The notes beneath the pieces are model-generated. The model saw nothing but the letters and a program-made list of their open reading frames with translations, searched no databases and had not been told where the DNA came from. From contig CAYLOJ010000002.1 in assembly GCA_964385285.1 (NCBI GenBank), forward strand, positions 67,246 to 131,245: 64,000 nt of DNA. Reading direction: 5' to 3'. The position numbers were made by a program, and so were the translations under genes. Positions 1-64,000 of this stretch are shown here, piece after piece (the stretch's first letter is position 1; each line of letters opens with the position of its first letter). This DNA comes from an uncultured Gammaproteobacteria bacterium. Lineage in GTDB: Bacteria > Patescibacteriota > Patescibacteriia > UBA9570.

Positions 1-1037
1 GTGGTGCTGAGACCAATCCTGCTCTGGTCAGTTACCAGCAACAGGATCTGCTCGCCCCGGTCGTCGAGGGCACCACTGGTGCCTACGTCCTGTGGCGGGC
101 CGGTCTCAATACCGGCTACAACGGAAACGATCTGGCCTTTGGGCTGGGCGGTTCCTATCAAGGGAAGTACTGGTCGAACGGCGGCCAGGATCTGCTCGAT
201 GACGGCAACTTGACGGCCAAGGTTCGCATTCTGCCCAACCGGCGGATCGGCCTCGACCTCAACGGCCGCATCGGACGCGATCGCTACGGCGTCGGCTACG
301 ACACCGAGGCGGTCAATGAGAGTCAGCTCATCACCGACTCCTGGAAGATCGAGGCGCTGCCGACCTATCGGATTGGATGGGCGCTGCCGGTCAGCGGACT
401 CTTCCGCTACCAGGAGCAGGTCTACGATCATCCGACGACTTGGGATAACACCCTGAGTCTAATGACGATCGGCACCTCCACCCGCTGGCAGTTCTTCCCG
501 AAGTCTGCGCTGTGGGCTGAGGGAGGGTACCGCCGCGGTGCATCCGAAAAGGAGGTCGTGATGACCTCTGATGGCGGATACATCAAGGGCGGGTTCGATG
601 GGAATCTGTTCACCCGCATCCAGCTGTTCATGGCCACGGGCTACAACCCGGTGGTCTACAGCGATGGCTCAGTCATCACGGACGCCAATGCGTTCACCTT
701 CCAGGGTGGACTGCGGTATGTGCGTCCGGGGTTGACGTTCAGCGCCGGGTTCTTCCGCGAGAACCGCGACATCTACTGGACCAGTGCGGTGTTGAGCCAA
801 GCTGGGAAGGTGGAGATCGCCTACAAGAACGATAAGTACGACGCTGCCGGTTTCAGCGCAAGCTACGGCAGCTACGACTATCTTCTTTCGGAGTACTCCA
901 CGGAGTGGATCACGCGCGGGTCCCTCTACGTGGAGGATGGCTACAAGCACTTCGCGGTGCGCCTCACGGTCAATTACGACCGCTGGGATGACACTCGCGA
1001 CAACCTCGCGGGAACGCTGGTGTTTTCCGTGCGGTAA
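1..1037 (+). CDS. Partial (5'-truncated) CDS. Frame 3 is open from the window start to the stop at 1037 and encodes a Gly/Tyr/Asn/Thr-rich protein with alternating hydrophobic pattern, possibly an outer-membrane beta-barrel or porin-like protein. Lies in GC-rich DNA.
   Basis: The ORF track starts it at Met 210, but the same frame translates without stops from nt 3 (GAETNPALVSYQQQDLLAPVVEGTTGAYVLWRAGLNTGYNG...). The beta-strand-like composition is inference only. Confidence 0.35.
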   Translation, partial: GAETNPALVSYQQQDLLAPVVEGTTGAYVLWRAGLNTGYNGNDLAFGLGGSYQGKYWSNGGQDLLDDGNLTAKVRILPNRRIGLDLNGRIGRDRYGVGYDTEAVNESQLITDSWKIEALPTYRIGWALPVSGLFRYQEQVYDHPTTWDNTLSLMTIGTSTRWQFFPKSALWAEGGYRRGASEKEVVMTSDGGYIKGGFDGNLFTRIQLFMATGYNPVVYSDGSVITDANAFTFQGGLRYVRPGLTFSAGFFRENRDIYWTSAVLSQAGKVEIAYKNDKYDAAGFSASYGSYDYLLSEYSTEWITRGSLYVEDGYKHFAVRLTVNYDRWDDTRDNLAGTLVFSVR

Positions 1038-1070
1038 CGCTACCAACAATTCAGGAGGTAGGGGGAACGT

Positions 1071-1113
1071 GGGGTCGATGTCTATCAAGATGTCGACCCC
1101 TGTTCTATTTCTG
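1071..1113. terminator. Hairpin GGGGTCGA-(14 nt loop)-TCGACCCC followed by a T-rich run, between the convergent beta-barrel-like gene (+) and pth (-). Candidate bidirectional terminator.
   Basis: Perfect 8-bp inverted repeat at 1071-1078 / 1093-1100, then tgttctatttctg. Confidence 0.45.
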
Positions 1114-1120
1114 TACAGTG

Positions 1121-1633
1121 TTAGTTAATCCAGTCTCGAACCCGCACTACTGTGCTAGCAATCACTTCAGTTAGGATAGTAGCTTCGGCTTTTGAAAATT
1201 TTCCTAAAACAAAATCTGCCGTATCACCCATAGCGCGGTCTGGATCTGTTGGGGCAATCCCTACCTTAAATCGCGCGAACTCTTCACTACCCACATGAGC
1301 AATAATTGATTTAATACCATTATGTCCGCCAGATGAACCTTTTGTGCGGAAGCGTACTGTGCCGAGTGGCAGATCTTTATCATCAAACACTACTAAGAGT
1401 TCGGGGATGGTGACATGATAGTAATCCATCACTGCGCGCACCGCTTCGCCTGAATGATTCATGTAAGTCAGGGGTTGCACAAATAGAGTATCACCCTGTT
1501 TGCTGAGCCGGCATTTTAATTTAGGGTGATCTTTCCAATCGTTAGTAAGTTTATCTAAAATCATGAATCCCACATTGTGTCGGGTATGATCATATGTCTT
1601 GCCGGGGTTACCTAAGCCAACCACTAGCTTCAT
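1121..1633 (-). CDS. pth: Peptidyl-tRNA hydrolase
   Basis: N-terminus MKLVVGLGNPGKTYDHTRHNVGF is the canonical Pth signature, at about 170 aa. Confidence 0.95.
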   Translation of the reverse strand: MKLVVGLGNPGKTYDHTRHNVGFMILDKLTNDWKDHPKLKCRLSKQGDTLFVQPLTYMNHSGEAVRAVMDYYHVTIPELLVVFDDKDLPLGTVRFRTKGSSGGHNGIKSIIAHVGSEEFARFKVGIAPTDPDRAMGDTADFVLGKFSKAEATILTEVIASTVVRVRDWIN

Positions 1634-1635
1634 AA

Positions 1636-3024
1636 CTACTTTTGTTTAGGAATATGTTGAGCGACTTCCAAGTAAATCGGTACACCATCATACGGGCAGC
1701 GGGTACGAATCGCTTTTTCCACCATGTGAATAATGGCTGGAGCCAATGCTTTCGGGCGGGGAGTCAGTAAAATAAAGCGCGGCGGTTTTACATCTAATTG
1801 ATGCAAGCCCTCCAACACTAAATCACGTTTTGGTGTGGCGGCAAAACCAGGGCGACTTTCCTTTGGTCCACGCGATAAAATTTGACGCACAATGCCATCC
1901 AGCTCTTCTTGTTCCATCCAATGATTCTGGTAATCATAAATGCGTTTTACTACATCCAGTACTTGTGTAGTGCGCTGATGCTCAAGTGCAGAAATAAATA
2001 GAATAGGAGTTTCCGGAGAAAAATCGAAGTGACGACTATAGTACTTGAGATACTCATTGATCGTGCTTGGGGTTTTATTTGGAATGGCATCCCATTTGTT
2101 AATGGCTAACATGAAGCTGCGCCCTTTCATTTTAATATAATCCATCAAGGCCTTATCTTGGTGATTAATGTGTTGTTGAGCTTCAATGACATACACCACC
2201 ACATCGGCTCGAAAGATCGTATCTTTCGTTCCTTCCACACTCAACTTTTCTAATTTACCATCTTGACCAGAACCGACACGCGTCTTGCGGCGCATACCAG
2301 CTGTATCAATTAATTGATAAACCTGGCCACCGTATTCCACTAAGGTGTCATGGGGATCACGTGTTGTATGTGGGATTGGGCTCACAATGACACGGTCTTC
2401 ACCAATCAAGGAATTAAACAGTGTCGATTTGCCCACATTAGGCTGTCCCACAATCGCTACTTTCACCGGTTGCAAATCCTCAATCACGCTCGGTACATGC
2501 GGAATTTTCTCCAAAATTGCATCAATTAATTCTGCGGTGCCAGTACCATTTTTTGCCGAGCAGGGGATCAACTCCGCAAAGGGTAATGGAGCAAAGGTAC
2601 TTAAGGCAGTATGGCGACCACGTAAACTATCTGCTTTGTTCACACACACAATCACTGGCACGCCACAGCGTTTTAAGAACAAGGCACTATCACGATCCTG
2701 TGGCATGAGTTCTCCGCGACCATCGACTACAAACACTACGGCATCAGCCTCTTTTAAAGCTACCTCCACTTGTCGTTTAATCTCTTTATCCAAGAGGTCA
2801 TACGCGGACATATCTAAACCACCGGTATCGATTAACTCAAACCCAAACCCTTTCCAGTGCACCATCGAGCGATTTTGATCACGCGTGGTGTTTTCAAGTG
2901 CAGAGACAATCGCTTTGCCTTTATCGGCTAGACGGTTAAATAGAGTAGATTTTCCGGCATTCGTTCGGCCAATCAACACCACCTTCGGATACTTGTTTTT
3001 AATTTGTTTGGCTAGAAGAGTCAT
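1636..3024 (-). CDS. der: GTPase Der/EngA (two tandem GTP-binding domains plus KH-like C-terminus)
   Basis: Two P-loops, GRTNAGKSTLFN and GQPNVGKSTLFN, with the DTGG/DTAG and NKxD motifs in each half. Confidence 0.95.
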   Translation of the reverse strand: MTLLAKQIKNKYPKVVLIGRTNAGKSTLFNRLADKGKAIVSALENTTRDQNRSMVHWKGFGFELIDTGGLDMSAYDLLDKEIKRQVEVALKEADAVVFVVDGRGELMPQDRDSALFLKRCGVPVIVCVNKADSLRGRHTALSTFAPLPFAELIPCSAKNGTGTAELIDAILEKIPHVPSVIEDLQPVKVAIVGQPNVGKSTLFNSLIGEDRVIVSPIPHTTRDPHDTLVEYGGQVYQLIDTAGMRRKTRVGSGQDGKLEKLSVEGTKDTIFRADVVVYVIEAQQHINHQDKALMDYIKMKGRSFMLAINKWDAIPNKTPSTINEYLKYYSRHFDFSPETPILFISALEHQRTTQVLDVVKRIYDYQNHWMEQEELDGIVRQILSRGPKESRPGFAATPKRDLVLEGLHQLDVKPPRFILLTPRPKALAPAIIHMVEKAIRTRCPYDGVPIYLEVAQHIPKQK

Positions 3025-4540
3025 CGTTTCCTACAATAATGATAAAATCGGCTGAACTATCCAATGTGCCATCATCTAAACTCAGCAAGGTTTCGGTTTG
3101 TCGATCCGTAGCTAATGTGCCGTTGGTGCTAGCTACTAACTGATTAGTAGTATCGTCGCTGACAGCAGTATTCAGTTGATAAATAGTAGTGATCGCATAA
3201 TCATTCGTCAACGCATTACCAATATCATCAATCGTATAACCGTCCGCTTCCAAATTTGCGGCCATGGTAGTGGCTAAACCCGCCTTCGTCGTACCATTAA
3301 GCACTTGAATAGTTACAGCATCAGTTGAGGCCCCAGTACTCGTGCCAGTGTCGGTACCACTTGTTGTGGAGACGGTAAGGTCAACTTGAAAGATTTTTTT
3401 TGCGACGGCTTGAATTTCTGAGTAGTCATAGTCACCGGCTACTGGTACAACAATCGATGCGCCTGTTTCCGTTGAACGACTCGTCATCACTAAACCACCT
3501 GGAGAATCATCTACGACCTTATTGATGATGTCATCTGGATTGACCAAACCAACTAGTTCAAACAACCGTGAGATTTCCCACAATTCTAAATTTGTAATCA
3601 TGTGGTCATCCACATCGCTTAGTAAGGTGGAGATGCGTGTTGGGTTGAGTACCGTGCCGGCGGACAATACGTTATCTTTGAATGCTTGTAATACATATTG
3701 TTGGCGTTTGGCCCGAGCAAAGTCACTACTTTCCTCGCTGTAGCTAGGGGAGTTGGGTAACAATTTTCGAATGCGACTATAGATTAAGGCGCGTTCACCA
3801 TCCATATGTTCAGTACCGGCTTCAAATTCAATTGCGCAATAGGCGCCATCTTCTAGGTAGTAGAGGTTAGAGCGTGGGCAGGCGGTCGACATCTCCTTGG
3901 CTCCGTAGTAGCCGACAAAATCGTGATCAATTTGCACATCGACTCCACCCACGTCATCAATTAACTGACGAAAACCAGAGAAATCAATCAAGGCATAGTA
4001 TTGAATGGTGAGGCCGGTGACCGTTTCTACGCTTTTTACAGCGGTCTCCATGCCACCAGCAGCATACGCGTAGTTGATTTTTCGACCTTCATAATAACCA
4101 GAGTCACCCTCACTATAGATTTTTACAATCAGATCACGTGGTAAGGAAAGTAATGCGACCTGTTTGGTGGAAGGTTTGATACTGGCAACCATAATGGAAT
4201 CGGTCAGCGTGCCACCGTCATGCCCATCACCACCAATACCGAGTAACAAAATGTTAACACGATCTTTTTGCTCACCTTTTACTGGATCAGAATGTTTGGT
4301 CACTAATGAACCCAACTGGCTGATTACAGAACCAGAGTCCGATGTGAACCATTGTTTTCCCCAGGCGGCATAAGCTAATAACCCCACGCAGATGGCTAAA
4401 ATCAAAGGAATTACCCACAAACGGTGATCAAACCCGTGGGTCTTCTCTGTGGGGGGTAAAGTAGCGGTATCCACCTCTTGAATGGGGGTGGAATGGATCA
4501 CGACTTTAACTGTATGGGAGGGGTCTGATGATTTAAACAT
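2999..4540 (-). CDS. LytR-CpsA-Psr (LCP) family cell-envelope phosphotransferase with N-terminal TM anchor and C-terminal LytR_C-like Thr/Ser-rich region
   Basis: TM helix (VIPLILAICVGLLAYAAW), then the LCP core LLGIGGDGHDGGTLTDSIMVASIKP...LLSLPRDL. Confidence 0.9.
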   Translation of the reverse strand: MFKSSDPSHTVKVVIHSTPIQEVDTATLPPTEKTHGFDHRLWVIPLILAICVGLLAYAAWGKQWFTSDSGSVISQLGSLVTKHSDPVKGEQKDRVNILLLGIGGDGHDGGTLTDSIMVASIKPSTKQVALLSLPRDLIVKIYSEGDSGYYEGRKINYAYAAGGMETAVKSVETVTGLTIQYYALIDFSGFRQLIDDVGGVDVQIDHDFVGYYGAKEMSTACPRSNLYYLEDGAYCAIEFEAGTEHMDGERALIYSRIRKLLPNSPSYSEESSDFARAKRQQYVLQAFKDNVLSAGTVLNPTRISTLLSDVDDHMITNLELWEISRLFELVGLVNPDDIINKVVDDSPGGLVMTSRSTETGASIVVPVAGDYDYSEIQAVAKKIFQVDLTVSTTSGTDTGTSTGASTDAVTIQVLNGTTKAGLATTMAANLEADGYTIDDIGNALTNDYAITTIYQLNTAVSDDTTNQLVASTNGTLATDRQTETLLSLDDGTLDSSADFIIIVGNDDSSSQTN

Positions 4541-4564
4541 CGGGGGTCAGTATAGCCCGCCTAC

Positions 4565-4593
4565 TTGATTTGTTCAAGGATTTCTTGTATGGT
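4565..4593 (+). promoter_or_regulatory. Candidate sigma70-type promoter TTGATT-N17-TATGGT upstream of the receiver-domain gene
   Basis: -35 at 4565-4570, 17-nt spacer, -10 at 4588-4593; the ATG is at 4605. Confidence 0.35.
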
Positions 4594-4604
4594 AAGCGGA
4601 GTCT

Positions 4605-4994
4605 ATGCAGGAAAAAAAGAAGGTTCTGATCATTGAGGATGAAGCTCCTCTCAGCAAAATCCTTCAGGAGGTCTTCCTGGAGCGCGGTTTTGATGTCGAT
4701 GTTGCTGTCCAAGGTGAAGAAGGTTGGCATAAAACCAAAGAAAATGTGCCAGATGTGATCCTGTTAGACATTATTATGCCCAAGTTAGACGGCTTTGTGT
4801 ACTTGAAGCGTTTGCGGGCCGCCAAGAAATTGGCTAAGATCCCTGTAATCATTCTCTCTAATCTAGGGCAAGAAAGCGATATTGCCGAAGCCCGTGAGTT
4901 AGGTGCCATCGATTACCTCGTTAAATCTAATCATACGATCGAAGCCATTGTGCAACGCGTCGAAGCTATTTTTCATGAATCCAAAATTAACTAG
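4605..4994 (+). CDS. Stand-alone response-regulator receiver (CheY-like) domain protein
   Basis: KKVLIIEDE...DVILLDIIMPKLDG...PVIILSNLG carries the REC-domain acidic pocket and phospho-acceptor Asp; there is no output domain. Confidence 0.85.
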   Translation: MQEKKKVLIIEDEAPLSKILQEVFLERGFDVDVAVQGEEGWHKTKENVPDVILLDIIMPKLDGFVYLKRLRAAKKLAKIPVIILSNLGQESDIAEARELGAIDYLVKSNHTIEAIVQRVEAIFHESKIN

Positions 4995-5514
4995 TGCTGC
5001 CTCCTTTCTCTGGGAAGTGGTCAAGGTAGTCGCCATTTCATTAATGATTGTCTTGCCAATTCGGTATTTTTTGGTGCAGCCGTTTTATGTGAAAGGGTCT
5101 TCAATGGAACCTAATTTCCATGATTATCAATATCTCATTATTGATGAGTTAACGTATCGTTTTCAGGAACCAGAGCGAGGTCAAGTGGTAGTCATGCGCG
5201 ATCCGGCTGATCATAACAAATATTTCATTAAGCGCATTGTAGGTTTACCTGGAGATACTGTGCTGATCCAGAATGGGGATGTCTATTTAAATGGGGATCA
5301 GTTAGATGAGACGACGTATTTGGATTCCAGTGTTGAAACGTTTGCCAGTAATGGCAATGATGAGGTGACATTGGGTAGCGACGAATATTTTGTGATGGGG
5401 GACAATCGTCCAGCCAGTTATGATTCGCGTCGCTTTGGTGCTGTAAAACAATCTGAGTTTGTCGGACGTGTATGGGTGCGGGCGTGGCCATTTACTAAAT
5501 TTGCCATTTATTAA
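4975..5514 (+). CDS. lepB: Signal peptidase I. The ORF opens at 4903, but the likely start is MNPKL at 4975.
   Basis: TM helix, then GSSMEPNF (catalytic Ser box), KRIVGLPGDTV, and the GDNRPASYDSRRFG box. Confidence 0.9.
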   Translation: MNPKLTSAASFLWEVVKVVAISLMIVLPIRYFLVQPFYVKGSSMEPNFHDYQYLIIDELTYRFQEPERGQVVVMRDPADHNKYFIKRIVGLPGDTVLIQNGDVYLNGDQLDETTYLDSSVETFASNGNDEVTLGSDEYFVMGDNRPASYDSRRFGAVKQSEFVGRVWVRAWPFTKFAIY

Positions 5515-5527
5515 TCAGCGTAAGACT

Positions 5528-7171
5528 ATGCCTAAAAAGAAAGTCATGAAAATTGAAAAACCTTCCAAAGCCGTTCCTGCTAAAGCGCCAGCTGCTCCAG
5601 TTGTTGCTAAAAAAGCACGTCGTAAATTTGAACCACCTCAGTTATTAAAAGGGATGAAAGATATCTTGCCAGAAGAGCAATCCTATCGGATGGCTATTTT
5701 GCGCAAATTGGAAGATATCGCCATTGCCTATGGTTACCAGCGCATTGATACGCCTATTCTTGAGCAGGCTTCGTTGTTCCAACGCTCGATTGGTGAACAG
5801 ACTGATGTTGTCCAGAAAGAGATGTATGATTTTGAAGATAAATCGGGTGACCGTGTTGCCATGCGTCCAGAATTTACTGCTTCCATTGCACGCGCTTACA
5901 TTGAACACGGCATGGTAAATCGCACTCAGCCAGTGAAATTGTATACGATTGGACCCTTGTTCCGACATGATCGTCCTCAAGCTGGACGGTATCGTCAATT
6001 TTGGCAATTAGATTTAGAAGTCATTGGCGAAGGCCAGCCCATTATTGATGCTGAGTTAATTGCCATTGGTTATTTCTTGTTTAGAGATCTTGGTTTAGAT
6101 GCCACAGTGCATATCAATAGTATTGGTGATGAGCAGTGCCGCCCACAATACATTCAGACATTGCAAGAATATTTCAAAGCACGCAAAAAAAATCTTTGTG
6201 AAAACTGCAAATTGCGTTTAGCAAAAAACACTTTGCGTTTGTTGGATTGTAAGGAACCTGCCTGTGTTGAAATTGCTCAAGACGCACCACAAATGGTGGA
6301 TCACCTTTGCGCACCTTGCCGTGATCACTTCGTAAAAGTATTGGAGCACTTAGATGAAACTCAGATCCCGTATACGTTGAATCCAAAGATTGTGCGAGGT
6401 TTAGATTACTATTCACGTACGGCTTGGGAATTTTTCCCAGTATTACAAGGTGAAGAACAGATGCAAACGCAATCCGCGTTGGCTGGTGGTGGTCGTTATG
6501 ATACGTTGCTGGGCCAACTTGGTGCTGCGCAACCGGTGCCAGCATCCGGATTCGCCGCTGGTATTGAGCGTTTGATTTTGGCAATGAAGGCAAAAAATAT
6601 TACTTTACCTAGTCTCTACGTTCCAGATGTGTTTCTAGCACAGCTCGGTGCCTCGGCTCAAAAACGGTCGATTGGTTTAATGGAGCAATTGCGTCAGGCT
6701 GGATTTAAAGTCTGGGGAAATCTAGTGAAGGAAAGTTTGTCTGCACAATTAAAAGTTGCCAATAAGTTAGGTGTGCGTTTTACCTTAATCTTTGGTCAGA
6801 AAGAATTGTTGGATGGTACCATCATTATTCGTGACATGGATAGTGGTTCTCAAGAAATTGTAGATATCAAAAAAGTGGAAAAAGAGTTAGCCAAGCGCAT
6901 TGAGAAAGCACCAACTCCCGCGACTCCACGCATCGTCGGTGCCTATGATGCATTGGCTGCGAATATTGAAGAGATTCCAATGGGTCCGGGACATCATAAC
7001 AATCAAGCGCAACAAAATCGCAATGCGAACACTGTAGTGCCTACAGCTGAAGCATCTGAACCTGTTGAACCGCTCGCGGAAGTAATTGAAGAAGCTGAGC
7101 CATTACAATCCGAGTTGCCGATTGATGAACCAGAGGTGGACGTGGATGACAAAGCAGACGATAAAAAATAA
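5528..7171 (+). CDS. hisS: Histidyl-tRNA synthetase with a Lys/Ala/Pro-rich N-terminal extension and an acidic C-terminal tail of about 90 aa. The ORF track starts at a TTG at 5459; ATG 5528 is preferred.
   Basis: Class II aaRS motifs and the HisS-specific regions (MRPEFTASIARAY, GGGRYD, FAAGIERL), plus an anticodon-binding domain. Confidence 0.95.
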   Translation: MPKKKVMKIEKPSKAVPAKAPAAPVVAKKARRKFEPPQLLKGMKDILPEEQSYRMAILRKLEDIAIAYGYQRIDTPILEQASLFQRSIGEQTDVVQKEMYDFEDKSGDRVAMRPEFTASIARAYIEHGMVNRTQPVKLYTIGPLFRHDRPQAGRYRQFWQLDLEVIGEGQPIIDAELIAIGYFLFRDLGLDATVHINSIGDEQCRPQYIQTLQEYFKARKKNLCENCKLRLAKNTLRLLDCKEPACVEIAQDAPQMVDHLCAPCRDHFVKVLEHLDETQIPYTLNPKIVRGLDYYSRTAWEFFPVLQGEEQMQTQSALAGGGRYDTLLGQLGAAQPVPASGFAAGIERLILAMKAKNITLPSLYVPDVFLAQLGASAQKRSIGLMEQLRQAGFKVWGNLVKESLSAQLKVANKLGVRFTLIFGQKELLDGTIIIRDMDSGSQEIVDIKKVEKELAKRIEKAPTPATPRIVGAYDALAANIEEIPMGPGHHNNQAQQNRNANTVVPTAEASEPVEPLAEVIEEAEPLQSELPIDEPEVDVDDKADDKK

Positions 7172-7509
7172 TGGATTGCATCTTCTGTAAAATCGCCAAT
7201 CACGAAATTCCCGCCAAGTTCATTTTTGAAAATGATCAGGTGATGGTTATTCCGGATATTGCACCCAAGGCCAAAGTGCATCTGTTAGCTATTCCAAAGC
7301 AACACATTGCTAACTTGAATGATATTGTTGAAGAGAATAAAACAGTGATGGGCGAGTTGGCGTTAGCCATTGCAAACGTCACTGCGCAGTTAGGAATCGC
7401 GCAATCGGGTTATAAGGTCATTACTAATAATGGCCACGATGGTGGTCAGGCGGTACCGCATTTGCACATGCATGTATTAGGTGGGGAAAAGATTCCTAGC
7501 ATCACCTAA
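7171..7509 (+). CDS. HIT-family (histidine triad) nucleotide hydrolase
   Basis: CIFCKI...HLHMHVLGG histidine triad at 112 aa; its start overlaps the hisS stop. Confidence 0.9.
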   Translation: MDCIFCKIANHEIPAKFIFENDQVMVIPDIAPKAKVHLLAIPKQHIANLNDIVEENKTVMGELALAIANVTAQLGIAQSGYKVITNNGHDGGQAVPHLHMHVLGGEKIPSIT

Positions 7510-7568
7510 ATCTAATGTTGGGGTGCGCGCGGGAGAGAGATGAATCTACCTCCCACGCGTCTGCCCTC

Positions 7569-8441
7569 CTACCAGAAGCGATTGATCGCACTCATGTGTT
7601 CGATCTCCGCTTTGAGGTGCTCTACGAGGCGATCGGTGCACTGTGGTTCCAGCCACCAGCAGTGCGGACTGTCCTCGATCCAGGTCAGCTCGGATCGCGT
7701 GCGCCAGGCGAGCCAGTGCAGCGACCAGCGACTGATCAGTGCATCAGCGGTGAAGCCGATGATGATCCGTTGCCGTTTCTGACCCAGCTCCAGTGCACGT
7801 TGTAGGATCCTCCGCGGCATGAAGTAGGCGAAGAGGAACTGCACGAACAGCCAGGCGCTGTCCGGCTGCTGCACTTGGAAGAACTGGTCGAACCGATTGG
7901 CTGTGCACTGAGTGCCTGCGAACAGGCCCTGGACCATGCCAGCAGGGAACTGCACACTGCGACCAGTCAGTAGGCTACGCACGACAGCCGGGAGGCCTGC
8001 ACATCCGCCGTTCCACCAGAAGCTGGGGTGGAGGCAGATCCAGTACCCGTTGGTACCGGTCGGCGCGAGGTTGATCACGCCTTGTGTGTAGCTCTTGAAG
8101 GTGTAGGCGAGATCATCTGCGATGGCACCCCCGAAAGAGTGTCCCATCCAGATGACCTCCCGGTTGATCACCATGCGCCGTATCAGGCTATTTACATAGT
8201 TGCGTGCAGCCTGCAGTTGGTCACCCAGAGTGGTGCGCCCAGCGTGATCACCGTGCTTGCGCTCGATGATCAGAAACTGGTGTTGGACGCCGGCGCGCTG
8301 CAGCGCTGCAATCGTCTCAGACCAAGTCTCCCTGCCGGTCTGGCAGTAGCCGTGGATGCAGACGATCAGCGGCAACCGTGGGTCGCCGTTGGTGAGCGTG
8401 CAGTCGTAGTCGTTTCCGAGAGTTTCGTTGTCATTGAACAT
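7569..8441 (-). CDS. Alpha/beta-hydrolase (esterase/lipase-like) encoded in a GC-rich island
   Basis: GHSFGG nucleophile elbow (GxSxG). AGGAG RBS 6 nt upstream of the ATG. The high GC contrasts with its neighbours. Confidence 0.7.
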   Translation of the reverse strand: MFNDNETLGNDYDCTLTNGDPRLPLIVCIHGYCQTGRETWSETIAALQRAGVQHQFLIIERKHGDHAGRTTLGDQLQAARNYVNSLIRRMVINREVIWMGHSFGGAIADDLAYTFKSYTQGVINLAPTGTNGYWICLHPSFWWNGGCAGLPAVVRSLLTGRSVQFPAGMVQGLFAGTQCTANRFDQFFQVQQPDSAWLFVQFLFAYFMPRRILQRALELGQKRQRIIIGFTADALISRWSLHWLAWRTRSELTWIEDSPHCWWLEPQCTDRLVEHLKAEIEHMSAINRFW

Positions 8442-8478
8442 GCCGATCTCCTAGTTTGGCACGCACGTTGTAATGGAA

Positions 8479-8506
8479 AGAACAGTATTTGTCAATACGG
8501 CAGATG
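8479..8506 (+). promoter_or_regulatory. Candidate promoter TTGTCA-N16-TATACT immediately upstream of the GATase gene, giving a short, nearly leaderless 5' UTR
   Basis: -35 at 8479-8484, -10 at 8501-8506, ATG at 8523. Confidence 0.35.
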
Positions 8507-8522
8507 TAGTTATACTAAATGG

Positions 8523-9215
8523 ATGAAACCAATTTTGATTATTCAAAACATTACGCGTGAGCAGGCTGGGCTAATAGAGGTTGTCTTCAATGAACAAGAC
8601 ATTCCATTTCATATCCTAGATTTAAGTAAGGAGAGCGTTATACCAAGTAAATTAGAAGAGTATAGTGGTGTTGTGATGATGGGTGGGCCGGATAGTGCCA
8701 ACGACACCACACCTAAAATGCAGAACGCTTTACAGTTGGCTAAACAAGCCTTGGATCTCCAATTGCCTTATTTGGGCATCTGTTTAGGTCATCAGGTATT
8801 AGCGAAAGCGGCTGGCGGTAGAGTAGTGCGTAGCCCTGTTAAGGAAGTTGGATGGAATTACACTATTCAGATTACTCCTACTGGTTTAATCAGTCCTTTA
8901 CTAAAGGATCTGCCAACACCGTTGCCGGTCTTTCAACTACACGGAGAGATGGTAATTACAACTCCCGAGATGCAAATTTTAGCTTCAGGTGAGGATTGTC
9001 CTGTACATATTATACAATGCGGGTCGGCAGCCTATGGTTTGCAGTGTCACTTAGAATTAACAGATGTACTGTATCAGATTTGGCTAGATCAGGATCCTGA
9101 TTTGCGTGCCTTGAATCGTTCACAATTAGAACAAGCATGGCAAACAGCCAAGGTTGAATACACAACCCATGGTAAACAATTAATCCACAACTGGTTGCAG
9201 CAATTTTCTAGTTGA
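8523..9215 (+). CDS. Class I glutamine amidotransferase domain protein. The upstream part of ORF 8028-9215 is antisense to the GC-rich hydrolase and is not coding.
   Basis: MKPILIIQNI...PYLGICLGHQVLAKAAGG carries the catalytic Cys in the G-x-C-x-G context. The GC content shifts at about 8450. Confidence 0.8.
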   Translation: MKPILIIQNITREQAGLIEVVFNEQDIPFHILDLSKESVIPSKLEEYSGVVMMGGPDSANDTTPKMQNALQLAKQALDLQLPYLGICLGHQVLAKAAGGRVVRSPVKEVGWNYTIQITPTGLISPLLKDLPTPLPVFQLHGEMVITTPEMQILASGEDCPVHIIQCGSAAYGLQCHLELTDVLYQIWLDQDPDLRALNRSQLEQAWQTAKVEYTTHGKQLIHNWLQQFSS

Positions 9216-9240
9216 CATTCAAAAAAGTTAGTGTTATAGT
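9212..9240 (+). promoter_or_regulatory. Strong sigma70-like promoter candidate TTGACA-N17-TATAGT upstream of rpsU, possibly the operon promoter for rpsU-yqeY and the giant-gene cassette
   Basis: Consensus -35 at 9212-9217 overlaps the GATase stop; -10 at 9235-9240; a GGAGGTG RBS lies 8 nt before ATG 9306. Confidence 0.45.
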
Positions 9241-9305
9241 CCAAGCAACTTTGAGACGTTCAAAGCTATATAATCTATTCTCTTCACCTGAGGAGGTGAA
9301 AATGT

Positions 9306-9560
9306 ATGCCAGCTATTTCAGTTCGACGCAACGAAACCGAATCAAATGAAAGTTTAGTTCGCCGTTTCGTCCGTAAAGTTCAAGCCAGCGGTAATTTACT
9401 GCTCGTTAAGAAAAAACAACATCGTCAACGCCCCATTAGCAAACGTTTGCAACGGCGTAGCGCCATTTTGCGTTCTGAGTCACGCGAGAAACGTGAACAC
9501 TTACGCAAGATTGGTAAACTCGATGTTCTCCAGGATCGCAAGCGGAAACCCCGCCGATAA
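9306..9560 (+). CDS. rpsU: 30S ribosomal protein S21
   Basis: MPAISVRRNE...LVRRFVRKVQASG...KRLQRRSA matches the S21 basic pattern and size. Confidence 0.85.
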   Translation: MPAISVRRNETESNESLVRRFVRKVQASGNLLLVKKKQHRQRPISKRLQRRSAILRSESREKREHLRKIGKLDVLQDRKRKPRR

Positions 9561-9574
9561 CATAACATTGTTCC

Positions 9575-10018
9575 ATGAGTGTTTTTTCCACGATTCAAAC
9601 TGACATGATCTCTGCCTTGAAAAACAAGGATTCAGTTAAGGTCTCAACACTACGTGGAATGAAGTCGGCGATCCAAAAAGATATTATTGATAACAAGGGC
9701 TCGTCTGATGATGATCAGCGAGCTTTTGTTATACTGAAACAAGAAGCCAAGAAGCGCGAAGATTCCATCACCGCATATGCCGCAGCTGGTCGACAAGATT
9801 TGGCTGATCAAGAAACTGCTGAGCTGGAGATTATTCGCTACTATCTTCCAGCACAAATGTCTGAAGCAGATCTCACGGCGCTGATTGTGCCATTGGTGGA
9901 GGCAAGTGCGGATAAGAATTTTGGTGCCTTGATGAAACAAGCAATGCAGGCAGCCAACGGGCAAGCCGATGGTAAATTGGTTTCTGCGGTGCTGAAAAAA
10001 TTACTGGCACAGCAATGA
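9575..10018 (+). CDS. yqeY: GatB/YqeY-domain protein
   Basis: AIQKD...ILKQEAKKREDSI..Y..AGR.DLA..E..E..II..YLP is the YqeY family pattern. It follows rpsU as in Firmicutes. Confidence 0.85.
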   Translation: MSVFSTIQTDMISALKNKDSVKVSTLRGMKSAIQKDIIDNKGSSDDDQRAFVILKQEAKKREDSITAYAAAGRQDLADQETAELEIIRYYLPAQMSEADLTALIVPLVEASADKNFGALMKQAMQAANGQADGKLVSAVLKKLLAQQ

Positions 10019-13000
10019 AAAAACATACACTGAAACGTGCCATACAACTCTTCGCCATTTCCAGTTTTGGTTGGGTAATCAGTGCCCAGTTTGCCTTTGC
10101 TCAAGTGAATACTGCGTATGACGGGTTTATTTTGGGTGACGCTTCTCCTATCGATATTATTATTGCCATTATCAACTGGACCTTGGCCATTTTGGCGTTG
10201 ATCGCAGTAGTGATTGTGCTCTGGGGTGGGCTCACCTGGATGTTTTCCCAGGGAGATGAAGAAAAAATTAGTAAAGCCAAGGCCATCTTAAGAAATGGCG
10301 TGATTGGTTTGACTATCGTTTTGGCAGCCTGGGGGATCGCCACCTATGTGATTAACCTATTTTTAGATCTAACTGACGCCTCCACAGCTGATTACATTCC
10401 ACCAGGGGACGTTTATGAACCATCCGATGGCTCACCATTTTATGTGGATCATTCTAATCCACGTGATAATGAGGAGGATGTTCCGCTTTGTCATATTGTT
10501 GCGGTCACGTTTTCGTATCCAGTGAATGAAACATCGATTACTGATAATTCATTCCAAGTCACTGTTGCCCAAGATGCCGCTTCGAATCCAGATGGTGGTC
10601 GTGGTAATAATGAAAGTTGTGCGGATGATGTTCAGTGTTTGTCTGGGATCTGTTCGGATAGTGGTGTTTGTTCAGGTGATCGTGTGGAAGGTTCGTTTGC
10701 CTTTTCTGAGAGTGATTATGCTGCAGTATTTTACCCAGCGGCAGATTATCTAGCTGACACCTTGTACGAAGTAGAATTAAGTACCAGTGTCGAAGGAATT
10801 AATCCAGATACCGGTGCTGTCTATAATCTAACCGCTGGCGATCCGAAGCGCATCTTCAATTTCACTACTGGTAGTAGTACGGATGATATCCCACCAAAGG
10901 TTGATGTCACCAGCGTGACTCCATATCCAAGCGATGGCGATACAGACATGTGTTTGAATCCGACGATTCAGGTATCCTTTTCGGAGAGTTTAGATCCAGC
11001 ATCACCATCCGACGAAAATGTTTGGTTGTATCAAGATATCGCAAGTGGCCCGAGTGATAGTTTAAATATTTCCTCCATTCGATTAACCAGTATTGGTGGT
11101 GAGGCAGATGATACGATCGTCACTTCACCGCAACAAGAATTATCTGAATTTACTGAGTACGGTTTGAATCTATATAGTGGCGATTCGACAACGGAAACAT
11201 TTGAAGGTGGAATTTATGATACGTGTGGTAATCCACTAAGTGGTGATTTTGATGATGACATGGAAGGTAGCCCGATTGATGATTTTGCGGACCCAACCTC
11301 AGCCGGGCTGGAGCAGGCCTTCTGCAGTTGTCTATCCGGTACAGATACGTGCAATGTTGCCGTGGGTGCCGATAGTTGTGCAATCGATGCGGACACCACC
11401 TGTACGTTAGATACGACTTGTTCAGATACGAGTGATGATTATGTAGGGTTTTCGTATCAATGGACCTTTACGACAGGGGATGAACCCTATTGTATTCCTG
11501 ATATCGAAACCATTAGCCAAGAAGATTATTACTATAGTGAAGATTTAGCACCCACTGGTGCAACAGGTAGTGAAGATAGCGGCAAAGTATTGCTGACTGG
11601 TAGCTATCTCTATCCATTCTATGATTTAGATTTCACAAACAACATGTCAGCGGCTGGTATGAACTGTTTCGACACAGATCATGCTGCGAACATGTCCTGT
11701 TTTGTCAGTAATGTTGGTAGTTCTATTATTACTGTGCGTACGCCTGTGCCAAGTCAAACGGGTCGTATTAGTGTTGAGAATAACAACGGTTCAGATTACT
11801 CTTCACAATCAGCGATTATTGATTCGCCATTTATCTTAAATAGTTCACCAACGGGCGGTCCAGCTGGGCAATATGTGACCATTCGTGGCAACAACTTTTT
11901 AGATTACGATCCAGAGGATCCATCGAGCAGCCGTGGCCAAGTATTCTTTGATGATGTTGAAGCTGAGGTTTTGTGTACAGATGGTTGGGATGATGATCAA
12001 ATTATTGTCCGTGTACCTGATGGTTTTGCCGTAGATGCACAACCATTAATGCAAGTCATCACCACTGAAGGTCGCTATAGTAACCAGGAGGGATTTGCCA
12101 TAACGGATGGTGAACCGGGTCCTGGGCTTTGTGAAATTGTGCCGAGCTGCAGCGATACAGGATTAGATGACATTACTGCCGTCGGTGAAAATTTTGGTGC
12201 AGATGGCACGGTCTATTTTGATCCGAGTGATGGTGATTATGTGGAAGGTGTCGTGAGTCAATGGGATGTTTACAATCCTACTTATGCTAGCCAAACTGTG
12301 GTGACAGACTCTACTCCTGTGACGGAGCGTGACGTGTACAATTTTACTGCTGCAAACAATGATGGGATTAGTAACGGTTTAGATTTTGAGATTACCTGTT
12401 CAGAGCCACCAAGTTTATTGCAGTATTTTCAATGCGATCTTGAAGCCGATACTTATTATTTGCCGAATCCAACGAATTATTCAGACAATGCCTGTGTGAA
12501 TAGTGTGGTGTATTTTGGATTCACCAATGCGATGGATGATACCTCAGTGGAGAATAATACAGCTGTGTATCGCTGCAATAACGATGATCAATTTGATGAT
12601 AGTGCCTGTACGACTAGAATCGATGGTTCATATGTGTCCGATTATCTGAATGCTGCTTATATCGGTGGAGATAGTGCTGAATTGCTGAACGGCACGCGAG
12701 ATATTGATGCCGACGGCGATACCGATGCAAGCGATGCATACAGCGCGTACACATTCTATCCTGACGGTGGTTTTGCAGCTGGCTACTACTATAAAGTGGA
12801 TGTTCCAATCACGACAACGAATCGTGACGGCGTACAATTAGATTCTGATTATAGTTGGCATTTCCAGGTTCGTGATGACGCTACCAACTGTGTGGCTGAT
12901 TATCTGGCGTTATCCCCGGCCACTGAACGTGTGAATTCCTACGATAGTTACGATGCTTGTATTGATAACACTACTTTTGAAGGAACTAGTTATTCTTTCC

Positions 13001-16000
13001 GCGCTCGTCCAGCTACTGCAGAATGTCTAGTACTAGATGATGCAGGGGATTACGAATGGGAGATTACTCAACCTGCCTCGACGGATATTCTAAAATTTGG
13101 CGATAATGAAACGAGCGGTGATAACCCCGGCACAAGCACTTCAGATACATCTACAATCGGATACAATACGGTCTGTTTACAAGGCGAAGAGGAAGATAAT
13201 GACGGTTTAGCAACTGTCAGTGCTAGCTTGCTGGATCCTGCCGATGGCAGCGTAGCCGCCAGTGACAGTTCAGATGTTGAAGTGGATTTTGGTTATTGCA
13301 CTCAAGATAGTGATTGTTATACCGATTCCTGTCGTGATACTTATTGTGATGCCGTCACATCACACTGTGCACCCGATATTACAAGTTTCACACCAGACAA
13401 TGCTTCCGGAGCTGATGTTGGTCCCGGTGGATGCGTTAGCTTAAATGGCTGTTACTTTGGATCGAGTCAAGATGAGGGTGGTTCCTGCACCTGTACCGAC
13501 TTAAGTAGTGAAGAAACCTGTACGATTGATGAAGGTGGAGTTGCTTGTTTATTACAAGGCGCTATTGATAGCTGCACATTAGGTCAAGATTTTTGTACAC
13601 TCGATAGCACCTGTTCCACCGAATCGGCATCAGCGAATTATGATTTAGGGTTTTTCCGTGGGTGTGATTGTACGACGACAGAAACCTCGCCGCGCACCTG
13701 TCGCGTGGCTGAGGGCGAAACTCAATGTGAGGTTGCTGGCACAGAAACCTGTTCTCCAACCATGACAGCATCGAACGGCACCTATACCGCTGGAGGTAGT
13801 GGTGAGGTCGCATTTGATACGACTACTGCATCCTATCCTTCGACGGTGATCTGTGGAGACGTTTGGGATCAAGATCAAGTGATTGTACAAGTGCCTGCCG
13901 ATGGTTCTGTTGCACCTGGTGACTACGCATTGAATTTAACTAGCTACTACGACTTGAGTGATACATATGGTACGGCATCCGGAGACGCTAGTGATTGTAC
14001 CGTCGGTAGTGATCCAACAGCATGTCTGTGTCGTGTCGATCCAGACTCTGGTCATGAAGGTGATACTAGTGATCTATACGGTGAGAACTTTAGTGTGCTA
14101 AGCGGGCATAACGAAAAAGTTACTTTTGATGGTCCATTAAGTAGGGTTGAAACAGATGGCACTGAGACCTGGGTAGACGATAATGTGATTACTAGTGCAG
14201 TTGTCCCGGATGGGGCGGTTAGTAGCGATGATGGTGTGCAATTGGAAAGTGATGTTGGCGATAGTAATGCACTGGATTATGCGGTCAGTTGCAGCTCCAA
14301 TTTAGATTGCGCAACAGGTTGTTGTAGCGCTGGCCAGTGTTCTTCAGCCGAGATTTGCAATGCATGTGAAAATGATACCGATTGTTCTTATGGACAATGT
14401 GCATCGGCTTGTGTAAGTGGTACTTGTGCCCCTTATATTTATGAGGTTAGTCCAGATACAGGCGCAGTAGGCCAGCCAGTTACGTTCCAAGGTTGCCATT
14501 TAGGAACTTACTATGACCCATCGCTTTACACTCCTGGCAGTCAGGTGACCATAGATGGTATCGTTGCTGACTTAGCTTGTAATGCAACGGATTCTTGGAA
14601 TAACTTACGCGTCATTGCAACCATTCCAGATGGCGTTTTCTCCGATGCAACTACAGACAGTGCCTTAGCACAAATTCAGCAGGTCTCTACGAGTAATGGT
14701 ACTCAAGTTGCTCAATTGAGTAATCAAGTACAATTTAATCGAGATGATAGTTGTTCTGAGGTCAATCTTCCAGTTTTGTGCGATGCGGACCCAGCGTATA
14801 GTCCGGTGCAAACATTGGCAGATAGCGTTGCAAATATAGAATTGAGTGGTGAAAATTTTAATGATGAATCGGATGGCTATTGCACCTGTACAACGGATTT
14901 AGGAGATTGCGATATTGATGAAGGTGGCACCTCCTGCACCGTCAGTAGCTCTACTACCTATTATGTGAATCCGGACTTTAGTTCCGAAACTTGCGCTGAT
15001 GGTAGTGTGGGTGCCGCTACTTCGAATGCGTATAGTTACTACGATGGCACGCTTGGATATTGTGTCTATACAGATCCGGATGACAGTAGTATTACCTGTA
15101 ACATTGCGGTTGGCGCCAGTACGTGTACGATTAGTAGCTCCGATACTTGTTACGCAGATGAAGCTGATCCAACTACAACTTGCACTGCGGCACTATCTAA
15201 TTTTACTGCGTTAGATGGCTCGGTACAGTACTTTGATGATCTAGAGGCCACGATTGATTGGTCTCAATACTATAGTACTCAATATATTACTGACGTTCCT
15301 GAGGGTAGTGAGACGGGCGATGTTCAAGCCATTGCTACGACCTCAGCGGGTACGCAATGCACTAGTAATGGACTGGAGTTTCCGGTTACCTGCTCAAGCT
15401 GTGGCGAATGTGGCAGTACACGCACTAATGCTCTGAACTGTAATTTAGAATATGATCCTGCCTTTGGCAGTTGCACAGCGGACACCACCGGTTTCTGTCG
15501 TGCCAATACGGGTTCCTGCTGTAACCAAACGAGTTGTTCGTATGATTCCAACGTATCCGATACTGAAGATTTAGGTACCTGTGAAGCACAGCCGTTACTT
15601 GAATTTGATGATCAGGACGCCGATGGCATGAGTGACGATTATGAGTTAACGTTAGGTGGTTATGACAGCACATTGCAGGATACGGATGGCGACGGAACCA
15701 TCGATTCTGATGAGAGTGGTTTATTCAACAATAATAATGCCTTAACAACAATTGACTCCGTAACGTATCCTACACCAAATGCCACTGATGTGTGTTCGAA
15801 TGCAGAGATTAAAATTCAATTCAATCAACCAATTACGACCAGTGACGTATTTAATCTAAACGATAATGATGTGACCGCCGATGATCCTGATACGGATATC
15901 GATGAGTCCGTGGTAGATGATTTGTTTACTGATGATGTAGCCCCCGAAGATATTGATTTTACAGACTATATCTATTTGCGTGCAGCCACGGGAGCTGACC

Positions 16001-18255
16001 CACTAACCAATAACACTACCGTGTTAAGTCATATTAGTATTTCTAGTGACGGTACGGTATTAACGCTGGAGCGCAATCGCAACATCGGGTTTAGTCGGGA
16101 TTTTGAAATCATTATCCGCAGTAATGATGCGGTTGTTGGTGGAACAGATCATCACTCAGGAATTGTAGATGCCGAAACCGGTGTCGCAGTTGGTTGCACA
16201 ACAGAAATGGATACGCTTGGCTTATGTAATGAGGGTTATATTCGCTATACCTTCACTACCAGTAGTCGGTCAGTGTATGAAGATAGTTGTGGCCCCTCTT
16301 ATGTATTGTTAGAAGCAGATAGTCAGTCGTTTATGGATAAAGACTATACCTTTAGTGAATCTGGCCAAGAGGAAGATATGAATGCCACCGTTTACGCTGT
16401 AGGTGTGGATGGTTATGCTGACAACGGCTTAACAGATGCCAACAGTGATGGTGTAGATGACGGAGTAGATGATCAACCGATCACTCGTATTGATGATGGC
16501 GTGGATGCTGGTTTTTGGTGGGAGTATGCCTGGGATCCTATTTATGACACCCTAGAAGATTTAGAAGCCGCTGCTTGTCCTGTGGCTGGCATTATCACTG
16601 AGGATGAAGCCGGCAGCTGTAGTTGTGAGATCACAGAAAGTTGTACGATTGCTTTGGGTAGTGAATCGTGCACAACTGGTAATGGCGTGACCTGTTATAC
16701 CGATTCACCGAATGCAGTTTGTGACGCGTTTGATTCAAACTATTCTGCATCCGGTTGTGCTTGTACCGTTGAAGATAGTTGCACAATGTTGGCGGCTGAA
16801 GCGAGCTGCACAACAGACGTGAATGGTACGGATGTAGAGTGTTCTACTGATTCCAGTTCGGCAGTGTGTGACGCAGGTGACACTAATTGGAGCGATGGTA
16901 GCTTTATTGAAGATGAGGCTACTCAAACGTTGACTTCTGATACCCCAGATGCCAACGCGGATAATACCGATACCGTGACCGTGACCGTGACAGGTAGTGG
17001 TTCTGTAGAAGATGGTTGGGGCAATAGCGGCGCCACTACTGATGATTTAACTGATAGCCTGCTCTACGATTTTGTCTACTGCAATCCAGATTATTTAGTC
17101 ACCTACAGCAATACGGCGTATAACTTCTATTGGTCATATTGTCGTGGTACGGATGCACAAAGTGAAAGTTTCTTACCAGAGTTTGACCAGGTCTTTAGTC
17201 GCAGCGATACCGCCATCGATACCGCCTACGGTAGTGATCAAGAATTTATCTATGAAGTAGGATTCAAAGATACACGTGCCGCTACGAATGATCCCACCAC
17301 CAATAATAATATTATTGTCTTGCGGGTTTATCCGAATGACTTAGATGCTGATCTCACTACGCCTGCCGATGCAGTCAATCCGGATCTTTGGTACTTACTT
17401 AACACCAATAATGCTGACGCGCAGACCGCAACCACAACAGTTGATGGGTATGATGCGGTAGAAGTAGGGAATACTGTATATGTCGCTGCCAGTAATTTAG
17501 ATGATACTTCAAGTGTGATTGCGCCGTATGTGTATGTCGTAGCTTACAGTACTGATGCCAGCGAGGAAACGGTGAGCGCTGCCGAGGCTCTCTTGGACGG
17601 CTTCAAATTTAATCGCAATACTACATTGTCGGATGAATGTGCGATTGAAAAGAGTAAATTAGTGGAAGATACTGACCGTGTGACTGATTTAGGGTCAGTA
17701 GCCTATTTACTGAGCGGTTATTACTACAATGATTCCGATGCTAATGACACTGACGATTTCCCAGCTTTGGATAGTGGGTCCTATATTAGTGGTCTAACAA
17801 CATCTGTTTGGCCATCCTGGGCAGATAATCTTGGAGACGAACTAGGACAGGCTCTGCCAACAGATCCAACCAACACATTTAATGATGCCAGTGTTCAATG
17901 TCCGTATGATCCACCAGATTTATCTATTGGTGAAACAGCAGGGACATATTATGACGAGTCTGGTACGTGTTGGGATCCAGTGTTGAAGGATTTCAACGGA
18001 CCTGCAGAATCGCATGTCTACCTCTATCAATATCAAGATGCAGATAACTTCGCTTTGTATTCTAACTTAGAGTACGATGGAACGGGTACGTGGATTAGCG
18101 GTAGTTATAATCCTTGCGATCAGTATGTGGACGGCACTAACGTAGCTACAAGTATTAGTGATTATTCGGATAATGGTTGCAAAACATTTGATTACGCAGT
18201 CGACAATAGTTTGACGACTGATAATACCGTCTATGCCGACCTTTTCGCCGATTGA
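10015..18255 (+). CDS. Giant (2746 aa) secreted, extremely acidic, Cys-rich cell-surface protein. It has a signal peptide, a two-helix T4SS-pilin-like (VirB2/TrbC-type, PF18895-like) N-terminal membrane anchor, multiple IPT/TIG-like beta-sandwich segments, TSP3-like Ca-binding Asp repeats and repeated Cys-rich modules. There is no LPxTG motif and no C-terminal TM segment.
   Basis: Uninterrupted 8.2 kb ORF. N-terminus is MKKHTLKRAIQLFAISSFGWVISAQFAFA, then ...LWGGLTWMFSQGDEEKISKAKAILRNGVIGLTIVLAAWGI. IPT-like stretch (VTIRGNNF...IIVRVPDG). DQDADGMSDD...DTDGDGTIDSDESG. Modules such as CSCLSGTDTCNVAVGADSCAID, CTCTDLSSEETCTIDEGGVACL, CTCTTDLGDCDIDEGGTSCTV and CSCEITESCTIALGSESCTT. Confidence 0.9.
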   Translation: MKKHTLKRAIQLFAISSFGWVISAQFAFAQVNTAYDGFILGDASPIDIIIAIINWTLAILALIAVVIVLWGGLTWMFSQGDEEKISKAKAILRNGVIGLTIVLAAWGIATYVINLFLDLTDASTADYIPPGDVYEPSDGSPFYVDHSNPRDNEEDVPLCHIVAVTFSYPVNETSITDNSFQVTVAQDAASNPDGGRGNNESCADDVQCLSGICSDSGVCSGDRVEGSFAFSESDYAAVFYPAADYLADTLYEVELSTSVEGINPDTGAVYNLTAGDPKRIFNFTTGSSTDDIPPKVDVTSVTPYPSDGDTDMCLNPTIQVSFSESLDPASPSDENVWLYQDIASGPSDSLNISSIRLTSIGGEADDTIVTSPQQELSEFTEYGLNLYSGDSTTETFEGGIYDTCGNPLSGDFDDDMEGSPIDDFADPTSAGLEQAFCSCLSGTDTCNVAVGADSCAIDADTTCTLDTTCSDTSDDYVGFSYQWTFTTGDEPYCIPDIETISQEDYYYSEDLAPTGATGSEDSGKVLLTGSYLYPFYDLDFTNNMSAAGMNCFDTDHAANMSCFVSNVGSSIITVRTPVPSQTGRISVENNNGSDYSSQSAIIDSPFILNSSPTGGPAGQYVTIRGNNFLDYDPEDPSSSRGQVFFDDVEAEVLCTDGWDDDQIIVRVPDGFAVDAQPLMQVITTEGRYSNQEGFAITDGEPGPGLCEIVPSCSDTGLDDITAVGENFGADGTVYFDPSDGDYVEGVVSQWDVYNPTYASQTVVTDSTPVTERDVYNFTAANNDGISNGLDFEITCSEPPSLLQYFQCDLEADTYYLPNPTNYSDNACVNSVVYFGFTNAMDDTSVENNTAVYRCNNDDQFDDSACTTRIDGSYVSDYLNAAYIGGDSAELLNGTRDIDADGDTDASDAYSAYTFYPDGGFAAGYYYKVDVPITTTNRDGVQLDSDYSWHFQVRDDATNCVADYLALSPATERVNSYDSYDACIDNTTFEGTSYSFRARPATAECLVLDDAGDYEWEITQPASTDILKFGDNETSGDNPGTSTSDTSTIGYNTVCLQGEEEDNDGLATVSASLLDPADGSVAASDSSDVEVDFGYCTQDSDCYTDSCRDTYCDAVTSHCAPDITSFTPDNASGADVGPGGCVSLNGCYFGSSQDEGGSCTCTDLSSEETCTIDEGGVACLLQGAIDSCTLGQDFCTLDSTCSTESASANYDLGFFRGCDCTTTETSPRTCRVAEGETQCEVAGTETCSPTMTASNGTYTAGGSGEVAFDTTTASYPSTVICGDVWDQDQVIVQVPADGSVAPGDYALNLTSYYDLSDTYGTASGDASDCTVGSDPTACLCRVDPDSGHEGDTSDLYGENFSVLSGHNEKVTFDGPLSRVETDGTETWVDDNVITSAVVPDGAVSSDDGVQLESDVGDSNALDYAVSCSSNLDCATGCCSAGQCSSAEICNACENDTDCSYGQCASACVSGTCAPYIYEVSPDTGAVGQPVTFQGCHLGTYYDPSLYTPGSQVTIDGIVADLACNATDSWNNLRVIATIPDGVFSDATTDSALAQIQQVSTSNGTQVAQLSNQVQFNRDDSCSEVNLPVLCDADPAYSPVQTLADSVANIELSGENFNDESDGYCTCTTDLGDCDIDEGGTSCTVSSSTTYYVNPDFSSETCADGSVGAATSNAYSYYDGTLGYCVYTDPDDSSITCNIAVGASTCTISSSDTCYADEADPTTTCTAALSNFTALDGSVQYFDDLEATIDWSQYYSTQYITDVPEGSETGDVQAIATTSAGTQCTSNGLEFPVTCSSCGECGSTRTNALNCNLEYDPAFGSCTADTTGFCRANTGSCCNQTSCSYDSNVSDTEDLGTCEAQPLLEFDDQDADGMSDDYELTLGGYDSTLQDTDGDGTIDSDESGLFNNNNALTTIDSVTYPTPNATDVCSNAEIKIQFNQPITTSDVFNLNDNDVTADDPDTDIDESVVDDLFTDDVAPEDIDFTDYIYLRAATGADPLTNNTTVLSHISISSDGTVLTLERNRNIGFSRDFEIIIRSNDAVVGGTDHHSGIVDAETGVAVGCTTEMDTLGLCNEGYIRYTFTTSSRSVYEDSCGPSYVLLEADSQSFMDKDYTFSESGQEEDMNATVYAVGVDGYADNGLTDANSDGVDDGVDDQPITRIDDGVDAGFWWEYAWDPIYDTLEDLEAAACPVAGIITEDEAGSCSCEITESCTIALGSESCTTGNGVTCYTDSPNAVCDAFDSNYSASGCACTVEDSCTMLAAEASCTTDVNGTDVECSTDSSSAVCDAGDTNWSDGSFIEDEATQTLTSDTPDANADNTDTVTVTVTGSGSVEDGWGNSGATTDDLTDSLLYDFVYCNPDYLVTYSNTAYNFYWSYCRGTDAQSESFLPEFDQVFSRSDTAIDTAYGSDQEFIYEVGFKDTRAATNDPTTNNNIIVLRVYPNDLDADLTTPADAVNPDLWYLLNTNNADAQTATTTVDGYDAVEVGNTVYVAASNLDDTSSVIAPYVYVVAYSTDASEETVSAAEALLDGFKFNRNTTLSDECAIEKSKLVEDTDRVTDLGSVAYLLSGYYYNDSDANDTDDFPALDSGSYISGLTTSVWPSWADNLGDELGQALPTDPTNTFNDASVQCPYDPPDLSIGETAGTYYDESGTCWDPVLKDFNGPAESHVYLYQYQDADNFALYSNLEYDGTGTWISGSYNPCDQYVDGTNVATSISDYSDNGCKTFDYAVDNSLTTDNTVYADLFAD

Positions 18256-18895
18256 ACCCACGCCAAATTCTAACTCAGGGGAGCTTGAAGATATCTTTGA
18301 AGATGGCGGCAGCAATCTTTATAATTCGATTCAAACGCAAACTACTGAGCCGGAGTCTTCTGAACAGGATGCTCCAACTTACTCAGTTCAGTCTAGATCC
18401 AATGGGGGTAAGCGCCGGATCCTAATCATTGCCACTTGCGTTCTAGCTCTGCTACTATTAGGTAGTGGTGGGGTGGGATTGTGGCTTTGGCTACAGACCC
18501 GTCCTGCGCCTGATCCAAATCTGATCATCAACAATCCTGTAAATACGAATACGAACACGAATGTGAATACAGAAGAGACCAATACCAATGTGGTCACTGT
18601 TCCGGAAATACCAACCAATACAAACACTACTACCAATACAAACACACAGAACTTTGTTGATGTAGATCACGATGGCCTGTCGGATGAAGAAGAGCTAGTG
18701 GTGAATACCAATCCGAAAAAAAAGGATACCGATGAAGATGGTCTATCAGATCGCGAAGAGGTGAGAGTCTATAACACCGATCCACGTAATCCTGATACAG
18801 ATGGTGATGGCTATAGCGATGGAGATGAAGTGACTAATTTCTATCATCCCAATCACCCAGATCCAAAAAAACGATTATTCGACTTACCACAATAA
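18233..18895 (+). CDS. Single-pass (N-in) membrane protein with an acidic cytoplasmic N-terminus, an Asn/Thr-rich low-complexity linker and three TSP3-like Asp-rich Ca-binding repeats. Overlaps the giant gene's 3' end by 23 nt.
   Basis: TM ILIIATCVLALLLLGSGGVGLWLWL; NTNTNTNVNT...TNTNTTTNTNT; DVDHDGLSDEEE / DTDEDGLSDREE / DTDGDGYSDGDE. Confidence 0.7.
   Translation: MPTFSPIEPTPNSNSGELEDIFEDGGSNLYNSIQTQTTEPESSEQDAPTYSVQSRSNGGKRRILIIATCVLALLLLGSGGVGLWLWLQTRPAPDPNLIINNPVNTNTNTNVNTEETNTNVVTVPEIPTNTNTTTNTNTQNFVDVDHDGLSDEEELVVNTNPKKKDTDEDGLSDREEVRVYNTDPRNPDTDGDGYSDGDEVTNFYHPNHPDPKKRLFDLPQ
18541..18660 (+). repeat. In-frame tandem hexanucleotide-type repeats (AAY-ACR)n encoding an N-T dipeptide low-complexity linker
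   Basis: aatacgaatacgaacacgaatgtgaataca ... accaatacaaacactactaccaatacaaacaca. Confidence 0.6.
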
Positions 18896-18905
18896 CAACA
18901 TTCAT

Positions 18906-20189
18906 ATGGATTTTCCTCAACAGCCCCAAAGTACTACACCATTTCCCGCTGCGCCTCAGCAACCTACCACACCTCCGCCTTTCCCCAATGTGGCTCAGCC
19001 CGGTGGGATGGCTAGTCCGATGATGAATAATGGTCCAATGATGCCGCCGGCAGCTGGCCCCATGCCTGGTGCTACTATGCCACCGATGGGAGCTGTGTCA
19101 CCAAGTTCCACAGTACAGATTCCAATTCAAAGTCATCCAGCCACTTTATCGTCCGACGAGCAGGTTTATACGATGCCTGAGAAGTTTTTGTCTTCCACAG
19201 CCGCTCCTGTCGCGATGCGTCCAAAAAAATCGAATAAAACTGTAACCATTATCTTGGTAGTCCTCATTACGCTAATGATCTTGGCTGCCGTTGGTGGCGT
19301 CCTCTACTATTTCTTAGTGTTATCCAAACAATCTACCACAATCACCGATGCTCAAAATGCCGTTGTGGTGAATAATGCTAATGTAGTGACCAATGCAAAT
19401 AATAGTAATGCCAATACAAACAGTTTGAATCAGAATGGCAACGATAATGCCAATACCAATGCGAATGATAATACCAATACAAATGCCAATGGCAACACGA
19501 ATGTAGTTGCAAATGATAATACCAATACAGTCAATGCCAATACAAACACGAACAGCAATGCGAATGTGAACGCCAATGGCAATACGAATAGTGTTGCCAC
19601 TACCGTAGTTCCACCCAGTGCAAAAGATACGGATGAAGATAGTTTGACCAATGATGAAGAAAAAGTTTGGGGCACAAAGGCTGATCTGCCAGATACCGAT
19701 AATGATGGTTACGCTGATGGTGTAGAAGTATTAGCTGGCTATGATCCGACTAATCCTACCGGTCGTCTGGCTACTAGCGCTTTGGTTGGTACCTTTACGA
19801 ATAGTGAGTATGGCTACACGATGAGCTATCCAAAAGATTGGTTAGCAGAGGCGTTGGCAGAGGGAGATGCGAGTGAGGTGCTATTTACTCCGAATACTCT
19901 TGATCTGACTGGCCAATTTGTCGCGGTCACGGTGACTGCTAATCCGACAGGCCTAACAGCAGTAGATTGGTATACTGATACTGCTAATGTCGATGAAACA
20001 AAAGTTGAAGTGGTCACTAACTTTGCCGGCAAAACGGGAGTATGGAGCGCTGATCGTACTACGGCTTATTATGCAGATTCAAATCATGTCTACGCGGTAA
20101 GTTATCGTTATGGCAGTAGTGATGAACTCTATTTCCCGACAAGTTTTGAGATGATGGTCAAAAGCTTCACTTTAACGGCTGCCAACTAA
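18906..20189 (+). CDS. Paralog-like single-pass membrane protein with a Pro-rich cytoplasmic N-terminus, a TM helix, an Asn-rich hexamer-repeat linker, TSP3-like Asp repeats and a C-terminal globular domain of about 150 aa with no recognisable family
   Basis: PQQPTTPPPFP...MPPAAGPMPGATMPPMGA; TM VTIILVVLITLMILAAVGGVLYYFLVL; NANTNANDNTNTNANGNTN; DTDEDSLTNDEE / DTDNDGYADGVE. Confidence 0.75.
   Translation: MDFPQQPQSTTPFPAAPQQPTTPPPFPNVAQPGGMASPMMNNGPMMPPAAGPMPGATMPPMGAVSPSSTVQIPIQSHPATLSSDEQVYTMPEKFLSSTAAPVAMRPKKSNKTVTIILVVLITLMILAAVGGVLYYFLVLSKQSTTITDAQNAVVVNNANVVTNANNSNANTNSLNQNGNDNANTNANDNTNTNANGNTNVVANDNTNTVNANTNTNSNANVNANGNTNSVATTVVPPSAKDTDEDSLTNDEEKVWGTKADLPDTDNDGYADGVEVLAGYDPTNPTGRLATSALVGTFTNSEYGYTMSYPKDWLAEALAEGDASEVLFTPNTLDLTGQFVAVTVTANPTGLTAVDWYTDTANVDETKVEVVTNFAGKTGVWSADRTTAYYADSNHVYAVSYRYGSSDELYFPTSFEMMVKSFTLTAAN
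19384..19612 (+). repeat. In-frame (AAT-RCN)n hexamer repeat tract encoding an N-A / N-T low-complexity linker
   Basis: aatgccaatacaaac...aatgccaataccaatgcgaatgataataccaatacaaatgccaatggcaacacgaat... Confidence 0.6.
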
Positions 20190-20193
20190 GCGA

Positions 20194-20601
20194 ATGCATC
20201 TAGAAGTGCGCAGAGTCGTGAAAGCGCCATTGTTTACCCCTGCTTTTGCACGCCAGGTACTGCAGGCTGTACGCAAACAGGTGGACTTACCAAAAGCCTG
20301 GAGCGAATTGAGTGTGGTAGTGGTGGGGGATGCAACCATTCGTCGTTTGAACGCTCAGTATCGTCAACAGACTTATATCCCTGATGTCTTGTCGTTTCCC
20401 TACGGACAGGATGGTGGAGAGATTGTGATTGATTATGCCCAAGCCAGACGCCAAGCAGCCCAAAAGCAGGTGGCGCTAAAACATGAATTAGCTTGGTTGT
20501 TGGTCCATGGCATCCTACATGTGATGGGTTATGATCATGAAACGGCAGCTGATGCCAAAGTGATGCGTCCTTTAGAACAAAAGATTTTGCGCTATGTTTA
20601 A
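20194..20601 (+). CDS. ybeY: rRNA maturation endoribonuclease YbeY
   Basis: HGILHVMGYDHE zinc-binding H-x3-H-x5-H motif at about 135 aa. Confidence 0.9.
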   Translation: MHLEVRRVVKAPLFTPAFARQVLQAVRKQVDLPKAWSELSVVVVGDATIRRLNAQYRQQTYIPDVLSFPYGQDGGEIVIDYAQARRQAAQKQVALKHELAWLLVHGILHVMGYDHETAADAKVMRPLEQKILRYV

Positions 20602-20971
20602 GCTAAAGAAATTGCAGGCCAGTTTTCGCTATGCCTGTCAGGGATTGCTCTATGTTTGGCGTCAGGAGCAAAATTTTCGCATTCAGAGCGGCGTTGCCTT
20701 GTTGGTCGTGATTGGTATGTTAGTGTTTCGCGTTACGCTCGGGGAAGCCATTATCCTCACGATGATGATCATCTTCGTATTGGTACTAGAAGTGGTCAAT
20801 ACTATTTTTGAGAAATTGGTAGATATCTTAAAGCCACGTTTACACAGTTATGTTGGGGTAATTAAAGATATGATGGCCGCGACCGTCCTGTTAGCAGCCG
20901 CGGGGTCAGTCGCGATTGCCCTAATGGTGTTCATACCGTATTGCCTCGAATTACTGCAATTGCTACAATAG
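20594..20971 (+). CDS. dgkA: Diacylglycerol/undecaprenol kinase (DgkA family) membrane protein
   Basis: Three TM segments and E..N..FE..VD...P.......KD..AA.VL.AA, typical of prokaryotic DgkA; the ybeY-dgkA adjacency matches Firmicutes. Confidence 0.8.
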   Translation: MFKLKKLQASFRYACQGLLYVWRQEQNFRIQSGVALLVVIGMLVFRVTLGEAIILTMMIIFVLVLEVVNTIFEKLVDILKPRLHSYVGVIKDMMAATVLLAAAGSVAIALMVFIPYCLELLQLLQ

Positions 20972-20975
20972 AGCT

Positions 20976-22229
20976 ATGAGTAAAGGCGATATTATTACTG
21001 GATTAGACATTGGCTCCACCACCATCCGTGTTGCGGTCGGTCAGATGAACCCACATGATAACGAGTTGCACATTATTGGTGCAGCTGAACATCCGGCTGA
21101 GGGAATTAACAAAGGGGTAGTGACGAGCATTGAAGATGCAGTGGCAAGTATTTCCGGTGCTTTAGACAAAGCTGAGCGGATGACTGGTATTCCGATCGAG
21201 CGCGCTTATGTCAGTGTAAATGGAAGTCATATCATCTGTCAGGATAGCCATGGAGTGGTAGCTGTTTCTAAAGCTGATGGAGAGATTCGTGAAGAGGATG
21301 TACAACGTGCCATTGAAGCTGCACAGACAGTGGCTACTCCACCAAATTACGAAATTCTACATGTCATCCCACGACAGTTTCAAGTAGATAATCAAGCCGG
21401 CGTCAAAGATCCAGTCGGAATGACTGGGATTAAACTAGAAGTGGATGCGCAAATTATTCTTGGTTTAACATCACAGGTCAAAAACCTAACGAAGTGTGTG
21501 TATCGTACCGGTACAGATATCCAAGATCTCGTCTTAGGTGTATTAGGGGTCAGTGAGGCTGTCTTAACTAAACGCCAAAAAGAGCTGGGTGTTGCTTTGG
21601 TGAATCTTGGAGGATTAACCACTAGTGTAATGGTGTTTGAAGAGGGCGACATGATTCATACGAAGATCTTGCCGATTGGTTCTGGACATATCACCAATGA
21701 TATTGCGATTGGACTACGTACCTCCGTTGATATTGCTGAGGTGATCAAGGCAAAATATGGTACAGCTGTCCCAGAAGATGTAGCCAAACATGAAGAGATT
21801 GATTTGCGTGAAATTGATCCGAACGAAAATAGTCGAGTATCGCGCAAAGAGGTTGCTGAAATTATCGAAGCCCGTTTAGAAGAGATGTTTACTTTGGTCA
21901 ATAAAGAGCTGAAAGCGATTAATCGTCATGGGATGTTACCAGCCGGTATTGTCTTAACTGGTGGTGGTGCAAAATTAACCGGTATTATTGAAGTGGCCAA
22001 AAAACAATTCTCACTACCGGCAGCTGTGGGCACGGCTCGAAAATTTAAAACTGCGATTGATAAGATTGAAGACCCTGTATTCGCTACAGCTCTGGGCTTA
22101 GTAGTATGGGGTGAAAATTTGGGTGGGGATACTCGCAATTCTGGCGGTCTGGCATCCTTAGCACGATTTTCAGCGGTAGGCGATGCGACCAATAAAATGA
22201 AGAAGTGGTTCAAGAGTTTGCTGCCTTAG
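20976..22229 (+). CDS. ftsA: Cell division protein FtsA
   Basis: Actin-fold ATPase with GLDIGSTTIRVAVG, and the following gene is ftsZ. Confidence 0.95.
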   Translation: MSKGDIITGLDIGSTTIRVAVGQMNPHDNELHIIGAAEHPAEGINKGVVTSIEDAVASISGALDKAERMTGIPIERAYVSVNGSHIICQDSHGVVAVSKADGEIREEDVQRAIEAAQTVATPPNYEILHVIPRQFQVDNQAGVKDPVGMTGIKLEVDAQIILGLTSQVKNLTKCVYRTGTDIQDLVLGVLGVSEAVLTKRQKELGVALVNLGGLTTSVMVFEEGDMIHTKILPIGSGHITNDIAIGLRTSVDIAEVIKAKYGTAVPEDVAKHEEIDLREIDPNENSRVSRKEVAEIIEARLEEMFTLVNKELKAINRHGMLPAGIVLTGGGAKLTGIIEVAKKQFSLPAAVGTARKFKTAIDKIEDPVFATALGLVVWGENLGGDTRNSGGLASLARFSAVGDATNKMKKWFKSLLP

Positions 22230-22262
22230 TAATAGACCTCCTCTGTCTTCGTTCCTCAGACA

Positions 22263-22290
22263 TCTCCTCCTCTTTTAGGAGGAGATTTAA
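22263..22290 (+). terminator. Hairpin ATCTCCTCCT-ctttt-AGGAGGAGAT after ftsA (a second weaker hairpin lies at about 22313-22336). Candidate attenuator/terminator between ftsA and ftsZ.
   Basis: Perfect 10-bp inverted repeat, with a weak T-tract after it. Confidence 0.4.
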
Positions 22291-22420
22291 ATTAGAATGA
22301 TCTCAATTACAACCCCTCTCCAAAAAGAGGGGAGGGGTGGCCGAGAGGCTGGGAGCGGTCTGTTAGAGTAAGTAGTGAGATAGGGTTATTTTTTTATGAG
22401 TACAAATTGTATTCAATGTG

Positions 22421-22449
22421 TTGACTTAAATGCAATAACCCAGTAGTAT
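22421..22449 (+). promoter_or_regulatory. Candidate promoter TTGACT-N17-TAGTAT upstream of ftsZ
   Basis: -35 at 22421-22426, -10 at 22444-22449, ftsZ ATG at 22491. Confidence 0.45.
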
Positions 22450-22490
22450 TCTTATTTGTATAGTTTAGCATTGAACAAAAATAGTGTTAT

Positions 22491-23642
22491 ATGCCTAATG
22501 GTAAATATATGGAAGTAAAACCTGATGTAGAAACCTTTGCCAAAATCTTGGTCGTTGGTGTTGGTGGGTCCGGTGGATCTGCTGTACAACGCATGATTGA
22601 TAGTGGATTAAAAGGGGTGGAATTTGTCGCTGTGAATACGGATGCTCAAGCCCTACACCATAATCCAGCCAAACATAAAATCCATATTGGTAAAAGCACT
22701 ACCCGTGGATTAGGCGCTGGAATGGATCCTTCGGTGGGAGCTAAGGCTGCTGAAGAAACCAATGAAGAGTTAAGCACAATGCTGAAAGGTGCCGATATGG
22801 TTTTTGTGACTTGTGGTTTAGGTGGTGGTACGGGTTCTGGAGCGGGTCCAATTATTGCTCGTATGGCTCGCGATGCTGGCGCCTTAACAGTTGCAGTTGT
22901 CACCAAGCCGTTTGCATTTGAAGGTGCTCAACGCGGTCAGATCGCAGACGGTGCGTATAATGAAATGGCCGATGCAGTGGATACCATCATTACTATCCCT
23001 AATGATCGTTTACTCCAGATCATTGATAAGAAGACTTCATTATTGGAAGCATTCAAAACTGTCGATAATGTGTTATTCCAAGGCGTGCAAGGAATCTCTG
23101 ATTTAATTACTGTTCCTGGCTTAATTAACGTTGACTTTGCGGACGTAAAATCAGTGATGGCTAATGCTGGGTCTGCCTTAATGGGTATTGGTCGTGCAAC
23201 AGGTGAAAATCGTGCTGTGGATGCAGCGAAGGCAGCGGTAGACAGTCCTTTACTAGAATTGAGCATTGACGGCGCTAAAGGCATTCTATTCACCATTACT
23301 GGTGGTCCTAACTTAGGGATGTATGAAGTCAACGAAGCTGCTCGTGTAATTACTGAATCGGCGGATCCATCGGCTAAGATTATTTTCGGCGCCAACGTTG
23401 ATGAAGCCATGGGAGACGAAATTAAAATTACGGTGGTTGCTACCGGCTTCGGTCAGCCAGCGAAAGCGGCTAAAAAAATTCAGGCCGTTCGTCCCAGCCC
23501 ATTTAGTAAGCGAGATGAAGTCGAATCTCCAGTGGCTAGCCAAACTTTCCGCAACAAAAATATTATGGATGAGGCGCCGGTTGATAATTCAGCCGATGAG
23601 GATCTAGAAGTTCCTGCCTTCATTCGGAAGAAGATGATGTAA
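22491..23642 (+). CDS. ftsZ: Cell division GTPase FtsZ
   Basis: Tubulin signature GGGTGSG and the NTDAQAL motif; C-terminal conserved tail (DLEVPAFIRKK). Confidence 0.95.
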   Translation: MPNGKYMEVKPDVETFAKILVVGVGGSGGSAVQRMIDSGLKGVEFVAVNTDAQALHHNPAKHKIHIGKSTTRGLGAGMDPSVGAKAAEETNEELSTMLKGADMVFVTCGLGGGTGSGAGPIIARMARDAGALTVAVVTKPFAFEGAQRGQIADGAYNEMADAVDTIITIPNDRLLQIIDKKTSLLEAFKTVDNVLFQGVQGISDLITVPGLINVDFADVKSVMANAGSALMGIGRATGENRAVDAAKAAVDSPLLELSIDGAKGILFTITGGPNLGMYEVNEAARVITESADPSAKIIFGANVDEAMGDEIKITVVATGFGQPAKAAKKIQAVRPSPFSKRDEVESPVASQTFRNKNIMDEAPVDNSADEDLEVPAFIRKKMM

Positions 23643-23656
23643 ACTCCAAACTAAAC

Positions 23657-23687
23657 TATCCTCGCTAACAAGCGGGGATAGTTTTTT
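23657..23687 (+). terminator. Rho-independent terminator after ftsZ
   Basis: 10-bp stem CTATCCTCGC / GCGGGGATAG (one G-U wobble), 5-nt loop, then TTTTTT. Confidence 0.7.
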
Positions 23688-23784
23688 GATTGGCCCGATG
23701 CAGGATAATGAGAGTGGTCGCCCAGACTATTTTGGTTTATACTTAAGCTGTTAGCTATTATCTATTTGATTAGCATATATCTAT

Positions 23785-26445
23785 ATGAGGAGGATCCATC
23801 CCGTAGCCAGTTTATTAGTCAGTCTAGGCATGTGTTTGGCTGCCGCTCCGGCCTTTGCGGGGGACACCTTTTTTGTAAACAGTGTCGATGGCAACGATGG
23901 CAATAACTGTCGTTCGGCTAATGCCGCTTGTTTAACTATTGCCCATGCGACTGATTTGTTAACGGCACAATCCAAACCGCAAAATAGTGTTTTGAAATTA
24001 TCCGGCACGTTCGCTGAAACGATTTCACTTTCATCAAGTTCTGTAGACACTGATCAACTCCTAGACGGATTGCGCATTACGGCTACGGATACTGATCAAA
24101 AGCCAACCATTGACGGCACTGGTCAGGATTATGCAGTTTCATTGGTTGATATTCATAACGCGACTGTGGATCATTTAATCGTTACTGGTGCGGCCCATGG
24201 TATCAATGTTAGTGGGTCAGGCTCTAACTATATTTCAGATGCTTCGATTCATCATAATACTGTGACTGGGTTAGTGGGCAATCCATCGTTTACCGCTATT
24301 ACATTATCTAATGCTAAGCAGTCATCGGTAGCGCATAATCAGATTGAGAATCAAGCTCAGGTGACAACAGATGAAACGGATTATGTCCTTAGTCGCAGTA
24401 TTTATCTGTATCGCGTGCGTAATTCAGTCGTAAAATCTAATCGTATCGTTGATGTAGGCATTACCAACACGTTGACTGCGGCAGCTTCTCATTCAACCTA
24501 TCTTTACGGTATCTACGTATCGCAGTCCGTGGATATGATCGTTAAGTCCAATGTTGTGCGGCGCTTAACTAATCTAGAAACCAGTACCGTAGCTGGCACA
24601 AGTCAGTATTTGTATACCTACGGAATTTGGACAGGTAGCTCCGCGGATGTCATTGCCAATCACAATACCGTGGATACAGTGACGTCTACAGTTATTGGTG
24701 ATCTCGCAGGAACCAGTGCGTATAGTTATGCTTACGGAATGACACTGACTGATCTTCATGCTGGCGAAGGCACCAACTTGCTTAATCACAATACTATTAC
24801 AGATGTAACGGCATCGGCAAACACGGCAAGTACATATAGCTATGGCACAGGTATTTCCGTCGATTATACACGCACCTTGTCGATGTTACATAATGTCATC
24901 AAACGTGTGGCCGCTACTGCGAGTGGCTCAATTGCGAATGGTACCTATGATGCAATCAGTTACGGTATTAATGGGCCAAATTACAGTAGCGATATCATTA
25001 TTGATGATACGACTATTCGTAATTTAGATGCGAATGTGGACTACTCTGGAAACGACACTAGCGGCTATGCAGTTGTGAAGGGGATTGTGTCAGCCTATTC
25101 TACTGTGCAGGTTGCTAATAATAGTGTGCGTGATCTGGCTTGGTCAATTAATAACCATGCTGCTGCTAACGCAAATGAATATGCTTATCTCTATGGTATT
25201 GATGTTGGCAATGGTGTGCAGGTGGAGATTCTCAATAACACAGTTCGTGACTTAACTGCGAGCTATACTACAACATCGGCCGGTGGCTATTTTGTACCCT
25301 ATACATTTGGAATTAATTCACAGAATGTAGATACAGCTCTGGTGCAGGGGAATACAGTGCGTGATACTGCAATCAGCGTTACCAACAGTGATCCTACGGA
25401 TGCCAGTGTTATCTACAGCTATCTCTATCTGATCAATCTTGGTAGTATTTCAAATTTAACTGCAGCAAATAACGTTCTGCAGGATAATACCATGACTATC
25501 AATGGTGGAAATGCCAATCCGGTCTACAACTACGTCTACGGAATCAATTTAAGCAATTCAGAAGGAACAATTAATAATAATCGTGTATCAGGATTAACCG
25601 CTTCGGCCAGTAGCGTCAATGGGACGGCTACACAATATATCTATAGTTTGAACGCGAGTAGCTTAGGCCAGTTGGTGATGAATAATAACGTAATCAAGAA
25701 GCTGACCGCAACGGTGGATGCCAACAATCCAAGCCAGTATGTATACGGGATTTATATCACGAATGCCAAACCGGTATATGTGAATGCTAATGAATTCAGA
25801 AACATTCAAGCTACCGCTCCATCTAACCAAAGTGTGATCGGTATGTACCTCAATACGGATGTGAGTAACGGTCGTATTTTGAATAACCTTATGTTGGGCA
25901 AGAGCGATTATAGTGGTAGTGGTGATTACATTGGGCTTTATCTACCCAGTGATTCCAATACAGATCTAGATGTCATCAATAATACCTTTGCCAACTGGCG
26001 TTACCCCATCAAATTAGATGGCGGTAAGAGTGTCACATTGAAGAACAACATCTTTGCGGCTATCACAAACACCGGATATGCCATGGCTATTCGCTATGAC
26101 CATATCAATCAAGATCAATTTAGATCCGATTACAACCTATTCTATAATACACTTGGGAAAACTCGGGCGATCTATGACACGGATGCAGCTGCTGAGATAC
26201 ATTTCGGTGATTGGTCAAATGCCGGTGGTTCCTATGGTTACGATTTGCATTCGCTCTATAGCAAACCAAGACTAACTGCGAGTGGTCGTTTGAAGTCTAA
26301 TTCTAAGGCGCATGACCGCGGTACCGACAATTGGAATTATGCAACAGACAGTCTTGAGTATTCCTTGATCAGTACAGATCTGAATGGCACAGCACGTCCA
26401 GGTGGTGATGGCCAGGTTGATATTGGCGCTGACGAGCAGGAATAG
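23785..26445 (+). CDS. Secreted right-handed parallel beta-helix (PbH1/pectate-lyase-fold) repeat protein, 886 aa, with a roughly 45-aa periodic 'Y-x-Y-G-I ... N-x-V' repeat
   Basis: Signal peptide MRRIHPVASLLVSLGMCLAAAPAFA. Repeats NHNTVTG / HNQIEN / NSVVKSNRIVD / NHNTITDV. The motif (STYLYGIYVS, SQYLYTYGIW, SAYSYAYGMT, YAYLYGIDVG, VYNYVYGINL, QYVYGIYIT) recurs 10 or more times. Confidence 0.8.
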   Translation: MRRIHPVASLLVSLGMCLAAAPAFAGDTFFVNSVDGNDGNNCRSANAACLTIAHATDLLTAQSKPQNSVLKLSGTFAETISLSSSSVDTDQLLDGLRITATDTDQKPTIDGTGQDYAVSLVDIHNATVDHLIVTGAAHGINVSGSGSNYISDASIHHNTVTGLVGNPSFTAITLSNAKQSSVAHNQIENQAQVTTDETDYVLSRSIYLYRVRNSVVKSNRIVDVGITNTLTAAASHSTYLYGIYVSQSVDMIVKSNVVRRLTNLETSTVAGTSQYLYTYGIWTGSSADVIANHNTVDTVTSTVIGDLAGTSAYSYAYGMTLTDLHAGEGTNLLNHNTITDVTASANTASTYSYGTGISVDYTRTLSMLHNVIKRVAATASGSIANGTYDAISYGINGPNYSSDIIIDDTTIRNLDANVDYSGNDTSGYAVVKGIVSAYSTVQVANNSVRDLAWSINNHAAANANEYAYLYGIDVGNGVQVEILNNTVRDLTASYTTTSAGGYFVPYTFGINSQNVDTALVQGNTVRDTAISVTNSDPTDASVIYSYLYLINLGSISNLTAANNVLQDNTMTINGGNANPVYNYVYGINLSNSEGTINNNRVSGLTASASSVNGTATQYIYSLNASSLGQLVMNNNVIKKLTATVDANNPSQYVYGIYITNAKPVYVNANEFRNIQATAPSNQSVIGMYLNTDVSNGRILNNLMLGKSDYSGSGDYIGLYLPSDSNTDLDVINNTFANWRYPIKLDGGKSVTLKNNIFAAITNTGYAMAIRYDHINQDQFRSDYNLFYNTLGKTRAIYDTDAAAEIHFGDWSNAGGSYGYDLHSLYSKPRLTASGRLKSNSKAHDRGTDNWNYATDSLEYSLISTDLNGTARPGGDGQVDIGADEQE

Positions 26446-26459
26446 GGTATACTACCGTT

Positions 26460-26930
26460 ATGCGTTGCCCAGCTTGCTTACACGATGAAACTAAAGTGCT
26501 CGATTCTCGAGACATGGATGAGGGTATGGCTACACGGCGTCGTCGTGAATGTCCAAAATGCGATTTTCGGTTTTCCACTAAAGAGCAGGTTGAAATTTTG
26601 AATCTAAAAGTAAAAAAAACGGATGGTCGTTTGGAACCCTATTCAACCGATAAAATTACTCGGGGCTTACACATTGCCTTAGAAAAACGGTTGAAAGACG
26701 AGGAACGCTTTAAAAAACTCGTGGCAGGTATTGAACGTGATATTCAAATTGCTGCCAAAGCAGATGCTATTGAATCCAAGGCAATTGGTGATATTGTTAT
26801 GCGGCATCTGAAGAAAATTGATAAAATAGCTTATATCCGTTTTGCTTCGGTCTATCAAGACTTTGAAGACCTATTAGCATTCCAAGAAGAGGTGGAACGT
26901 TTAATGACCAAACGTAAGAAAAAAGCTTAA
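26460..26930 (+). CDS. nrdR: Transcriptional repressor NrdR (Zn-ribbon plus ATP-cone)
   Basis: MRCPACLHDETKVLDSRDMDEG...RRRECPKCDFRFSTKE. Confidence 0.9.
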   Translation: MRCPACLHDETKVLDSRDMDEGMATRRRRECPKCDFRFSTKEQVEILNLKVKKTDGRLEPYSTDKITRGLHIALEKRLKDEERFKKLVAGIERDIQIAAKADAIESKAIGDIVMRHLKKIDKIAYIRFASVYQDFEDLLAFQEEVERLMTKRKKKA

Positions 26931-26946
26931 GGCATCATTCACCACT

Positions 26947-27519
26947 ATGAAAATGCATAAAAAACCGTCCAAGCAACGCAATCCCAAGAAAAACTTAGGC
27001 TATTTGCATGTCTATACAGGTGAAGGTAAAGGCAAAACCTCAGCTGCTCTCGGTGTGTTATTGCGAGCCGCTGGTCAGGGGCATCGGGTATTAATGATTC
27101 AGTTTTTAAAGGGCCATAAAGATGCCGGTGAATTTCTTGCCTTTCAACAGTTAGGGGATAATGTGGAGATTGTGCAATTTGGCCGTACGGATCTTACTTC
27201 CTTAGAGGCTGCGCAAGCGGTTGATGCCTATTTTGCAGTGCAGGGTTTGAACTATGCGCGTGAAGCACTACGCGGTCGTCGGCGTCCTGACTTATTGATA
27301 CTGGATGAAGTCACCGCAGCTGTTCATCATGGCTTATTACCAATTGAAGCATTGGTAGATTTCCTTGAGAATCGCCACCGCAATACCGAGGTCATTTTGA
27401 CGGGTGTACAAGCCCATCCAGCCCTATTAAATATGGCTGATTTGGTTACGGTCATGTACCCTGCCAAGCACTATTTTGAGAATCAAAACTTCGAACCACG
27501 CATCGGCATCGAGCACTAG
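26947..27519 (+). CDS. cobA: Cob(I)alamin adenosyltransferase, CobA/CobO/BtuR family
   Basis: VYTGEGKGKTSAALG (P-loop), IQFLKG, LILDEVT, VILTG ... ADLVT..P.KH.F......GI are family motifs. Confidence 0.85.
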   Translation: MKMHKKPSKQRNPKKNLGYLHVYTGEGKGKTSAALGVLLRAAGQGHRVLMIQFLKGHKDAGEFLAFQQLGDNVEIVQFGRTDLTSLEAAQAVDAYFAVQGLNYAREALRGRRRPDLLILDEVTAAVHHGLLPIEALVDFLENRHRNTEVILTGVQAHPALLNMADLVTVMYPAKHYFENQNFEPRIGIEH

Positions 27520-27558
27520 AGGTTATCCACAACTGACGCGTGCTGATTTGGCTATACA

Positions 27559-27605
27559 CCACAACCTATTGTGGTATACTGAATTTCCTACCACAATATA
27601 TAGGG
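27559..27605 (+). promoter_or_regulatory. Two tandem NrdR-box-like palindromes about 31 bp apart in the nrdJ 5' region, overlapping a TATACT -10-like element. A GTTAGC...GCTAAC stem-loop follows in the 5' UTR at 27604-27633.
   Basis: Box 1 cCACAAcctaTTGTGg (27559-27574); box 2 aCCACAATATATAGGG (27590-27605). Compare the NrdR consensus acaCwAtATaTwGtgt. Confidence 0.5.
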
Positions 27606-27676
27606 TTAGCTCAGTTCTGCGGAACGGCTAACAGCAGTAGTAATATAGCCATTATCAATCATTTATTAACGCCAGT

Positions 27677-29987
27677 ATGTACAAATTAGAGGGTCTTGCT
27701 AAAGACGTTTTCTTCGATCGCTACGCTTTAAAGAACGACAAGGGTCAGCGTATGGAAGATACACCAGAAGAAATGTGGCACCGGGTCGCTAAAGCGATTG
27801 CCGAGGTTGAAAAAACGGATGCCAAAAAGCAAGAATGGGAAGAGAAATTTTATAGCATTTTGAATGGGTTTGATTTCATCCCAGGCGGCCGTATCTTGAC
27901 TGGTGCAGGCTCCGGAGTCCCATTGACCCTCTATAACTGTTTTGTAATCCCATCACCGGAAGATAACCGTGGTGGTATTTTGGATAGTGTGAAGTTAATG
28001 GTAGAAATCATGAGTCGTGGCGGTGGCGTGGGTGTAAACTTGTCATCCATTCGTCCACGTGGGGCTTATGTAAAAGGGGTGAACGGCACTGCTTCTGGTG
28101 CAGTTTCCTTTGGCGCTCTCTATTCCTTTGCTACTGGTCTGATTATTCAAGGCGGTTCTCGTCGTGGTGCTTTGATGTTGATGTTGGACTGTGATCATCC
28201 TGATGTGATGGAGTTCATCACTGTCAAACGTACAATGGGTCAAATTACGAACGCCAATTTATCGGTCTGTATCTCTGATGCTTTCATGGAAGCAGTCAAA
28301 GCGGATGCGGATTGGGATTTACAATGGAAAGGCAAAGTCTTTAAAACGATCAAAGCACGTGAATTATGGAATTTGGTCTGTGAATCAGCTTGGGCATCTG
28401 GTGAGCCAGGTTTGATGTTTAAAGAACGTTACAATAAAGAATCCAACTCTTGGTATTTTGAAGATATTATTGCAACCAATCCCTGTGGTGAACAAGGTTT
28501 ACCAGCTTGGGGCGTGTGCAACCTAGGAGCTATCAATGTCGCGAATTTTGTTAAAGAAGATGGTACGCTTAGGTAAAGTGGTTCGTATCACCATGCGCTT
28601 CTTAGATAACGTAGTGGATACCACAGACTACTTCTTCCCGGAAAATGAGGCTGCACAGCGTCGCATTCGTCGCACTGGTTTAGGCACAATGGGATTGGCC
28701 GATGCCTTGATCAAAATGAAAGTGCGATATGGTACTCCAGAATCATTGGAGATCGTTGAAAAAATGCACCAAGTGATTCGCGATGAAGCCTATATTGCGA
28801 GTTCTGAAATTGCTGCTGAAAAAGGTGCTTTCCCAGCCTTTGAGAAAGATAAATATCTACAAGGCCATTTCATTCAACGTTTACCTAAGGCTATTCAGGA
28901 TCTGATTGCTCGTAACGGTATTCGTAACGGTGTGTTATTAACACAAGCTCCAACCGGTACAACTAGTATCTTGGCTGGTGTCAGCTCTGGTATTGAGCCC
29001 GTTTATGATTTTGCGTTCCAACGCAAAGATCGTTTAGGCGTACACACTGTCTATCATCCTTTATTCAAAGCTTGGAAAGATGCTCATCCAGATGAGGAAG
29101 AAGCCCCAGATTATTTTGTGAACGCTAAGCTGTTGAGCCCAGAAGAGCATGTGCGCATGCAAGCTTCTATTCAACGCTATGTAGATTCCAGTATCAGTAA
29201 AACCGTGAACGCTCCTAATAATCATACTCAAGAGCAGGTTCAAGAGTTGTACATGAAAGCGTATGATCTAGGCTGCAAAGGTGTAACCTATTTCCGCGAC
29301 GGTTCTCGTAGTGAAGCTGTATTGACCAGTCTGGACGATGTGAAGAAAGAAGAGGCCAAGAAAGCTAAAGTCGATAATAAAGAGGCGATTATCTCTCCGC
29401 GCTTACGTCCAGAAAAAGTTGCTGGAATCACATACAAAATCAAGACTGGTTACGGCACCATGTTTGTCACTGTGAATCATGATGAAGAAGGTAAGCCATT
29501 TGAAGTGTTTGCCACAATTGGAAAAGCGGGTGGTGTCTTCGCTGAAGAATCTGAAGCTATCTGCCGTTTAGTCTCCTTGGCTCTGCGTGCTCGTATCCCA
29601 CTGCCTACTGTGATTGAACAGATTAAGGGCATCCGTGGACCTATGCCGATCTTTGGTAAGGGTGGCATGATTCTCTCGATTCCAGACGCGATTGGTCAGG
29701 TGTTAAGTCAGCATATCCTCGATTTAGAAGCTAAGCAGACTCCTGCTCAGCAAGCAGAAGAGGCTGAAAAAGAGGTAGTCCGTATGCAAGCGCAAACTGA
29801 AGCTTTGGTAGAAGATGCTGCCGCTGCTACGGTCAAAAAAGCAGAAGGTAAATACAAATTGATCTCGGCTGGTTCATCCGTGGCTAATACAGGTTTCTCT
29901 CCAGAATGTCCAGAATGTAGTAGTATCATGGCGATGGCGGAAGGCTGCCTCACCTGCTTCAACTGCGGTTATTCCAAGTGCTCCTAA
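27677..29987 (+). pseudogene. nrdJ: Adenosylcobalamin-dependent (class II) ribonucleotide reductase NrdJ, split into two overlapping ORFs (27677-28576 and 28536-29987) by a frameshift near 28562-28576. It is either a real pseudogene or a sequencing/assembly indel.
   Basis: ORF 1 ends ...AINVANFVKEDGTLR*. The +1 frame continues with GKVVRITMRFLDNVVDTTDYFFPENEAAQRRIRRTGLG. The combined length of about 770 aa matches class II RNRs, and the C-terminal Cys-rich zinc ribbon is present. Confidence 0.85.
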
Positions 29988-30028
29988 ACTAGTCTGACAC
30001 CCCCTTCCTAACTTAGGGAGGGGGTGAT

Positions 30029-30622
30029 ATGATCCGTCCTATGAATACATTTAATCGCAAAAATATCTTACTAGCGCTTGGATTAGTGCTATTGGGCGCA
30101 GCTGGCCGCATGCTATTGCTGGCATATCCAAACGTAGAAACCTTAACAGCTGTATCCATTTTGGCCGGGGCATTATTGGGTCCATATCTGGGTTTGGCAG
30201 TTAGTCTATTCAGCGTTGTCGGTTCCGATATGATGATCGGTAATACGAATATCTTGCTCTACACTTGGAGTGCTTGGGCAGTGATCGGTATCACCAGTGC
30301 GGCGTTAAAACGTCATCAACGTGGAAATGTTCAAGTGTGGATGGATAGTTTGAAATTTACCGGCTTTAGTATCGTCAGTACAGTATTCTTTTATGCTTGG
30401 ACAAATTTTGGTGTCTGGCACCTCTCTGGTTTGTACCCACATACCTTAGCTGGCCTGGAGTTGTCGTACATCAATGCCTTGCCATTTCTGCGTAATCAGT
30501 TGTTAGGTAACTTACTGATTGTTCCGGTTGTATCCACGCTCGTGTTATCTGTAATCAAATATCTGCCAGTAGTCTTATCGCAACCCAGCCTATTATGGCG
30601 CCAGTCACGAAAGACTCTCTAA
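30029..30622 (+). CDS. Small polytopic membrane protein (about 5-6 TM, 197 aa). ECF-transporter S-component-like. Given its position, a possible cobalamin or precursor uptake component.
   Basis: Hydrophobic helices throughout. Preceded by a hairpin (29994-30022) that includes its GGAGGGGG RBS. The proposed function comes only from context. Confidence 0.55.
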   Translation: MIRPMNTFNRKNILLALGLVLLGAAGRMLLLAYPNVETLTAVSILAGALLGPYLGLAVSLFSVVGSDMMIGNTNILLYTWSAWAVIGITSAALKRHQRGNVQVWMDSLKFTGFSIVSTVFFYAWTNFGVWHLSGLYPHTLAGLELSYINALPFLRNQLLGNLLIVPVVSTLVLSVIKYLPVVLSQPSLLWRQSRKTL

Positions 30623-30831
30623 TCGGAGATGTCCTGTTAGAGCTGCCAGAAGCCCAGGAGATTATGATTAAGTATTTTGGTGAGCAGGTGGCTTGCACGT
30701 TTTGTCCTGGTCAAGCGTTTGATACCTTTGCCATGATTGCGGAACTACATGGGGTGGAAGAAGATGCCGTCGATGCGATGATCGCGGAAATGAATCAGGT
30801 GATTCAGTCGGTTGAGACTGTTGTGGATTAG
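30595..30831 (+). CDS. DUF1858-type small redox-disulfide domain protein (hybrid-cluster-protein-associated family)
   Basis: TKDSLIGDVLLELPEAQEIMIKYFGEQVACTFCPGQAFDTFAMIAELHG matches the DUF1858 pattern with its C-x2-C-P-G motif. Confidence 0.7.
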   Translation: MAPVTKDSLIGDVLLELPEAQEIMIKYFGEQVACTFCPGQAFDTFAMIAELHGVEEDAVDAMIAEMNQVIQSVETVVD

Positions 30832-30855
30832 TCCAACCGCTTTGTTCAGTCAATT

Positions 30856-30889
30856 AAAATAGCCACGTACGAAGGTGCGTGGCTATTTT
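30856..30889. terminator. Bidirectional rho-independent terminator between the convergent DUF1858 gene (+) and glnA (-)
   Basis: AAAAT-AGCCACG-(10 nt)-CGTGGCT-ATTTT. Confidence 0.6.
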
Positions 30890-30908
30890 GTTTAGGAGTA
30901 ACTAGATA

Positions 30909-32348
30909 TTACAAGGTGTAATATAGTTGGAATTCATGTGGATGTGGGCGTAAGCGCACTTCATCCATCTGATCCGTTTTCATCTTCATGAAGTTGGTCA
31001 GGAACTGATCCGTAAATACCCCGGTCTGAGTTAAGTAATCATGATCTTCTTCTAAGGCAGCGAAGGCTTCATTTAATGAAGATGGTACAAATTTTACTTT
31101 ACTCTTTTCAGCAGGGGAAAGGTCAAATAAGTTCATGTCCATGGGCTTGCCTGGATCCAGTTTACGTTTAATGCCGTCTAATCCAGCTAAGAGCATGGCA
31201 CTAAAGGCTAAGTAGGGGTTAGCAGCGGCATCACCTGAACGGAACTCAATACGTGTTCCAGCTGGGGTTTGATCGTAGATTGGAATACGCACGGCCGCCG
31301 AGCGGTTGCGCTTGGAGTAGGCCCGTACGACTGGAGCTTCATAACCAGGAGTCAAACGTTTGTAGGAGTTGGTGGTAGGCGCAGCAAAGGCGAGGATCGA
31401 TTTAGCATGGTGCAAAATACCAGCCATATAATGCATTCCTAACTCACTCATACCCGCATACCCTTTTTTGTCGTAGAAAAGTGGAGTGCCATTTTTCCAG
31501 AGCGATTGATGGCAGTGCATACCTGTACCATTATGACCAAAGAGTGGTTTAGGCATAAAGGTGACTGTTTTGCCACAGCGAGCGGCGACATTACGGACAA
31601 TATACTTATAGAGCATCACTTGGTCGGCCTGTTTAACCATGTCTTGAAACCGAATATTAATTTCCGCTTGGCCGGGAGCACCTACTTCATGATGATGGCG
31701 TTCTACGACAATACCGGCACGTTGTAGCTCTCGTACCATCTCACTGCGGAGATTATGGAATTGATCCATCGGTGGCACGGTAAAATAGCCACGTTGATTT
31801 GGCACGCGGAAACCTTGGTTACCACGTTCATACGGCGTTTTGTTATTCCAAACGCCTTCGGCAGAATCAATCGACAAGCTGGAATAGTGATCATTACTAC
31901 TGTATCGGACATCTTCAAAAATGAAGAACTCAATTTCTGGGCCAACATACATAGTATCCGCCAGTTTGGTTGAGCGCATATAATCCAGCGCTTTGCGAGC
32001 AATGTAGCGAGGATTATTATAGTATTCGTTCACCTGACCAGTAATCGGGTCCATCGGGTCGGCAATAATCGAAAGGGTAGGTACGGTGGTGAATGGATCG
32101 ACGAACGCTGTACTGGGATCAGGGATCATGACTAAATCGCTTTCTACGATGGTCTGAAAGCCGGGGATACTAGAGCCGTCAAACGCCACACCTTTTTCAA
32201 AGACCGATGGCGTAAACATATCCATGGTCAATGTAACCGAACGCCAGCGACCTTCTAGGTCAGTAAACTTTACATCAACCATCTCAATTTTGTTTTTTTT
32301 GCACAGTGCCAGCAGTTTAGTAACGGCTGCTGAAGACGATTGACTCAT
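30909..32348 (-). CDS. glnA: Glutamine synthetase type I
   Basis: 479 aa with GS beta-grasp and catalytic-domain motifs (FDGSSIPGF, GPEIEFF, NPYLAFSAMLLAGLDGI). Confidence 0.95.
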   Translation of the reverse strand: MSQSSSAAVTKLLALCKKNKIEMVDVKFTDLEGRWRSVTLTMDMFTPSVFEKGVAFDGSSIPGFQTIVESDLVMIPDPSTAFVDPFTTVPTLSIIADPMDPITGQVNEYYNNPRYIARKALDYMRSTKLADTMYVGPEIEFFIFEDVRYSSNDHYSSLSIDSAEGVWNNKTPYERGNQGFRVPNQRGYFTVPPMDQFHNLRSEMVRELQRAGIVVERHHHEVGAPGQAEINIRFQDMVKQADQVMLYKYIVRNVAARCGKTVTFMPKPLFGHNGTGMHCHQSLWKNGTPLFYDKKGYAGMSELGMHYMAGILHHAKSILAFAAPTTNSYKRLTPGYEAPVVRAYSKRNRSAAVRIPIYDQTPAGTRIEFRSGDAAANPYLAFSAMLLAGLDGIKRKLDPGKPMDMNLFDLSPAEKSKVKFVPSSLNEAFAALEEDHDYLTQTGVFTDQFLTNFMKMKTDQMDEVRLRPHPHEFQLYYTL

Positions 32349-32474
32349 AGGGGATGAAGCCTAAGTAGTTAGATTAAAGACGCATAAAGAAAAAAATCTC
32401 CTGCCCGCATCATGCGAGACAGAAGACACCAGTGTCTTTGGGTGTACGACGTTGTACGAGATTAGTATAGCAGC

Positions 32475-33158
32475 CTATAACGATAGTGCAAGCATGATCG
32501 CTTCCGCCACCTCTTTCATCGTTTTTTTGGTATCCATCGATTTTTTTCGGATCAAACTATAGGCAGCATCTTCAGTGATTTGTTGTTGTTTCATCAATAG
32601 CCCTTTGGCCTTTTCAATCACTTTACGTGTTTCTAACGCTTCCTTCAGCATGCGCGTTTCTGAGAGCAGTTTGGCATTAGAAATAGCCCCACCTACTTGA
32701 GTGGCGATGGTGCGCAATAAGGAAAGGTCTGTTTCACTATGCTGTCGTTTTTTGCGGTGCTGCACATTAATGACGCCCACTAATTCATCTTTAAAGGTAA
32801 TGGGGATGGATACGAAGGCTTCCCAACGATCTTCATCGACATCTAAGTGCGGAATAAATTTATAGCGGCTATCTTGGTACGATCGCTCCGTCAACGCGAC
32901 CAGTTTGCGTTGTTGTGCTACCCAACCCGTAATGCCTTCACCATAATGCATCGCTACTTTGTTGATCATTTTAGGATGCGGAATTTTGGAAGCCTTCAGA
33001 ATGAGATGATCATCTTGTGCAAGATAAATTAAGCAGGAGTCCGCCTTCATTGTTTCAGACACAAGGTCAACCACTTGCGTTAATACCTCGTCTAAATTTA
33101 AATTGTAACTGATGGTTTCAGTGATCCGTTCTAACAGTTGCAATTGTTGTTTGAGCAT
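32475..33158 (-). CDS. GAF-ANTAR RNA-binding antiterminator-type regulator
   Basis: N-terminal GAF domain and C-terminal ANTAR (ETRKVIEKAKGLLMKQQQITEDAAYSLIRKKSMDTKKTMKEVAEAIM). It lies directly upstream of glnA on the same strand. Confidence 0.85.
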   Translation of the reverse strand: MLKQQLQLLERITETISYNLNLDEVLTQVVDLVSETMKADSCLIYLAQDDHLILKASKIPHPKMINKVAMHYGEGITGWVAQQRKLVALTERSYQDSRYKFIPHLDVDEDRWEAFVSIPITFKDELVGVINVQHRKKRQHSETDLSLLRTIATQVGGAISNAKLLSETRMLKEALETRKVIEKAKGLLMKQQQITEDAAYSLIRKKSMDTKKTMKEVAEAIMLALSL

Positions 33159-33206
33159 GGCGCTATCGTAACCTATTTATCTTGAATACTCAAGGCTGGA
33201 AATATG

Positions 33207-33860
33207 CTAAAACTGGCTAGCCAATAGCGGATGATCGAGCTCACTCCAGCGGCCCTGAGCAGCAATTTTGCCCTCTTCTAAAATCATTGCCGTATCACTC
33301 AAATAACGTGCCTCCGGAAGATCGTGTGTAACATACAACACAGTGAGTTGCTGTGTAGTGACGATCGTTTTGAACCACCGTACCAACTCAACCCGCGTAA
33401 TGCTATCGAGAGCCGAAAATGGCTCGTCACACAATAATAATTGCGGTTGATAACTGAGTACACGTGCTAACATGGCGCGTCGCTGTTCACCTCCACTGAC
33501 CGCATTAGGATAACGGTTGGCTAGATGAGTGAGGTGACAGTGCTCGAGCAGTGCTTTGGTCCGCTGCTGTTGAACGGTTTTGGGCAGATGTCGGATACGC
33601 AGTGGGTAGGCGATATTTTCACTGATGGTGAATTGAGGGAATAAGGTAAGGTGTTGTTCTAAGTAACCGACTTGATTTGCAGTGTAGCCAGCGATGCTGC
33701 CCGTGTAAGATTCTAATCCGGCGACACAACGTAATAAACTGGTTTTTCCAGAACCAGACCGGCCTAAGATGCTATGGATACCAGGTGATAACGCAAAACT
33801 AAGATCATTTAAAATGGGATGGGGACCGTAGAAAAATTTAAGATTGGCGACGGTGAGCAT
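33207..33860 (-). CDS. ABC transporter ATP-binding protein
   Basis: Walker A GRSGSGKTS, signature LSGGEQRRAML, Walker B LLLCDEPFSALD. Confidence 0.9.
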   Translation of the reverse strand: MLTVANLKFFYGPHPILNDLSFALSPGIHSILGRSGSGKTSLLRCVAGLESYTGSIAGYTANQVGYLEQHLTLFPQFTISENIAYPLRIRHLPKTVQQQRTKALLEHCHLTHLANRYPNAVSGGEQRRAMLARVLSYQPQLLLCDEPFSALDSITRVELVRWFKTIVTTQQLTVLYVTHDLPEARYLSDTAMILEEGKIAAQGRWSELDHPLLASQF

Positions 33861-35229
33861 ACGCAGAGTAATGAATGATCAGTTGTAAGAGGAAGAGTAC
33901 TATGAGTAGCGTGATCAGTGCCAGACCACCCACTTGATAGCGGTAGCTGCCAAACAGACTGTAAGTGACTTGCATGGCAGTAGGTTGTGCATTGGGAGTC
34001 AACAGACTAGCTAGGGCAATATCGCCCAGGACCAACACCACGCCGATCGATAATAATTGACGCATGGCCGGCCATAACCACCGCCACTCCAGGTGAAGCT
34101 GCTGCCATCGATTTGCACCTAATATTTTGGCGGTTTCCAGTAAAGCGGGCGGTAGTTGACTATATCCACTGTGAACAAGATAACTGCCAAGTGGAAGTAA
34201 GCTGATACAGAGCGCGGCTGCTAGACTACTTAAACCTTGTCCAAAGTAAGTGAGCCACAGGGCAGCAACGGTGACGGGAGAGAGTGTCAGCAATAGAAGT
34301 GTCCAGTTACGCGCTCTTCTCAGCAGTACGCTGAGGATAATGCTTATGCTTAATACTACGAGCATTAGCAGTAAACTGCGCAGTAAACTTTCACCAAACT
34401 GACTGCGCCACAGAGTTTCTATAGTTGTAGTGCTAGTGTGCAGAGCGATGTGTGTGATTAGGCTAAGTAGTGGCGCCAGGAGAGCTAGTGTGGCCAACCA
34501 ACGCAGGAGCATTACACTGTGGATTGGACGCAGAGTACTGGGCACAAAGTGTTGTGTAGGTGTGGGTAGGGAGCGTATTACGATGAGGATAGGTAATACA
34601 AAGATCAAGGTTTGTACAATCGCCACACCTAAGGCTAATTCGGGTTGATGCAATAGTTTAATCTGTTCGTAAAGCCAGACCTCAACTGTTTTCGCAGTGC
34701 TGCCACCGAGTTGCAGCGGTAGGGTAAAACTGGTCCAGCAATAGAGAAAGATTACTGCGCCTATCCCTAGGACGGTACCTTTTAATTGTGGCCACCAAAT
34801 GGTCTGCATGATCTGCCAGCGAGAGGCACCTAAAAGGCGCGCGGCCTCCTCGGTGTGCTGTGATAGGCGTGCCAAGGTCGCGTGGGTGGCTAAATAAGCC
34901 AATGGAATATTATAGTAAAGATGGGCCAAAACGACTGCCGATGGGCGATAGAGTAATTGAATTGGGGGTAAGTGCAACGCATGCAGCAGTGTATTTAGAT
35001 CACCGGCTTGACCGAACAGTTGAACAAAACCGGTACTCACGAGTAATGGTGGTAAAAATACTGGCAGGGTACAGAGTGCCGACCACCAGCGCGGGGTGAT
35101 AGCTTGGTAACGCCGCTCCAGTAATGCAAAGCCTGAACCCAGTAGTAGGCTTACCGCGGTGACAATACTACTTTGCCAGAGCGTGAACTTTACTATTGGC
35201 CAAAGATCCCATTCCATTGATTTAACCAA
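33838..35229 (-). CDS. ABC transporter permease with two fused transmembrane domains (FbpB/ThiP-like, of the iron(III)/thiamine/spermidine importer type)
   Basis: 463 aa with about 12 TM helices and two EAA-like loops; overlaps the ATPase and SBP genes. Confidence 0.85.
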   Translation of the reverse strand: MVKSMEWDLWPIVKFTLWQSSIVTAVSLLLGSGFALLERRYQAITPRWWSALCTLPVFLPPLLVSTGFVQLFGQAGDLNTLLHALHLPPIQLLYRPSAVVLAHLYYNIPLAYLATHATLARLSQHTEEAARLLGASRWQIMQTIWWPQLKGTVLGIGAVIFLYCWTSFTLPLQLGGSTAKTVEVWLYEQIKLLHQPELALGVAIVQTLIFVLPILIVIRSLPTPTQHFVPSTLRPIHSVMLLRWLATLALLAPLLSLITHIALHTSTTTIETLWRSQFGESLLRSLLLMLVVLSISIILSVLLRRARNWTLLLLTLSPVTVAALWLTYFGQGLSSLAAALCISLLPLGSYLVHSGYSQLPPALLETAKILGANRWQQLHLEWRWLWPAMRQLLSIGVVLVLGDIALASLLTPNAQPTAMQVTYSLFGSYRYQVGGLALITLLIVLFLLQLIIHYSAYAHRRQS

Positions 35230-36161
35230 GTGGTGTAATTACTATTGATTTGCAGATCAGTCAGTGATCGTAACTGATCCGGTGTTGGCTGAATCAGTTG
35301 ATCATACGCCGCTGGCACTGTCGCGTCTTCTTGAATAGGGAACATCCACTGTGTGGTGGCAATTTGATTCTGCACGGAATCGGTCAGTAGATAATAGATA
35401 AACTGTTGTGCAAGCGTGGTGTGATCATCACGCGTGATCGCCACATACTCGGTTTGCTTAAGATAACCATCACTAATCGGTACGGCTCGATAACGATCTG
35501 TCCCTTCTTGATCAAGGTGATACGCTGGGCTAGTGACATAACTTAACACAATCGGTGCTTCTCCATTTAAGAAGAGGGAATAGTATGCGGTGTTCCAATC
35601 TGGAGTTACGGTGAGTACTTGTTGGTGTAATGCCTGCCAAAACTCAGTCGTATCATCGCCAAATACTGCCTGACTCCATAGCAATAACTGTGTGCCCGGA
35701 GAGGACAATCCCGGTTGTTCAATAATAATTTTATTTTTGTATGCAGGGTCTTGCACTAAGGCCTCTAAACTGATCGGTTGATCAAATTGAATCGCTTCAC
35801 TGTCATAGACAAAATCCACATAGCTGTAATCGAACGCAGTGGAATCGTAAAATAGTCCGCGGTTATCAAAGCGGGCTAAATCCGTATTATCCATCCCCAA
35901 CACAAGGTCTGCCTGTGGATCGGATTGTTCAGACACAAGCTGATTCATCATCGCGCCAGTGTCAGGGAAACTGACAATGTTTAGTTTCACGTTATTCGCA
36001 GTTTCAAATTCGGGTTGAATTTTGGGAAGTAGACCGTAGTCTGCCGCCAAACTATCATAGGTATATATAGTCAGTGTGGCCGGCGCATTGATAGGCGTTG
36101 TGCTAGTTTGAGTACAGCCTGTGAGGGCAATTAAACTGCAAATGATGAGTAGTTTTTTCAT
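35193..36161 (-). CDS. ABC transporter substrate-binding lipoprotein (FbpA/TbpA-like). The ORF extends to 36236, but the likely start is MKKLLIICSLIALTGC at 36161.
   Basis: Lipoprotein signal with lipobox LTGC; periplasmic-binding-protein-like sequence. Confidence 0.8.
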   Translation of the reverse strand: MKKLLIICSLIALTGCTQTSTTPINAPATLTIYTYDSLAADYGLLPKIQPEFETANNVKLNIVSFPDTGAMMNQLVSEQSDPQADLVLGMDNTDLARFDNRGLFYDSTAFDYSYVDFVYDSEAIQFDQPISLEALVQDPAYKNKIIIEQPGLSSPGTQLLLWSQAVFGDDTTEFWQALHQQVLTVTPDWNTAYYSLFLNGEAPIVLSYVTSPAYHLDQEGTDRYRAVPISDGYLKQTEYVAITRDDHTTLAQQFIYYLLTDSVQNQIATTQWMFPIQEDATVPAAYDQLIQPTPDQLRSLTDLQINSNYTTWLNQWNGIFGQ

Positions 36162-36172
36162 AGGTATTAAAT

Positions 36173-36196
36173 AAAAAATTCCCTTAAATAGGGAAT
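36173..36196 (-). terminator. Hairpin ATTCCCT-taaat-AGGGAAT with an A/T tract. On the minus strand it lies just after the sigma-factor gene and before the SBP start codon.
   Basis: 7-bp perfect inverted repeat at 36178-36184 / 36190-36196 with AAAAAA at 36173-36178. Confidence 0.45.
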
Positions 36197-36290
36197 ACAA
36201 CAAGCAGATACTCGCTGTGATTCCCTTCGCTGGCATTACCCAGATCAGGTGTAAAGGATATCTCTCAGCCCAGCAGTTGCATGGGCACTC

Positions 36291-37394
36291 CTATACAGCG
36301 GTGTTACTATAGCGAGCGGATTGTTCCTTGGCAAGTTTGGTTTCCAATTGATCCTTGCCACGAGCAATACGGACACGGACCGTATTTTCAGGTTCCTGAT
36401 TTTCTTTGGCAATTTGCGAACCATTCAATCCATCCACCAGATGGCGCAATAGGGTTGTGCGTGTGGCGGCATGATCTAACGACTGAATCAACTGAACTGC
36501 AGCAGATCGATCTGTTCGGATAAGCGTATCTAATCGTGGAGTAATGCTATGCAGTTCGGGAATCTCCCCACCCATGTGTTCTGCCAAGATCCGACGATAG
36601 CGTGATAATAATAAACCAACTGCGTTTGGACTACGCTGCAGTTGGGTTGCAATTTCTTTGATCGGTAAATTATCAATTAATTGCAGGCGCAGTGCTTCAG
36701 CAGCGGTGGCGTTTGGAAGATCACGAATGGCTTGTTCCAAAGCCAAACGATCACCGGTTTGGGCATCGACTGCTGCAGGGCTCAAGACGGTATCTGCCTC
36801 CGTCACTAATGTTTGTAGTCGCAAACGGGCGCGGCGGACGATGGTACGGACAGTAGCCACTGGCACACCTTGTTCAGTGGCAATTTCATCTGCCGTTTTT
36901 TCATGCAGGTAATACGCATCAATCATCGCTATTTTTTGCGGCGTCAATTCATTGGCTAACTGCTGGCGGGCACGCTGATACGCCTGGAGTTCTTCATGCG
37001 TGATTAATGCATCCACGGTAGTGATCTCATCGGCAGTTAAGTTTACGAGGGCATCTGGATCGCTCGAAGCATTGCGGGGGGATTTTATGTGATCCAGGGC
37101 GAGGCGTTTACTGATGGTCGTCAGTAAACCAGGTACGTTACTATCGACCTTTAACTGTGTACGGCGTTCCCAGACCTTTTGAAAGGTTTGTTGTTTGATC
37201 TCATCTGCTATTTCAGTGCGTTTCACGATACCTAAAGCTGTGCGCCAAACGATCGCTGAGTAGCGTTCATAAAGGCGATCAAAAGCCGTCTGGGCAATAC
37301 TCTCATCCGCATTTTGCAGAGCCAAGACTAGCGTTTGTAACTCTTCAGTCGGTAGAACCGTTGGACGTTCATTGGCATTACGAACCATGAGCAC
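36291..37394 (-). CDS. Sigma-70/ECF-family sigma factor with one sigma-2 region followed by three tandem sigma-4-like HTH domains (unusual architecture), of intermediate GC
   Basis: Region 2: FDRLYERYSAIVWRTALGIVKRTEIADEIKQQTFQKVWERR. Three sigma-4-like segments: LTPQKIAMIDAYYLHEKTADEIATEQGVPVATVRTIVRRARLRL; LPNATAAEALRLQLIDNLPIKEIATQLQRSPNAVGLLLSRYRRIL; TLLRHLVDGLNGSQIAKENQEPENTVRVRIARGKDQL. Confidence 0.75.
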   Translation of the reverse strand: MLMVRNANERPTVLPTEELQTLVLALQNADESIAQTAFDRLYERYSAIVWRTALGIVKRTEIADEIKQQTFQKVWERRTQLKVDSNVPGLLTTISKRLALDHIKSPRNASSDPDALVNLTADEITTVDALITHEELQAYQRARQQLANELTPQKIAMIDAYYLHEKTADEIATEQGVPVATVRTIVRRARLRLQTLVTEADTVLSPAAVDAQTGDRLALEQAIRDLPNATAAEALRLQLIDNLPIKEIATQLQRSPNAVGLLLSRYRRILAEHMGGEIPELHSITPRLDTLIRTDRSAAVQLIQSLDHAATRTTLLRHLVDGLNGSQIAKENQEPENTVRVRIARGKDQLETKLAKEQSARYSNTAV

Positions 37395-37520
37395 AGTGTA
37401 GTAAATAATTGATATCCTCTCAAGATATTCGTATGAATATCTGGATAGGACAGTGGGCGAGGGTACATGTGTACACCTCGCCCCGACCTTCCCCGAAGGG
37501 ATGATCGTTCCTCCTGTCTT

Positions 37521-38961
37521 CTACAGGTACAGGCTGCCGGCGGAGAAGTCGCCGCGGCCGTGACCCTCCACAGTCGCGAGGGCGGCCCAGAACGAACCGG
37601 GGCGGATCAGCTCATCCCAGCTCAGCGGGAGGTGGGACCGCAGGAACTGCTTCGGATCTGCGGCCAGCAACTTGCGGGCCGCTTCCTGCCAACGCCCGAT
37701 GAGACGGGCGTGGCGCAAGTCCACGGCCCAGAGACGATTCGAGTCGTCCACCGGAAGGTCCACCCGACGGATCTGCTCGGTGATCTCTTCCACCGACACC
37801 TGCGTGGCATCGCCGAGGCGGGCCGGGCAGAAGAAGTGGTCGGTGACCACGGGAATTCCCAGGCCGGGCAGATTGACGCTGAGCATGTTCGTGATGTCGC
37901 CATGCTGCGAGACCTTCAGGTCGTCCGCGATGCCGGCAGCGAGCGTGCGGGGCGTGAAGCCCAGCAAGCGCGCTACCAACAGTTCCCAGAGCTCCACCGT
38001 GAGGTAGGGGCCCAGGTTGCTGAACGCCACCGAGTGGACCTGATTCACTTCCGAGAGCTTCGTCATCTCCTTCACCAGGCGCTGACGCTGGCCGTAGGAG
38101 GTGGGCTCCGGGTGGAGATCGGACTGGATGTACGTGCCACTCCGAACGAAGAGGCGCATCATCATCTCGATGGCGGCGCCAGCCACGGCTTCCGCCGAGA
38201 CGACCTCCATCATCCCAATGCAGGTGATCGCGATCGTCTCTTCGAGGCCGAACTGGCCGTTCTCGCCACAGCGCACGCCGACTCCGGTGTACTCGCCGTC
38301 CAGCTGGAAGGCGACCGGGTGCAGCGCGTGCTTCGGCAAGAACTGGCTGAAGGCCATCTGCGGAACGGCGTTCCCGACCGTGATCGGACCGTGGAACGGA
38401 GTTTCGAAGCCGATCATCCCGCGGGGGACGACCCGCCCGACACGCCGACCAGGCGTCCGGCCGAGCAGGTCGAGCTGCCCGCCGTGCACCGAGGCGGCGA
38501 GGTTCTTGCGGATGAGACCGGGTGCGATGTCCCCGTTGCTTGCCTCGTTGTGGGTGAAGCCGAGATTCATCCCCATGCCGCCGGTGGCCACCGTGCCGAT
38601 GTCGATCCAGGGGATCCCGGACCGCACGATCGGCTCGATGACACCGAAGACGTAGTCGATGACGTACTTGGCGATGTCACCCTGCTTGGAGGCAAGGCTT
38701 GCGATGTTCACGCTGTCGATGATGGCGATCGGCGTGAACCGGGCCACCAGCTTCTGCATGAACTGGGGGTTGAAGACGTCCACCTCCGGACCCGTGACGT
38801 ACTCGACGCCGGGGAGCGGGATGGGGTGGGGCCGACGGTCGACCACCACCGGCTTGAACGGAGACTCAGTGACCCCCGGGAAGGAAACGGCCTGGAGCTC
38901 ACGCACGATGGCGTGACCAACCAGACCGGCACCTCCGAGGATCAGAACGGTTCCGAGCATG
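37521..38961 (-). CDS. NAD(P)-binding Rossmann-fold protein of 480 aa, possibly saccharopine-dehydrogenase or homospermidine-synthase-like; function unresolved. GC-rich. The ORF extends to 39149, but the start is at MLGTV (38961) with a GGAGG RBS.
   Basis: N-terminal VLILGGAGLVGHAIVREL dinucleotide-binding motif. The overlapping plus-strand ORF 37467-38987 is Arg/Pro-rich antisense. Confidence 0.55.
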
Positions 38962-39067
38962 GAACCTCCCTTACTCTGGATTGTTGATGAACACACGCAG
39001 ATCAAAGGCATCTGCGCGGGAACATTCTGCTGATTTAGTTGTAATGTGTCAAGGGCAAATGATGCGT

Positions 39068-39934
39068 CTATTTCTGACACTGTGGACAATAATGGGTGCC
39101 CCGACCTGCGCAACGGGTTTTCTTGATGATGGCTTTGCACCGACTGCACGGTTCACCATCACGATCGTAGACTTTGCGTTTATTCCAGTAGGATCCAGTT
39201 TTACCATCCACTCGGTAGTAATGACTAAAACTAGTGCCACCTAATTGGATGGCTTCTTTCAAAATATCTCGACTCGCTGTAAACACGGCTTTACGTTCCG
39301 TAGCAGTGAGTGTGCCAACTCGGCGCATCGGTTTTACTTTGGCTTGCCAGCAGATATCATCGGCATAAATATTTCCGATACCAGCGATTGCTTGCTGGTT
39401 TAAGAGTACGGCTTTCAAACTCGTATTTTTCCGACGGCGTAAAGTGTTTTCAAAATAGTCTAAGGTAAAGGTCTTTTGAATGGGTTCAATTCCAAGATCT
39501 TTGGAGATAAAATACTGTTCAATGTCAGAAGAAGAATATAGTTCTACATAACCAAATTTCCGCATGTCATTAAAAAAGAGTTTACTCTTATCACTCAGAG
39601 TGAATTCAACTCGCGTATGGTGATTTGGTAGGTTGGTTTGTTCTTTACCCATGGTGTGCCCACCTAAAAATTTGGGCTGTTTGTCTTGATATAGCAACTG
39701 ACCAGTCATTTTGAGGTGAATCACAAAACCGTAACCAGACTTTAAATTGATTACCAGCCATTTGGCTTTGCGCTCCACACTGACAATCTTTTTAACTAAG
39801 ACAAATCTCTTAATTTCAGCTGGTGTACCCTTAAATTTTTTCTTTTCGTAAACTTTAAGATTCGTGATCGTTTTACCAACAACGTATTTTCTTAGGCCAC
39901 GGGCAACTGTTTCTACTTCTGGTAATTCTGGCAT
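39068..39934 (-). CDS. mutM: Formamidopyrimidine-DNA glycosylase (Fpg/MutM). The ORF runs to 40048, but the start is at MPELPEVE (39934). Low-GC gene between two GC-rich genes.
   Basis: N-terminal MPELPEVETV (catalytic Pro2/Glu3), H2TH domain, C-terminal zinc finger CSRC...CPQC. Confidence 0.9.
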   Translation of the reverse strand: MPELPEVETVARGLRKYVVGKTITNLKVYEKKKFKGTPAEIKRFVLVKKIVSVERKAKWLVINLKSGYGFVIHLKMTGQLLYQDKQPKFLGGHTMGKEQTNLPNHHTRVEFTLSDKSKLFFNDMRKFGYVELYSSSDIEQYFISKDLGIEPIQKTFTLDYFENTLRRRKNTSLKAVLLNQQAIAGIGNIYADDICWQAKVKPMRRVGTLTATERKAVFTASRDILKEAIQLGGTSFSHYYRVDGKTGSYWNKRKVYDRDGEPCSRCKAIIKKTRCAGRGTHYCPQCQK

Positions 39935-40010
39935 CAAAAAAGTATAGCATAGAAATGACAAAGCCCAGGTCCTCCACGGCTGGGCTTGTCCTCCTTGAGT
40001 TGTGGTTGTT

Positions 40011-40964
40011 CTACTTGCGTCGCCATGTCCGGTCGGAGGCGTTCTCACTCGCGTAGAAGCGGTTCAGCCATCTGGCGAGTACGGTTGGGTCCTCGTCGAA
40101 GCGACTGAGATCACCGCCACGGGCGAAGAACCTCAGTGCATCGGTGATTTCGTAGACGGTCGCGCGAGCCTGGCCGTTGATGTATGGCGCGAAGTTGCGC
40201 CAACCCTCAGCGTTGTCAGCGCGCAGTGCGACATTCACCCAGTAGACACCGACCTCACTGCCACGTGTTGCGCTCAGCAGTTCGAGGGTGCCCAGGTAGC
40301 GCGGGGGCAGTTGTTGCTCCCACTCCGCTAGATCCGGGATGGTGTCGGCGAACTTGCGTCTTGCCTCGGCGAAGCGCTCGGGCGTATAGCGCTGATCCGG
40401 GAGGATGACGATGGCGATGCCGCCTGGAGTACGCTTGGCCCGTGCCACTACGCGTTGCACCTGGTAGCGAAACCACCACCGCGCGAAGCTGTGCAACTTG
40501 CGCTGCAGCTGCGGCCAGCGCTTCCAGAGCGACCACTCATGAAAGCGAATTGCGAAGATCGCCAGACCTAGTCCCCACAACCCCCAACCCATCGGGTTGA
40601 AGATGTGCGAACCTTTGAGGACGAAGGCGATACGCCGGCTGATGTACAGCCCGGTGATGTACGCTACCGTCCAGGTCAGGATGGTGGGTGGATGCTTGAA
40701 CAGGACGATCTTGAGTCGATTGTCCTGCCGATATTCACCCGTGAAGTTGAATTCCCAGTTGAAGTTGATCGGGCGGAAGCACCAGTCATTGACTTGACGT
40801 CCCCACCACCAGGGCATCTGACTTAGCGGATGATAGGCTGTAAACCAGCCCATCGTTAGGCGCCAGGTCAACCCTCCAAGGAAGGCGATGATGCCCTCGA
40901 CGAGAGTGAGGAGAGCGAACCGCACGGCATACTGCCAGGGGTTCGGATTACGAGACGTCTGCAT
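40011..40964 (-). CDS. GC-rich hypothetical membrane protein with N-terminal TM helices and a cytoplasmic C-terminal domain of about 150 aa. Likely start MQTSRNP at 40964 with a GGAGG RBS.
   Basis: Trp-rich hydrophobic segments; no recognisable family. Confidence 0.5.
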   Translation of the reverse strand: MQTSRNPNPWQYAVRFALLTLVEGIIAFLGGLTWRLTMGWFTAYHPLSQMPWWWGRQVNDWCFRPINFNWEFNFTGEYRQDNRLKIVLFKHPPTILTWTVAYITGLYISRRIAFVLKGSHIFNPMGWGLWGLGLAIFAIRFHEWSLWKRWPQLQRKLHSFARWWFRYQVQRVVARAKRTPGGIAIVILPDQRYTPERFAEARRKFADTIPDLAEWEQQLPPRYLGTLELLSATRGSEVGVYWVNVALRADNAEGWRNFAPYINGQARATVYEITDALRFFARGGDLSRFDEDPTVLARWLNRFYASENASDRTWRRK

Positions 40965-41023
40965 AAGACCTCCGGGTTGTGGAAGAGCATAAGGCTGCTG
41001 CAGAGTAAGGAGTATTGCCCGGA

Positions 41024-41052
41024 TTGTCAATGCAAAGATCACATGCTAAACT
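41024..41052 (+). promoter_or_regulatory. Candidate promoter TTGTCA-N17-TAAACT giving a near-leaderless transcript for the 41063 gene and the helicase-nuclease gene
   Basis: -35 at 41024-41029, -10 at 41047-41052, ATG at 41063. Confidence 0.4.
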
Positions 41053-41062
41053 AGTTTTCATT

Positions 41063-41407
41063 ATGGTGGCTAAACCCAAAACAGTTAAATCGACACGCAA
41101 GAGCGTGCCAGGAAAAAAATTTAAAGAGGTGAGTATTGTTGAATTTTTAAATGTAAAAAAAGTTGAACGCAAAACGGACTTAATGCGTTTACTGACCCAC
41201 GTTGTTCAAAATTACACGAAAGACAAAGCCGTGTTGGTGCAGGCCAAAACAACCGTCAATACCATTGAGTACCGGGTTTTGAATAAACGTGTGGCATTGG
41301 CATTGGCGACACACGCGCAGGCAGCCTTCAAACAACATCATCCCACCGTTACTGTGACTACGCCAAACGACAGTGCCTATTGTCGCATTGTGGTTGAATT
41401 TAATTAG
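41063..41407 (+). CDS. Hypothetical small protein (114 aa) with a Lys-rich histone-tail-like N-terminus (likely start MVAKPK)
   Basis: AKPKTVKSTRKSVPGKKFKEV is followed by a domain of about 90 aa with no recognisable family; it is co-directional with the helicase-nuclease gene 20 nt downstream. Confidence 0.5.
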   Translation: MVAKPKTVKSTRKSVPGKKFKEVSIVEFLNVKKVERKTDLMRLLTHVVQNYTKDKAVLVQAKTTVNTIEYRVLNKRVALALATHAQAAFKQHHPTVTVTTPNDSAYCRIVVEFN

Positions 41408-41427
41408 TTTGAATCGTTTTTAATTTT

Positions 41428-44406
41428 GTGGCCGTTGAATTGGGTGCTGAATATTCAGTTCAGTATCGACTGCTGAACGCAGAACAACGCCGGGCTGTTG
41501 ATCATGTCGATGGTCCGATGTTAGTGTTGGCAGGAGCAGGCACAGGCAAAACGCAGATTATTGCTTTGCGGATCGCCCAGCTATTGCAAACTCAAGATCT
41601 TGAGCCCCGTAATATTCTCTGTTTAACTTTCACGGAAAGTGGCGTACAGGCCATGCGTGCACGCTTAGTTAACATGCTGGGTGCCACCGGCTATCAGGTG
41701 CGTGTACACACCTTTCACGGGTTTTGCAATGAAGTGATCTCTGAGCATCCTGAGGTGTTTTTAGCACAGTCCGCATTAGCAGCAGTATCCGACTTAGATC
41801 GCATCACCATTTTGGAGGAGATCATCGCAGACTTACCGGTTGATCATCCGCTGAAACCGTTTGGAGCTCCAGATTTTTATGTACCGGATTTACTTCGGGC
41901 GATTCAAACGTTGAAGCGAGAAAATATTTCATCCGAAAAGTTAACTGAGTTAGTAGCGGCGGGTGCAAAATTGGCCGAAGCTGAACCTATAGATAGTAAA
42001 GATAAACGGCGTTTAGCGGCTTTACAACGCCAAGTGCCTAAGCAGCAAGCTTTAATTGAGGTGTATCAACTCTATCAAACTAAGCTGCGCGAGCGTCAGC
42101 AATATGATTATGAAGATATGTTGCTCTACGTGATTAAGGCCTTTCAAGAACATCCGGATTTACTGGCTGATTTTCAAGAGCAATACTTATATGTATTGGT
42201 AGATGAATATCAAGATACGAACGGTGCGCAAAATGAAATTGTACATTTGTTAGGCGCCCATCAAGACGCACCAAACGTTTTTTTGGTGGGGGATGATCGT
42301 CAGTCGATCTATCGTTTCCAGGGGGCGGCTGTAGAAAACATCATCTTGTTTCAACAGCAGTATGGAGATGCCGCGGAGTTGGTGAGTCTCAAAGAAAATT
42401 ATCGTAGTCAACAATGGATCTTAGATGCGGCCAGTGCAATGATTCAACACAACCAATACAGCTTGGCGCATTATATTCCGGAGCTACAAACGGATCTGCA
42501 CGCGGCGCGTGAGTTGCCCTTAGCAAAAATCGAATTAGCGGCGCTCAGTTCTACAGCTACGGAATTGTTCTGGGTAACGCAACGGATCAGCCAGTTAATA
42601 CAATCCGGCGTGGCCCCACAGGAGATCGCAGTGTTGTTTCGTACCAACGGAGATGGCGAGGCGATGCGTGATGCCTGTGTGCGCCAAGGCATCCCTATTC
42701 AATTATCCGCCGGTGGGAATATCTTGGCCGATCCATTGATTCAACAGTTAATCCGTTTATTCCGTTTCATTGGCAGTAGTGGCAATGCGGAGGACCTCTT
42801 CAGCATCGCCCATTTTAGCTGGCTACAGTTGCCGATAGCTACGGTCGCACAATTAACGTATCAGGCAGCCAAAGCCAAACGTTGGCTATGGGAAGAATTT
42901 CAAATGTCTGATGATCCAGCGATTACTCAATGGACAACTAAACTACTCGAGTGGCGTACACAGATGCACAATCAGGTATGCACTCAATGGTTTTCTAAAG
43001 TGGTTGAGGAATCAGGTTGGTTACAATCCGTGATGCATACTGAACATAGCTTAGAGCATCTCAATCGTTTACAAACTCTGTTTCAAGCCATTCAAAATTT
43101 GTGTCGCGTAGACGTGACGACAACGATTAAAGAGGTCTTAGAATATTTAGACTTACTGCAGAAGCACGATCTCATGCTGGAAGAGTCACCGCTGCAAACG
43201 CAACTGCGTGCCGTGCAATTAATGACTGCACATCGGGCGAAAGGGTTAGAGTTTGCTCATGTCTTTATGATTCGCTGTCAAGATAAAAAATGGGGGAATG
43301 TGCCAGATCGTGCCAAGGTAAAATTACCGGAGGGGATTATACAATTACCGCCCGATGAAACCGTTGATATCAAAAATGAAGATGAACGTCGTTTGTTTTA
43401 TGTTGCCATGACGCGCGCTAAGGAACATCTCTACATCAGTCACGCCACCCATTCAGATACTGGTCGTGCTGTTCTGCCCAGTCAATTCATTGCGGAATTA
43501 CCAGTCGACATTATCGAAGCGGCAGCAGATGTCGCCACCGTGGAAGCAGAACCACAAGAGCGTTTATTGCAGGTCGGTACCGCACACGCTGCAGAGCCCA
43601 GTGCGGATTACCAGGCATTCGCCCAAGGTCTACTTGTCGATTATCGGATGAGTGCGACGCATTTAAATGATTATTTAGAATGTCCACGCCTGTTCTTTTA
43701 TCAGGATCTTTTACGTGCTCCGCGCGCGGCTACCCGTGCGGTCGGTTTTGGAATTGCCATCCACAACGCATTGCGTTTTGCCAGTGAACAATTTAACCAA
43801 ACTCAAGTGCTGCCCGCATTCGAGGAGGTCTGGGTAGTGTTCGAAGCAGACTTGCAAAAACAACTACTATCAAAAACCGATTATGCCGATAGTTTGGCAT
43901 TCGGGAAAACTACTCTCCAGCAATATTATACAGAGCAGTCCGCAGGGCTAATGCATAATCATTTTCCTGAAAAAGATTTTAGACCTTACCGTGTAGAGGT
44001 CGATGGTGTACCGTTAACCGGCAAGATCGATGGTATTGCGATTCAGGATGAGGCCGCCAAGTTAGTGCACGTCATTGATTATAAAACCGGCAATCCAGAT
44101 AATAAGAGCAGTGATTTAGCCGCAGGTGGCAACTATCATCGTCAGTTATTGTTTTATAAACTACTCTGTGATCATGCCAAAGGGTTTGGGTACACTGCAG
44201 TGTCTGGCGAGATAAACTTTGTGCAGATCAGTAAACAGAAACAAACCTATATCAAACGAGAATATGAATTTACTGAAGACGATGTACAGCGTACGCGCGA
44301 GGAAATTAAGACCGTTTATCAACATATTCAGCAGTTAGATTTCTTACAACCAGATCCTGCGGATCTCTGTGGGGAATGTACCTGGTGCACATTATTAAAA
44401 ACTTAA
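41428..44406 (+). CDS. UvrD/PcrA-family SF1 helicase fused to a C-terminal PD-(D/E)XK (RecB/Cas4-like, Cys-cluster) nuclease domain; an AddA-like single-chain helicase-nuclease
   Basis: Walker A VLAGAGTGKTQ, motif Ia LCLTFTESG, motif II VDEYQDTNGAQ, VGDDRQSIYRFQGA, and a second RecA-like domain. The C-terminal nuclease has the D/E-K core and Cys residues (...ECPRL... DLCGECTWC). Confidence 0.9.
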   Translation: MAVELGAEYSVQYRLLNAEQRRAVDHVDGPMLVLAGAGTGKTQIIALRIAQLLQTQDLEPRNILCLTFTESGVQAMRARLVNMLGATGYQVRVHTFHGFCNEVISEHPEVFLAQSALAAVSDLDRITILEEIIADLPVDHPLKPFGAPDFYVPDLLRAIQTLKRENISSEKLTELVAAGAKLAEAEPIDSKDKRRLAALQRQVPKQQALIEVYQLYQTKLRERQQYDYEDMLLYVIKAFQEHPDLLADFQEQYLYVLVDEYQDTNGAQNEIVHLLGAHQDAPNVFLVGDDRQSIYRFQGAAVENIILFQQQYGDAAELVSLKENYRSQQWILDAASAMIQHNQYSLAHYIPELQTDLHAARELPLAKIELAALSSTATELFWVTQRISQLIQSGVAPQEIAVLFRTNGDGEAMRDACVRQGIPIQLSAGGNILADPLIQQLIRLFRFIGSSGNAEDLFSIAHFSWLQLPIATVAQLTYQAAKAKRWLWEEFQMSDDPAITQWTTKLLEWRTQMHNQVCTQWFSKVVEESGWLQSVMHTEHSLEHLNRLQTLFQAIQNLCRVDVTTTIKEVLEYLDLLQKHDLMLEESPLQTQLRAVQLMTAHRAKGLEFAHVFMIRCQDKKWGNVPDRAKVKLPEGIIQLPPDETVDIKNEDERRLFYVAMTRAKEHLYISHATHSDTGRAVLPSQFIAELPVDIIEAAADVATVEAEPQERLLQVGTAHAAEPSADYQAFAQGLLVDYRMSATHLNDYLECPRLFFYQDLLRAPRAATRAVGFGIAIHNALRFASEQFNQTQVLPAFEEVWVVFEADLQKQLLSKTDYADSLAFGKTTLQQYYTEQSAGLMHNHFPEKDFRPYRVEVDGVPLTGKIDGIAIQDEAAKLVHVIDYKTGNPDNKSSDLAAGGNYHRQLLFYKLLCDHAKGFGYTAVSGEINFVQISKQKQTYIKREYEFTEDDVQRTREEIKTVYQHIQQLDFLQPDPADLCGECTWCTLLKT

Positions 44407-44407
44407 G

Positions 44408-45781
44408 ATGAAACGACCTTACCACATTATTGTAGTTGGTGCCGGCCTGGCAGGCCTCGGTGCTGCCTATGAACTCACAAAACATCCCGCATACCGTGTC
44501 ACTGTGCTCGAGCAGCGTGATCGTGTAGGGGGGCGCGTCTATGCATTACCCGTCGAGAATCAATTAGTCGACTTTGGTGGTTTTATTATCTATCCTTGGT
44601 ATCGACAGTTTCATCGTATTTTGGATGAACTCAAGATCAATGATCAATTAAAACCGATTCCACCGCAACAGATCTATTATCAACTCGGCGATCAAGGTGA
44701 GTATTACGCGCAAGACGAAATCCCGTTTTTAAAAAAGGATACTGCGCTGCTCGGATTAAAAATGGCGATGCCAGTGTTTCAAGCGCGTGATGTTGCAGCC
44801 CCGGCCTTGGATAGTTTTGATTATATGACCGGTGTTGAGTTTTTTCGAGATGCGTTGAATCAACCTGACCATGCCGGGCTCTACGAAACTTATACCGACA
44901 CTGTAAATCAAGGCTATTGTTACCCGCCGGCTGCTCAATTTAAAATGGCATTCATGGCACCATTTATCTTTAAGAGTCGATTCTACGGTGATGTGTCTTC
45001 GGCATCCTATTTATCTGGCGGCAATCAACTACCCCTTGCACTCGCAAAAGCCATTCAACACGGTGATCATACCATTCGGCTAAATACCACAGTGACGGGT
45101 TGTTCTGGTAGTGTCGTACATACTACGGATGGCGATCTCAATGCGGATGCTGTCATTTTCGCGCAGAATGTAGATCAGACTGTCTACCAAAGTGTTTTGC
45201 CCGATGTAGAGATCAACTGTAGTTATACGCAGTACTATGCTGTGACGATCGAACTATCGGCTGCGCCAGTAGTGAATGGTGATGCGAAGTGGGGTGGGGT
45301 ATTCTATCGGCCAAATCATCAACCCCTGCAAGTGGTCTCTTCAATTCATTTGCCGATTCTCTATGGGCAGCGTTTAGAACGTTACGTCACGCTCAATATT
45401 GTGAACCGCCAACCGAACGCTCATATTTTATCTGCGGATGAACTACTGAGTACGCTACAAGCCGAATTAGCCGAGCTATTTCCTGGTGTTACAGTGAAGC
45501 GACTATTTAATGTGATCTACTGGCCACAGACGATGCCGTTAGCCGATGAGGGATTTGTCGGTACTATGCGTGAACGCCAAGGTAAGTTGGGCCACTACTT
45601 TGCAGGAGATTGGTTAGGTGCTCCTTCGATGGAAGCAGCTTTAATTACCGGTGTCCGGGCAGCCGAACAACTGATGCAAGATACCTTAGTACAGTACGAT
45701 AAAGAAAAAGGCGGCCGGTTATCAGAGGCCTATCAACGCCTAAATAACAAAATCACCGGTATGTTACCGGTGCGACGCTGA
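44408..45781 (+). CDS. FAD-dependent oxidoreductase (amine-oxidase/phytoene-desaturase-like Rossmann fold)
   Basis: IIVVGAGLAGLGAAYEL...VTVLEQRDRVGGR dinucleotide-binding motif; C-terminal FAGDW...GAPSMEAALITG. Confidence 0.8.
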   Translation: MKRPYHIIVVGAGLAGLGAAYELTKHPAYRVTVLEQRDRVGGRVYALPVENQLVDFGGFIIYPWYRQFHRILDELKINDQLKPIPPQQIYYQLGDQGEYYAQDEIPFLKKDTALLGLKMAMPVFQARDVAAPALDSFDYMTGVEFFRDALNQPDHAGLYETYTDTVNQGYCYPPAAQFKMAFMAPFIFKSRFYGDVSSASYLSGGNQLPLALAKAIQHGDHTIRLNTTVTGCSGSVVHTTDGDLNADAVIFAQNVDQTVYQSVLPDVEINCSYTQYYAVTIELSAAPVVNGDAKWGGVFYRPNHQPLQVVSSIHLPILYGQRLERYVTLNIVNRQPNAHILSADELLSTLQAELAELFPGVTVKRLFNVIYWPQTMPLADEGFVGTMRERQGKLGHYFAGDWLGAPSMEAALITGVRAAEQLMQDTLVQYDKEKGGRLSEAYQRLNNKITGMLPVRR

Positions 45782-45953
45782 CTACACTTTAGACTGGGTC
45801 ACTTTGATTTTGTTGATACCCGTTACAATCTAGAGCTACTCCTTTGCGTTAGGCCACTGGCCTCTTGCAAAGTTCGATCGTAGCTATTGCGAGTCGAGTA
45901 CAAAGCTATACTAACATAGGCAGGTATTCTTGTCTAGTGCTATACTAGTCCAC

Positions 45954-46751
45954 ATGAGTAAAACTATCTTAATTACTGGGGTTTCCAGTGGAATTGGCAA
46001 AACAACAGCTCAGTATTTTAAAACTAAAGGATGGAAGGTCATTGGCACAACTCGCTCGACGTCTACTGATCCGTTGATCTATTCGTTAGAGGTCACTGAT
46101 GCTGCTGCCACTCAACAATGCATCGATACCATTGTCGCTGAACATGGCAAGATCGATGTGGTGTTGAATAATGCCGGTTATGGTTTGTATGGCGCTTTTG
46201 AGCAATGCAATGATGAGGATGTGCGCAAGCAATACGAAGTGAATGTTTTTGGTACGATGAATGTCTGTCGTGCGATTTTGCCACATATGCGCGGGTGGGG
46301 TGCCGGAACGATCATCAATATCTCATCGATTGGCGGCAAGTATGTCATTCCGTATTATGGTGTTTACAACAGTACCAAGTTTGCCGTGGAAGGGTTTAGC
46401 GAAGGCTTATGGCATGAAGTCAAACCCTTTGGGATCAAAGTAAAAGTGATCGAACCCGGTGCAATTGATACTGGCTTCTATAATAAATCCAAACAAGAAG
46501 GGAAATTAATGGCCATTGCTGCTGGTTATAAACAGATGTCCGATAAACTATGGGCGCAATATGCGGGCGCTGGTCAACATGGTTCCGCTCCGGAAGTAGT
46601 GGCAAAGGTAATTTATAAAGCTGCTACTAGTAGTTCCAAGCGTCTGCGTTATGCAGCAGCACGAGATGCGCATATCAGCATAGCGATCATGAAACTATTA
46701 CCGCACCAAATTGGTTTATGGCTCGCCAACCGCGCTACCGTTGGCCGTTAA
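45954..46751 (+). CDS. Short-chain dehydrogenase/reductase (SDR) family oxidoreductase. The ORF opens at 45930; the likely start is MSKTIL at 45954.
   Basis: TGVSSGIG cofactor motif, NNAG, and catalytic S...YxxxK (YNSTK). Confidence 0.9.
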   Translation: MSKTILITGVSSGIGKTTAQYFKTKGWKVIGTTRSTSTDPLIYSLEVTDAAATQQCIDTIVAEHGKIDVVLNNAGYGLYGAFEQCNDEDVRKQYEVNVFGTMNVCRAILPHMRGWGAGTIINISSIGGKYVIPYYGVYNSTKFAVEGFSEGLWHEVKPFGIKVKVIEPGAIDTGFYNKSKQEGKLMAIAAGYKQMSDKLWAQYAGAGQHGSAPEVVAKVIYKAATSSSKRLRYAAARDAHISIAIMKLLPHQIGLWLANRATVGR

Positions 46752-47551
46752 CCATCGGTTTAATCTTTGCGGTGATCATTGCAGTTTTGATTGTAACTGC
46801 AACATGGTCCGTTCGAGCGCTGTTTAAACGGACTGTATTTCAACCTTCCACGTCAGTCGTTAATGATCTCGATGCTTTTGGTTTACACTATTCTCAGCTA
46901 ACATTATCCACCGGTGAAACTGTGCAGGTTGTTGATCATTTGGTTACCGATAGTCCCTATATCATTTTATTTTTTCACGGCAACGCGGGCAATATCAGTA
47001 CAAACGTTGGGATGATGCATTTGCTAGTAGCGATGGGCTATAGTTATGCATTAATTGATTACCCAGGCTACGGCATGAGTACTGGACATCCTAATGAGAG
47101 TAATCTATACGCCAGTGGAGAAGCGCTGTATCAGTTTGCTCAAGATCAGGGTTATCAGCCCGATCAAATCATTATCTTTGGACAATCTTTAGGCGGTGGT
47201 GTGGCGGTGGAACTGGCACATGATCAACCGGCGCGCGCCTTGATCATCATGAGTACATTAGCTTCTACTGATTCCGCCATTCAGGATAAACAGTTGGCGC
47301 CATGGGTGACTTGGCTAACATCGAATTGGTTTGATAACGCAACAAAAATTCAAAACGTGCAAGCGCCTATCTTATTAATCCACGGTACCGCAGATGAAGT
47401 GTTGCCATTTCATCAGAGTGAGTTATTACAGGCTGCAAATGCTAAGGCCACCTTACTATCCGTTAAAGAAGCAAATCACCATAATGTTATTGATGTTTAT
47501 GGTCGAGAGGCACTGGCATCGGAGATTGATCGATGGATCTCTAACCACTGA
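46718..47551 (+). CDS. Membrane-anchored alpha/beta-hydrolase (S9/S33-like)
   Basis: N-terminal TM segment; GQSLGGGVA nucleophile elbow; downstream HGTADEV with the catalytic His region. Confidence 0.8.
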   Translation: MARQPRYRWPLTIGLIFAVIIAVLIVTATWSVRALFKRTVFQPSTSVVNDLDAFGLHYSQLTLSTGETVQVVDHLVTDSPYIILFFHGNAGNISTNVGMMHLLVAMGYSYALIDYPGYGMSTGHPNESNLYASGEALYQFAQDQGYQPDQIIIFGQSLGGGVAVELAHDQPARALIIMSTLASTDSAIQDKQLAPWVTWLTSNWFDNATKIQNVQAPILLIHGTADEVLPFHQSELLQAANAKATLLSVKEANHHNVIDVYGREALASEIDRWISNH

Positions 47552-48315
47552 CGATGCGCTGCGACGTCATGTACACGTAGCCAAGTAGCACCATGGGTGA
47601 CGGCTACGTCGTGTGCTGCCAGAGTACCGGGTAAGCGATCGGCTACATCTGCACCGGTCAGTTGACCAATAAATGATTTACGGGAAGCACCAATCAGTAC
47701 GGGGTAGCCTAGTTTAGTGAACTGGTTAAGCTTTTTTAAAATCAGTAGATTGTGTTCCACTGTTTTCCCAAAACCAATCCCTGGGTCTAAAATAATCTTA
47801 TTTTTTTTAATGCCAGCAGCTAAAGCCAGTTTAATTTGTTGTTGGAAAAATTTTGTGATTTCAGTAATGACATTGGTATAACGTGGTTGTTGTTGCATGG
47901 TTTGTGGTTCGCCGAGCATATGCATAATCACTACTGTGCATTTTGTTTTTGCAACCAGGGCGCGCATTTCAGGATTTCGTAAACCGGTAATATCATTCAC
48001 CCAAGTAGCGCCTGCTGCGATGGCTTGCGCTGCTACCTCTGGTTTATAAGTATCCACAGATAAAGGAGTCTGCGTTTTTCGCTGTAATCCTTGGATGACC
48101 GGAATCACGCGGTGTAATTCATCAGCCAGCGTTACTGGTACAGCGCCTGGTCGACTGGATTCGCCGCCAATATCAAGTACCGTTGCGCCTTCAGTCACGA
48201 GTTGCAATCCATGGGCAATAGCCGTTTTACTGGTAATAAATTTGCCACCATCGGAAAACGAATCCGGGGTAACGTTCACGATGCCCATCAATTTTACCTC
48301 ACTGCGCTTCGACAT
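47497..48315 (-). CDS. folP: Dihydropteroate synthase
   Basis: GIVNVTPDSFSDGG and the pterin-binding TIM-barrel motifs. Confidence 0.95.
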   Translation of the reverse strand: MSKRSEVKLMGIVNVTPDSFSDGGKFITSKTAIAHGLQLVTEGATVLDIGGESSRPGAVPVTLADELHRVIPVIQGLQRKTQTPLSVDTYKPEVAAQAIAAGATWVNDITGLRNPEMRALVAKTKCTVVIMHMLGEPQTMQQQPRYTNVITEITKFFQQQIKLALAAGIKKNKIILDPGIGFGKTVEHNLLILKKLNQFTKLGYPVLIGASRKSFIGQLTGADVADRLPGTLAAHDVAVTHGATWLRVHDVAAHRQWLEIHRSISDASASRP

Positions 48316-49072
48316 AATCGTTGAACAATCCGATTAAATCCTGTGTCACCATGCCGGGTTTGCCATTGCCGACTAAGCGCTCCTCAATTTGAACCACTGG
48401 TACCACACCAGTAGATGTTTGTGTTAAGAAACATTCATCGGCCATTAACACTTCGTCTAGGTAGATACGTTTCTGCTTCACTGTGTAGTGCTGTTCCGCT
48501 AACTGAATGATGACATTGCGCGTGATGCCGGGTAGAATGGCGTGACGCGGGGTATAGATGACATCATCTTTGACATAATAAAAATTGGCTTGCGCACATT
48601 CGTACACCTCTTTACGATGATTAATCAACAAGGCGTCATGCTGCTTACGCTCAACGGCTTGCTCGTGCGCCAAGTATTCTTGAATGCGGGCTAAACTCTT
48701 AATGCCTGGTTGGTTACGTTCTAATGTATATAAACCCACGGTCACGCCTTTCGTCAGCAGGTGGGGTGCTAATACTAGTGGCTGAGATAAAATGTAAATG
48801 CGTCCCGGAGCCGCAATCAGTTTTAAGCGTAGCTCGTCAGTGCCGGTGCAGTGTGCCTGCAACCATTGAGTTAGCAAGGTATTGCTAGCACTAATGGAGA
48901 GTTGAATGCCTTCAGCAGATCGGCGCAAGCGTTGTAGGTGGGCAGTTAGTTCAAACGGTTTTCCATGATAGGTGCGAATGGTTTCAAAGACTCCATATCC
49001 ATAATTAAATTCCACCTCTGTCCCTGTAAGAGTAATGTGCGGAATAAATTCCCCATTCAGTGAGATGTTCAT
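48299..49072 (-). CDS. pabC: Fold-type IV PLP enzyme; aminodeoxychorismate lyase by operon context (could be a class IV aminotransferase)
   Basis: Fold-IV pattern (FETIRTYHGKPF...RL..S). It sits between pabB and folP. Confidence 0.75.
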   Translation of the reverse strand: MNISLNGEFIPHITLTGTEVEFNYGYGVFETIRTYHGKPFELTAHLQRLRRSAEGIQLSISASNTLLTQWLQAHCTGTDELRLKLIAAPGRIYILSQPLVLAPHLLTKGVTVGLYTLERNQPGIKSLARIQEYLAHEQAVERKQHDALLINHRKEVYECAQANFYYVKDDVIYTPRHAILPGITRNVIIQLAEQHYTVKQKRIYLDEVLMADECFLTQTSTGVVPVVQIEERLVGNGKPGMVTQDLIGLFNDYVEAQ

Positions 49073-50103
49073 AGTAGTGAACGTAGTATAGCAGCTTTAT
49101 CCAAAGTTTCCTGATATTCGAGTTTGGCGTCTGAATCTAGGGTGATTCCACCTCCGACACAGTAAGTTAATTGGCCATGGTCGAGTTGAGCTGTACGAAT
49201 AGCAACATTGAATTCGGCATGTTGGCGGCCCGCAATGTAGCCGATAGCTCCACAATAGACACCGCGTGGCTGTACTTCTAATTGCGTTAACAGTTCAACA
49301 GCACGTAATTTGGGTGCTCCTGTGATGGAAGCAAACGGTAACATGGTTTTGATCACCTCCAGGGTACTGGTACGCGGATAGCGCTTGGCTTCGATCTCAG
49401 CTTGAGCTTGCCAGACCGTTTTGTACTTAATGAGTCGTCGTGCCTGGCGGACGCGAACACTACCCGGAATAGCAAATTGTGCTAAATCATTACGGGCTAC
49501 GTCGATGATCATATCTAATTCTGCTCGATCTTTAACACTCTTCAGTAGTGCTTGTTTTTGGCCAAGACCGACTGGTCGAGTGCCCTTGATCGGTGATGTT
49601 TCAATGTGTGTACCAGTGATGCGTAGACCCAGTTCTGGAGAGTTACTGACGAGTTGAATATCTGGGGTATCAATCAATGCACTATATGGAGTTGGTTGCC
49701 GTTTTACGAAATGCTGTAGTAACTGCTGTGGAGTCGCGTTGGTCTTCGCTGTTAACGGGTAACAGAAATTGGCTTGATAGATATCTCCAATTGCCAAGTG
49801 TGCTTTGAGATCCTTCAGTTTTTGTTGATAGGCAGTGTAGGATAGACCTTTGCATCGACTCAGTTGAAACGGAGTTGAATCCGTCAGGCGACTTAGCGGT
49901 ACAGCTTCCAAGCGATTGAATATTCCAAAGTATACGTCTTGTTCATAACTAATGTAGCCAATCGCTACTTGTTTAGCAGCCTGGCGTGAGGAGAACCATC
50001 GTTCGAGGTCTTGCCACTGCGTCAGTATTTGTTGTAAGCCGACACCTTGCCATGCCCGCTGGCCGTCGATCAACGCAAACTGGTAGTTTGCGTTAGTGGG
50101 CAT
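49069..50103 (-). CDS. pabB: Chorismate-binding enzyme, aminodeoxychorismate synthase component I (short form lacking the N-terminal domain)
   Basis: GAPKLRAVELLTQLE...GVYCGAIGYI and the C-terminal VGGGITLDSD, which are chorismate-utilising enzyme motifs. Confidence 0.8.
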   Translation of the reverse strand: MPTNANYQFALIDGQRAWQGVGLQQILTQWQDLERWFSSRQAAKQVAIGYISYEQDVYFGIFNRLEAVPLSRLTDSTPFQLSRCKGLSYTAYQQKLKDLKAHLAIGDIYQANFCYPLTAKTNATPQQLLQHFVKRQPTPYSALIDTPDIQLVSNSPELGLRITGTHIETSPIKGTRPVGLGQKQALLKSVKDRAELDMIIDVARNDLAQFAIPGSVRVRQARRLIKYKTVWQAQAEIEAKRYPRTSTLEVIKTMLPFASITGAPKLRAVELLTQLEVQPRGVYCGAIGYIAGRQHAEFNVAIRTAQLDHGQLTYCVGGGITLDSDAKLEYQETLDKAAILRSLL

Positions 50104-50680
50104 TGATCAGTTTCAAAAATTCACTACGCGTATTCAGCTGGCTTTTGAATAAGCCGCGAAACGATGAGGTAGTCACAATCGTATTCTGCTTTTCGACGCC
50201 GCGTGCTTGCATGCATAGATGCTTGGCCTCTAATACAACACCAATTCCTTTGGCTTGGAGCGCTTGATCTAAGAAATCTGTAATCTGCGAAGTGAGGCGT
50301 TCCTGATTTTGAAGCCGGCGAGCAAAAGTTTCAACGACACGGGGTAATTTAGATAACCCAATAATTTTTTTATCTGGAATATAGCCAATATGGGCCTTAC
50401 CTTGAAAGGGTAATAGGTGGTGCTCACAGGTCGAGTAAAAATCAATTTCCCGACAAGTCACCATTTCATCATATTGCTCACTATCAAAAAAAGTCAGTAG
50501 GCTAGTGGGTTCTACGGTATAGCCGCTAAATAGAGCGGCGTAGCTTTTAGCGACACGCCGAGGCGTTTCTAATAAGCCCTCGCGATTCGATTGAGGATCA
50601 ATTTCTTTTAATAGTTCGGCAATTAGTGCTTCAACCCGTGATGGATTCATAGAGATCTTGTAAAAATACTCGTTCGGCAA
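50093..50680 (-). CDS. folE: GTP cyclohydrolase I
   Basis: STCEHHLLPFQGKAHIGYIP...IGLSK...QERLT are canonical FolE motifs. Confidence 0.95.
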   Translation of the reverse strand: MPNEYFYKISMNPSRVEALIAELLKEIDPQSNREGLLETPRRVAKSYAALFSGYTVEPTSLLTFFDSEQYDEMVTCREIDFYSTCEHHLLPFQGKAHIGYIPDKKIIGLSKLPRVVETFARRLQNQERLTSQITDFLDQALQAKGIGVVLEAKHLCMQARGVEKQNTIVTTSSFRGLFKSQLNTRSEFLKLINAH

Positions 50681-51038
50681 ACCCTGGATGTGGTAACACT
50701 AGGGCATAGCCGTGGGGCGTTATGGTATCAAGTTTCCCCCCATTCCACAAGACAATGTCTAAATCGATTTCGCGATTACCCCAGTGCTCACGATTTTGGC
50801 GGCCAAGCTGCTGTTCAATGGTTTTTAAACAATCTAAGAGCTCACCGGGAGGGAGTTTAGTTTGAAAAACGATCAGTTGATTCAAGAACAGTTGATCAGC
50901 AGCACCAAACGGTTTGGTTTCGATCACTTCAGACGATCGGGTAATACTACCCAGTTGTTCTAAGGCAGTGCAGGCTTGTACTAAATACTGGGCACGATCA
51001 CCTAAGTTACTACCAAGTGCGAGATAATACTTATGCAT
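50631..51038 (-). CDS. folK: 6-hydroxymethyl-7,8-dihydropterin pyrophosphokinase (HPPK)
   Basis: YLALGSNLGDR ... WGNREIDLDIVLW pattern. Confidence 0.9.
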   Translation of the reverse strand: MHKYYLALGSNLGDRAQYLVQACTALEQLGSITRSSEVIETKPFGAADQLFLNQLIVFQTKLPPGELLDCLKTIEQQLGRQNREHWGNREIDLDIVLWNGGKLDTITPHGYALVLPHPGFAERVFLQDLYESITG

Positions 51039-51375
51039 TGTAGGTGACGGACGATGTATCGGTTTCCCACAATTGTACTGTAGTAATCGGACAGTGTGGT
51101 TTGAGCTGTTCGTAAATCCATTGGGCGACTAGTTCACACGTAGGGTTGGGGAAACGATCATTTAAATTTGTATGATCTACTAGATCGAGTACGTGTTGTT
51201 TGACCAGCTGTTTGAGATCAATGAAATCGATGGCTAAATCATCACTATTCAGTGGAGCAGAGACAGTGACGAGTAATCGATAGTTATGTCCATGCAAGTT
51301 CTCACATTTGCCATGATATTTGGTCAAAAAATGAGCTGCTGAAAAACTGAATTCTTTGCTAACGCTGAATGGCAT
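51031..51375 (-). CDS. 6-pyruvoyl-tetrahydropterin synthase family protein (QueD/PTPS paralog). Its position in the folate operon suggests a PTPS-III-type replacement of FolB.
   Basis: FSAAHFL...HGKCENLHGHNY zinc/catalytic motif at 114 aa. No folB is present in the operon. Confidence 0.85.
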   Translation of the reverse strand: MPFSVSKEFSFSAAHFLTKYHGKCENLHGHNYRLLVTVSAPLNSDDLAIDFIDLKQLVKQHVLDLVDHTNLNDRFPNPTCELVAQWIYEQLKPHCPITTVQLWETDTSSVTYNA

Positions 51376-53335
51376 AAAAGAAACTTAGAGATTGAGCCAT
51401 CGAATTAAATAGTTGACGGTCGGCTTCCGTTAATCCGGAATCACGTTGCACGGTTAGAAGATAAACTTTGTTTTGTGACAAGACAGCATAGACATCACTA
51501 TAATCGTTACCCGTAGCAATCCGTCTTACTTCTAACGGGGCTGATGGTACAAAGGCAGGAGCTTCGGTCGCTGCATCTGGTTGATTAACACTTAGCCATT
51601 GCTCGAGGGTAACTCCGGGTGCTTCATACGGTTTGATAGTGATTCCAAAGGTTGTCCAGGAGGTAGTGGAAACAAATTCAGTTTCTGGTGAATAAAATAA
51701 TACCGTATCGTCTGGTAGTACTTTATTACTTAAACTCTTCGGTACTAATACGACATAATTACTGTTGGCATAGAACTGCGTTTCGGTTTGATGCGCTCCC
51801 AACAAAGCCAAGACAGGGTTCGGATTAAAATCTCCAAATTTAGAATAAACTAGGTCACCCACAAAATGATAATTCGGGTTTTCAGGTTTAACAGTCCGCT
51901 GACCAATCGGATGATGTTTATTAATGACAAATAGCTGTTCAAGAGGCATATGCAGTAGACTATCTAGGATGGAATCAACCGTGCTGGCAGACACGGCCGG
52001 TACTTCCCATAATGGTTTACCATTAGTGTCATTCACTACTACCGTGATTGCAGGTACGTCAGGCAATACGGCAAAGGATTGCAAAATAATCTGTACAAGC
52101 ACCAGTTCCACGGGTTCAGTGACAACTGCGGGATCGTAAGTAAAGCTCACAAACAAGCCATCATCGGTAGTCGTGAAGCGGTAAGATGACAGATCGATTG
52201 GCCACTGTTGTACAATCGAACGCTCCATAGAATTATAACGCTCCCAATCTTCTGCGGTGACAGTGAATGGGGTCGACGTAGTGGGATCACTATTGGTATT
52301 AGTACCCGGATCTGTATCAGGAGTGAGAGGTGTTAAGACAAATGGTCCGTTGCCAGCCGCATAACCGAAGGGAATCAGTTTGCCGGGTGCAGTTGCTGTG
52401 AATTGTTGTACTAGCTGATCATAGCGGTTATAAATATAAAATGTGTTGCGCCATGGGTGATGGAATAAAAATTGACTACCATCTGCAGACCAAATGACTC
52501 GGGGAGTACCTACCTTATCTAAGACAGGATGGCGTTCAGTGATGGCGCCATTACGATCTACTACTACCACGGTTGGGTTAAACGGTTCAGGATTAGCATC
52601 GCTACTGGTAATGACAGCACCAAATTCATTCAATGTGATCCAAGTTAAGGAGTGGAATTGATGAAAAGCGATGCTGATCGGAGTGTGAATTTCCGCCCCT
52701 TCTAAAGTGAGAGTAATAATTTTTGTATCGTTGGCCGTGAAGGCTACTTCCGTGCTGTTTGGTGAAAATGTAAAGTTACCATAATGGACATTAGGTTCAC
52801 CTTGATAGAGTTCAGTATCCGTTCCTGTAGTGAAATCAAACAGATGGACACTTTCGGTGTAATCCTTGCGACTCAAGAAGACTAAATAGCGTTCAGTGCT
52901 ATCCACCGCCAAGGCTGGTTCAAAACCGGTAGCGTCCGTAGGGACAGGTTGTTGACTCAGCGTGCCCATGATTTGGTCTGCCGATGGGCCATGTTGGGTG
53001 ATGGTCTGGTTGGCGACGGTATACCAGTGTTGGGTTGAGGGTAGATAATTACTAAACTCAGTCGGTAGGGATTCGTCGAGGCGCTGCAGATTTTTTTCGA
53101 CAGTGTTGCTACCATAAAGAGCAGTGGAGGAGTCATTGAGGCTGATGAATAGCAGTAAACGATCGGTAGTATCAAACCAAGCGGCGCGTTCTGCTGCAGC
53201 TTGTTCAGCCTGTTGTTTAGCCAGATCAGCAGCTGTGGTATCCACGGGATGGGCAAATTTGCGCCATGCTAACAAGCCGCCCATCACAACGAGGGCAAGA
53301 ATCAAGATGGCCAGTAGCCAGCGGCGGAAGTTCAT
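51359..53335 (-). CDS. Membrane-anchored beta-propeller-like (TolB/PD40-like) protein and first gene of the folate operon. The likely start is MNFRRWLL at 53335.
   Basis: TM anchor LLAILILALVVMGGLLAW; repeated beta-strand blades (YLVFLSRKDYTESVHLFDF, VAFTANDTKIITLTL, RVIWSADGSQFLFHH). Confidence 0.55.
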   Translation of the reverse strand: MNFRRWLLAILILALVVMGGLLAWRKFAHPVDTTAADLAKQQAEQAAAERAAWFDTTDRLLLFISLNDSSTALYGSNTVEKNLQRLDESLPTEFSNYLPSTQHWYTVANQTITQHGPSADQIMGTLSQQPVPTDATGFEPALAVDSTERYLVFLSRKDYTESVHLFDFTTGTDTELYQGEPNVHYGNFTFSPNSTEVAFTANDTKIITLTLEGAEIHTPISIAFHQFHSLTWITLNEFGAVITSSDANPEPFNPTVVVVDRNGAITERHPVLDKVGTPRVIWSADGSQFLFHHPWRNTFYIYNRYDQLVQQFTATAPGKLIPFGYAAGNGPFVLTPLTPDTDPGTNTNSDPTTSTPFTVTAEDWERYNSMERSIVQQWPIDLSSYRFTTTDDGLFVSFTYDPAVVTEPVELVLVQIILQSFAVLPDVPAITVVVNDTNGKPLWEVPAVSASTVDSILDSLLHMPLEQLFVINKHHPIGQRTVKPENPNYHFVGDLVYSKFGDFNPNPVLALLGAHQTETQFYANSNYVVLVPKSLSNKVLPDDTVLFYSPETEFVSTTSWTTFGITIKPYEAPGVTLEQWLSVNQPDAATEAPAFVPSAPLEVRRIATGNDYSDVYAVLSQNKVYLLTVQRDSGLTEADRQLFNSMAQSLSFFYAIQR

Positions 53336-53381
53336 GGCGGCAATTATACCATTATTTATTTCATTATGGTAATGTACTGTT

Positions 53382-54497
53382 ATGCCTGAATTAATTGAAG
53401 AAATCAAGCAGATGCTCCAACGGATCGCCATCATTGGTGAGCAGTTGAATGTGGCGGGTATGCAAGCTAAGGTAGCGGCCTTAGAAGTGGAGATGGCTCA
53501 GCCAGAATTTTGGCAAAATCAGAGTCATGCTCAAACGGTTAGTCGTACCGTGAATGATTTACGGAAAGAGATCGCTACTTGGGAAGAACTGCAGAAGCAA
53601 TTGGGTAACTTGCAAGAGATGGCTGAACTCAATCAGCAAGAAGGGGATCTTGAATTAGCCAAAGAACTGCACGCACAATTTGCAGCTGTACAGAAACAAT
53701 TTACGGATTTGGAATTTCACCTGCTCTTTGGTAAGGAACATGATGATGCCGATGTTGTCTTGACGATCCATGCAGGCGCCGGTGGTGTCGACGCTCAAGA
53801 TTGGGCAGAGATGTTGATGCGCATGATCATGCGCTACTGTGAGGCAAAAGCATTTGGTGTGAATGTGTTAGATCTTTCTCGTGGCAATGAAGCTGGAATT
53901 AAGTCAGCCACGATGGAAATTACTGGTCGCTTTGCATATGGCTACTTAAAGAGTGAACACGGTGTGCATCGCTTGGTACGACAATCACCCTTTAATGCCG
54001 ATGCGCTGCGCCAAACCTCTTTTGCGTTAATCGAAGTCTTGCCCGATCTTGGAGAGTCTTCACCGATTGTGATTGCAGATGATGAAATTCGGATCGATGT
54101 CTATCGCGCTGGTGGCAAGGGTGGCCAAGGTGTGAATACAACTGATTCCGCTGTGCGTATTACACATTTAGCGAGTGGGATTGTGGTGACCTGCCAGAAT
54201 GAACGGTCGCAGCATCAGAATAAAGCGGCAGCCATGAAAATTTTGAAAGCCAAATTAACGCAGCTGCAACTCGAAAAGGATTTAGCCGAGAAGCAAAAAT
54301 TACGTGGTGAGGTGACTTCAGCCGATTGGGGGAATCAGATTCGTTCGTATGTGTTACATCCCTATAAAATGGTGAAAGATCATCGCACCAATCATGAAGA
54401 GTCTGATCCTGAAGCTGTGCTGGATGGCAAGCTAGAAGGGTTCGTGGAAGCCTATCTGCGCTCCACTGTGGATGCCCGTGTAACGAACGATATTTAA
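53382..54497 (+). CDS. prfB: Peptide chain release factor 2 (intact ORF with no programmed +1 frameshift)
   Basis: SPF stop-recognition tripeptide (RQSPFNAD) and the GGQ motif (AGGKGGQGVNTTDSAVRITH). Confidence 0.9.
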   Translation: MPELIEEIKQMLQRIAIIGEQLNVAGMQAKVAALEVEMAQPEFWQNQSHAQTVSRTVNDLRKEIATWEELQKQLGNLQEMAELNQQEGDLELAKELHAQFAAVQKQFTDLEFHLLFGKEHDDADVVLTIHAGAGGVDAQDWAEMLMRMIMRYCEAKAFGVNVLDLSRGNEAGIKSATMEITGRFAYGYLKSEHGVHRLVRQSPFNADALRQTSFALIEVLPDLGESSPIVIADDEIRIDVYRAGGKGGQGVNTTDSAVRITHLASGIVVTCQNERSQHQNKAAAMKILKAKLTQLQLEKDLAEKQKLRGEVTSADWGNQIRSYVLHPYKMVKDHRTNHEESDPEAVLDGKLEGFVEAYLRSTVDARVTNDI

Positions 54498-54549
54498 ATT
54501 TAGCTCGTCAATTGACTTCAGCCTGAAAATATTGCATGCTTAGTGCCAT

Positions 54550-56466
54550 ATGTGTGGCATTATCGGTTACATCGGTAAACAACCAGCCAGTCCAATTATC
54601 ATGGATGGCTTAAAACGCATGGAATACCGTGGGTATGATTCCGCTGGTTTAGCTGTGGTAGAATCGGACAGTATCGCTTGCCACAAAAAAGAGGGTAAGC
54701 TCGGCAACCTGCAAACTGAATTAGCGAAATATAATTTAACCGGTTCCGTAGGAGTGGGTCATACCCGTTGGGCTACCCATGGCAAACCAAGTGACGTCAA
54801 TGCGCATCCGCATCATGATTGTCAGGAAGAGATCTACCTGATTCATAATGGCATTATTGAGAATTATCACGATATCAAAACAGCATTACTGGCTAAAGGG
54901 CACACCTTTTACTCTGCTACTGACACAGAAGTATTGGTGCACTTAATTGAAGAACATCATAAGACATTATCTTTCGAAGAAGCATTTATTACGGCGTTGA
55001 ATGAAGTGGTGGGCACCTACGGCGTGGTCGCTATTTCGAGTAAAGAGCCTCGCAAGATTATGGCGGCTCGTCTGGGAAGTCCGATGATTCTCGGGATCAT
55101 TGGCGATGGCGAATATATGGTCGCTTCCGACGTAGCAGCGATCATGAAACATACACGCGAGGTGATCTATCTTAATGATGGCGAAGTCTGTGTGCTCACT
55201 GATGCGGGATATGAACTGAAAGATCTGAAAGCTCAAGCGGTTGAACATACCATTCAAAAAGTAGATTGGGATTTTACGCAAGCGCAGAAACAAGGCTATG
55301 AACATTTCATGTTGAAGGAGATCCATGAACAGCCTGATGTCTTAATGAACGCCTTGCGCGGCCGCATCAAACAAGAGGAGGGTTTGGCCCATATGCGAGG
55401 GTTTATTGAACAAGCTGAGCGTCTGCAAAACACTAATCGTGTGATTATTGTAGCGATGGGCACAGCATTATATGCCGGCCAGGTAGGTGAATACATGATT
55501 GAAGAATACGCCGGCATTCCAGTAGAGGTAGAATCTGCCGCAGAATTTCGTTATCGTAAACCGATTATCGATGAACATACTACGGTCATCGCCATTTCTC
55601 AGAGCGGTGAAACAGCCGATTTAATTGCAGCGGTTAAGGAATCCAAATTAAAAGGCGCCTTAGTACTTGGATTAGTGAATGTCGTTGGCAGTACTATTTC
55701 ACGCGAGGTCCATGCGGGAGCCTATTGTCACGCTGGTCCAGAAATTGGCGTTGCTTCTACCAAAGCGTTCATGGCGCAATTGACGATGCTATCATTGGTG
55801 GCGCTACAGCTAGGACGTCAGCGCGGTATGAGTGTAGTCATGGGTCAGCGTATCGCTAAAGAGTTGCTAGCGTTGCCTGAAAAGATTTCTCAAATTTTTA
55901 AACAAGAAGAGGCGATTCAAGCCTTAGCCAAGGAATATAGTCAGTACCATGATTTCTTTTTCCTTGGCCGCAAATATAATTATCCGATTGCCTACGAAGG
56001 TGCTTTGAAATTAAAAGAGATCTCATATCTGCATGCGGAAGGTTATGGCGCAGGTGATTTAAAACATGGTCCGATTGCCTTGATTGATGAGCAGTTTCCG
56101 TCCGTTGTGATAGTGCCACAAGATAGTGTCTACGAAAAAGTGATGAGTAACTTACAAGAGATCAAAGCCCGCAGTGGTCGCGTGTTAGCGATTGCTACGG
56201 AAGGTGATACTCATATTAAGGAGATCGCTGATGACGTGATCTATATTCCCAAGACACTCGAGATGCTAACACCATTATTAGCAATTGTGCCGTTACAGTT
56301 ATTTGCCTATTATGTGGCTAAAGAATTAGGCCGCGATATCGATCAGCCACGCAACCTTGCCAAATCGGTTACAGGAGAGGAATCGAAGCACATAGAGCGC
56401 TACCAACTGGGGCGCTTTTTGTGTATTCTGCCAATTTTAAACTCCATCGGTCTCAGTTGGGCTTAG
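54550..56466 (+). CDS. glmS: Glutamine--fructose-6-phosphate aminotransferase, with a C-terminal extension of about 30 aa beyond the usual ...AKSVT(V)E end
   Basis: N-terminus MCGIIGYIG (Ntn Cys) and two SIS domains. The extension spans a terminator-like hairpin AGCGC-(11 nt)-GCGCT-TTTTT at 56396-56420. Confidence 0.95.
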   Translation: MCGIIGYIGKQPASPIIMDGLKRMEYRGYDSAGLAVVESDSIACHKKEGKLGNLQTELAKYNLTGSVGVGHTRWATHGKPSDVNAHPHHDCQEEIYLIHNGIIENYHDIKTALLAKGHTFYSATDTEVLVHLIEEHHKTLSFEEAFITALNEVVGTYGVVAISSKEPRKIMAARLGSPMILGIIGDGEYMVASDVAAIMKHTREVIYLNDGEVCVLTDAGYELKDLKAQAVEHTIQKVDWDFTQAQKQGYEHFMLKEIHEQPDVLMNALRGRIKQEEGLAHMRGFIEQAERLQNTNRVIIVAMGTALYAGQVGEYMIEEYAGIPVEVESAAEFRYRKPIIDEHTTVIAISQSGETADLIAAVKESKLKGALVLGLVNVVGSTISREVHAGAYCHAGPEIGVASTKAFMAQLTMLSLVALQLGRQRGMSVVMGQRIAKELLALPEKISQIFKQEEAIQALAKEYSQYHDFFFLGRKYNYPIAYEGALKLKEISYLHAEGYGAGDLKHGPIALIDEQFPSVVIVPQDSVYEKVMSNLQEIKARSGRVLAIATEGDTHIKEIADDVIYIPKTLEMLTPLLAIVPLQLFAYYVAKELGRDIDQPRNLAKSVTGEESKHIERYQLGRFLCILPILNSIGLSWA

Positions 56467-57758
56467 CGGCTTGGCTGTTATTTATGGCCGGGGTCGCGCA
56501 GTGGCCCTGGTTGAGCTTATATGTAGGAAGCTGTGTGGTGGCTGCTTGTTATCAACGTACGCAACGTTGGCTGGTATTACTATTGCTCTGTGTGGTCGGA
56601 GGGGTTGGTTCACTGCATTATACTAGTTATGTAACTCCGACGGTTTATCAAGACGGAGTTGAATTTGCGGATGTCGTCATCGTGGATCGCTTGCCGGTTT
56701 TACATGATGGCAAACAACGGTTAGTGGTCATTACGGATAACGGGGAACATCTGCAAATCGATGCAGATCTTTATCCGGCATTTGCGTATGGTGATCGTGT
56801 ACAATTAAGTTGTACAATTCGTTTGCCTGGCCTCATTGAAGGTTTCGATTACGGAAAATATTTGGCCCGTTACCATATCTCAGCACTGTGTGACGACCCT
56901 ACGTTAGAGTTCATACAATCCCAGCAAGGTAATGCATGGATTAGTAAAGTATATTGGTTGAGGAATACCTTAAAGCAGCGCGTCGAACAATTGTGGCCAG
57001 AGCCGATGGCCGCATTAATTTTGGGTGTCCTGATTGGCGAGCAAGATACAATTCCACAATCGATCTATACCGATTTTCAACGCGCTGGAGTGGTGCATAT
57101 TTTAGTGGTTTCCGGCATGCATGTTTTAATTTTGGTGCAGTTGTTAAAACGCTTAACTAAACAGTTGCCGCGCTCGGGGCAGTTGGCAGTAATTATCGGT
57201 GTGCTGGTAGCGTTTTGTGTGTTGACCGGTTTTTCTGCCACAGTGATTCGAGCAACCGTGATGGGTTCGATTCCTTTGCTTGGAATGTTTATTGGTCGGC
57301 CACATCGAATTCATCTAACCCTGGCTTGGGCAGCCGCGTTAGTCACGGTGTTTAATCCATATATTCTCGTGCATGATGTTGGCTTTCAATTATCGTTTTT
57401 AGCGACTCTGGGTTTAGTTTATGTGACACCACATGTGCAACGCTTTACTCAGTGGACTCCTGAAACGTTTAGTCTTCGTGAAACGGTGACCACCACGATT
57501 GCTGCCACCACCACAACCGCTCCGTGGATTGCTCATATTTTTGGGACATGGTCGAACGTAGCATTGCTGGCTAATATCATTGTCATTCCTATTTCGAATT
57601 TAATGCTGTCTGCAGGAGCAATGATTACCGGTTTGTCTTGGGTGTTTCCAAATGCTGCTCAACCGTTGGCTCAATTGTTAGGTACGGCAGTGGCGTTGAT
57701 GATTCAGTATGTTGCGTGGTGCGCACATTTACCTCATGCCTATGTCCAAATTTTCTAA
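56421..57758 (+). CDS. comEC: ComEC/Rec2-family competence-channel protein covering the DUF4131 and Competence TM domains only. The GTG at 56421 is a possible start; the ATG at 56484 is an alternative.
   Basis: LILGVLIGEQDTIPQSIYTDFQRAGVVHILVVSGMHV is the ComEC competence-domain signature, among multiple TM helices. Confidence 0.75.
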   Translation: MYSANFKLHRSQLGLAAWLLFMAGVAQWPWLSLYVGSCVVAACYQRTQRWLVLLLLCVVGGVGSLHYTSYVTPTVYQDGVEFADVVIVDRLPVLHDGKQRLVVITDNGEHLQIDADLYPAFAYGDRVQLSCTIRLPGLIEGFDYGKYLARYHISALCDDPTLEFIQSQQGNAWISKVYWLRNTLKQRVEQLWPEPMAALILGVLIGEQDTIPQSIYTDFQRAGVVHILVVSGMHVLILVQLLKRLTKQLPRSGQLAVIIGVLVAFCVLTGFSATVIRATVMGSIPLLGMFIGRPHRIHLTLAWAAALVTVFNPYILVHDVGFQLSFLATLGLVYVTPHVQRFTQWTPETFSLRETVTTTIAATTTTAPWIAHIFGTWSNVALLANIIVIPISNLMLSAGAMITGLSWVFPNAAQPLAQLLGTAVALMIQYVAWCAHLPHAYVQIF

Positions 57759-58578
57759 ACTATTATTCACGATCGCAGCCGGTGCGTTGTTATGTTGGTG
57801 GTATCAGCAGCAACAACCTGGTAGGCAAACAGGACCGTTCATCGCTTTTTTAGATGTTGGGCAAGGGGATGCCAGTTACATTCGCACCAGCAGTGGGGCA
57901 GACATTTTAATCGATGGTGGACCAGATCGCAGTATTCTGGAGCAATTACCGAAAGTGATGCAACCCGGTGATGACGCCATTGAATTAATATTGTTAACCC
58001 ATCCGCATGCTGATCATCTGAATGGTTTGATCGAAGTCGCTAAACGTTATCAAGTGAAGCAACTCGTAATCACATCTTTGCCTCCCACCAGCTCTGCGTA
58101 TCAAGAATTACTTCAGCGGTTAAATGCACAACAGACGGAGCAGTTGGTAGTGGCAACAGGTGATCAGATCAGGCTAGATGAACAAGATGTTTTAAAGGTT
58201 TTATATCCGGCCGCTGGTGAACCGCTTGAGACTTTAGACACCAACGATACTTCGTTGGTCGTAGAGTATCATCATCACACCGCTACAGCGGAAATGATTA
58301 CACTATTTACAGGTGACGCCGAAGCTTATGCCGAAACAGCTATGATGGAGCGGGATGTGTTGCAAGATGTGGATCTTTTAAAAGTAGGGCATCATGGCAG
58401 CAATACTTCTTCGAGTGCTGCCTTTTTGGCAATTGTCCAGCCAGAACTCTGTGTGATTGAGGTAGGTGAAGGTAATTCCTATGGTCATCCCAAACCAGAA
58501 ATTCTCGAACGCTTACAACCGTATTGTGAAATTAAGCGTACGGATCAAGCGGGGAATATCGTGATTGACCTAAACTGA
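57709..58578 (+). CDS. Metallo-beta-lactamase-fold domain protein corresponding to the C-terminal domain of ComEC, encoded as a separate overlapping ORF. The likely start is MSKFSK at about 57742, overlapping the comEC stop.
   Basis: LDVGQGDA...LLTHPHADHLNGL...KVGHHGS; an N-terminal hydrophobic anchor. Confidence 0.75.
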   Translation: MLRGAHIYLMPMSKFSKLLFTIAAGALLCWWYQQQQPGRQTGPFIAFLDVGQGDASYIRTSSGADILIDGGPDRSILEQLPKVMQPGDDAIELILLTHPHADHLNGLIEVAKRYQVKQLVITSLPPTSSAYQELLQRLNAQQTEQLVVATGDQIRLDEQDVLKVLYPAAGEPLETLDTNDTSLVVEYHHHTATAEMITLFTGDAEAYAETAMMERDVLQDVDLLKVGHHGSNTSSSAAFLAIVQPELCVIEVGEGNSYGHPKPEILERLQPYCEIKRTDQAGNIVIDLN

Positions 58579-58698
58579 CGGATTTCGTATACTATTGAGC
58601 GTGCTCATTTAGTTTTGGAATTTAGTGGTTGGTATCCAATCTGGATTACTACTAGGTTCGAAAATTACAGGGTGCGTTAATCACCAATCATACAATTT

Positions 58699-59895
58699 AT
58701 GCGTACTGTGTTTACGTCCGAGTCGGTGACCGAGGGTCATCCAGACAAAATGGCAGATCAGATTTCTGATGCTGTGTTAGATGCGATTTTAGCGCAAGAC
58801 CCAAAAGGTCGAGTCGCTTGTGAAACTTACCTGACCAACGGTTTTGCTGTGGTCGGTGGAGAGATCACGACCTCCTCGTATGTCGACGTGCCAAATTTGG
58901 TGCGCTCGGTTATTAAAGATATTGGTTACACTGATTCTGAATATGGTTTTCATTGGGAAACATCCGGAGTGATGGTGGCGATCAAAGAGCAATCCACGGA
59001 TATTGCCATGGGTGTGGATAGTTTCAAAAAAAATAAAGCGGGTGGAGTGGCAAAGGAAGATCTCGAAAATCTTGGTGCAGGTGATCAAGGTCTAATGTTC
59101 GGTTATGCCTGTGATGAAACCAAAGAGTTGATGCCATTGCCGATTGTATTGGCACATAAATTAGCTCGTCGCTTAGCCGAGGTGCGTAAAAAAAATATTG
59201 TAAAAGGTTTACGTCCCGATGGTAAGAGTCAGGTAACTGTGGAATATGAAGGCGATAAGCCGGTGCGCGTGCGTTCTGTCCTGATCTCTTCGCAACATAA
59301 TCCCGATGTAAAGAACACAGTTTTACGTGCCGCGATCATTAATAAGGTGATCAAATCCGTGATTCCAAAGAACTTGTTAGATAAAGATACCTTATTCTAT
59401 GTGAACCCAACTGGTCGTTTCGTGATCGGCGGTCCACAAGGCGATACCGGTTTAACTGGCCGTAAAATTATTGTGGATACGTACGGTGGTTATGCACGAC
59501 ATGGTGGTGGCGCTTTTTCTGGAAAAGATCCTAGTAAAGTGGATCGTACCGGTTGCTATGCTGCTCGTTGGATTGCTAAAAATATTGTCGCTGCAAAATT
59601 AGCTACTCGCGCTGAAGTCCAGGTGGCTTATGCGATTGGCATGGCCAAACCATTATCCGTGCGCGTAGATACCTTTGGTACTGGAAAAATTGATGACGCC
59701 CTATTAGCGGAAGCAGTTCAAGAGGTGTTTGACCTGCGTCCTGGTATGATTATCAAAGCCTTGAATTTACGTCGTCCGATCTATCGCCAAACTGCGGCTT
59801 ATGGTCATTTCGGTCGGAACGATTTGAAACTGCCTTGGGAAGAAACTACTCGTGTCAACGCTTTGAAAGCAGCCGTGAACAAAAAGTTACGCTAG
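58699..59895 (+). CDS. metK: S-adenosylmethionine synthetase
   Basis: [25 protein letters not shown] and [15 protein letters not shown]. Confidence 0.95.
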
Positions 59896-59896
59896 G

Positions 59897-60856
59897 ATGC
59901 CTGTTCTCGTCTCTGGTTCCATCGCATATGATCGCATCATGGATTTTCCGGGTAAGTTCTCGGACCATATTCTACCTGGAAAAATCCATAATATCAGTAT
60001 TAGTTTTGCCTTAGATACCTTGGCCATTAAATATGGTGGCACCGCTGCTAATGTAGCGTATTCGTTAGCATTACTAGGCGAGAAGGCAACCGTGGTTTCT
60101 AGTGTTGGTAAAGATTTTACCGATTACGCTGTTTGGTTGAAGAAAAAAGGTATTCGCTTAGAAGGTGTTCATGTGGTGAACAGCGATATCTGTGCAACTG
60201 CGCACATTATTACCGACAAAGGAGATAGCCAGATTGCTGGTTTCTACTTTGGGGCGATGCGGGTACCAGCTTTGAAGCAAGCTAAAGTGAAACGAGCAGT
60301 TGCTGCTTTATTAAAAAAACCAAAAACCGTTGGTTTAATTGGAGCGGGGAATGTGGATGACATGTTGTTAGCTGCTCAAGCCTATCGTAAAGCTAAAGTG
60401 CCATTTGTCTTTGATCCGGGTCAACAAACTCCCTGGTTAAGTGCTGACCAATTCAAAGCCATTATTAAAGGTGCACATACGTTGATTGTGAATGATTACG
60501 AATTAGCGCTCGTGCAGAAAAAATTAAAAAAGGATTTGAGAGTGCTCGAACAGTTGAAGCAATTAGTGGTAACGCGTGGCGAAAAAGGGGCAGACTGGTT
60601 TGTGAGTGGAAAAAAATATACCATGCCGACTGCCAAACCGAAGAAAGTGGTCGATCCAACCGGGGCTGGTGATGCTTACCGTTCCGGTGTACTATTAGGC
60701 CTGTTGCGGAACTGGAGTATTGAACAATCTGGTCGCGTGGGCGCGTTAGCGGCTACCTATGCCATAGAACAATACGGTACCCAAACGCACAGTTATACCA
60801 AGCAGGAATTTATCAAGCGCTATTACCAAAGTTACAAACAAAAAATAATATTATAA
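59897..60856 (+). CDS. PfkB-family carbohydrate/nucleoside kinase, likely adenosine kinase given the metK/ahcY neighbours
   Basis: C-terminal [12 protein letters not shown] PfkB signature and N-terminal GG dipeptide region. Confidence 0.75.
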
Positions 60857-60878
60857 CCATTATTGTTGCATACAAAAT

Positions 60879-62135
60879 ATGAAGTACGATGTTAAAGATC
60901 TGAAATTGGCCACCCAAGGCAAACAGCGCATTGAATGGGCAGACCATGATATGCCAGTATTGCGTGATTTACGCGCTCGCTTTGAAAAACAGAAACCTCT
61001 GAAAGGGATGAAGATGTCTGCCTGTCTACACGTCACGGCAGAAACCGCTAACTTAGTCCGTACGCTCAAAGCCGGTGGAGCCGATGTCGTACTGTGTGCC
61101 TCTAATCCATTATCCACTCAAGATGATGTGGCTGCGGCTTTAGTAAAGCATTACGACATTCCAGTATTTGCCATTACTGGTGCTGATCATAAAACGTACT
61201 ACAAACATTTGAAAGCTGCGGCTGCTCATAATCCTAATGTTACGATGGATGATGGAGCGGACTTAGTGAACTTGATTTTGAAAGAACGTCCTGATTTACA
61301 CAACAAAATTGTCGCTTCCATGGAAGAGACAACTACTGGCGTCATTCGGTTACGCGCCATGGAAAAAGATGGTGTCTTAAAATTCCCTGTAGTCGCCGTG
61401 AATGATGCTAAATGTAAACATTTCTTTGACAACCGTTACGGTACAGGTCAATCCACCATTGATGGTATCATCCGCGCCTCGGATGTGCTGTTAGCTGGTT
61501 CGACCTTTGTGGTGGCTGGTTATGGCTGGTGTGGTCGTGGCTTAGCCGATCGCGCTCGTGGTATGGGTGCTAAGGTGATCGTCACGGAAGTGGATCCGGT
61601 TAAAGCGTTAGAAGCCGTCATGGATGGTTTCCGCGTGATGCCAATGGCAGAGGCTGCCAAAGAAGCGGATATTATCTGCACTGTTACGGGTAATATCAAC
61701 GTCTTAGATAAACGTCATTTCAAAGTGATGAAAGACGGTGCCATGATCTGTAACTCGGGTCATTTCAATGTAGAGATCAACTTGAATGATTTAAAGGCCA
61801 TGAGTAAAAAAGTTAGTCGCGTCCGTGAATTTGTGGAAGCCTATGCTTTGAAATCCAACAAAACTATTTATGTCCTTGGCGAAGGTCGCTTAGTGAACTT
61901 AGCGGCGGCTGAAGGTCACCCTGCTTCAGTGATGGATATGAGTTTTGCTGTGCAGGCCATGACGACTGAATGGGCTGTGAAGAATCATAAATCCCTCACG
62001 GCTAAGGTGTATGATGTGCCAGATCATATCGATGATAATGTGTCGCGTTTGAAACTGAAAACCATGGGAGTGAAGTTAGAATTACTCACCAACGAACAAC
62101 GGAAGTATCTGGCTTCCTGGGAAATGGGGACTTAA
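60879..62135 (+). CDS. ahcY: Adenosylhomocysteinase (short, archaeal/bacterial-type, about 418 aa)
   Basis: Substrate-domain motifs (HMTIQTAVLIET-like ...[12 protein letters not shown]), NAD-binding GYGWCGRG, and the C-terminal region. Confidence 0.95.
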
Positions 62136-62159
62136 GATAACCCATCGTTAGAAAACAAT

Positions 62160-62189
62160 AACCCCACACTGCAAGTGTGGGGTTATTTT
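62160..62189 (+). terminator. Strong rho-independent terminator after ahcY
   Basis: AACCCCACAC-tgcaa-GTGTGGGGTT followed by ATTTT. Confidence 0.8.
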
Positions 62190-62357
62190 GATAGGGAGAT
62201 ATTTTATTTGAAAGCCCTTTCGTCCTTGTTCTTATGAACTGGACTCATCAGTTGAGGTATTACCTCAAGAGGGTGGTGAGCGGAGTCTCGTGGTTGGATC
62301 GGCGCGCAGGGCGTCGAACACAACACGATGAGACTCACACTCAGTACCCTCTACACA

Positions 62358-62750
62358 CTACTTCTTGTAGCACCCGACGCGAATGCCGCCATACCGATCA
62401 CCGGGCAAGGCATTGACTTCGATCATGCCAACCCCGGTTTTTACAGGCCTTGGACATTGGTTGTCCCAGGCAGTGGCGGCCGCAATGGCACGGTCGTAGG
62501 CGAGAGATTGACCCTCGTCAACTTCTGCCTTGCCCCAGGCCGATGGAATGCAGGTGTAACCCTGCGCCTCCATGGCCTTGAGTTGACCACACAACTCGGA
62601 GAAGCTGTGGGTCATGGGGGCTCCCTGCCTTGCGATCAGCGCGGAGTTGATGAAGTAGGCCTGATCTCCCTGCGCGAGGAGTTGGATGGACTCCTCAGCG
62701 AAGGCGGTGGAGAGGCAAGAGACGAGGACAACTGAGAGCAAACGGCGCAT
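62358..62750 (-). CDS. Small secreted protein (signal peptide, 4 Cys, about 130 aa) in GC-rich DNA; possibly a DUF1311/LprI-like periplasmic protein; family not established
   Basis: MRRLLSVVLVSCLSTAFA signal peptide. AGGAG RBS 5 nt upstream. The ...AWDNQC... tail is loosely reminiscent of DUF1311. Confidence 0.55.
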   Translation of the reverse strand: MRRLLSVVLVSCLSTAFAEESIQLLAQGDQAYFINSALIARQGAPMTHSFSELCGQLKAMEAQGYTCIPSAWGKAEVDEGQSLAYDRAIAAATAWDNQCPRPVKTGVGMIEVNALPGDRYGGIRVGCYKK

Positions 62751-62777
62751 GGGCGCTCCTGAGGAAAAAGATGAAAT

Positions 62778-62927
62778 GTTCTTCGCTTGCTGTACGTGGA
62801 CAGAGTAAAATCAATCCAGATACAGCAAGCAAAGAACTGTAGTGTGTAGAGAGTTGTTAAAGAACGATCACGGAAATAATTTATTTCCGTTCAGTGACGC
62901 TTTCGATTAAGAACGCATCACTGAACG
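62778..62927. repeat. Cluster of three inverted repeats in a GC-rich intergenic region: 17-bp arms (62778-62794 / 62821-62837, 1 mismatch), a perfect palindrome CGGAAATAA-T-TTATTTCCG (62871-62889), and 13-bp arms (62888-62900 / 62915-62927, 1 mismatch)
   Basis: Read directly from the sequence, between two minus-strand genes. Confidence 0.6.
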
Positions 62928-62999
62928 GGACGGGAGCGGTGACTGTCGACGTGAATGCTTGCGCATCCGTGTCGAACCTTGTCACCGTTCCCGGTATCC

Positions 63000-63515
63000 C
63001 TAGTCACGTTTTGGTGCGATGGCGAACACTTGCCGACGCCGGAATTGGGGCGTCAGGCTGATGAGCAGACCACCACTCTCTGGGCGCTCGATCGCGAGTT
63101 CACCGGCCGCTTCGAGCGCCTGTAGCGCATCGAGGATGTTGCCGGTGTCGAGACTGGATTGCCGCTCATCCAACCAGTGGAAGAACGGCTCGAACCAGAA
63201 CGACTGCGGACGACCCATCTCGACGTGGTAGGTGCTGATGTGCCCGGCCAGGATGGAGCTGAGATCACCGCCATGGCTCTCGAGCATGCGGAGGCGCTTG
63301 TAGTCGCGCCAGTTGTCGAGGGTGCCGCGGGCGAAGATCGGGGTGGCGATCAGGTACGGGATGCCGATCAAGAGCAGGATGCCCCAAGGCGCACCGAACG
63401 ACACCACTGCCCACACCGCGAACCCGAGCGCGAAGGTGCAGAAGATCGTGACCAGGAGTGCTCCGACGAAGCGTGCGAGTGCGGACCAGGAAGAGGACGA
63501 GAATTGCGTGGGCAT
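63000..63515 (-). CDS. Hypothetical two-TM membrane protein (171 aa), GC-rich
   Basis: Hydrophobic helices LLVTIFCTFALGFAVWAVVSF / GILLLIGIPYLIATPIF; GGAGG RBS 10 nt upstream. Confidence 0.5.
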   Translation of the reverse strand: MPTQFSSSSWSALARFVGALLVTIFCTFALGFAVWAVVSFGAPWGILLLIGIPYLIATPIFARGTLDNWRDYKRLRMLESHGGDLSSILAGHISTYHVEMGRPQSFWFEPFFHWLDERQSSLDTGNILDALQALEAAGELAIERPESGGLLISLTPQFRRRQVFAIAPKRD

Positions 63516-63848
63516 GTGAATTAGCCTCCAAGGCTTGGTGAAGTGTGACTAGGAAGTTGGAAAAGAGCGACTGACTACTGCATTATCCCGCGAATTACCT
63601 GGTTTGAAACTAGGTCAAATGGGGATAGTTCACTGAACTCGAGTGAGCTCAAAATGAACGTATCAGTATAGATCTGCTGCTGAATTTGTTCAGAGCTAAA
63701 AAGTGCATAACTAAAAAATAACCAATCATTATTGGGTATAACGTATCCTATCCACTAGTCAGTAACTAGAAACTTACTGATCACTGCATAGGCCGGGAGA
63801 GAGGAAATATTCAACTCTCATCCCGGTGTCCTCCGCGGACTACTGCTA

Positions 63849-64000
63849 TCAGTTCGTCGTCAACAGATAGACCCCGAATCGGCCGATCGCACCGGCAATG
63901 AGAGCGGTGATGACCAACACGATGTTGATCCCCACCGCGCGAATCAGCCAGCCCGGGCCCTCCAGGACCTCCTTCAGGGTAGGCATGCCAGCCAATCCGA
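63849..64000 (-). CDS. 3' end of a GC-rich membrane-protein gene that continues beyond the window (...KEVLEGPGWLIRAVGINIVLVITALIAGAIGRFGVYLLTTN*)
   Basis: Open minus-strand frame to the window edge, with a stop at 63849-63851. Confidence 0.3.
   Translation of the reverse strand, partial: GLAGMPTLKEVLEGPGWLIRAVGINIVLVITALIAGAIGRFGVYLLTTN

What the first reader, a model, noticed from the sequence alone, without database searches (positions are those of the whole stretch)
10015..20189. A 10 kb surface-protein cassette (pilin-anchored giant acidic Cys-rich protein plus two paralogous TSP3-repeat membrane proteins) inside the conserved rpsU-yqeY...ybeY-dgkA block
Three co-directional overlapping genes sit between yqeY and ybeY. 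In Firmicutes this is one conserved operon (rpsU-yqeY-floA-phoH-...-ybeY-dgkA-era), and here the middle is occupied by this cassette. The first gene is 2746 aa, very acidic (D/E/S/T-rich, few K/R) and Cys-rich, with a cleavable signal peptide. It then has a two-helix segment (LWGGLTWMFSQGDEEKISKAKAILRNGVIGLTIVLAAWGI) that matches the VirB2/TrbC-like 'T4SS pilin' N-domain found fused to diverse extracellular domains in CPR bacteria. There is no sortase signal and no C-terminal TM segment, so this pilin-like module is presumably the anchor or polymerisation element. It also has IPT/TIG-like domains and TSP3-like Asp repeats. The next two genes share an architecture: a disordered cytoplasmic N-terminus, one TM helix, an in-frame N/T hexamer-repeat linker, then the same DTDxDGxSDxEE Ca-binding-type repeats seen in the giant protein. 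This suggests a three-component, Ca-dependent surface complex. In an episymbiotic CPR lineage such a locus is a prime candidate for host-cell attachment or recognition. Neither the combination nor the Cys-rich modules match a named system known to me.
Basis: partly seen in the sequence, partly recalled or inferred. Interest (0 to 1): 0.8.

Follow-up and report, generated by a model that had tools for sequence, protein, structure and literature searches.

The report
Pilin-anchored giant surface protein operon
A clade of ultra-small Patescibacteria (Kerfeldbacteria and relatives) keeps, inside its ribosome and cell-division operon, a 2,746-residue acidic, cysteine-rich surface fibre anchored by a conjugative-pilin-like hairpin, plus two calcium-repeat membrane partners, making it a concrete but untested candidate for how these cells hold on to their hosts.

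Summary
Three co-directional genes (10015-18255, 18233-18895, 18906-20189) lie between yqeY and ybeY-dgkA-ftsA-ftsZ.

**Giant protein.** It has a signal peptide and a two-helix hairpin that passes Pfam T4SS_pilin (36.8 bits, cut-off 26.6). It also has Big_5 and IPT/TIG domains, 111 mostly invariant Cys and a net charge of -409. It has no LPXTG motif and no C-terminal TM segment.

**New findings.**
- The trio is not a recent insertion. S21-YqeY-giant-B-C-YbeY-DgkA-FtsA-FtsZ recurs in every related genome examined except one, down to 23% identity, including two ~1.08 Mb contigs.
- In that one distant genome the trio travels together at a different locus.
- The hairpin is the best-conserved part of the giant and is about 60% identical to free-standing 108-165 aa pilins.
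- Protein C carries an almost invariant cytoplasmic motif, [VI][YH]TMP[ED][KR]F.

**Not supported.** TSP3 repeats in the giant were not found; only DxDxDG loops are present.

**Best reading.** An anchor-stalk-head surface fibre with two Ca-binding accessory membrane proteins. Host attachment is plausible, since Kerfeldbacteria are reported as unusually firmly host-attached, but it is unproven.

**Novelty.** A new variant of a known kind.

The parts
9212..9240 (+). Best sigma-70-like promoter match (TTGACA-17-TATAGT with TG), just upstream of the S21-like gene. Possible start of the transcription unit.
   Evidence: Consensus match only (11/12).
9306..9560 (+). S21-like small basic protein (rpsU candidate).
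   Evidence: Pfam Ribosomal_S21 at 15.4 bits, below cut-off. The syntenic ORF in L019 has an unmarked Pfam S21 hit and the one in L020 a weak hit. Conserved in all loci.
9575..10018 (+). yqeY. Its stop codon overlaps the giant's start codon (ATGA).
   Evidence: Pfam YqeY at 127 bits. Junction sequence.
10015..18255 (+). Giant surface protein, 2746 aa.
10015..10104 (+). Signal peptide (aa 1-30), with the conserved A-x-A|Q-V site.
   Evidence: Read from the sequence and from the alignment of orthologues. No dedicated predictor was run.
10141..10380 (+). VirB2-like pilin hairpin (aa 43-122): TM1, a K/R-rich loop and TM2. It is the best-conserved part of the protein.
   Evidence: PF18895 at 36.8 bits, above 26.6. 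Hydrophobicity. 61-84% identity in all pairs compared. About 60% identical, by eye, to free pilins of 135-143 aa.
10432..11190 (+). Two Big_5 Ig-like domains (aa 140-392). The first carries a 4-Cys insert.
   Evidence: Pfam Big_5. Local HMMs.
11824..12405 (+). Two IPT/TIG domains (aa 604-797).
   Evidence: Pfam TIG at 39.2 bits. Internal repeats.
13291..15585 (+). Cys-knot / IPT array (aa 1093-1857). It holds four IPT-like domains, two of them split by inserted 'CxC' modules, a 12-Cys knot (aa 1424-1473) and a Cys-rich block (aa 1795-1857).
   Evidence: Internal repeats and local HMMs. Cys 90-100% conserved.
15610..15714 (+). Asp-rich stretch with two DxDxDG loops (aa 1866-1900).
   Evidence: TSP3_bac at only 8.6 bits, E 2.3, with weak EF-hand hits. 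Motif scan.
16612..16893 (+). Tandem CxC modules 6 and 7 (aa 2200-2293). They are present in about 60% of orthologues.
17077..17604 (+). PsbP/Mog1/LpqN-like domain of the head (aa 2355-2530).
17605..18252 (+). C-terminal alpha/beta domain (aa 2531-2746). It has no recognisable relative and is the second-best conserved part at long range.
18233..18895 (+). Protein B, 220 aa. It has a cytoplasmic tail with E-D-I-F, a TM helix (aa 63-87, nt 18419-18493), an N/T-rich spacer and three TSP3_bac repeats (aa 143-205, nt 18659-18847).
18906..20189 (+). Protein C, 427 aa. It has a Pro-rich cytoplasmic tail with the VYTMPEKF motif (nt 19164-19190), a TM helix at aa 111-140 (nt 19236-19325), an Asn-rich spacer (nt 19353-19601, with a hexamer repeat at 19434-19529), TSP3 repeats (nt 19614-19757) and a PsbP-fold domain at aa 290-425 (nt 19773-20180).
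20194..20971 (+). ybeY and dgkA. They are conserved immediately downstream of C.
   Evidence: Synteny.
20976..23642 (+). ftsA and ftsZ, in the same gene string.
23653..23684 (+). Strongest terminator-like hairpin (14-bp stem followed by a T-run), directly after ftsZ.
   Evidence: Pattern match only.

Best explanation
The three genes encode a conserved cell-surface apparatus of a Patescibacteria clade (Kerfeldbacteria and relatives).

**The giant protein (inferred mechanism).**
- It is exported by Sec and its signal peptide is cut at AFA|QV.
- It is then held in the cytoplasmic membrane by a VirB2-type helical hairpin, with both ends outside the cell and the K/R-rich loop inside.
- From the second helix, about 2,620 residues project outward as an anchor-stalk-head fibre.
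- The stalk is a chain of roughly a dozen Ig-like Big_5 and IPT domains. It is stiffened by conserved Cys knots and inserted CxC modules, and is very acidic, with a few DxDxDG cation loops.
- The head is a PsbP/LpqN-like domain followed by a conserved alpha/beta domain of unknown fold.

**Proteins B and C (inferred mechanism).**
- Both are bitopic membrane proteins. Their disordered Asn/Thr spacers are long enough to cross the wall.
- The spacers present Ca-binding TSP3 repeats outside the cell. C also presents a second copy of the PsbP-like domain.
- They most likely dock onto or organise the giant protein in a cation-dependent way.

**Expression and function.**
- The unit appears to be expressed together with S21, YqeY, YbeY, DgkA, FtsA and FtsZ, that is, with growth and division.
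- The most likely function is attachment to, or contact with, a conserved ligand on a host or partner surface.

**Shown versus inferred.** Shown: the genes, the domains, the conservation, the synteny and the folds. Inferred: the topology, the extended shape, disulfide or metal use by the Cys residues, Ca dependence, the B/C-giant interaction, co-transcription and the adhesive function.
For: **Anchor.**
- PF18895 passes its threshold and the segment has two hydrophobic helices.
- The same module occurs as free 108-165 aa pilins and as the N-terminus of many proteins of 387-3647 aa.
- There is no other TM segment and no LPXTG motif.

**Stalk.**
- Big_5 and TIG hits, plus internal IPT and CxC repeats.
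- Cys positions are 90-100% conserved across 31 orthologues.

**Head.**
- Both ends of the protein are better conserved than the stalk.
- A related pilin-Big_5 protein ends in a SUEL lectin domain, showing the same anchor-stalk-binding-tip logic.

**Partners.**
- B and C have TSP3_bac repeats.
- The PsbP-like profiles of the giant and of C align with each other at E 0.004.
- The three genes are adjacent in all 15 or so independent genomes examined, and also in L016 where the flanks differ.

**Core role.**
- The gene is single-copy and collinear, and diverges at about the rate of YqeY and YbeY (40% versus 47-51% identity to L001).
- It is kept on contigs of about 1.08 Mb.

**Operon.** Genes overlap or have tiny gaps. 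The best promoter-like site lies before S21 and the best terminator-like site lies after ftsZ.

**Ecology.** Kerfeldbacteria were the CPR lineage enriched in the >2.5 um fraction, which the authors interpreted as particularly strong host attachment (PMC7906910).
Against: - There is no expression, localisation or binding data.
- No domain with a known ligand was found in this protein.
- The head is as conserved as housekeeping proteins and shows no hypervariable region. That is unusual for host-specific adhesins and fits a structural role equally well.
- The hairpin is far more conserved than a plain membrane anchor needs to be: 61-84% identity with invariant G71, G72, G80, K89 and G98. This hints at a specific assembly partner.
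- 111 Cys in an extracellular protein of a presumably anaerobic groundwater organism needs an oxidising or metal-loading system, and none was seen in the window.
- The hhalign link between the giant and C has low probability (8%).
- Signal-peptide cleavage and topology were not run through a dedicated predictor.
Confidence: 0.55

Rival explanations
1. **Pilus display.** The N-terminal module is a working pilin. The T4SS machinery of Patescibacteria would extract it from the membrane and build it, together with small free pilins, into a conjugative-type pilus. The 2,600-residue extension would then sit on the pilus surface or tip as its adhesin.
For: - The hairpin is about 60% identical to free-standing pilins and is the most conserved part of the giant.
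- VirB2-like pilins, pilin arrays and VirB4 are widespread in Patescibacteria, and the pilin array is essential in Southlakia (PMC12102498, PMC10633639).
- In L003 and L016 a second or third pilin-fused protein lies next to the giant, like a pilin array.
- In VirB2/TraA pili both termini face outward, so a C-terminal extension is topologically allowed (my own knowledge of the F-pilus structures; not tested here).
Against: - No T4SS gene lies in the 64-kb window or next to the trio in any locus.
- A filament made of subunits each carrying 2,600 residues is sterically implausible, so incorporation could only be rare or terminal (inference).
- PF04956 (TrbC/VirB2) does not match. The NCBIfam pilin-like conjugal model scores only 20.7 bits against a cut-off of 40.
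Confidence: 0.2
2. **Envelope scaffold.** The giant, B and C would form part of the cell's own surface coat. This would be an S-layer-like or wall-spanning, cation-binding lattice built during growth and division, rather than an adhesin. The cytoplasmic motifs of B and C could tie it to the divisome.
For: - Strict vertical conservation in a housekeeping and division gene string, with even divergence and no variable tip.
- Extreme acidity in all orthologues, with net charge from -54 to -550.
- An invariant cytoplasmic motif in C, and ftsA two genes downstream.
- CPR cells imaged by cryo-TEM carry a periodic surface layer (PMC7906910).
Against: - No SLH or other wall-binding domain is present.
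- A single 2,746-aa chain of Ig-like domains with a distinct head looks like a fibre, not a lattice subunit.
- S-layer proteins usually have little or no Cys (my own knowledge).
- The trio also occurs away from ftsA/ftsZ, in L016.
Confidence: 0.18
3. **Recent insertion.** The trio would be a recently acquired, lineage-specific cassette that displaced the floA/phoH genes found between yqeY and ybeY in Firmicutes.
For: - In Bacillus the yqeY...ybeY interval holds other genes (my own knowledge of the B. subtilis map).
- L016 shows that the trio can sit elsewhere.
Against: - G+C content and skew do not differ from the flanks.
- The same order is found in every related genome down to 23% identity of the giant, with the flanking genes diverging in parallel.
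- There are no mobile-element genes or repeats at the borders.
Confidence: 0.03

Closest known systems
VirB2-like T4SS pilins of Patescibacteria (Pfam PF18895; Quinonero-Coronel 2025, PMC12102498; Wang 2023, PMC10633639)
   Same: The giant has a signal peptide followed by a two-helix hairpin, and its HMM match is above threshold. Its sequence is about 60% identical to free pilins of 135-143 aa.
   Different: - Described pilins are small and are often found in arrays near virB4.
- Here the module is the N-terminus of a 2,746-aa protein in a ribosome and division operon, with no T4SS gene nearby.
- The papers I found treat only small pilins and do not mention such fusions.
Giant Ig-repeat surface adhesins of monoderm bacteria (e.g. 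S. aureus SasG, PMC4458895; the Mobiluncus mulieris 7651-aa adhesin, PMC10619420)
   Same: Both are long chains of Ig-like domains projecting a distal part away from the cell. The Mobiluncus protein also has intradomain cross-links, including disulfides.
   Different: - There is no LPXTG/sortase anchoring.
- The anchor is N-terminal and in the membrane.
- The domains are diverse and collinear among orthologues, not near-identical tandem copies (internal repeats are 27-55% identical).
- Cys-rich modules are inserted into IPT domains.
Ca-binding giant adhesins secreted by T1SS (Salmonella SiiE, PMC6272769)
   Same: Both are very large, acidic, Ig-domain rods in which Ca-binding is expected to stiffen the fibre.
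   Different: - This protein has an N-terminal Sec signal and a membrane hairpin instead of a C-terminal T1SS signal.
- The organism is a monoderm.
- No BIg or RTX repeats were detected.
TSP3-repeat envelope proteins of Myxococcus (CglD, MtsD; NCBIfam NF033765, NF047639)
   Same: B and C give sub-threshold matches through their TSP3 Ca-binding repeats. Those proteins act in cell-surface adhesion and cohesion.
   Different: Scores are far below the cut-offs (37.6 against 400, and 19.3 against 800). Only the repeats are shared, and the architecture is different.
PsbP/Mog1-fold extracytoplasmic proteins (cyanobacterial PsbP, M. tuberculosis LpqN, Apa and Mtc28, DcrB, BT_1490)
   Different: Sequence identity is 6-19%. 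The Pfam PsbP models are not reached (E 0.013-0.022). No ligand can be inferred.

Membership tests
T4SS_pilin (PF18895), VirB2-like pilins of Patescibacteria | Match to the family HMM above its gathering score | tested here: met
   36.8 bits against 26.6, at aa 48-112. A profile of the orthologous hairpins retrieves 73,099 cluster representatives at E<=1e-3.
T4SS_pilin (PF18895), VirB2-like pilins of Patescibacteria | Signal peptide followed by two hydrophobic helices joined by a short charged loop | tested here: met
   Hydrophobicity windows at aa 43-80 and 90-120, with the loop SQGDEEKISKAKAILRNG. The pattern is conserved in 34 homologues.
T4SS_pilin (PF18895), VirB2-like pilins of Patescibacteria | Small stand-alone protein (about 100-165 aa) | tested here: not met
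   The protein is 2,746 aa, and the pilin module is only its first 125 aa or so.
T4SS_pilin (PF18895), VirB2-like pilins of Patescibacteria | Encoded near virB4 or other T4SS genes | tested here: not met
   No T4SS family appears among the annotated ORFs of the window or of the related loci. The rest of the genome could not be read.
T4SS_pilin (PF18895), VirB2-like pilins of Patescibacteria | Polymerises into a pilus | not testable with these tools
   This needs multimer modelling or microscopy.
TrbC/VirB2 (PF04956) of diderm T4SS | Match to the family HMM | tested here: not met
   PF04956 is not listed at E<=0.1. tblastn of the hairpin against 72,556 plasmids found nothing.
Sortase-anchored Ig-repeat adhesins (MSCRAMM type) | C-terminal LPXTG motif, hydrophobic segment and basic tail | tested here: not met
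   There is no LPXTG in any large ORF and no C-terminal hydrophobic segment.
Sortase-anchored Ig-repeat adhesins (MSCRAMM type) | Array of Ig-like domains | tested here: met
   Big_5 and TIG hits, plus internal IPT repeats.
Bacterial TSP3 repeat proteins (PF18884): proteins B and C | Match to TSP3_bac above its gathering score | tested here: met
   B scores 64.4 bits with 3 repeats. C scores 26.1 bits against a cut-off of 25. The Asp positions are invariant in 69 C homologues.
Bacterial TSP3 repeat proteins (PF18884): the giant | Match to TSP3_bac | tested here: not met
   8.6 bits, E 2.3, on aa 1856-1912.
PsbP/Mog1 fold superfamily | Structural match of a confident model | tested here: met
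PsbP/Mog1 fold superfamily | Sequence match to the Pfam PsbP or PsbP_2 model | tested here: not met
   C-terminal part of C: E 0.013-0.022, at 15-16 bits against cut-offs of 23.5-27. Giant head: none in 20 orthologues.
S-layer proteins of monoderms | SLH or other wall-binding domain | tested here: not met
   No such Pfam family was found in the giant, B or C.

The most novel reading that the evidence does not exclude
The hairpin would not be a passive anchor but a true pilin. The patescibacterial T4SS would then build a conjugative-type pilus, in a monoderm, that carries this 2,600-residue Cys-rich fibre as its adhesin. B and C would be its assembly platform. The invariant cytoplasmic motif of C ([VI][YH]TMP[ED][KR]F) would bind the actin-like FtsA encoded two genes downstream, by analogy with PilN-PilM or FtsN-FtsA. 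Host attachment and cell division would then be physically coupled. That would match the observation that attached CPR cells are the ones that replicate (PMC7906910).
Probability: 0.1. Interest if true: 0.85.

Novelty: new variant of a known kind. Interest (0 to 1): 0.6.

Why it matters
- How uncultivated Patescibacteria recognise and hold on to hosts is largely unknown outside Saccharibacteria, where type IV pili and a T4SS with pilins are essential.
- This locus gives a specific, clade-wide candidate in the CPR lineage reported to attach most firmly to hosts. The gene takes up about 0.5-0.7% of contigs of about 1.08 Mb, apparently whole genomes.
- It shows that the 'T4SS pilin' module is used as the N-terminal module of very large surface proteins. 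This use was not discussed in the T4SS surveys I could read, which looked for small pilins.
- It also provides testable pieces: a well-modelled PsbP-like ectodomain, TSP3 repeats, a conserved head domain and a cytoplasmic peptide motif.

Tried and rejected
1. **TSP3 repeats in the giant.** Scanned directly and not significant, so I relabelled them as DxDxDG loops.
2. **Pilin-like head.** The last 215 aa reminded me of the globular head of CPR type IV pilins and pseudopilins (RD..R..DL...YY...P...LP.DP.N...Y.Y...LY.NLE). This is a lead from memory only, and no test supported it:
   - Foldseek against PDB gave nothing at E<=0.001;
   - neither the sequence nor a profile hit any PDB pilin;
   - no Pfam family was found in 20 orthologues;
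   - there was no match to the one prepilin in the fetched loci.
3. **N-glycosylation sequons.** Not enriched: 36 observed against 29.5 +/- 4.6 expected.
4. **Whole-protein self-BLAST.** It returned only the identity hit. Splitting the protein into pieces worked.
5. **Look-up of the window's own giant in the contig index.** Not on record.
6. **Foldseek against afdb50.** The library was unavailable.
7. **Word-indexed search with the head-domain profile.** It returned only two fragments, so the domain's wider distribution remains unknown.
8. **Context of free pilins and of other pilin-fused giants.** The contigs were too short. Two free pilins lie next to rpsT.
9. **tblastn of the hairpin against plasmids.** No match.
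10. **Literature searches.** I searched for a description of pilin-fused giant proteins or of this operon and found none.

Full report
**Observation**

The window holds the three ORFs exactly as described: 10015-18255 (2746 aa), 18233-18895 (220 aa) and 18906-20189 (427 aa). Pfam confirms the neighbours:
- Upstream: HisRS, HIT and YqeY.
- Downstream: YbeY, DgkA, FtsA and FtsZ.

The 84-aa ORF before yqeY is only weakly S21-like here (15.4 bits). Its syntenic counterpart in a related genome has an unmarked Pfam S21 hit.

The gene junctions are tight. There is an ATGA overlap, a 23-nt overlap, and gaps of 10 and 4 nt. The best promoter-like site in 17 kb lies just before the S21 gene (9212-9240). 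The strongest terminator-like hairpin lies just after ftsZ (23653-23684). This is suggestive only, but it fits a single S21-to-ftsZ transcription unit.

**The giant protein**

Composition is as claimed: D+E 17.3%, K+R 2.4%, S+T 21%, 111 Cys and net charge -409. Hydrophobic segments occur only near the N-terminus.

Other domain findings:
- Big_5 is found repeatedly, and an IPT/TIG domain passes threshold at aa 605-673.
- There is no LPXTG motif.

Piecewise self-comparison and local HMMs gave the following map:

| Region (aa) | Feature |
|---|---|
| 1-30 | signal peptide |
| 43-122 | pilin hairpin |
| 140-392 | two Big_5 domains |
| 437-469 | 'CxC' six-Cys module |
| 604-797 | two IPT domains |
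| about 816-960 | Big_5-like domain |
| 1093-1120 | Cys knot |
| 1120-1794 | four more IPT-like domains, two of them split by inserted CxC modules; 12-Cys knot at 1424-1473 |
| 1795-1857 | Cys-rich block |
| 1866-1900 | Asp-rich stretch with DxDxDG loops |
| about 1916 | another Big_5-like domain |
| 2200-2293 | two tandem CxC modules |
| 2296-2746 | head |

The claimed TSP3 repeats in the giant are not supported (TSP3_bac 8.6 bits, E 2.3).

**Relatives and synteny**

A database search found 35 full-length homologues of 1788-3253 aa at 70% down to 23% identity. Those that carry a name are Candidatus Kerfeldbacteria or 'Patescibacteria group' MAGs. All are acidic and contain 2.8-5.5% Cys.

In a 31-sequence alignment the proteins are collinear and most Cys positions are 90-100% conserved. 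The CxC modules are the main presence/absence differences.

The gene order HisRS-HIT-S21-YqeY-giant-B-C-YbeY-DgkA-FtsA-FtsZ is identical in every locus read except one:
- Five loci found through exact-protein look-ups.
- Eleven species-level genome contigs.
- Two contigs of about 1.08 Mb, found through homologues of protein C. Their giants are 1864 and 2352 aa and are still homologous at both ends.

In the most distant relative, L016, the flanks are different (ClpP and SecD). The pilin-fused giant(s), B and C are nevertheless still adjacent.

Against L001 the giant is 40% identical, YqeY 51%, YbeY 47% and FtsZ 83%. Base composition does not differ from the flanks.

The trio is therefore an old, vertically inherited functional unit, not a recent insertion.

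**The pilin module**

A profile of the orthologous N-termini, searched against 1.84 billion representatives, gave 73,099 hits at E<=1e-3 and 20,935 at E<=1e-10. The module occurs in three forms:
- Alone, in proteins of 108-165 aa.
- In tandem copies.
- As the single N-terminal domain of proteins of 387-3647 aa.

Free pilins such as P0133 and P0128 are about 60% identical to the giant's hairpin and end where the giant's extension begins.

Nine other fused proteins all show pilin plus Big_5 and/or TIG, and one ends in a SUEL lectin domain. Another carries BNR/Sortilin repeats.

Within the giant family the hairpin is the most conserved region in every pair compared (61-84% identity), and the C-terminal domain is next at long range.

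Published surveys describe VirB2-like pilins, pilin arrays and their essentiality in Southlakia, but treat them as small proteins. I found no description of these fusions.

No T4SS, type IV pilus, sortase or Dsb gene lies in the window.

**Head domain and partner proteins**

AlphaFold2 on aa 2296-2746 with 20 orthologues gave pLDDT 78 and pTM 0.81.
- The last ~215 residues have no match by Foldseek, PDB sequence search or Pfam.

Profile-profile alignment links the two PsbP-like domains. Giant aa 2360-2520 aligns with C aa 293-408 at E 0.004 and 27% identity, but with low probability.

B and C resemble each other only in their TSP3 repeats.

C belongs to a family of at least 178 proteins. These carry an almost invariant cytoplasmic motif, [VI][YH]TMP[ED][KR]F, 12-25 residues before the TM helix. 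In the fetched loci the motif is found in C orthologues only. B orthologues share an E-D-[IV]-F motif near the N-terminus.

**Interpretation**

The evidence best fits an anchor-stalk-head surface fibre:
- A membrane hairpin of pilin type.
- A long acidic chain of Ig-like domains stiffened by conserved Cys modules and a few cation loops.
- A conserved distal head.

Two bitopic partners accompany it. Their spacers could cross the wall and present Ca-binding repeats and a second PsbP-like domain. Topology, extension, disulfide or metal use, Ca dependence and the interactions are all inferences.

An adhesive role is plausible for three reasons:
- The architecture itself.
- The lectin-tipped relative.
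- The report that Kerfeldbacteria, unlike most CPR lineages, are enriched in the >2.5 um fraction. The authors read this as particularly strong host attachment, and they also saw replication associated with attachment (PMC7906910).

Against a host-specific adhesin, divergence is even along the protein and there is no variable tip.

Two rivals remain open:
- **Pilus display by the T4SS.** This is favoured by the very high conservation of the hairpin and its identity with free pilins.
- **A structural or division-linked envelope scaffold.** This is favoured by the operon context and by the cytoplasmic motif of C.

**Comparison with known systems**

| Test | Result |
|---|---|
| Hairpin: PF18895 by HMM and by architecture | met |
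| Whole protein: the family's small size | not met |
| Whole protein: T4SS neighbourhood | not met |
| PF04956 | not reached |
| Monoderm adhesins: Ig-domain chain | shared |
| Monoderm adhesins: sortase signal | absent |
| Monoderm adhesins: near-identical repeats | absent |
| B and C: TSP3_bac membership | met |
| PsbP relationship | fold level only |

I therefore file it as a new variant of a known kind. It is a giant Ig-domain surface protein with an unusual pilin-type N-terminal anchor and two dedicated partners, fixed in a housekeeping operon of one CPR clade.

Noticed in passing
window 27677-28576 and 28536-29987 (+): The ribonucleotide reductase large subunit is split into two overlapping ORFs (N-terminus plus barrel positions 2-241, then barrel 248-523 plus TSCPD). 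Related genomes have one ORF of 954-1168 aa. This could be a frameshift, an assembly error or a real split.
   Followed up: partly
window 56421-57758 and 57709-58578 (+): ComEC-like protein in two overlapping ORFs: DUF4131 plus Competence, then the metallo-beta-lactamase domain.
   Followed up: no
window 23785-26445 (+): An 886-aa protein with a signal peptide and many Asn/Val-rich repeats that look like a right-handed beta-helix. It has no Pfam hit. It lies directly after the ftsZ terminator and is absent at that position in L001, L002 and L019.
   Followed up: partly
window 19164-19190 (protein C aa 87-95) and all C orthologues: An almost invariant cytoplasmic peptide motif, [VI][YH]TMP[ED][KR]F[LM], lies 12-25 residues before the TM helix (M and P in 67 of 69 sequences). 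Its partner is unknown. ftsA lies two genes downstream.
   Followed up: partly
L003 6032-7963 and L016 838-3549 / 3588-9740 / 9782-13003: More distant relatives have one or two extra pilin-fused Big_5 proteins next to the giant. In L016 the head domain sits on a separate 1073-aa ORF.
   Followed up: partly
L017 10001-10408 and L018 753-1184: Free-standing pilins about 60% identical to the giant's hairpin lie next to rpsT (S20) on two independent short contigs.
   Followed up: no
window 36000-42000 (also 1-2000 and 62000-64000): G+C rises from about 0.45 to 0.52-0.53. The 36-42 kb stretch holds a sigma-70-like protein, two ORFs without Pfam hits and Fpg. It adjoins a TPP riboswitch (36205-36302, - strand) that sits in front of a solute-binding/ABC transporter operon.
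   Followed up: no
window 51359-53434 (-): A 691-aa membrane-anchored protein with no Pfam or NCBIfam match.
   Followed up: no
window 47497-50680 (-): A folate-pathway cluster (GTP cyclohydrolase I, chorismate-binding enzyme, class IV aminotransferase and pterin-binding enzyme).
   Followed up: no
L006, L007 and L008 record titles: Three contigs that carry the Kerfeldbacteria-type operon (FtsZ up to 90% identical to the window's) are titled 'uncultured Gammaproteobacteria bacterium' in their records. This is probably a labelling artefact.
   Followed up: no

Follow-up and report, generated by a model that had tools for sequence, protein, structure and literature searches.

Seven copies of one cysteine-rich module of about 40 residues are carried by a single giant protein encoded in the window, by which we mean the whole 64,000-nucleotide stretch of DNA that was analysed, and this repeat is genuine and specific. 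As discrete cassettes the modules are lodged in surface loops of four domains (one Big_5, two of IPT/TIG type and an unclassified beta domain), and they form a family that is undescribed and confined to one narrow lineage. We think it likely that the module is a lineage-specific extracellular mini-domain with three disulfides and short beta-hairpins, nested in Ig-like loops, and that it braces an adhesive stalk. Within the window the module is confined to one open reading frame, and the features that the text refers to are the following:

10015 to 18255, + strand: giant open reading frame of 2746 aa that carries all modules
10156 to 10350, + strand: T4SS_pilin (VirB2/TrbC-like) two-helix domain, aa 48-112, Pfam PF18895
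10885 to 11481, + strand: Big_5 Ig-like host domain, aa 291-489, whose last loop is insertion site A
11323 to 11421, + strand: module M1, aa 437-469 from C1 to C6, with 6 Cys, alone at site A
13366 to 13989, + strand: IPT/TIG host domain, aa 1118-1325, in which insertion site B is the loop after 'NGCYFG'
13486 to 13614, + strand: module M2, aa 1158-1200, a 7-Cys variant with an extra Cys between C5 and C6
13663 to 13752, + strand: module M3, aa 1217-1246, a 5-Cys variant without C6
14290 to 14427, + strand: PSI-like 12-Cys stretch, aa 1426-1471, no copy of the module, directly before an uninterrupted IPT domain
14767 to 15399, + strand: second Ig-like (IPT/E-set type) host domain, aa 1585-1795, in which site C is the loop after 'GENF'
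14881 to 14994, + strand: module M4, aa 1623-1660, with 5 Cys and Tyr in place of C5
15061 to 15183, + strand: module M5, aa 1683-1723, with 5 Cys and Tyr in place of C2
16576 to 16914, + strand: insertion site D, aa 2188-2300, the loop between 'PVAGIIT' and 'F-x-ED...Q-x-x-TAD'
16618 to 16722, + strand: module M6, aa 2202-2236, canonical 6-Cys form
16756 to 16869, + strand: module M7, aa 2248-2285, canonical 6-Cys form in tandem with M6

The carrier, from an uncultivated CPR bacterium of Kerfeldbacteria type, is a giant, very acidic surface protein with a membrane anchor; it has 12.4% D, 10.6% T, 10.4% S, 4.0% C and 2.4% K+R, and an identical entry exists at NCBI (P0001). Its full-length orthologues number 31 (32-70% identity) and bear the names Candidatus Kerfeldbacteria or Patescibacteria, and the gene always lies between yqeY and ybeY-dgkA-ftsA-ftsZ. 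Scans of the whole protein with Pfam and NCBIfam returned T4SS_pilin and Big_5 only; the former matches in Pfam at aa 48-112 with E 4.1e-9 and 36.8 bits (cut-off 26.6), and NCBIfam gives a weak pilin-like match. Reading of the sequence places a Sec-type signal peptide (aa 1-29, ending ...AFA with Q next) before this domain, and two hydrophobic helices with a K-rich loop between them within it; by gathering score, signal peptide and two helices, the region belongs to the T4SS_pilin N-terminal domain class. Because of the signal peptide and the two-helix PF18895 anchor, we infer that the T4SS_pilin domain is the membrane anchor and that the remaining ~2,600 residues lie outside the cell. A VirB2-like helical hairpin at the N-terminus would accordingly hold the carrier in the cytoplasmic membrane.

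A recurrent Cys-rich module of about 40 residues in this protein had been proposed in an earlier note on this DNA, and leave-one-out HMMs, hhalign and shuffles all confirm it. The seven peptide strings quoted there are all present in the translation (nt 11314-16881). The note had counted six or more copies and listed six; the repetition stands, the real count is seven, and the overlooked copy is M3. The module consensus is G-[YF]-C1-T-C2-x(5-9)-C3-x-[IV]-x2-G-x3-C4-x(7-10)-C5-x(5-10)-C6, in which C3-x8-C4 is the one invariant spacing and all others vary, at odds with the conserved spacing that had been claimed. The literal regular expression proposed for the repeat was likewise too strict and fits M6 alone, but the pattern underlying it is real: the core hairpin C-x-[IVM]-x2-[GA]-x3-C is observed 7 times against 0.09 expected (2000 shuffles, maximum 3), and a relaxed full-module pattern 6 times against 0.0025 expected.

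When each module was scored with an HMM built from the other six, it reached 13-26 bits, as compared with averages of -3 to -6 for full shuffles. Shuffles of the same composition in which the Cys were held fixed reached the real leave-one-out score in only 0-3 of 300 trials for every module, and the similarity between modules therefore exceeds Cys spacing. We also compared site-specific orthologue alignments with hhalign for the 21 module pairs, and obtained 86-98% probability in 17 of them (range 32-98%; E 1e-4 to 1e-14), with M6 against M7 at 98.1% and E 8.5e-14; between the modules and four other Cys-rich stretches of the carrier it was at most 2.2%. Modules thus align with each other far better than shuffled Cys-rich acidic sequence does. 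Across the family, where 192 module instances were found in 36 proteins, a module carries 4-7 Cys.

The same comparisons bear on the possibility that the segments are not homologous at all, and that their similarity is a by-product of a low-complexity composition rich in Thr, Ser, Asp and Cys. The protein is indeed biased, with D, T and S each above 10%, the literal expression fits a single copy, and a search for DNA repeats found nothing beyond matches of 18-30 nt, which are at chance level. Against this, Cys-fixed shuffles hardly ever attain the observed scores, the other Cys-rich stretches act as a natural control and fall far below most module pairs, and even where overall identity falls to 32% the modules keep their orthologous positions and their invariant Cys, so that we see almost no chance of composition being the explanation. 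Homologous modules whose DNA matches amount to only 18-30 nt, at chance level, are therefore old copies and not recent duplications. We also weighed a phase-shifted unit, which would run from one module's C4 to the C3 of its successor, and rejected it, since modules that occur singly start with C1-x-C2 and are self-contained with six Cys.

The nature of the insertion sites is most readily seen when the inserts are missing. At site A, Big_5 (PF13205) covers aa 291-389 with 41.4 bits on the whole protein (cut-off 23.6), and the host with M1 excised still matches Big_5 with E 8e-7 and 30.2 bits. At site B, the orthologous domains that are free of inserts exceed the gathering score of Pfam TIG (PF01833), 20.9, in three of six cases (30.0, 24.2 and 23.7 bits), and a fourth falls just under it at 20.6 bits; the window's own site-B and site-C hosts gave no Pfam TIG match after excision of their inserts. 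An intact IPT/TIG domain in insert-free orthologues means that the modules are cassettes nested in the loops of Ig-like domains. Foldseek matches of the site-C host are weak, all of them weaker than E 1e-3, and all are Ig-like or E-set: NFAT1 RHD-C (8r3f_A) has probability 0.99 and a target-normalised TM of 0.60 and is aligned across the insert, and the others are CGTase, plexin C1 and SiiE. The host at site D is an unclassified beta domain.

Across the 31 orthologues each module is either wholly present or wholly absent at the four insertion sites. M1 is present in 21 of the 31, and the other 10 are cleanly without a module in the site-A loop; M4 and M5 occur in all 31, M2 in 25, M3 in 21, M6 in 20 and M7 in 19. 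The number of modules is 0 or 1 at site A, 0, 1, 2 or 4 at site B, and 0 to about 4 at site D, where the orthologues have 0, 6, 12, 16, 18 or 22 Cys, and 10 in one truncated sequence. Aligned module Cys positions hold Cys or else fall in a gap that spans the whole module, save for the loss of M4-C3 and M4-C4 in P0008. Column identity is 0.99 for module Cys, 0.41 for non-Cys module positions and 0.535 for the remainder of the carrier; since their non-Cys columns are only moderately more variable than that remainder, the modules do not count as hypervariable. The earlier interpretation thus holds in its core, and what it missed is that the modules are loop cassettes in Ig-like domains and vary in copy number among orthologues.

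The fold of the module is confidently predicted by modelling to be rich in beta-hairpins. The AlphaFold2 model of M6 as a single module, based on a 79-sequence module alignment, has a pLDDT of 88.3, and that of aa 1574-1800, which takes in the site-C host with M4 and M5, has a pLDDT of 91.5 and a pTM of 0.64. In these models the module has two or three beta strands that carry C1/C2, C3, and C4 to C5; by DSSP, the single-module model has one short hairpin only, and the strands are longer in the in-context model. The core would be the invariant C3-x8-C4 hairpin with its 'x-G' turn. A Foldseek search of the PDB with the single-module model found no fold relative, its one match having E=9.

The proposal that the module is disulfide-stabilised is strongly, though indirectly, supported by the ~99% conservation of the Cys, by their even number, by their loss in coupled pairs only, and by the probable extracellular setting. 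In all 124 combinations of site and orthologue the insert has an even number of Cys, namely 0, 6, 8, 10, 12, 14, 16, 18, 20 or 22. In P0008, M4-C3 and M4-C4 are lost together, and in P0005 and P0014 the C3-x8-C4 hairpin is duplicated as a unit. Neighbouring modules appear to be coupled as well: M4-C5 and M5-C2 are both Cys or both non-Cys in all 31 orthologues, and in the 21 closest orthologues a 7-Cys M2 is always followed by a 5-Cys M3, the site-B total being 12 Cys in 20 of the 21 and P0009 having four modules with 20 Cys. Modules that retain C1, C3, C4 and C6 only are found in P0015 and P0019. From these sequence variants C3 probably pairs with C4, and C1 and C2 with C5 and C6; for the latter we lean, without confidence, towards nested C1-C6 and C2-C5 bonds, and sequential pairing (C1-C2, C3-C4, C5-C6) or a crossed arrangement (C1-C5, C2-C6) is also possible. 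In the neighbouring M4/M5 (5+5 Cys) and M2/M3 (7+5 Cys) the odd cysteines may bond across modules, which would tie the two covalently.

Many CPR bacteria inhabit anoxic groundwater, where extracellular disulfides are less certain. The cysteines might instead be reduced and bind a metal or mineral (Zn, Fe, Cu or sulfide surfaces), the module being metallothionein-like or serving mineral attachment. That the organism's group is common in anoxic aquifers (literature context; the paper PMC4736985 concerns groundwater Peregrinibacteria) would suit this reading, as would the fact that no thiol oxidoreductase of DsbA/VKOR type was recognised in the window, where the neighbouring ORFs were examined by Pfam and the others crudely by Cys content and CxxC; high Cys density in itself fits either chemistry. 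However, the Cys counts of the inserts go in multiples of 2 and not of 3 or 4 (6, 10, 14, 18, 22), with none of the 124 odd, and Cys are lost as specific pairs (C3 with C4; M4-C5 with M5-C2), as bonded partners would be. The modules also have neither His nor CxxC ligand motifs, AlphaFold2 folds them confidently with no metal, and CPR bacteria widely encode, and are enriched in, MdbA-like oxidoreductase and VKOR (10.1101/335083). Metal or mineral binding by free thiols is on this evidence unlikely, and we retain disulfides as the preferred reading.

The earlier note was right that the module belongs to no named family: Pfam and NCBIfam gave none for the protein, nothing significant emerged when 79 module instances were run against Pfam, and a PDB sequence profile search with the module had 0 matches at E<=10. 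The likeness that has to be weighed is to a divergent EGF-like, calcium-binding EGF or TB domain, with Ca2+ bound via acidic residues. In favour of this, the module, like EGF, has six Cys and probably three disulfides in about 40 residues, predicted beta-hairpins and an extracellular setting, its protein is acidic, and it occurs alone or in tandem, as EGF-like domains do in giant proteins of adhesion or of the matrix. EGF_3 was even matched by one of the 79 instances, albeit at E 0.046, which is the chance level for 79 scans against 24,736 models. In the whole protein, however, no EGF or TB family is matched at E<=1 in Pfam, and the PROSITE signatures EGF_1, EGF_2, EGF_CA and Asx-hydroxylation (PS00022, PS01186, PS01187, PS00010) have zero matches. 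A TB domain needs eight Cys with a CCC triplet, a triplet that the protein lacks altogether; the module has its CxC at C1-C2 and EGF at C4-C5, and the lone match to a generic EGF spacing straddles M6 and M7 and encloses an extra Cys. The PDB searches by sequence profile and by Foldseek yielded no relative either. A C3-C4 bond, as suggested by the joint loss in P0008 and the unit duplication, would be incompatible with the EGF connectivity 1-3, 2-4, 5-6, and EGF domains are strung between other domains whereas the module lies inside Ig-domain loops.

Nor does the acidity of the protein point to calcium. D and E together account for 17.1% of the modules against 17.9% of the rest of the protein, and the acidic context that had been noted as conserved is not specific to the modules. 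The suggested Ca binding has no specific support because the acidity is protein-wide, and neither a cbEGF nor an Asx-hydroxylation signature is present. Taken together, the modules are neither EGF nor TB, and we regard a divergent member of these families as very unlikely.

What is enriched in the modules is Thr (19.4% against 9.9% elsewhere). Thr or Ser stands beside nearly every Cys of the consensus (C1-T-C2-T, [TS]-C3, [ST]-C4-T, T-C5, T-C6), which together with the many beta strands of the model is reminiscent of a flat, cystine-stiffened, Thr-lined beta surface that binds ice, a mineral lattice or polysaccharide and does not serve as a general brace. The TCT arrays of the beetle antifreeze protein TmAFP would be the model for such a resemblance. 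A surface of this kind is nevertheless highly improbable here, since the spacings vary and no 12-residue solenoid period recurs regularly, the modules stand out singly or in groups of up to four copies instead of forming a long array, and Foldseek found no antifreeze fold.

For the cassettes, probably pinned by disulfides, a brace-or-decorate role on an adhesive stalk is the likely one. As rigid knobs that withstand proteases and force, they would brace the stalk and give it a variable surface, and lineages may add or delete cassettes (0-4 per site) and thereby tune attachment or the structure of the cell envelope. A more far-reaching version is conceivable, if rather doubtful: the module would be an undescribed disulfide-rich fold that acts as a plug-in brace, with single modules closing on themselves and neighbours having swapped one Cys each, so that cross-linked struts are formed on a vertically inherited envelope protein, possibly a host-attachment or cell-shape organelle of Kerfeldbacteria-type episymbionts. 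If this were true, the changes in copy number per site would amount to lineages retuning the protein.

CPR/Patescibacteria make up a large share of bacterial diversity and live attached to other cells, and to our knowledge their surface machinery is almost wholly unannotated. The present case concerns one narrow lineage with no cultured member, and the role is one that we infer; within that scope it defines a new domain family whose boundaries are clear and for which there are a consensus, the instances counted above and confident predicted structures, and which can be annotated, for example as a Pfam entry. As a compact target of about 40 residues the module is also open to structural biology, and the natural series of 0-4 modules per site is suited to testing how such inserts affect a bacterial stalk in its mechanics or its binding. 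Disulfide rewiring in the course of evolution is neatly exemplified by the coupled Cys changes of adjacent modules.

The distribution of the family was examined in two ways. A profile search with the module covered 1.84 billion (1.84e9) proteins and gave 15 matches, of which 11 are members of the carrier-protein family; in the other 4, which are unrelated Ig-repeat proteins, the hairpin core alone is matched. When 185,579 species genomes of GTDB were scanned with an alignment of the PSI-like stretch and IPT as the query, 13 loci were found, mostly in MAGs titled Kerfeldbacteria or Patescibacteria, with four titled 'uncultured Gammaproteobacteria' and one 'Bacteroidota'. Literature searches provided general context and no description of the module family.

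The four Ig-repeat proteins (P0037, P0038, P0040, P0041) offer the sole resemblance to the module that we found at the sequence level. Their Big_2-like repeats have a disulfide-clamped hairpin, 'C-T-I-P-A-G-x3-C-x-V', and P0040 has CTIALGASTC and CTIAVGASSC where modules have CTIALGSESC and CNIAVGASTC, in each case with two Cys nine residues apart and an x-G turn. The matches are weak (E 1e-6 to 5e-4) and extend over approximately profile positions 15-44 only. Unlike the module, this hairpin is integral to an Ig-like repeat of about 90 residues that has two Cys and itself matches Big_1 or Big_2 weakly, and the resemblance could be convergence on a common hairpin. Granulin-type beta-hairpin-stack mini-proteins and laddered hairpin peptides, with short hairpins pinned by consecutive cystines, may be module-like as well. 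In overall character the carrier is also akin to the Cys-rich extracellular proteins of Peregrinibacteria, which are very large, secreted and made by ultrasmall symbiotic CPR bacteria; they vary between strains, have been proposed to confer rigidity or attachment, and have been likened to Myxococcus Cys-rich repeats and pappalysin (PMC4736985). The profile search of 1.84e9 proteins showed no sequence relation between them and the module.

Lastly, the Cys-rich stretch CSSNLDC...SYGQC (aa 1426-1462), which the earlier note had set apart as distinct, indeed belongs to another family. It lies in the PSI-like stretch, whose 12 Cys are all invariant in 31 of 31 orthologues and which hhalign relates to the modules at no more than 1.2% probability. 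A profile of this stretch and the IPT domain after it matches the PSI-IPT1 unit of MET (5lsp_A) with E 3.5e-4. The arrangement resembles the PSI-IPT units of plexins, semaphorins and MET, in which a PSI-like Cys knot directly precedes an IPT domain, the type of domain that also hosts modules here; PSI stands between domains, whereas the module sits inside a loop, and the PSI-like stretch is a separate Cys-rich family.

All copies of the Cys-rich module lie in one ORF of the window, whose product (the giant protein) is 4.0% Cys, against at most 2.8% for every other window ORF; a six-frame scan of the window confined the module to this ORF. Scanning with the pattern, and with an HMM derived from the copies themselves, we located seven modules, M1 to M7, at four insertion sites, A to D.

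The giant ORF and its modules (each module located by pattern scan and HMM)
Window 10015-18255, + strand: giant ORF, 2746 aa, the single ORF containing all modules
aa 437-469, + strand: M1, site A
aa 1158-1200, + strand: M2, site B
aa 1217-1246, + strand: M3, site B; not listed in the earlier note
aa 1623-1660, + strand: M4, site C
aa 1683-1723, + strand: M5, site C
aa 2202-2236, + strand: M6, site D
aa 2248-2285, + strand: M7, site D

The earlier note had proposed a recurrent module in at least six copies. The repetition stands, and with M3 the number becomes seven rather than six; all the quoted peptides were found where it had placed them, while its literal regular expression fits M6 only. 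The core hairpin C-x-[IVM]-x2-[GA]-x3-C occurs 7 times, against 0.09 expected from shuffles. Scored with an HMM made from the other six, each module reached 13-26 bits, whereas same-composition shuffles averaged -3 to -6 bits and shuffles with the Cys fixed equalled the real score in just 0-3 of 300 trials, so that the modules align to each other better than shuffled sequence does. Profile-to-profile comparison of site-specific orthologue alignments (hhalign) gave a probability of 86-98% for most module pairs, and at most 2.2% for four other Cys-rich stretches of the giant protein used as a control. No DNA-level repeat was detected among the copies, which are therefore old.

The consensus reads G-[YF]-C1-T-C2-T ... 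[DE]-[TS]-C3-x-[IV]-x2-G-x2-[ST]-C4-x-[LIV]-x4-T-C5-[YT]-[LV]-D-x4-T-C6-D, and the family HMM finds 192 instances in 36 proteins. Besides an identical protein, database searches returned some 30 orthologues of full length (32-70% identity), named, where a name is given, as 'Ig-like domain-containing protein' of Candidatus Kerfeldbacteria or Patescibacteria. A GTDB scan (one genome per species, 185,579 species) yielded 13 loci, mostly in MAGs titled Kerfeldbacteria or Patescibacteria, with four titled 'uncultured Gammaproteobacteria' and one 'Bacteroidota'. When a profile of 79 instances was run against 1.84 billion representative proteins, 11 of the 15 hits belonged to the module family; the other four matched the hairpin core (C-T-I-P-A-G-x3-C) only. 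These four (P0037, P0038, P0040 and P0041) are unrelated bacterial surface proteins with dozens of Ig-like repeats, each carrying a two-Cys hairpin, C-T-I-P-A-G-x3-C-x-V, nearly identical to the C3-C4 core of the module, and thus the same clamped hairpin recurs in very different contexts.

The modules behave as cassettes. In the full-length alignment of 31 orthologues, each module Cys position either holds a Cys or falls in a gap that spans the entire module, and M1 to M7 are present in 21, 25, 21, 31, 31, 20 and 19 orthologues, respectively.

Insertion sites
Site A: last loop of a Big_5 domain; 0 or 1 module
Site B: Ig-like domain, loop following 'NGCYFG'; 0, 1, 2 or 4 modules
Site C: another Ig-like domain, loop following 'GENF', equivalent to that of site B; always at least 2 modules
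Site D: between 'PVAGIIT' and 'F-x-ED..Q..TAD'; 0 to about 4 modules

The Big_5 host of site A still scores as Big_5 with M1 cut out. Site B is empty in six orthologues, where it reads 'GCYFGPTRGTDGKITFG', and holds one six-Cys module in 4, two modules (12 Cys) in 20 and four modules (20 Cys) in 1. Three of the six insert-free domains match Pfam IPT/TIG above the gathering threshold and a fourth falls just below, which is direct evidence of module insertion into an IPT domain. The orthologue P0014 has an M4/M5-like module that is incomplete and adds 4 Cys (its aa 1985-2052), a fifth insertion site, at the place of an acidic segment of the window protein, DQDADGMSDDYE...DTDGDGTIDSDE (window 15616-15720, aa 1868-1902). 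This segment resembles TSP3-type Ca-binding repeats by eye; Pfam reported no TSP3 there.

The reading of the module as disulfide-stabilised gains support from the way in which Cys are lost. With the invariant residues on either side of a site as borders, all 124 combinations of site and orthologue contained an even number of Cys (0, 6, 8, 10, 12, 14, 16, 18, 20 or 22), and among module variants losses were always paired or coupled. In P0008, M4-C3 (to Gly) and M4-C4 (to Tyr) are lost together, and P0005 and P0014 duplicate the C3-x8-C4 hairpin as a unit. In modules with four Cys, the missing pair is C1 plus C2 or C2 plus C5. Coupling also crosses module borders: M4-C5 and M5-C2 are both Cys in P0022-28 and P0031 and both non-Cys (Y/Y; L/V; L/A) in the rest (31 of 31 orthologues), and a five-Cys M3 accompanies every seven-Cys M2. 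Bonded partners would produce such patterns, which argue for a C3-C4 disulfide, for bonds of C1 and C2 with C5 and C6, and for disulfides joining adjacent modules with an odd number of Cys. Nested C1-C6/C2-C5 bonds would account most economically for the variants, crossed or sequential connectivity being the alternatives. A metal cluster on the module Cys fits poorly, as counts are strictly even rather than fourfold and losses are pairwise. An enrichment of CPR bacteria in MdbA-like thiol oxidoreductase, together with VKOR, has been reported (10.1101/335083); no such gene was recognised in the window, where ORFs beyond the neighbours of the giant gene were screened by Cys content and CxxC motifs only.

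AlphaFold2 modelled M6 with a pLDDT of 88.3 (79-sequence alignment) and aa 1574-1800, comprising host, M4 and M5, with a pLDDT of 91.5 and pTM of 0.64 (31 orthologues). In the latter model, predicted strands in each module carry C1-x-C2, C3, and C4 to C5. The C3-to-C4 span is an invariant nine residues with Gly at +5, and would fit a beta-turn of two residues that places the Cys opposite one another.

Neither Pfam nor NCBIfam holds a family covering the module, and a PDB sequence search found nothing covering it, in keeping with the earlier remark that no named family was obvious. We rejected EGF, cbEGF and TB identity: no EGF, cbEGF, Asx-hydroxylation or TB signature is present, the CxC of the module is at the wrong end for EGF, and the probable C3-C4 bond contradicts EGF connectivity. 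Acidity, previously taken as a module trait, extends over the whole protein (D+E 17.1% in modules versus 17.9% elsewhere), so the suggested Ca binding by the module finds no specific support; Thr is enriched in modules (19.4% versus 9.9%). The module is a real, well-delimited, previously unnamed disulfide-rich insert domain, a new family in a familiar class, from one uncultivated lineage only.

The giant protein also contains a second family of short Cys-rich stretches of the C-x5-C-x4-C-x4/5-C type.

Second-family stretches (+ strand ORF)
Window 10606-10680 (aa 198-222)
Window 13288-13374 (aa 1092-1120)
Window 14284-14433 (aa 1424-1473)

Among themselves they show a weak relationship (hhalign 27-65%), with none to the module, and at least two sit just before an IPT-type domain. 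The Cys-rich stretch that the earlier note had set apart is indeed distinct: its 12 Cys are invariant in 31 orthologues, it reaches at most 1.2% hhalign probability against the modules, and it directly precedes an uninterrupted IPT-like domain (window 14290-14739, aa 1426-1575). A joint profile of stretch and domain matches PSI-IPT1 of human MET (5lsp_A; E 3.5e-4, best single-domain i-Evalue 0.063). Judged by this match, a CPR bacterium possesses a PSI-IPT-like unit, at aa 1426-1575.

The giant protein is rich in D+E (17.3%) and has only 2.4% K+R. It begins with a Sec-type signal peptide, followed by two helices that are joined by a Lys-rich loop and match Pfam T4SS_pilin (VirB2-like), from which we infer that the remaining ~2,600 residues lie outside the membrane. 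This pilin domain (window 10156-10350), normally found in a small pilin, here forms the N-terminus of a 2746-aa protein, and no T4SS genes were found near the gene. Two distant proteins, P0034 and P0035, share the anchor with Big_5 and TIG domains and additionally carry Pfam PF13948. Gene order is kept down to 39% giant-protein identity: HisRS and then, at window 9575-23642, YqeY, the giant gene, a ~205-220-aa protein, a ~390-430-aa protein, YbeY, DAGK, FtsA and FtsZ. It follows that the giant gene belongs to the core of a narrow lineage and is passed on vertically. The YqeY stop overlaps the giant gene's start, and the giant gene's end is overlapped by 23 nt by the start of the ~205-220-aa protein, which has bacterial TSP3 repeats in the window copy and at the P0021 locus; the giant protein may have its partners in the two small proteins encoded downstream. 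Just downstream of ftsZ, an 886-aa protein (window 23785-26445, + strand) has a clear signal peptide and no Pfam match at E<=0.01.

Because the module can be deleted cleanly from its loop, its two ends must lie close together, as in a compact, covalently stapled excursion. On a long, acidic stalk anchored in the membrane, the cassettes decorate the Ig-like domains; they would stiffen and protect these domains and add exposed surface, and lineages would tune the structure through gain and loss of copies. Within the modules, non-Cys columns vary somewhat more than the remainder of the protein does (column identity 0.41 versus 0.535). Other large, Cys-rich surface proteins of CPR bacteria (PMC4736985) make a role in adhesion or envelope architecture plausible by analogy. 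The family should be of value for domain annotation, structural work and CPR cell-surface biology.

Elsewhere in the window, a TPP riboswitch (36205-36302, - strand; Rfam RF00059, 61.6 bits) overlaps the listed 5' end of an ORF (35193-36236, - strand) that starts with a hydrophobic, lipoprotein-like leader. GC content is 0.52-0.54 at 36000-42000, 1-2000 and 62000-64000, versus about 0.45 elsewhere, and these regions may be foreign or compositionally distinct DNA. At 37.4-39.2 kb, both strands carry long ORFs that overlap one another (37467-38987, + strand, and 37521-39149, - strand).

Follow-up and report, generated by a model that had tools for sequence, protein, structure and literature searches.

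A predicted CbrT-like corrinoid importer of the DUF6580 family in a ribonucleotide reductase gene cluster of Kerfeldbacteria

The tiny genome of a member of the Kerfeldbacteria (Patescibacteria/CPR) carries, within the 64,000-nucleotide stretch of DNA that we analysed (the window), a cluster consisting of nrdR, cobA/btuR, two NrdR boxes, nrdJ and genes for a membrane protein of 197 amino acids and for a small protein with a CxxC motif. The explanation that best accounts for the whole, to which we assign a probability of about 0.75, is a corrinoid salvage-and-use cluster that combines a CbrT-like importer of the DUF6580 family with the adenosyltransferase CobA and the ribonucleotide reductase NrdJ under the control of NrdR. 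The DUF6580 protein, of the ECF S-component type and distantly homologous to CbrT, would bind and import cobalamin or cobinamide; CobA would then adenosylate the imported corrinoid to AdoCbl, and this would serve as the radical cofactor for the class II ribonucleotide reductase NrdJ. NrdR would sense dATP/ATP via its ATP-cone, bind both boxes over the nrdJ promoter and repress nrdJ. The first-pass annotation had described these genes, all of which we found at the coordinates it gave, and had proposed a module for corrinoid salvage, activation and use; this proposal is now supported by the fold of the membrane protein, by its homology to CbrT and by cross-phylum links to nrdJ, cobA, DUF4430 and cobalamin riboswitches. 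Its label of "B12 self-sufficiency" is a misnomer, as the process in question is scavenging and not synthesis.

The membrane protein gene (30029-30622, plus strand) encodes a member of DUF6580 (PF20221; E 5e-26), a family on which we found no literature; judged from the alignment of homologues, its translation probably starts at the ATG at position 30041. Its AF2 model (pLDDT 90.5) has six helices, and the top 11 Foldseek matches of this model in the PDB were all ECF S-components (YkoE, FolT, RibU, PanT, ThiT and CbiM), with weak E-values (0.03-1; TM 0.5-0.6) that support the fold class only. The protein also has a weak match to PF07155, and several of its homologues match PF12822. When PDB sequences were searched with the DUF6580 family profile, the CbrT chain 6FNP_A was the only match (E 0.16), and hhalign aligned DUF6580 with a 19-sequence CbrT alignment across 156 columns at a probability of 97.2% (E 4e-11). 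The two families share the motifs R...PNV(E/Q)xxT, S(D/N)xx(I/L)G and GN, and one CbrT homologue (P0190) has a PF20221 match of its own; helix 1 of CbrT has an AxxxA motif that the corresponding alignment position in DUF6580 does not preserve. No Cys or His residue is conserved among 85 DUF6580 sequences, and the conserved polar/aromatic motifs PNVET, DxxIGN, TNFGVW and LYPHT are located in loops predicted to face outward. The profile searches identify the protein as a remote homologue of CbrT and match it to no unrelated family, and an S-component-like corrinoid importer, previously guessed from position only, gains support from fold, homology and family-wide context.

We surveyed this context in 80 species-level DUF6580 loci. 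In 42 of the 48 informative CPR loci, nrdJ is present just upstream of DUF6580 on the same strand, and cobA is present in 31. Two gene orders occur in these CPR loci, in which the nrdJ types linked to DUF6580 share only 24-90% identity. A DUF4430 gene is positioned immediately upstream of DUF6580 in 52 of the 80 loci, including all 28 from Actinomycetota, and P0318 is a natural fusion of DUF6580 and DUF4430 in one protein. In transcobalamins, DUF4430 forms the C-terminal domain (PMC4350170); it matches the PDB entries 4KKI and 3U7Z. Cobalamin riboswitches (36-71 bits) directly precede the DUF4430-DUF6580 gene pair in seven loci (L027, L031, L037, L040, L041, L071 and L072). Neither a cobalamin riboswitch nor DUF4430 was found in the window's own clade, and the strongest links between DUF6580 and B12 hence come from other clades. 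Scanning of the whole window with Rfam revealed no cobalamin riboswitch, and Pfam searches of 36 of its 52 long ORFs, among them all those of EcfA or EcfT size, revealed neither btuFCD nor ECF A/T genes; the latter were also absent up to 10 kb from DUF6580 in six related loci. The combination of a riboswitch and a btuFCD locus, which had been named as something that would make the module redundant, is therefore not seen in the window.

At the upstream end of the cluster, nrdR (26460-26930, plus strand) encodes a repressor of ribonucleotide reductase genes with a Zn-ribbon and an ATP-cone (PF22811 and PF03477) that scores 159 bits against TIGR00244 (cutoff 125). It is followed by cobA (26947-27519, plus strand), whose product is an ATP:cob(I)alamin adenosyltransferase of the CobA/BtuR type (PF02572, 170 bits) that matches the Salmonella CobA structures 1G5R and 4HUT at an E-value of 5e-21 and scores below the NCBIfam equivalog cutoffs. 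The placement of this gene between nrdR and nrdJ and the motifs quoted for it in the first-pass annotation were borne out, and in 31 related loci cobA is conserved as a neighbour of nrdJ or DUF6580. Two palindromic NrdR boxes follow, CCACAACCTATTGTGG at 27559-27574 and CCACAATATATAGGGT at 27591-27606, the second with two mismatches to ACACWATATATWGTGT; they are spaced 32 bp apart, and the first overlaps a candidate sigma-70-like promoter (TATACA, 16 nt, TG-TATACT; 27553-27580, plus strand) from a consensus scan. Since a single box occurs in the window at chance level (1 match versus 1.1 expected), the evidence rests on the pair, and about 18 related loci keep the pair, with a spacing of 32-33 bp, in front of nrdJ, in line with the tandem boxes noticed earlier. 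Because the boxes are located downstream of cobA, this gene is tied to the module by position only, and its control by NrdR is without support. The NrdR regulon, which Rodionov and Gelfand are said to have described in 2005, reportedly features tandem NrdR boxes of 16 bp in front of nrd operons. The cluster resembles it in having NrdR and two palindromic boxes, spaced about 32 bp, over the promoter of an nrd gene; it departs from the usual arrangement in that a putative cofactor importer follows in the nrdJ unit and an adenosyltransferase gene separates nrdR from the boxes.

The space downstream of nrdJ is too short for a promoter, and a canonical terminator first appears after the DUF1858-like gene; DUF6580 and this gene would therefore probably be co-transcribed with nrdJ and likewise be repressed by NrdR. 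This terminator is bidirectional and intrinsic (30855-30896; a stem of 16 bp, then UUUUGUUU; -26 kcal/mol, z -4.6), forms the 3' end of the nrdJ-DUF6580-DUF1858 unit and faces the convergent glnA gene. Between nrdJ and DUF6580, a GC-rich hairpin that lacks a U-tract (29997-30027, plus strand; -26 kcal/mol, z -3.2) covers the ribosome-binding site of DUF6580 with its 3' arm, and similar hairpins of different sequence are present in four related loci (L001, L002, L010 and L081). It is probably an attenuator or stability element and is likely to reduce the expression of DUF6580. A hairpin at this position could also terminate transcription, which would count against the proposed unit.

The genetic context of nrdJ-cbrS-cbrT-pduO in L. 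delbrueckii led to the experimentally confirmed B12 transporter ECF-CbrT (Santos et al., 2018, PMC5997447; PDB 6FNP). In L. helveticus the order is nrdJ, DUF4430, cbrT, pduO, and our analysis showed that CbrS is itself a DUF4430 protein. Like these Lactobacillus clusters, the cluster studied here places an AdoCbl-dependent ribonucleotide reductase beside an adenosyltransferase for corrinoids and a small S-component with six helices, and most DUF6580 loci contain a DUF4430 protein as well. The homology to CbrT spans the whole length of DUF6580, which belongs to PF20221 and not to PF12822, is about 20% identical and has invariant motifs of its own (YTWSAW and TNFGVW). Further differences from Lactobacillus concern the adenosyltransferase (CobA-type instead of PduO-type), the reductase (a class II enzyme of another subtype that carries a TSCPD domain and ends in a Cys-rich tail), the regulation (NrdR boxes here, a B12 riboswitch in sister clades) and, in the window's clade, the presence of DUF1858 in place of DUF4430, with no ECF module seen. 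DUF6580 may be energized by a shared ECF module or act alone in the manner of BtuM from Thiobacillus denitrificans, a small membrane protein for B12 that resembles S-components and needs no ECF module (Rempel et al., 2018, PMC6072759). Should EcfT be missing from CPR genomes, BtuM could serve as a model, but DUF6580 has no sequence match to BtuM and no counterpart of its cobalt-ligating cysteine, and BtuM is proteobacterial and linked to btuB. BtuFCD and BtuB-TonB fulfil the same task of corrinoid import with proteins unrelated to DUF6580; none was found in the window.

Cobalt transporters, too, are controlled by cobalamin riboswitches. This fact, the common fold of S-components whatever their substrate, and the lack of both riboswitch and DUF4430 in the window's clade would fit a DUF6580 protein that carries a non-corrinoid useful to the reductase cluster (cobalt, deoxynucleosides or a thiol reductant) or is merely syntenic with nrdJ. 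We consider this improbable, as the linkage to nrdJ outlasts changes in gene order and the exchange of nrdJ subtypes, DUF6580 has a transcobalamin-like B12-binding domain as its partner (fused to it in one protein), its gene is linked to cobA, whose product acts on corrinoids, and its closest solved relative is CbrT. Cobalt import would moreover be pointless without corrin synthesis, of which nothing is seen in the window and which, to our knowledge, is generally lacking in CPR. Whether the small cytosolic CxxCPG protein (30595-30831, plus strand) belongs to the corrinoid cluster is an evenly balanced question. Its assignment to DUF1858 finds support in the motif and its orthologues but not in the profile scores, which remain below the cutoffs (PF08984, 24.5 versus 32.2 bits; TIGR03980, 30.4 versus 44.95), and it matches PDB 2K53 at an E-value of 0.11. 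It may have a redox role; a role beyond conserved adjacency is unsupported. The view that it is a redox protein outside the B12 module, kept there in Kerfeldbacteria by synteny alone, agrees with its absence from all DUF6580 loci outside the window's clade, with the absence of a DUF1858-B12 link from the literature we found, and with locus L083, where two other genes separate it from DUF6580 while it still neighbours glnA. Against this stand its orthologues with the CxxCPG motif, which follow DUF6580 in 24 related loci, glnA not being adjacent in some of these (L011-L022), a distribution complementary to that of DUF4430, and its overlap with the DUF6580 stop codon by 28-56 nt in the window and L081, the 28 nt in the window being as annotated before.

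Previously annotated as one gene, nrdJ is present but split into two ORFs in different frames (27677-28576 and 28536-29987) by a deletion that had been missed. The 5' part of this class II, AdoCbl-dependent reductase (27677-28576, plus strand; PF00317, PF02867) covers positions 4-307 of TIGR02504 (297 bits) and ends at a premature TAA; the 3' part (28569-29987, plus strand, +1 frame; PF02867, PF12637) covers positions 314-606 (274 bits), comprises the C-half of the barrel, the TSCPD domain and the Cys-rich C-terminal tail, and matches T. maritima NrdJ (1XJE). The loss of 14 bp at about 28569/28570 created CTT AGG TAA (28566-28576, plus strand, reading ...ACG CTT AGG TAA) and is absent in 10 of 10 relatives aligned; intact nrdJ genes in L081 and L083 encode 764 and 792 amino acids. 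The module is thus either recently broken, or represented here by a variant or assembly error, or, which is unlikely, rescued by +1 frameshifting, and the frameshift makes the function of the module in this genome doubtful. That the cluster is a decaying remnant here, with nrdJ inactivated by a real deletion, deoxynucleotides supplied by a host or by a reductase encoded outside the window, and the family-level function still valid, is a rather unlikely but serious reading: the deletion is missing from all 10 relatives and directly followed by the stop codon, 14 bp is unlike a homopolymer-type sequencing error, and the other long ORFs of the window, one of 2746 amino acids, are intact, so that the assembly is not generally error-prone. 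Yet both nrdJ halves (92% and 86% identical to L001), cobA, DUF6580 and DUF1858 are otherwise intact, so that any inactivation must be very recent, no second ribonucleotide reductase is visible in the window, and the deletion could stem from a minority allele or from an error in the consensus or assembly of the MAG. Comparable +1 slip sites exist in Ty1 (CUU-AGG-C) and prfB (CUU-UGA-C), and a +1 slip at the CUU-AGG-UAA heptamer would exactly restore the NrdJ frame and yield the full-length protein minus five residues, these lying in a segment of variable length relative to T. maritima NrdJ. At the P site, CUU would slip to UUA, with AGG, the rarest codon (5 of 16,321; 0.3 per thousand), and the stop behind it stalling the A site. 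Such decoding is highly implausible, since neither the deletion nor any frameshift occurs in the relatives compared, rare codons are expected by chance out of frame, and the site bears no sign of having been shaped by selection.

The corrinoid salvage-and-use interpretation makes the cluster a variant, found in CPR, of an already known type of B12 salvage-and-use cluster, and gives a large DUF family a predicted function.

The 197-aa membrane protein encoded downstream of nrdJ (30029-30622) belongs to the DUF6580 family (PF20221; E 5e-26, 92 bits), and its nearest named relatives are proteins of Candidatus Kerfeldbacteria (Patescibacteria/CPR). DUF6580 is a large family (4,338 clusters at 50% identity, E<=1e-3) for which we found no literature, and no NCBIfam model matches the window protein. 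Of the Pfam S-component models PF12822 and PF07155, neither was matched above its cutoff by this protein (the riboflavin S-component model PF07155 scored 18.3 bits, under a cutoff of 26.7); PF12822 is also present in a few DUF6580 homologues. A PDB sequence search with the single window protein returned nothing, and the sole PDB match of the family profile was 6FNP_A, the CbrT subunit of the B12 ECF transporter of Lactobacillus (E 0.16). When the DUF6580 profile was compared with a profile of 19 aligned CbrT homologues, hhalign gave a probability of 97.2% (E 4e-11) over 156 columns, which is almost the entire length, and the two profiles share loop motifs. The AF2 model of the window protein, built from 33 homologues, has six helices (pLDDT 90.5), and its 11 best Foldseek matches in the PDB are all ECF S-components (probability 0.4-1.0; TM 0.35-0.6; weak E-values). 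As modelled, the protein would thus adopt the six-helix fold of an ECF S-component. Where helix 1 of CbrT carries A-L-L-T-A (the AxxxA motif for EcfT docking), the window protein has Leu, and the small residues that are kept instead form another stripe (A16, G23, G26).

We scanned one genome per species, confirmed 226 DUF6580 relatives, and kept the best 80 of these 226 loci for inspection; 52 of the 80 are of the CPR type, some under mislabelled record titles, and 48 have enough upstream sequence to be judged. Within this set of the best 80, nrdJ lies just 5' of the DUF6580 gene and on the same strand in 42 of the 48 informative CPR-type loci, and cobA is present in 31 CPR-type loci. Two gene orders occur: nrdR-cobA-nrdJ-DUF6580-DUF1858, which is that of the window clade, and nrdR-nrdJ-cobA-DUF4430-DUF6580. 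The nrdJ types linked to DUF6580 are 24-90% identical to nrdJ of the window. The linkage has hence survived both rearrangement and exchange of the nrdJ subtype, which argues for a functional tie with DUF6580.

A DUF4430 gene is positioned immediately 5' of DUF6580 in 52 of the best 80 loci, including all 28 from Promicromonospora and Luteimicrobium, and is missing from the window clade. Transcobalamins have DUF4430 as their C-terminal domain (PMC4350170). The actinobacterial DUF4430 protein matches PDB 3U7Z and human transcobalamin-1, and in the Actinomycetota loci it is a lipoprotein. One family member of 335 aa (P0318) is a natural fusion of DUF6580, an extra transmembrane segment with a lipobox-like LSFSGC, and DUF4430. 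Of 30 CPR loci scanned, 7 have a cobalamin riboswitch above the Rfam gathering score (36-71 bits) directly 5' of DUF4430-DUF6580; in nine Actinomycetota DUF6580 loci none was found. The first-pass annotation had considered that the window cluster would be redundant if a B12 riboswitch plus a btuFCD locus existed elsewhere. Neither was found in the window: Rfam detected no cobalamin riboswitch there, nor any at E<=1 across 26300-31000, and among the 36 of 52 long ORFs examined with profiles there was no BtuFCD, ECF A/T component, second RNR or other B12 enzyme. Likewise, no EcfA, EcfA' or EcfT gene lies within 10 kb of DUF6580 in six related loci (L005, L026, L032, L039, L081 and L083), nor does a BtuFCD system, a second RNR or a further B12 enzyme adjoin DUF6580 there; candidate ECF trios of ~250-300 aa ORFs in the first four of these loci were instead identified as ABC-2 exporter, glycolytic, glycosyltransferase and methyltransferase genes.

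The genetic context of DUF6580 resembles that of cbrT in L. helveticus (nrdJ, DUF4430, cbrT, pduO). This is the nrdJ-cbrS-cbrT-pduO arrangement that prompted the experiments by which ECF-CbrT was proven to import cobalamin and cobinamide (PMC5997447). Linkage to nrdJ, to an adenosyltransferase and to cbrS (DUF4430) is found across the DUF6580 family, and the window itself has nrdJ and cobA. The CPR cluster differs from its Lactobacillus counterpart in that it carries a CobA-type enzyme instead of PduO and DUF6580 instead of PF12822, and in its control by NrdR boxes or a riboswitch. BtuM, a solitary B12 S-component-like protein, was not among the PDB matches of either the window protein or the family profile. 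Furthermore, neither Cys nor His is conserved at any position across 85 DUF6580 sequences, and the lack of a conserved Cys rules out a BtuM-like cysteine ligation of cobalt.

The genes upstream of nrdJ lie where the first-pass annotation had placed them, as ORF listing and profile searches agree. NrdR (26460-26930; TIGR00244, 159 bits) possesses a Zn-ribbon and an ATP-cone, and the CobA/CobO/BtuR-type adenosyltransferase (26947-27519; PF02572, 170 bits vs. a cutoff of 25.7) carries the P-loop GEGKGKT, which fits GxGKGKT, and matches Salmonella CobA structures in a PDB search at E 5e-21; its scores fall under the NCBIfam equivalog cutoffs (144 vs. 168; 157 vs. 185). The tandem NrdR boxes reported in front of nrdJ were recovered as two palindromes (27559-27574 and 27591-27606), 32 bp apart, that overlap a promoter-like TATACA-16-TATACT site. 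One such box alone is at chance level within the window; the pair recurs at a spacing of 32-33 bp 5' of nrdJ in ~18 related loci, and we therefore regard the boxes as real. The combination of NrdR with tandem 16-bp palindromes 5' of an nrd gene corresponds to the known NrdR regulon, in which the spacing is ~31-32 bp. Since the boxes are located 3' of cobA, they should control nrdJ and the genes co-transcribed with it, not cobA. In four related loci (L001, 3274-5547; L012; L015; L020), 1.2-2.3 kb of extra sequence separates cobA from the NrdR boxes and nrdJ.

The class II (AdoCbl-dependent) RNR is identified by TIGR02504 (297 and 274 bits for its two halves) and by a match to T. maritima NrdJ (1XJE; E 6e-29). 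The first-pass annotation had the gene set of the cluster at the right coordinates but missed that nrdJ is interrupted: its two ORFs (27677-28576 and 28536-29987) differ in frame and cover NrdJ model positions 4-307 and 314-606. DNA alignments revealed a 14-bp deletion in the window nrdJ that is not present in ten relatives; the junction reads ACG CTT AGG TAA, so that the frame is shifted and ends at the TAA at 28574-28576. The closest syntenic relatives have intact nrdJ genes of 764 and 792 aa. The remainder of both halves is intact, and the deletion is therefore a recent event, a variant, or an artefact. One might instead suppose that the interrupted gene is decoded by programmed +1 frameshifting, given that CUU-AGG-UAA is prone to +1 slippage, that AGG is the rarest codon of the window (5 of 16,321), and that a +1 slip would restore the nrdJ frame with the loss of five residues in a variable loop; however, the site is absent from every relative compared, and for this reason we consider such decoding highly improbable. 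An AGGAG 7 nt 5' of the ATG at 28536 (28524-28538) would permit separate translation of the 3' ORF, although it may be a coincidence, as relatives have TTGGTG at the same position. Large gaps between the N- and C-terminal nrdJ matches in L013 and L022 (~1.2 kb) and in L024, L028, L030 and L034 (~1.8-2 kb) suggest inteins or other insertions in nrdJ of related CPR genomes.

The nrdJ and DUF6580 genes are separated by 41 nt, and a GC-rich hairpin (29997-30027; -26 kcal/mol) with a C-rich 5' arm, a G-rich 3' arm and no U-tract is present between them; its 3' arm covers the Shine-Dalgarno sequence of the DUF6580 gene. A hairpin is kept at this position, with a different sequence, in four related loci (L001, L002, L010 and L081). 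From the short gap, the U-less hairpin and the canonical U-tailed terminator after DUF1858, we infer that nrdJ-DUF6580-DUF1858 likely form a transcription unit. NrdR would likely control this unit, and the hairpin would lower expression of the downstream genes.

The last gene encodes a DUF1858-like protein of 78 aa (30595-30831). Its 28-nt overlap with the DUF6580 gene had been seen correctly in the first-pass annotation; the co-transcription claimed alongside stands as a prediction, and the domain scores lie under the curated cutoffs (24.5 vs. 32.2 and 30.4 vs. 44.95 bits). The CxxCPG motif is kept in all 25 orthologues. Orthologues with this motif follow DUF6580 in 24 related loci, and in L083 the two genes are separated; DUF1858 is absent wherever DUF4430 is present. 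CxxU selenoproteins also belong to the DUF1858/hybrid-cluster-protein-associated redox disulfide family (PMC9312934), an indication of redox chemistry; the protein might act in reducing corrinoids or in re-reducing NrdJ, although such a role is unsupported. We rejected DUF1858 as a binding protein replacing DUF4430: it has neither a signal peptide nor a transmembrane segment, and is therefore cytosolic.

Several other features of the window deserve mention. Convergent to the B12 cluster are glnA and then a GAF-ANTAR regulator (30909-33158, minus strand), a synteny kept in L081 and L083. A TPP riboswitch (61.6 bits; 36205-36302, minus strand) precedes the genes for the solute-binding protein, the 463-aa permease and the ATPase of an ABC importer (33207-36236, minus strand). 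The importer resembles a transporter for thiamine salvage, which would place another locus for vitamin scavenging at a distance of 5 kb from the B12 cluster. Folate/pterin genes form a run at 47497-50680 (minus strand); they encode a pterin-binding DHPS, a PabC-like class IV aminotransferase, a PabB-like chorismate-binding enzyme and GTP cyclohydrolase I, a biosynthetic capacity notable for a CPR genome. The block 36000-42000 is GC-rich (0.52 vs. ~0.45 elsewhere) and encodes a sigma-70-like/HTH protein (36291-37394); two long ORFs in it (37521-39149 and 40011-41042) have no Pfam match. The block could be of foreign origin, and an rRNA origin was rejected, as Rfam found no rRNA. A 2746-aa ORF (10015-18255, plus strand), whose L081 homologue has T4SS_pilin and Big_5 domains, is followed upstream of ftsA-ftsZ by bacterial TSP3 repeat proteins (18233-20189, plus strand); these are probably giant surface or adhesion proteins.

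CPR bacteria are ultra-small symbionts that rely on scavenged cofactors, and the sole visible dNTP-producing enzyme of the window needs AdoCbl. The sequence data support the view that the cluster represents a CPR form of the CbrT-type cluster known for B12 salvage and use, with DUF6580 as its predicted corrinoid-uptake protein, a function newly given to this family. The idea of an S-component-like protein within a module for corrinoid salvage, activation and use thereby gains support from the predicted fold, the homology to CbrT and the linkage of the family to nrdJ, cobA, DUF4430 and riboswitches. The window clade has neither the riboswitch nor DUF4430, and the substrate of the window protein consequently rests on orthology within the family; its identity is 44-100% to the nrdJ-linked clade and 37-50% to the riboswitch-linked clades. 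For most B12-auxotrophic prokaryotes no inner-membrane B12 importer is known (PMC6072759), and we found no literature on a B12 importer of CPR/Patescibacteria, on CPR B12 or adenosyltransferases, on Patescibacteria ECF transporters, or on transcobalamin-like proteins with a riboswitch.

A more far-reaching proposal, which we deem rather unlikely to hold in its entirety, is that the widespread DUF6580 family (over 4,000 clusters at 50% identity) provides the main corrinoid entry for CPR and for some Actinomycetota and, like BtuM, operates with no ECF module. The external, transcobalamin-like DUF4430 would be its capture subunit, a binding-protein-plus-S-component arrangement previously undescribed, and Kerfeldbacteria would instead pass the corrinoid to the cytosolic CxxC protein DUF1858 for thiol-dependent reduction or decyanation prior to adenosylation by CobA.

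A part of DUF6580 and DUF4430 in corrinoid uptake would provide a large family of domains of unknown function with a testable function, and uptake via DUF6580 would explain how a class II RNR can work in genomes without B12 synthesis; the family is also a possible metagenome marker of B12 dependence. Lactobacillales and CPR would then have arrived at one and the same operon logic (RNR, adenosyltransferase, B12 binder and S-component) from parts that are non-orthologous or very distantly related.
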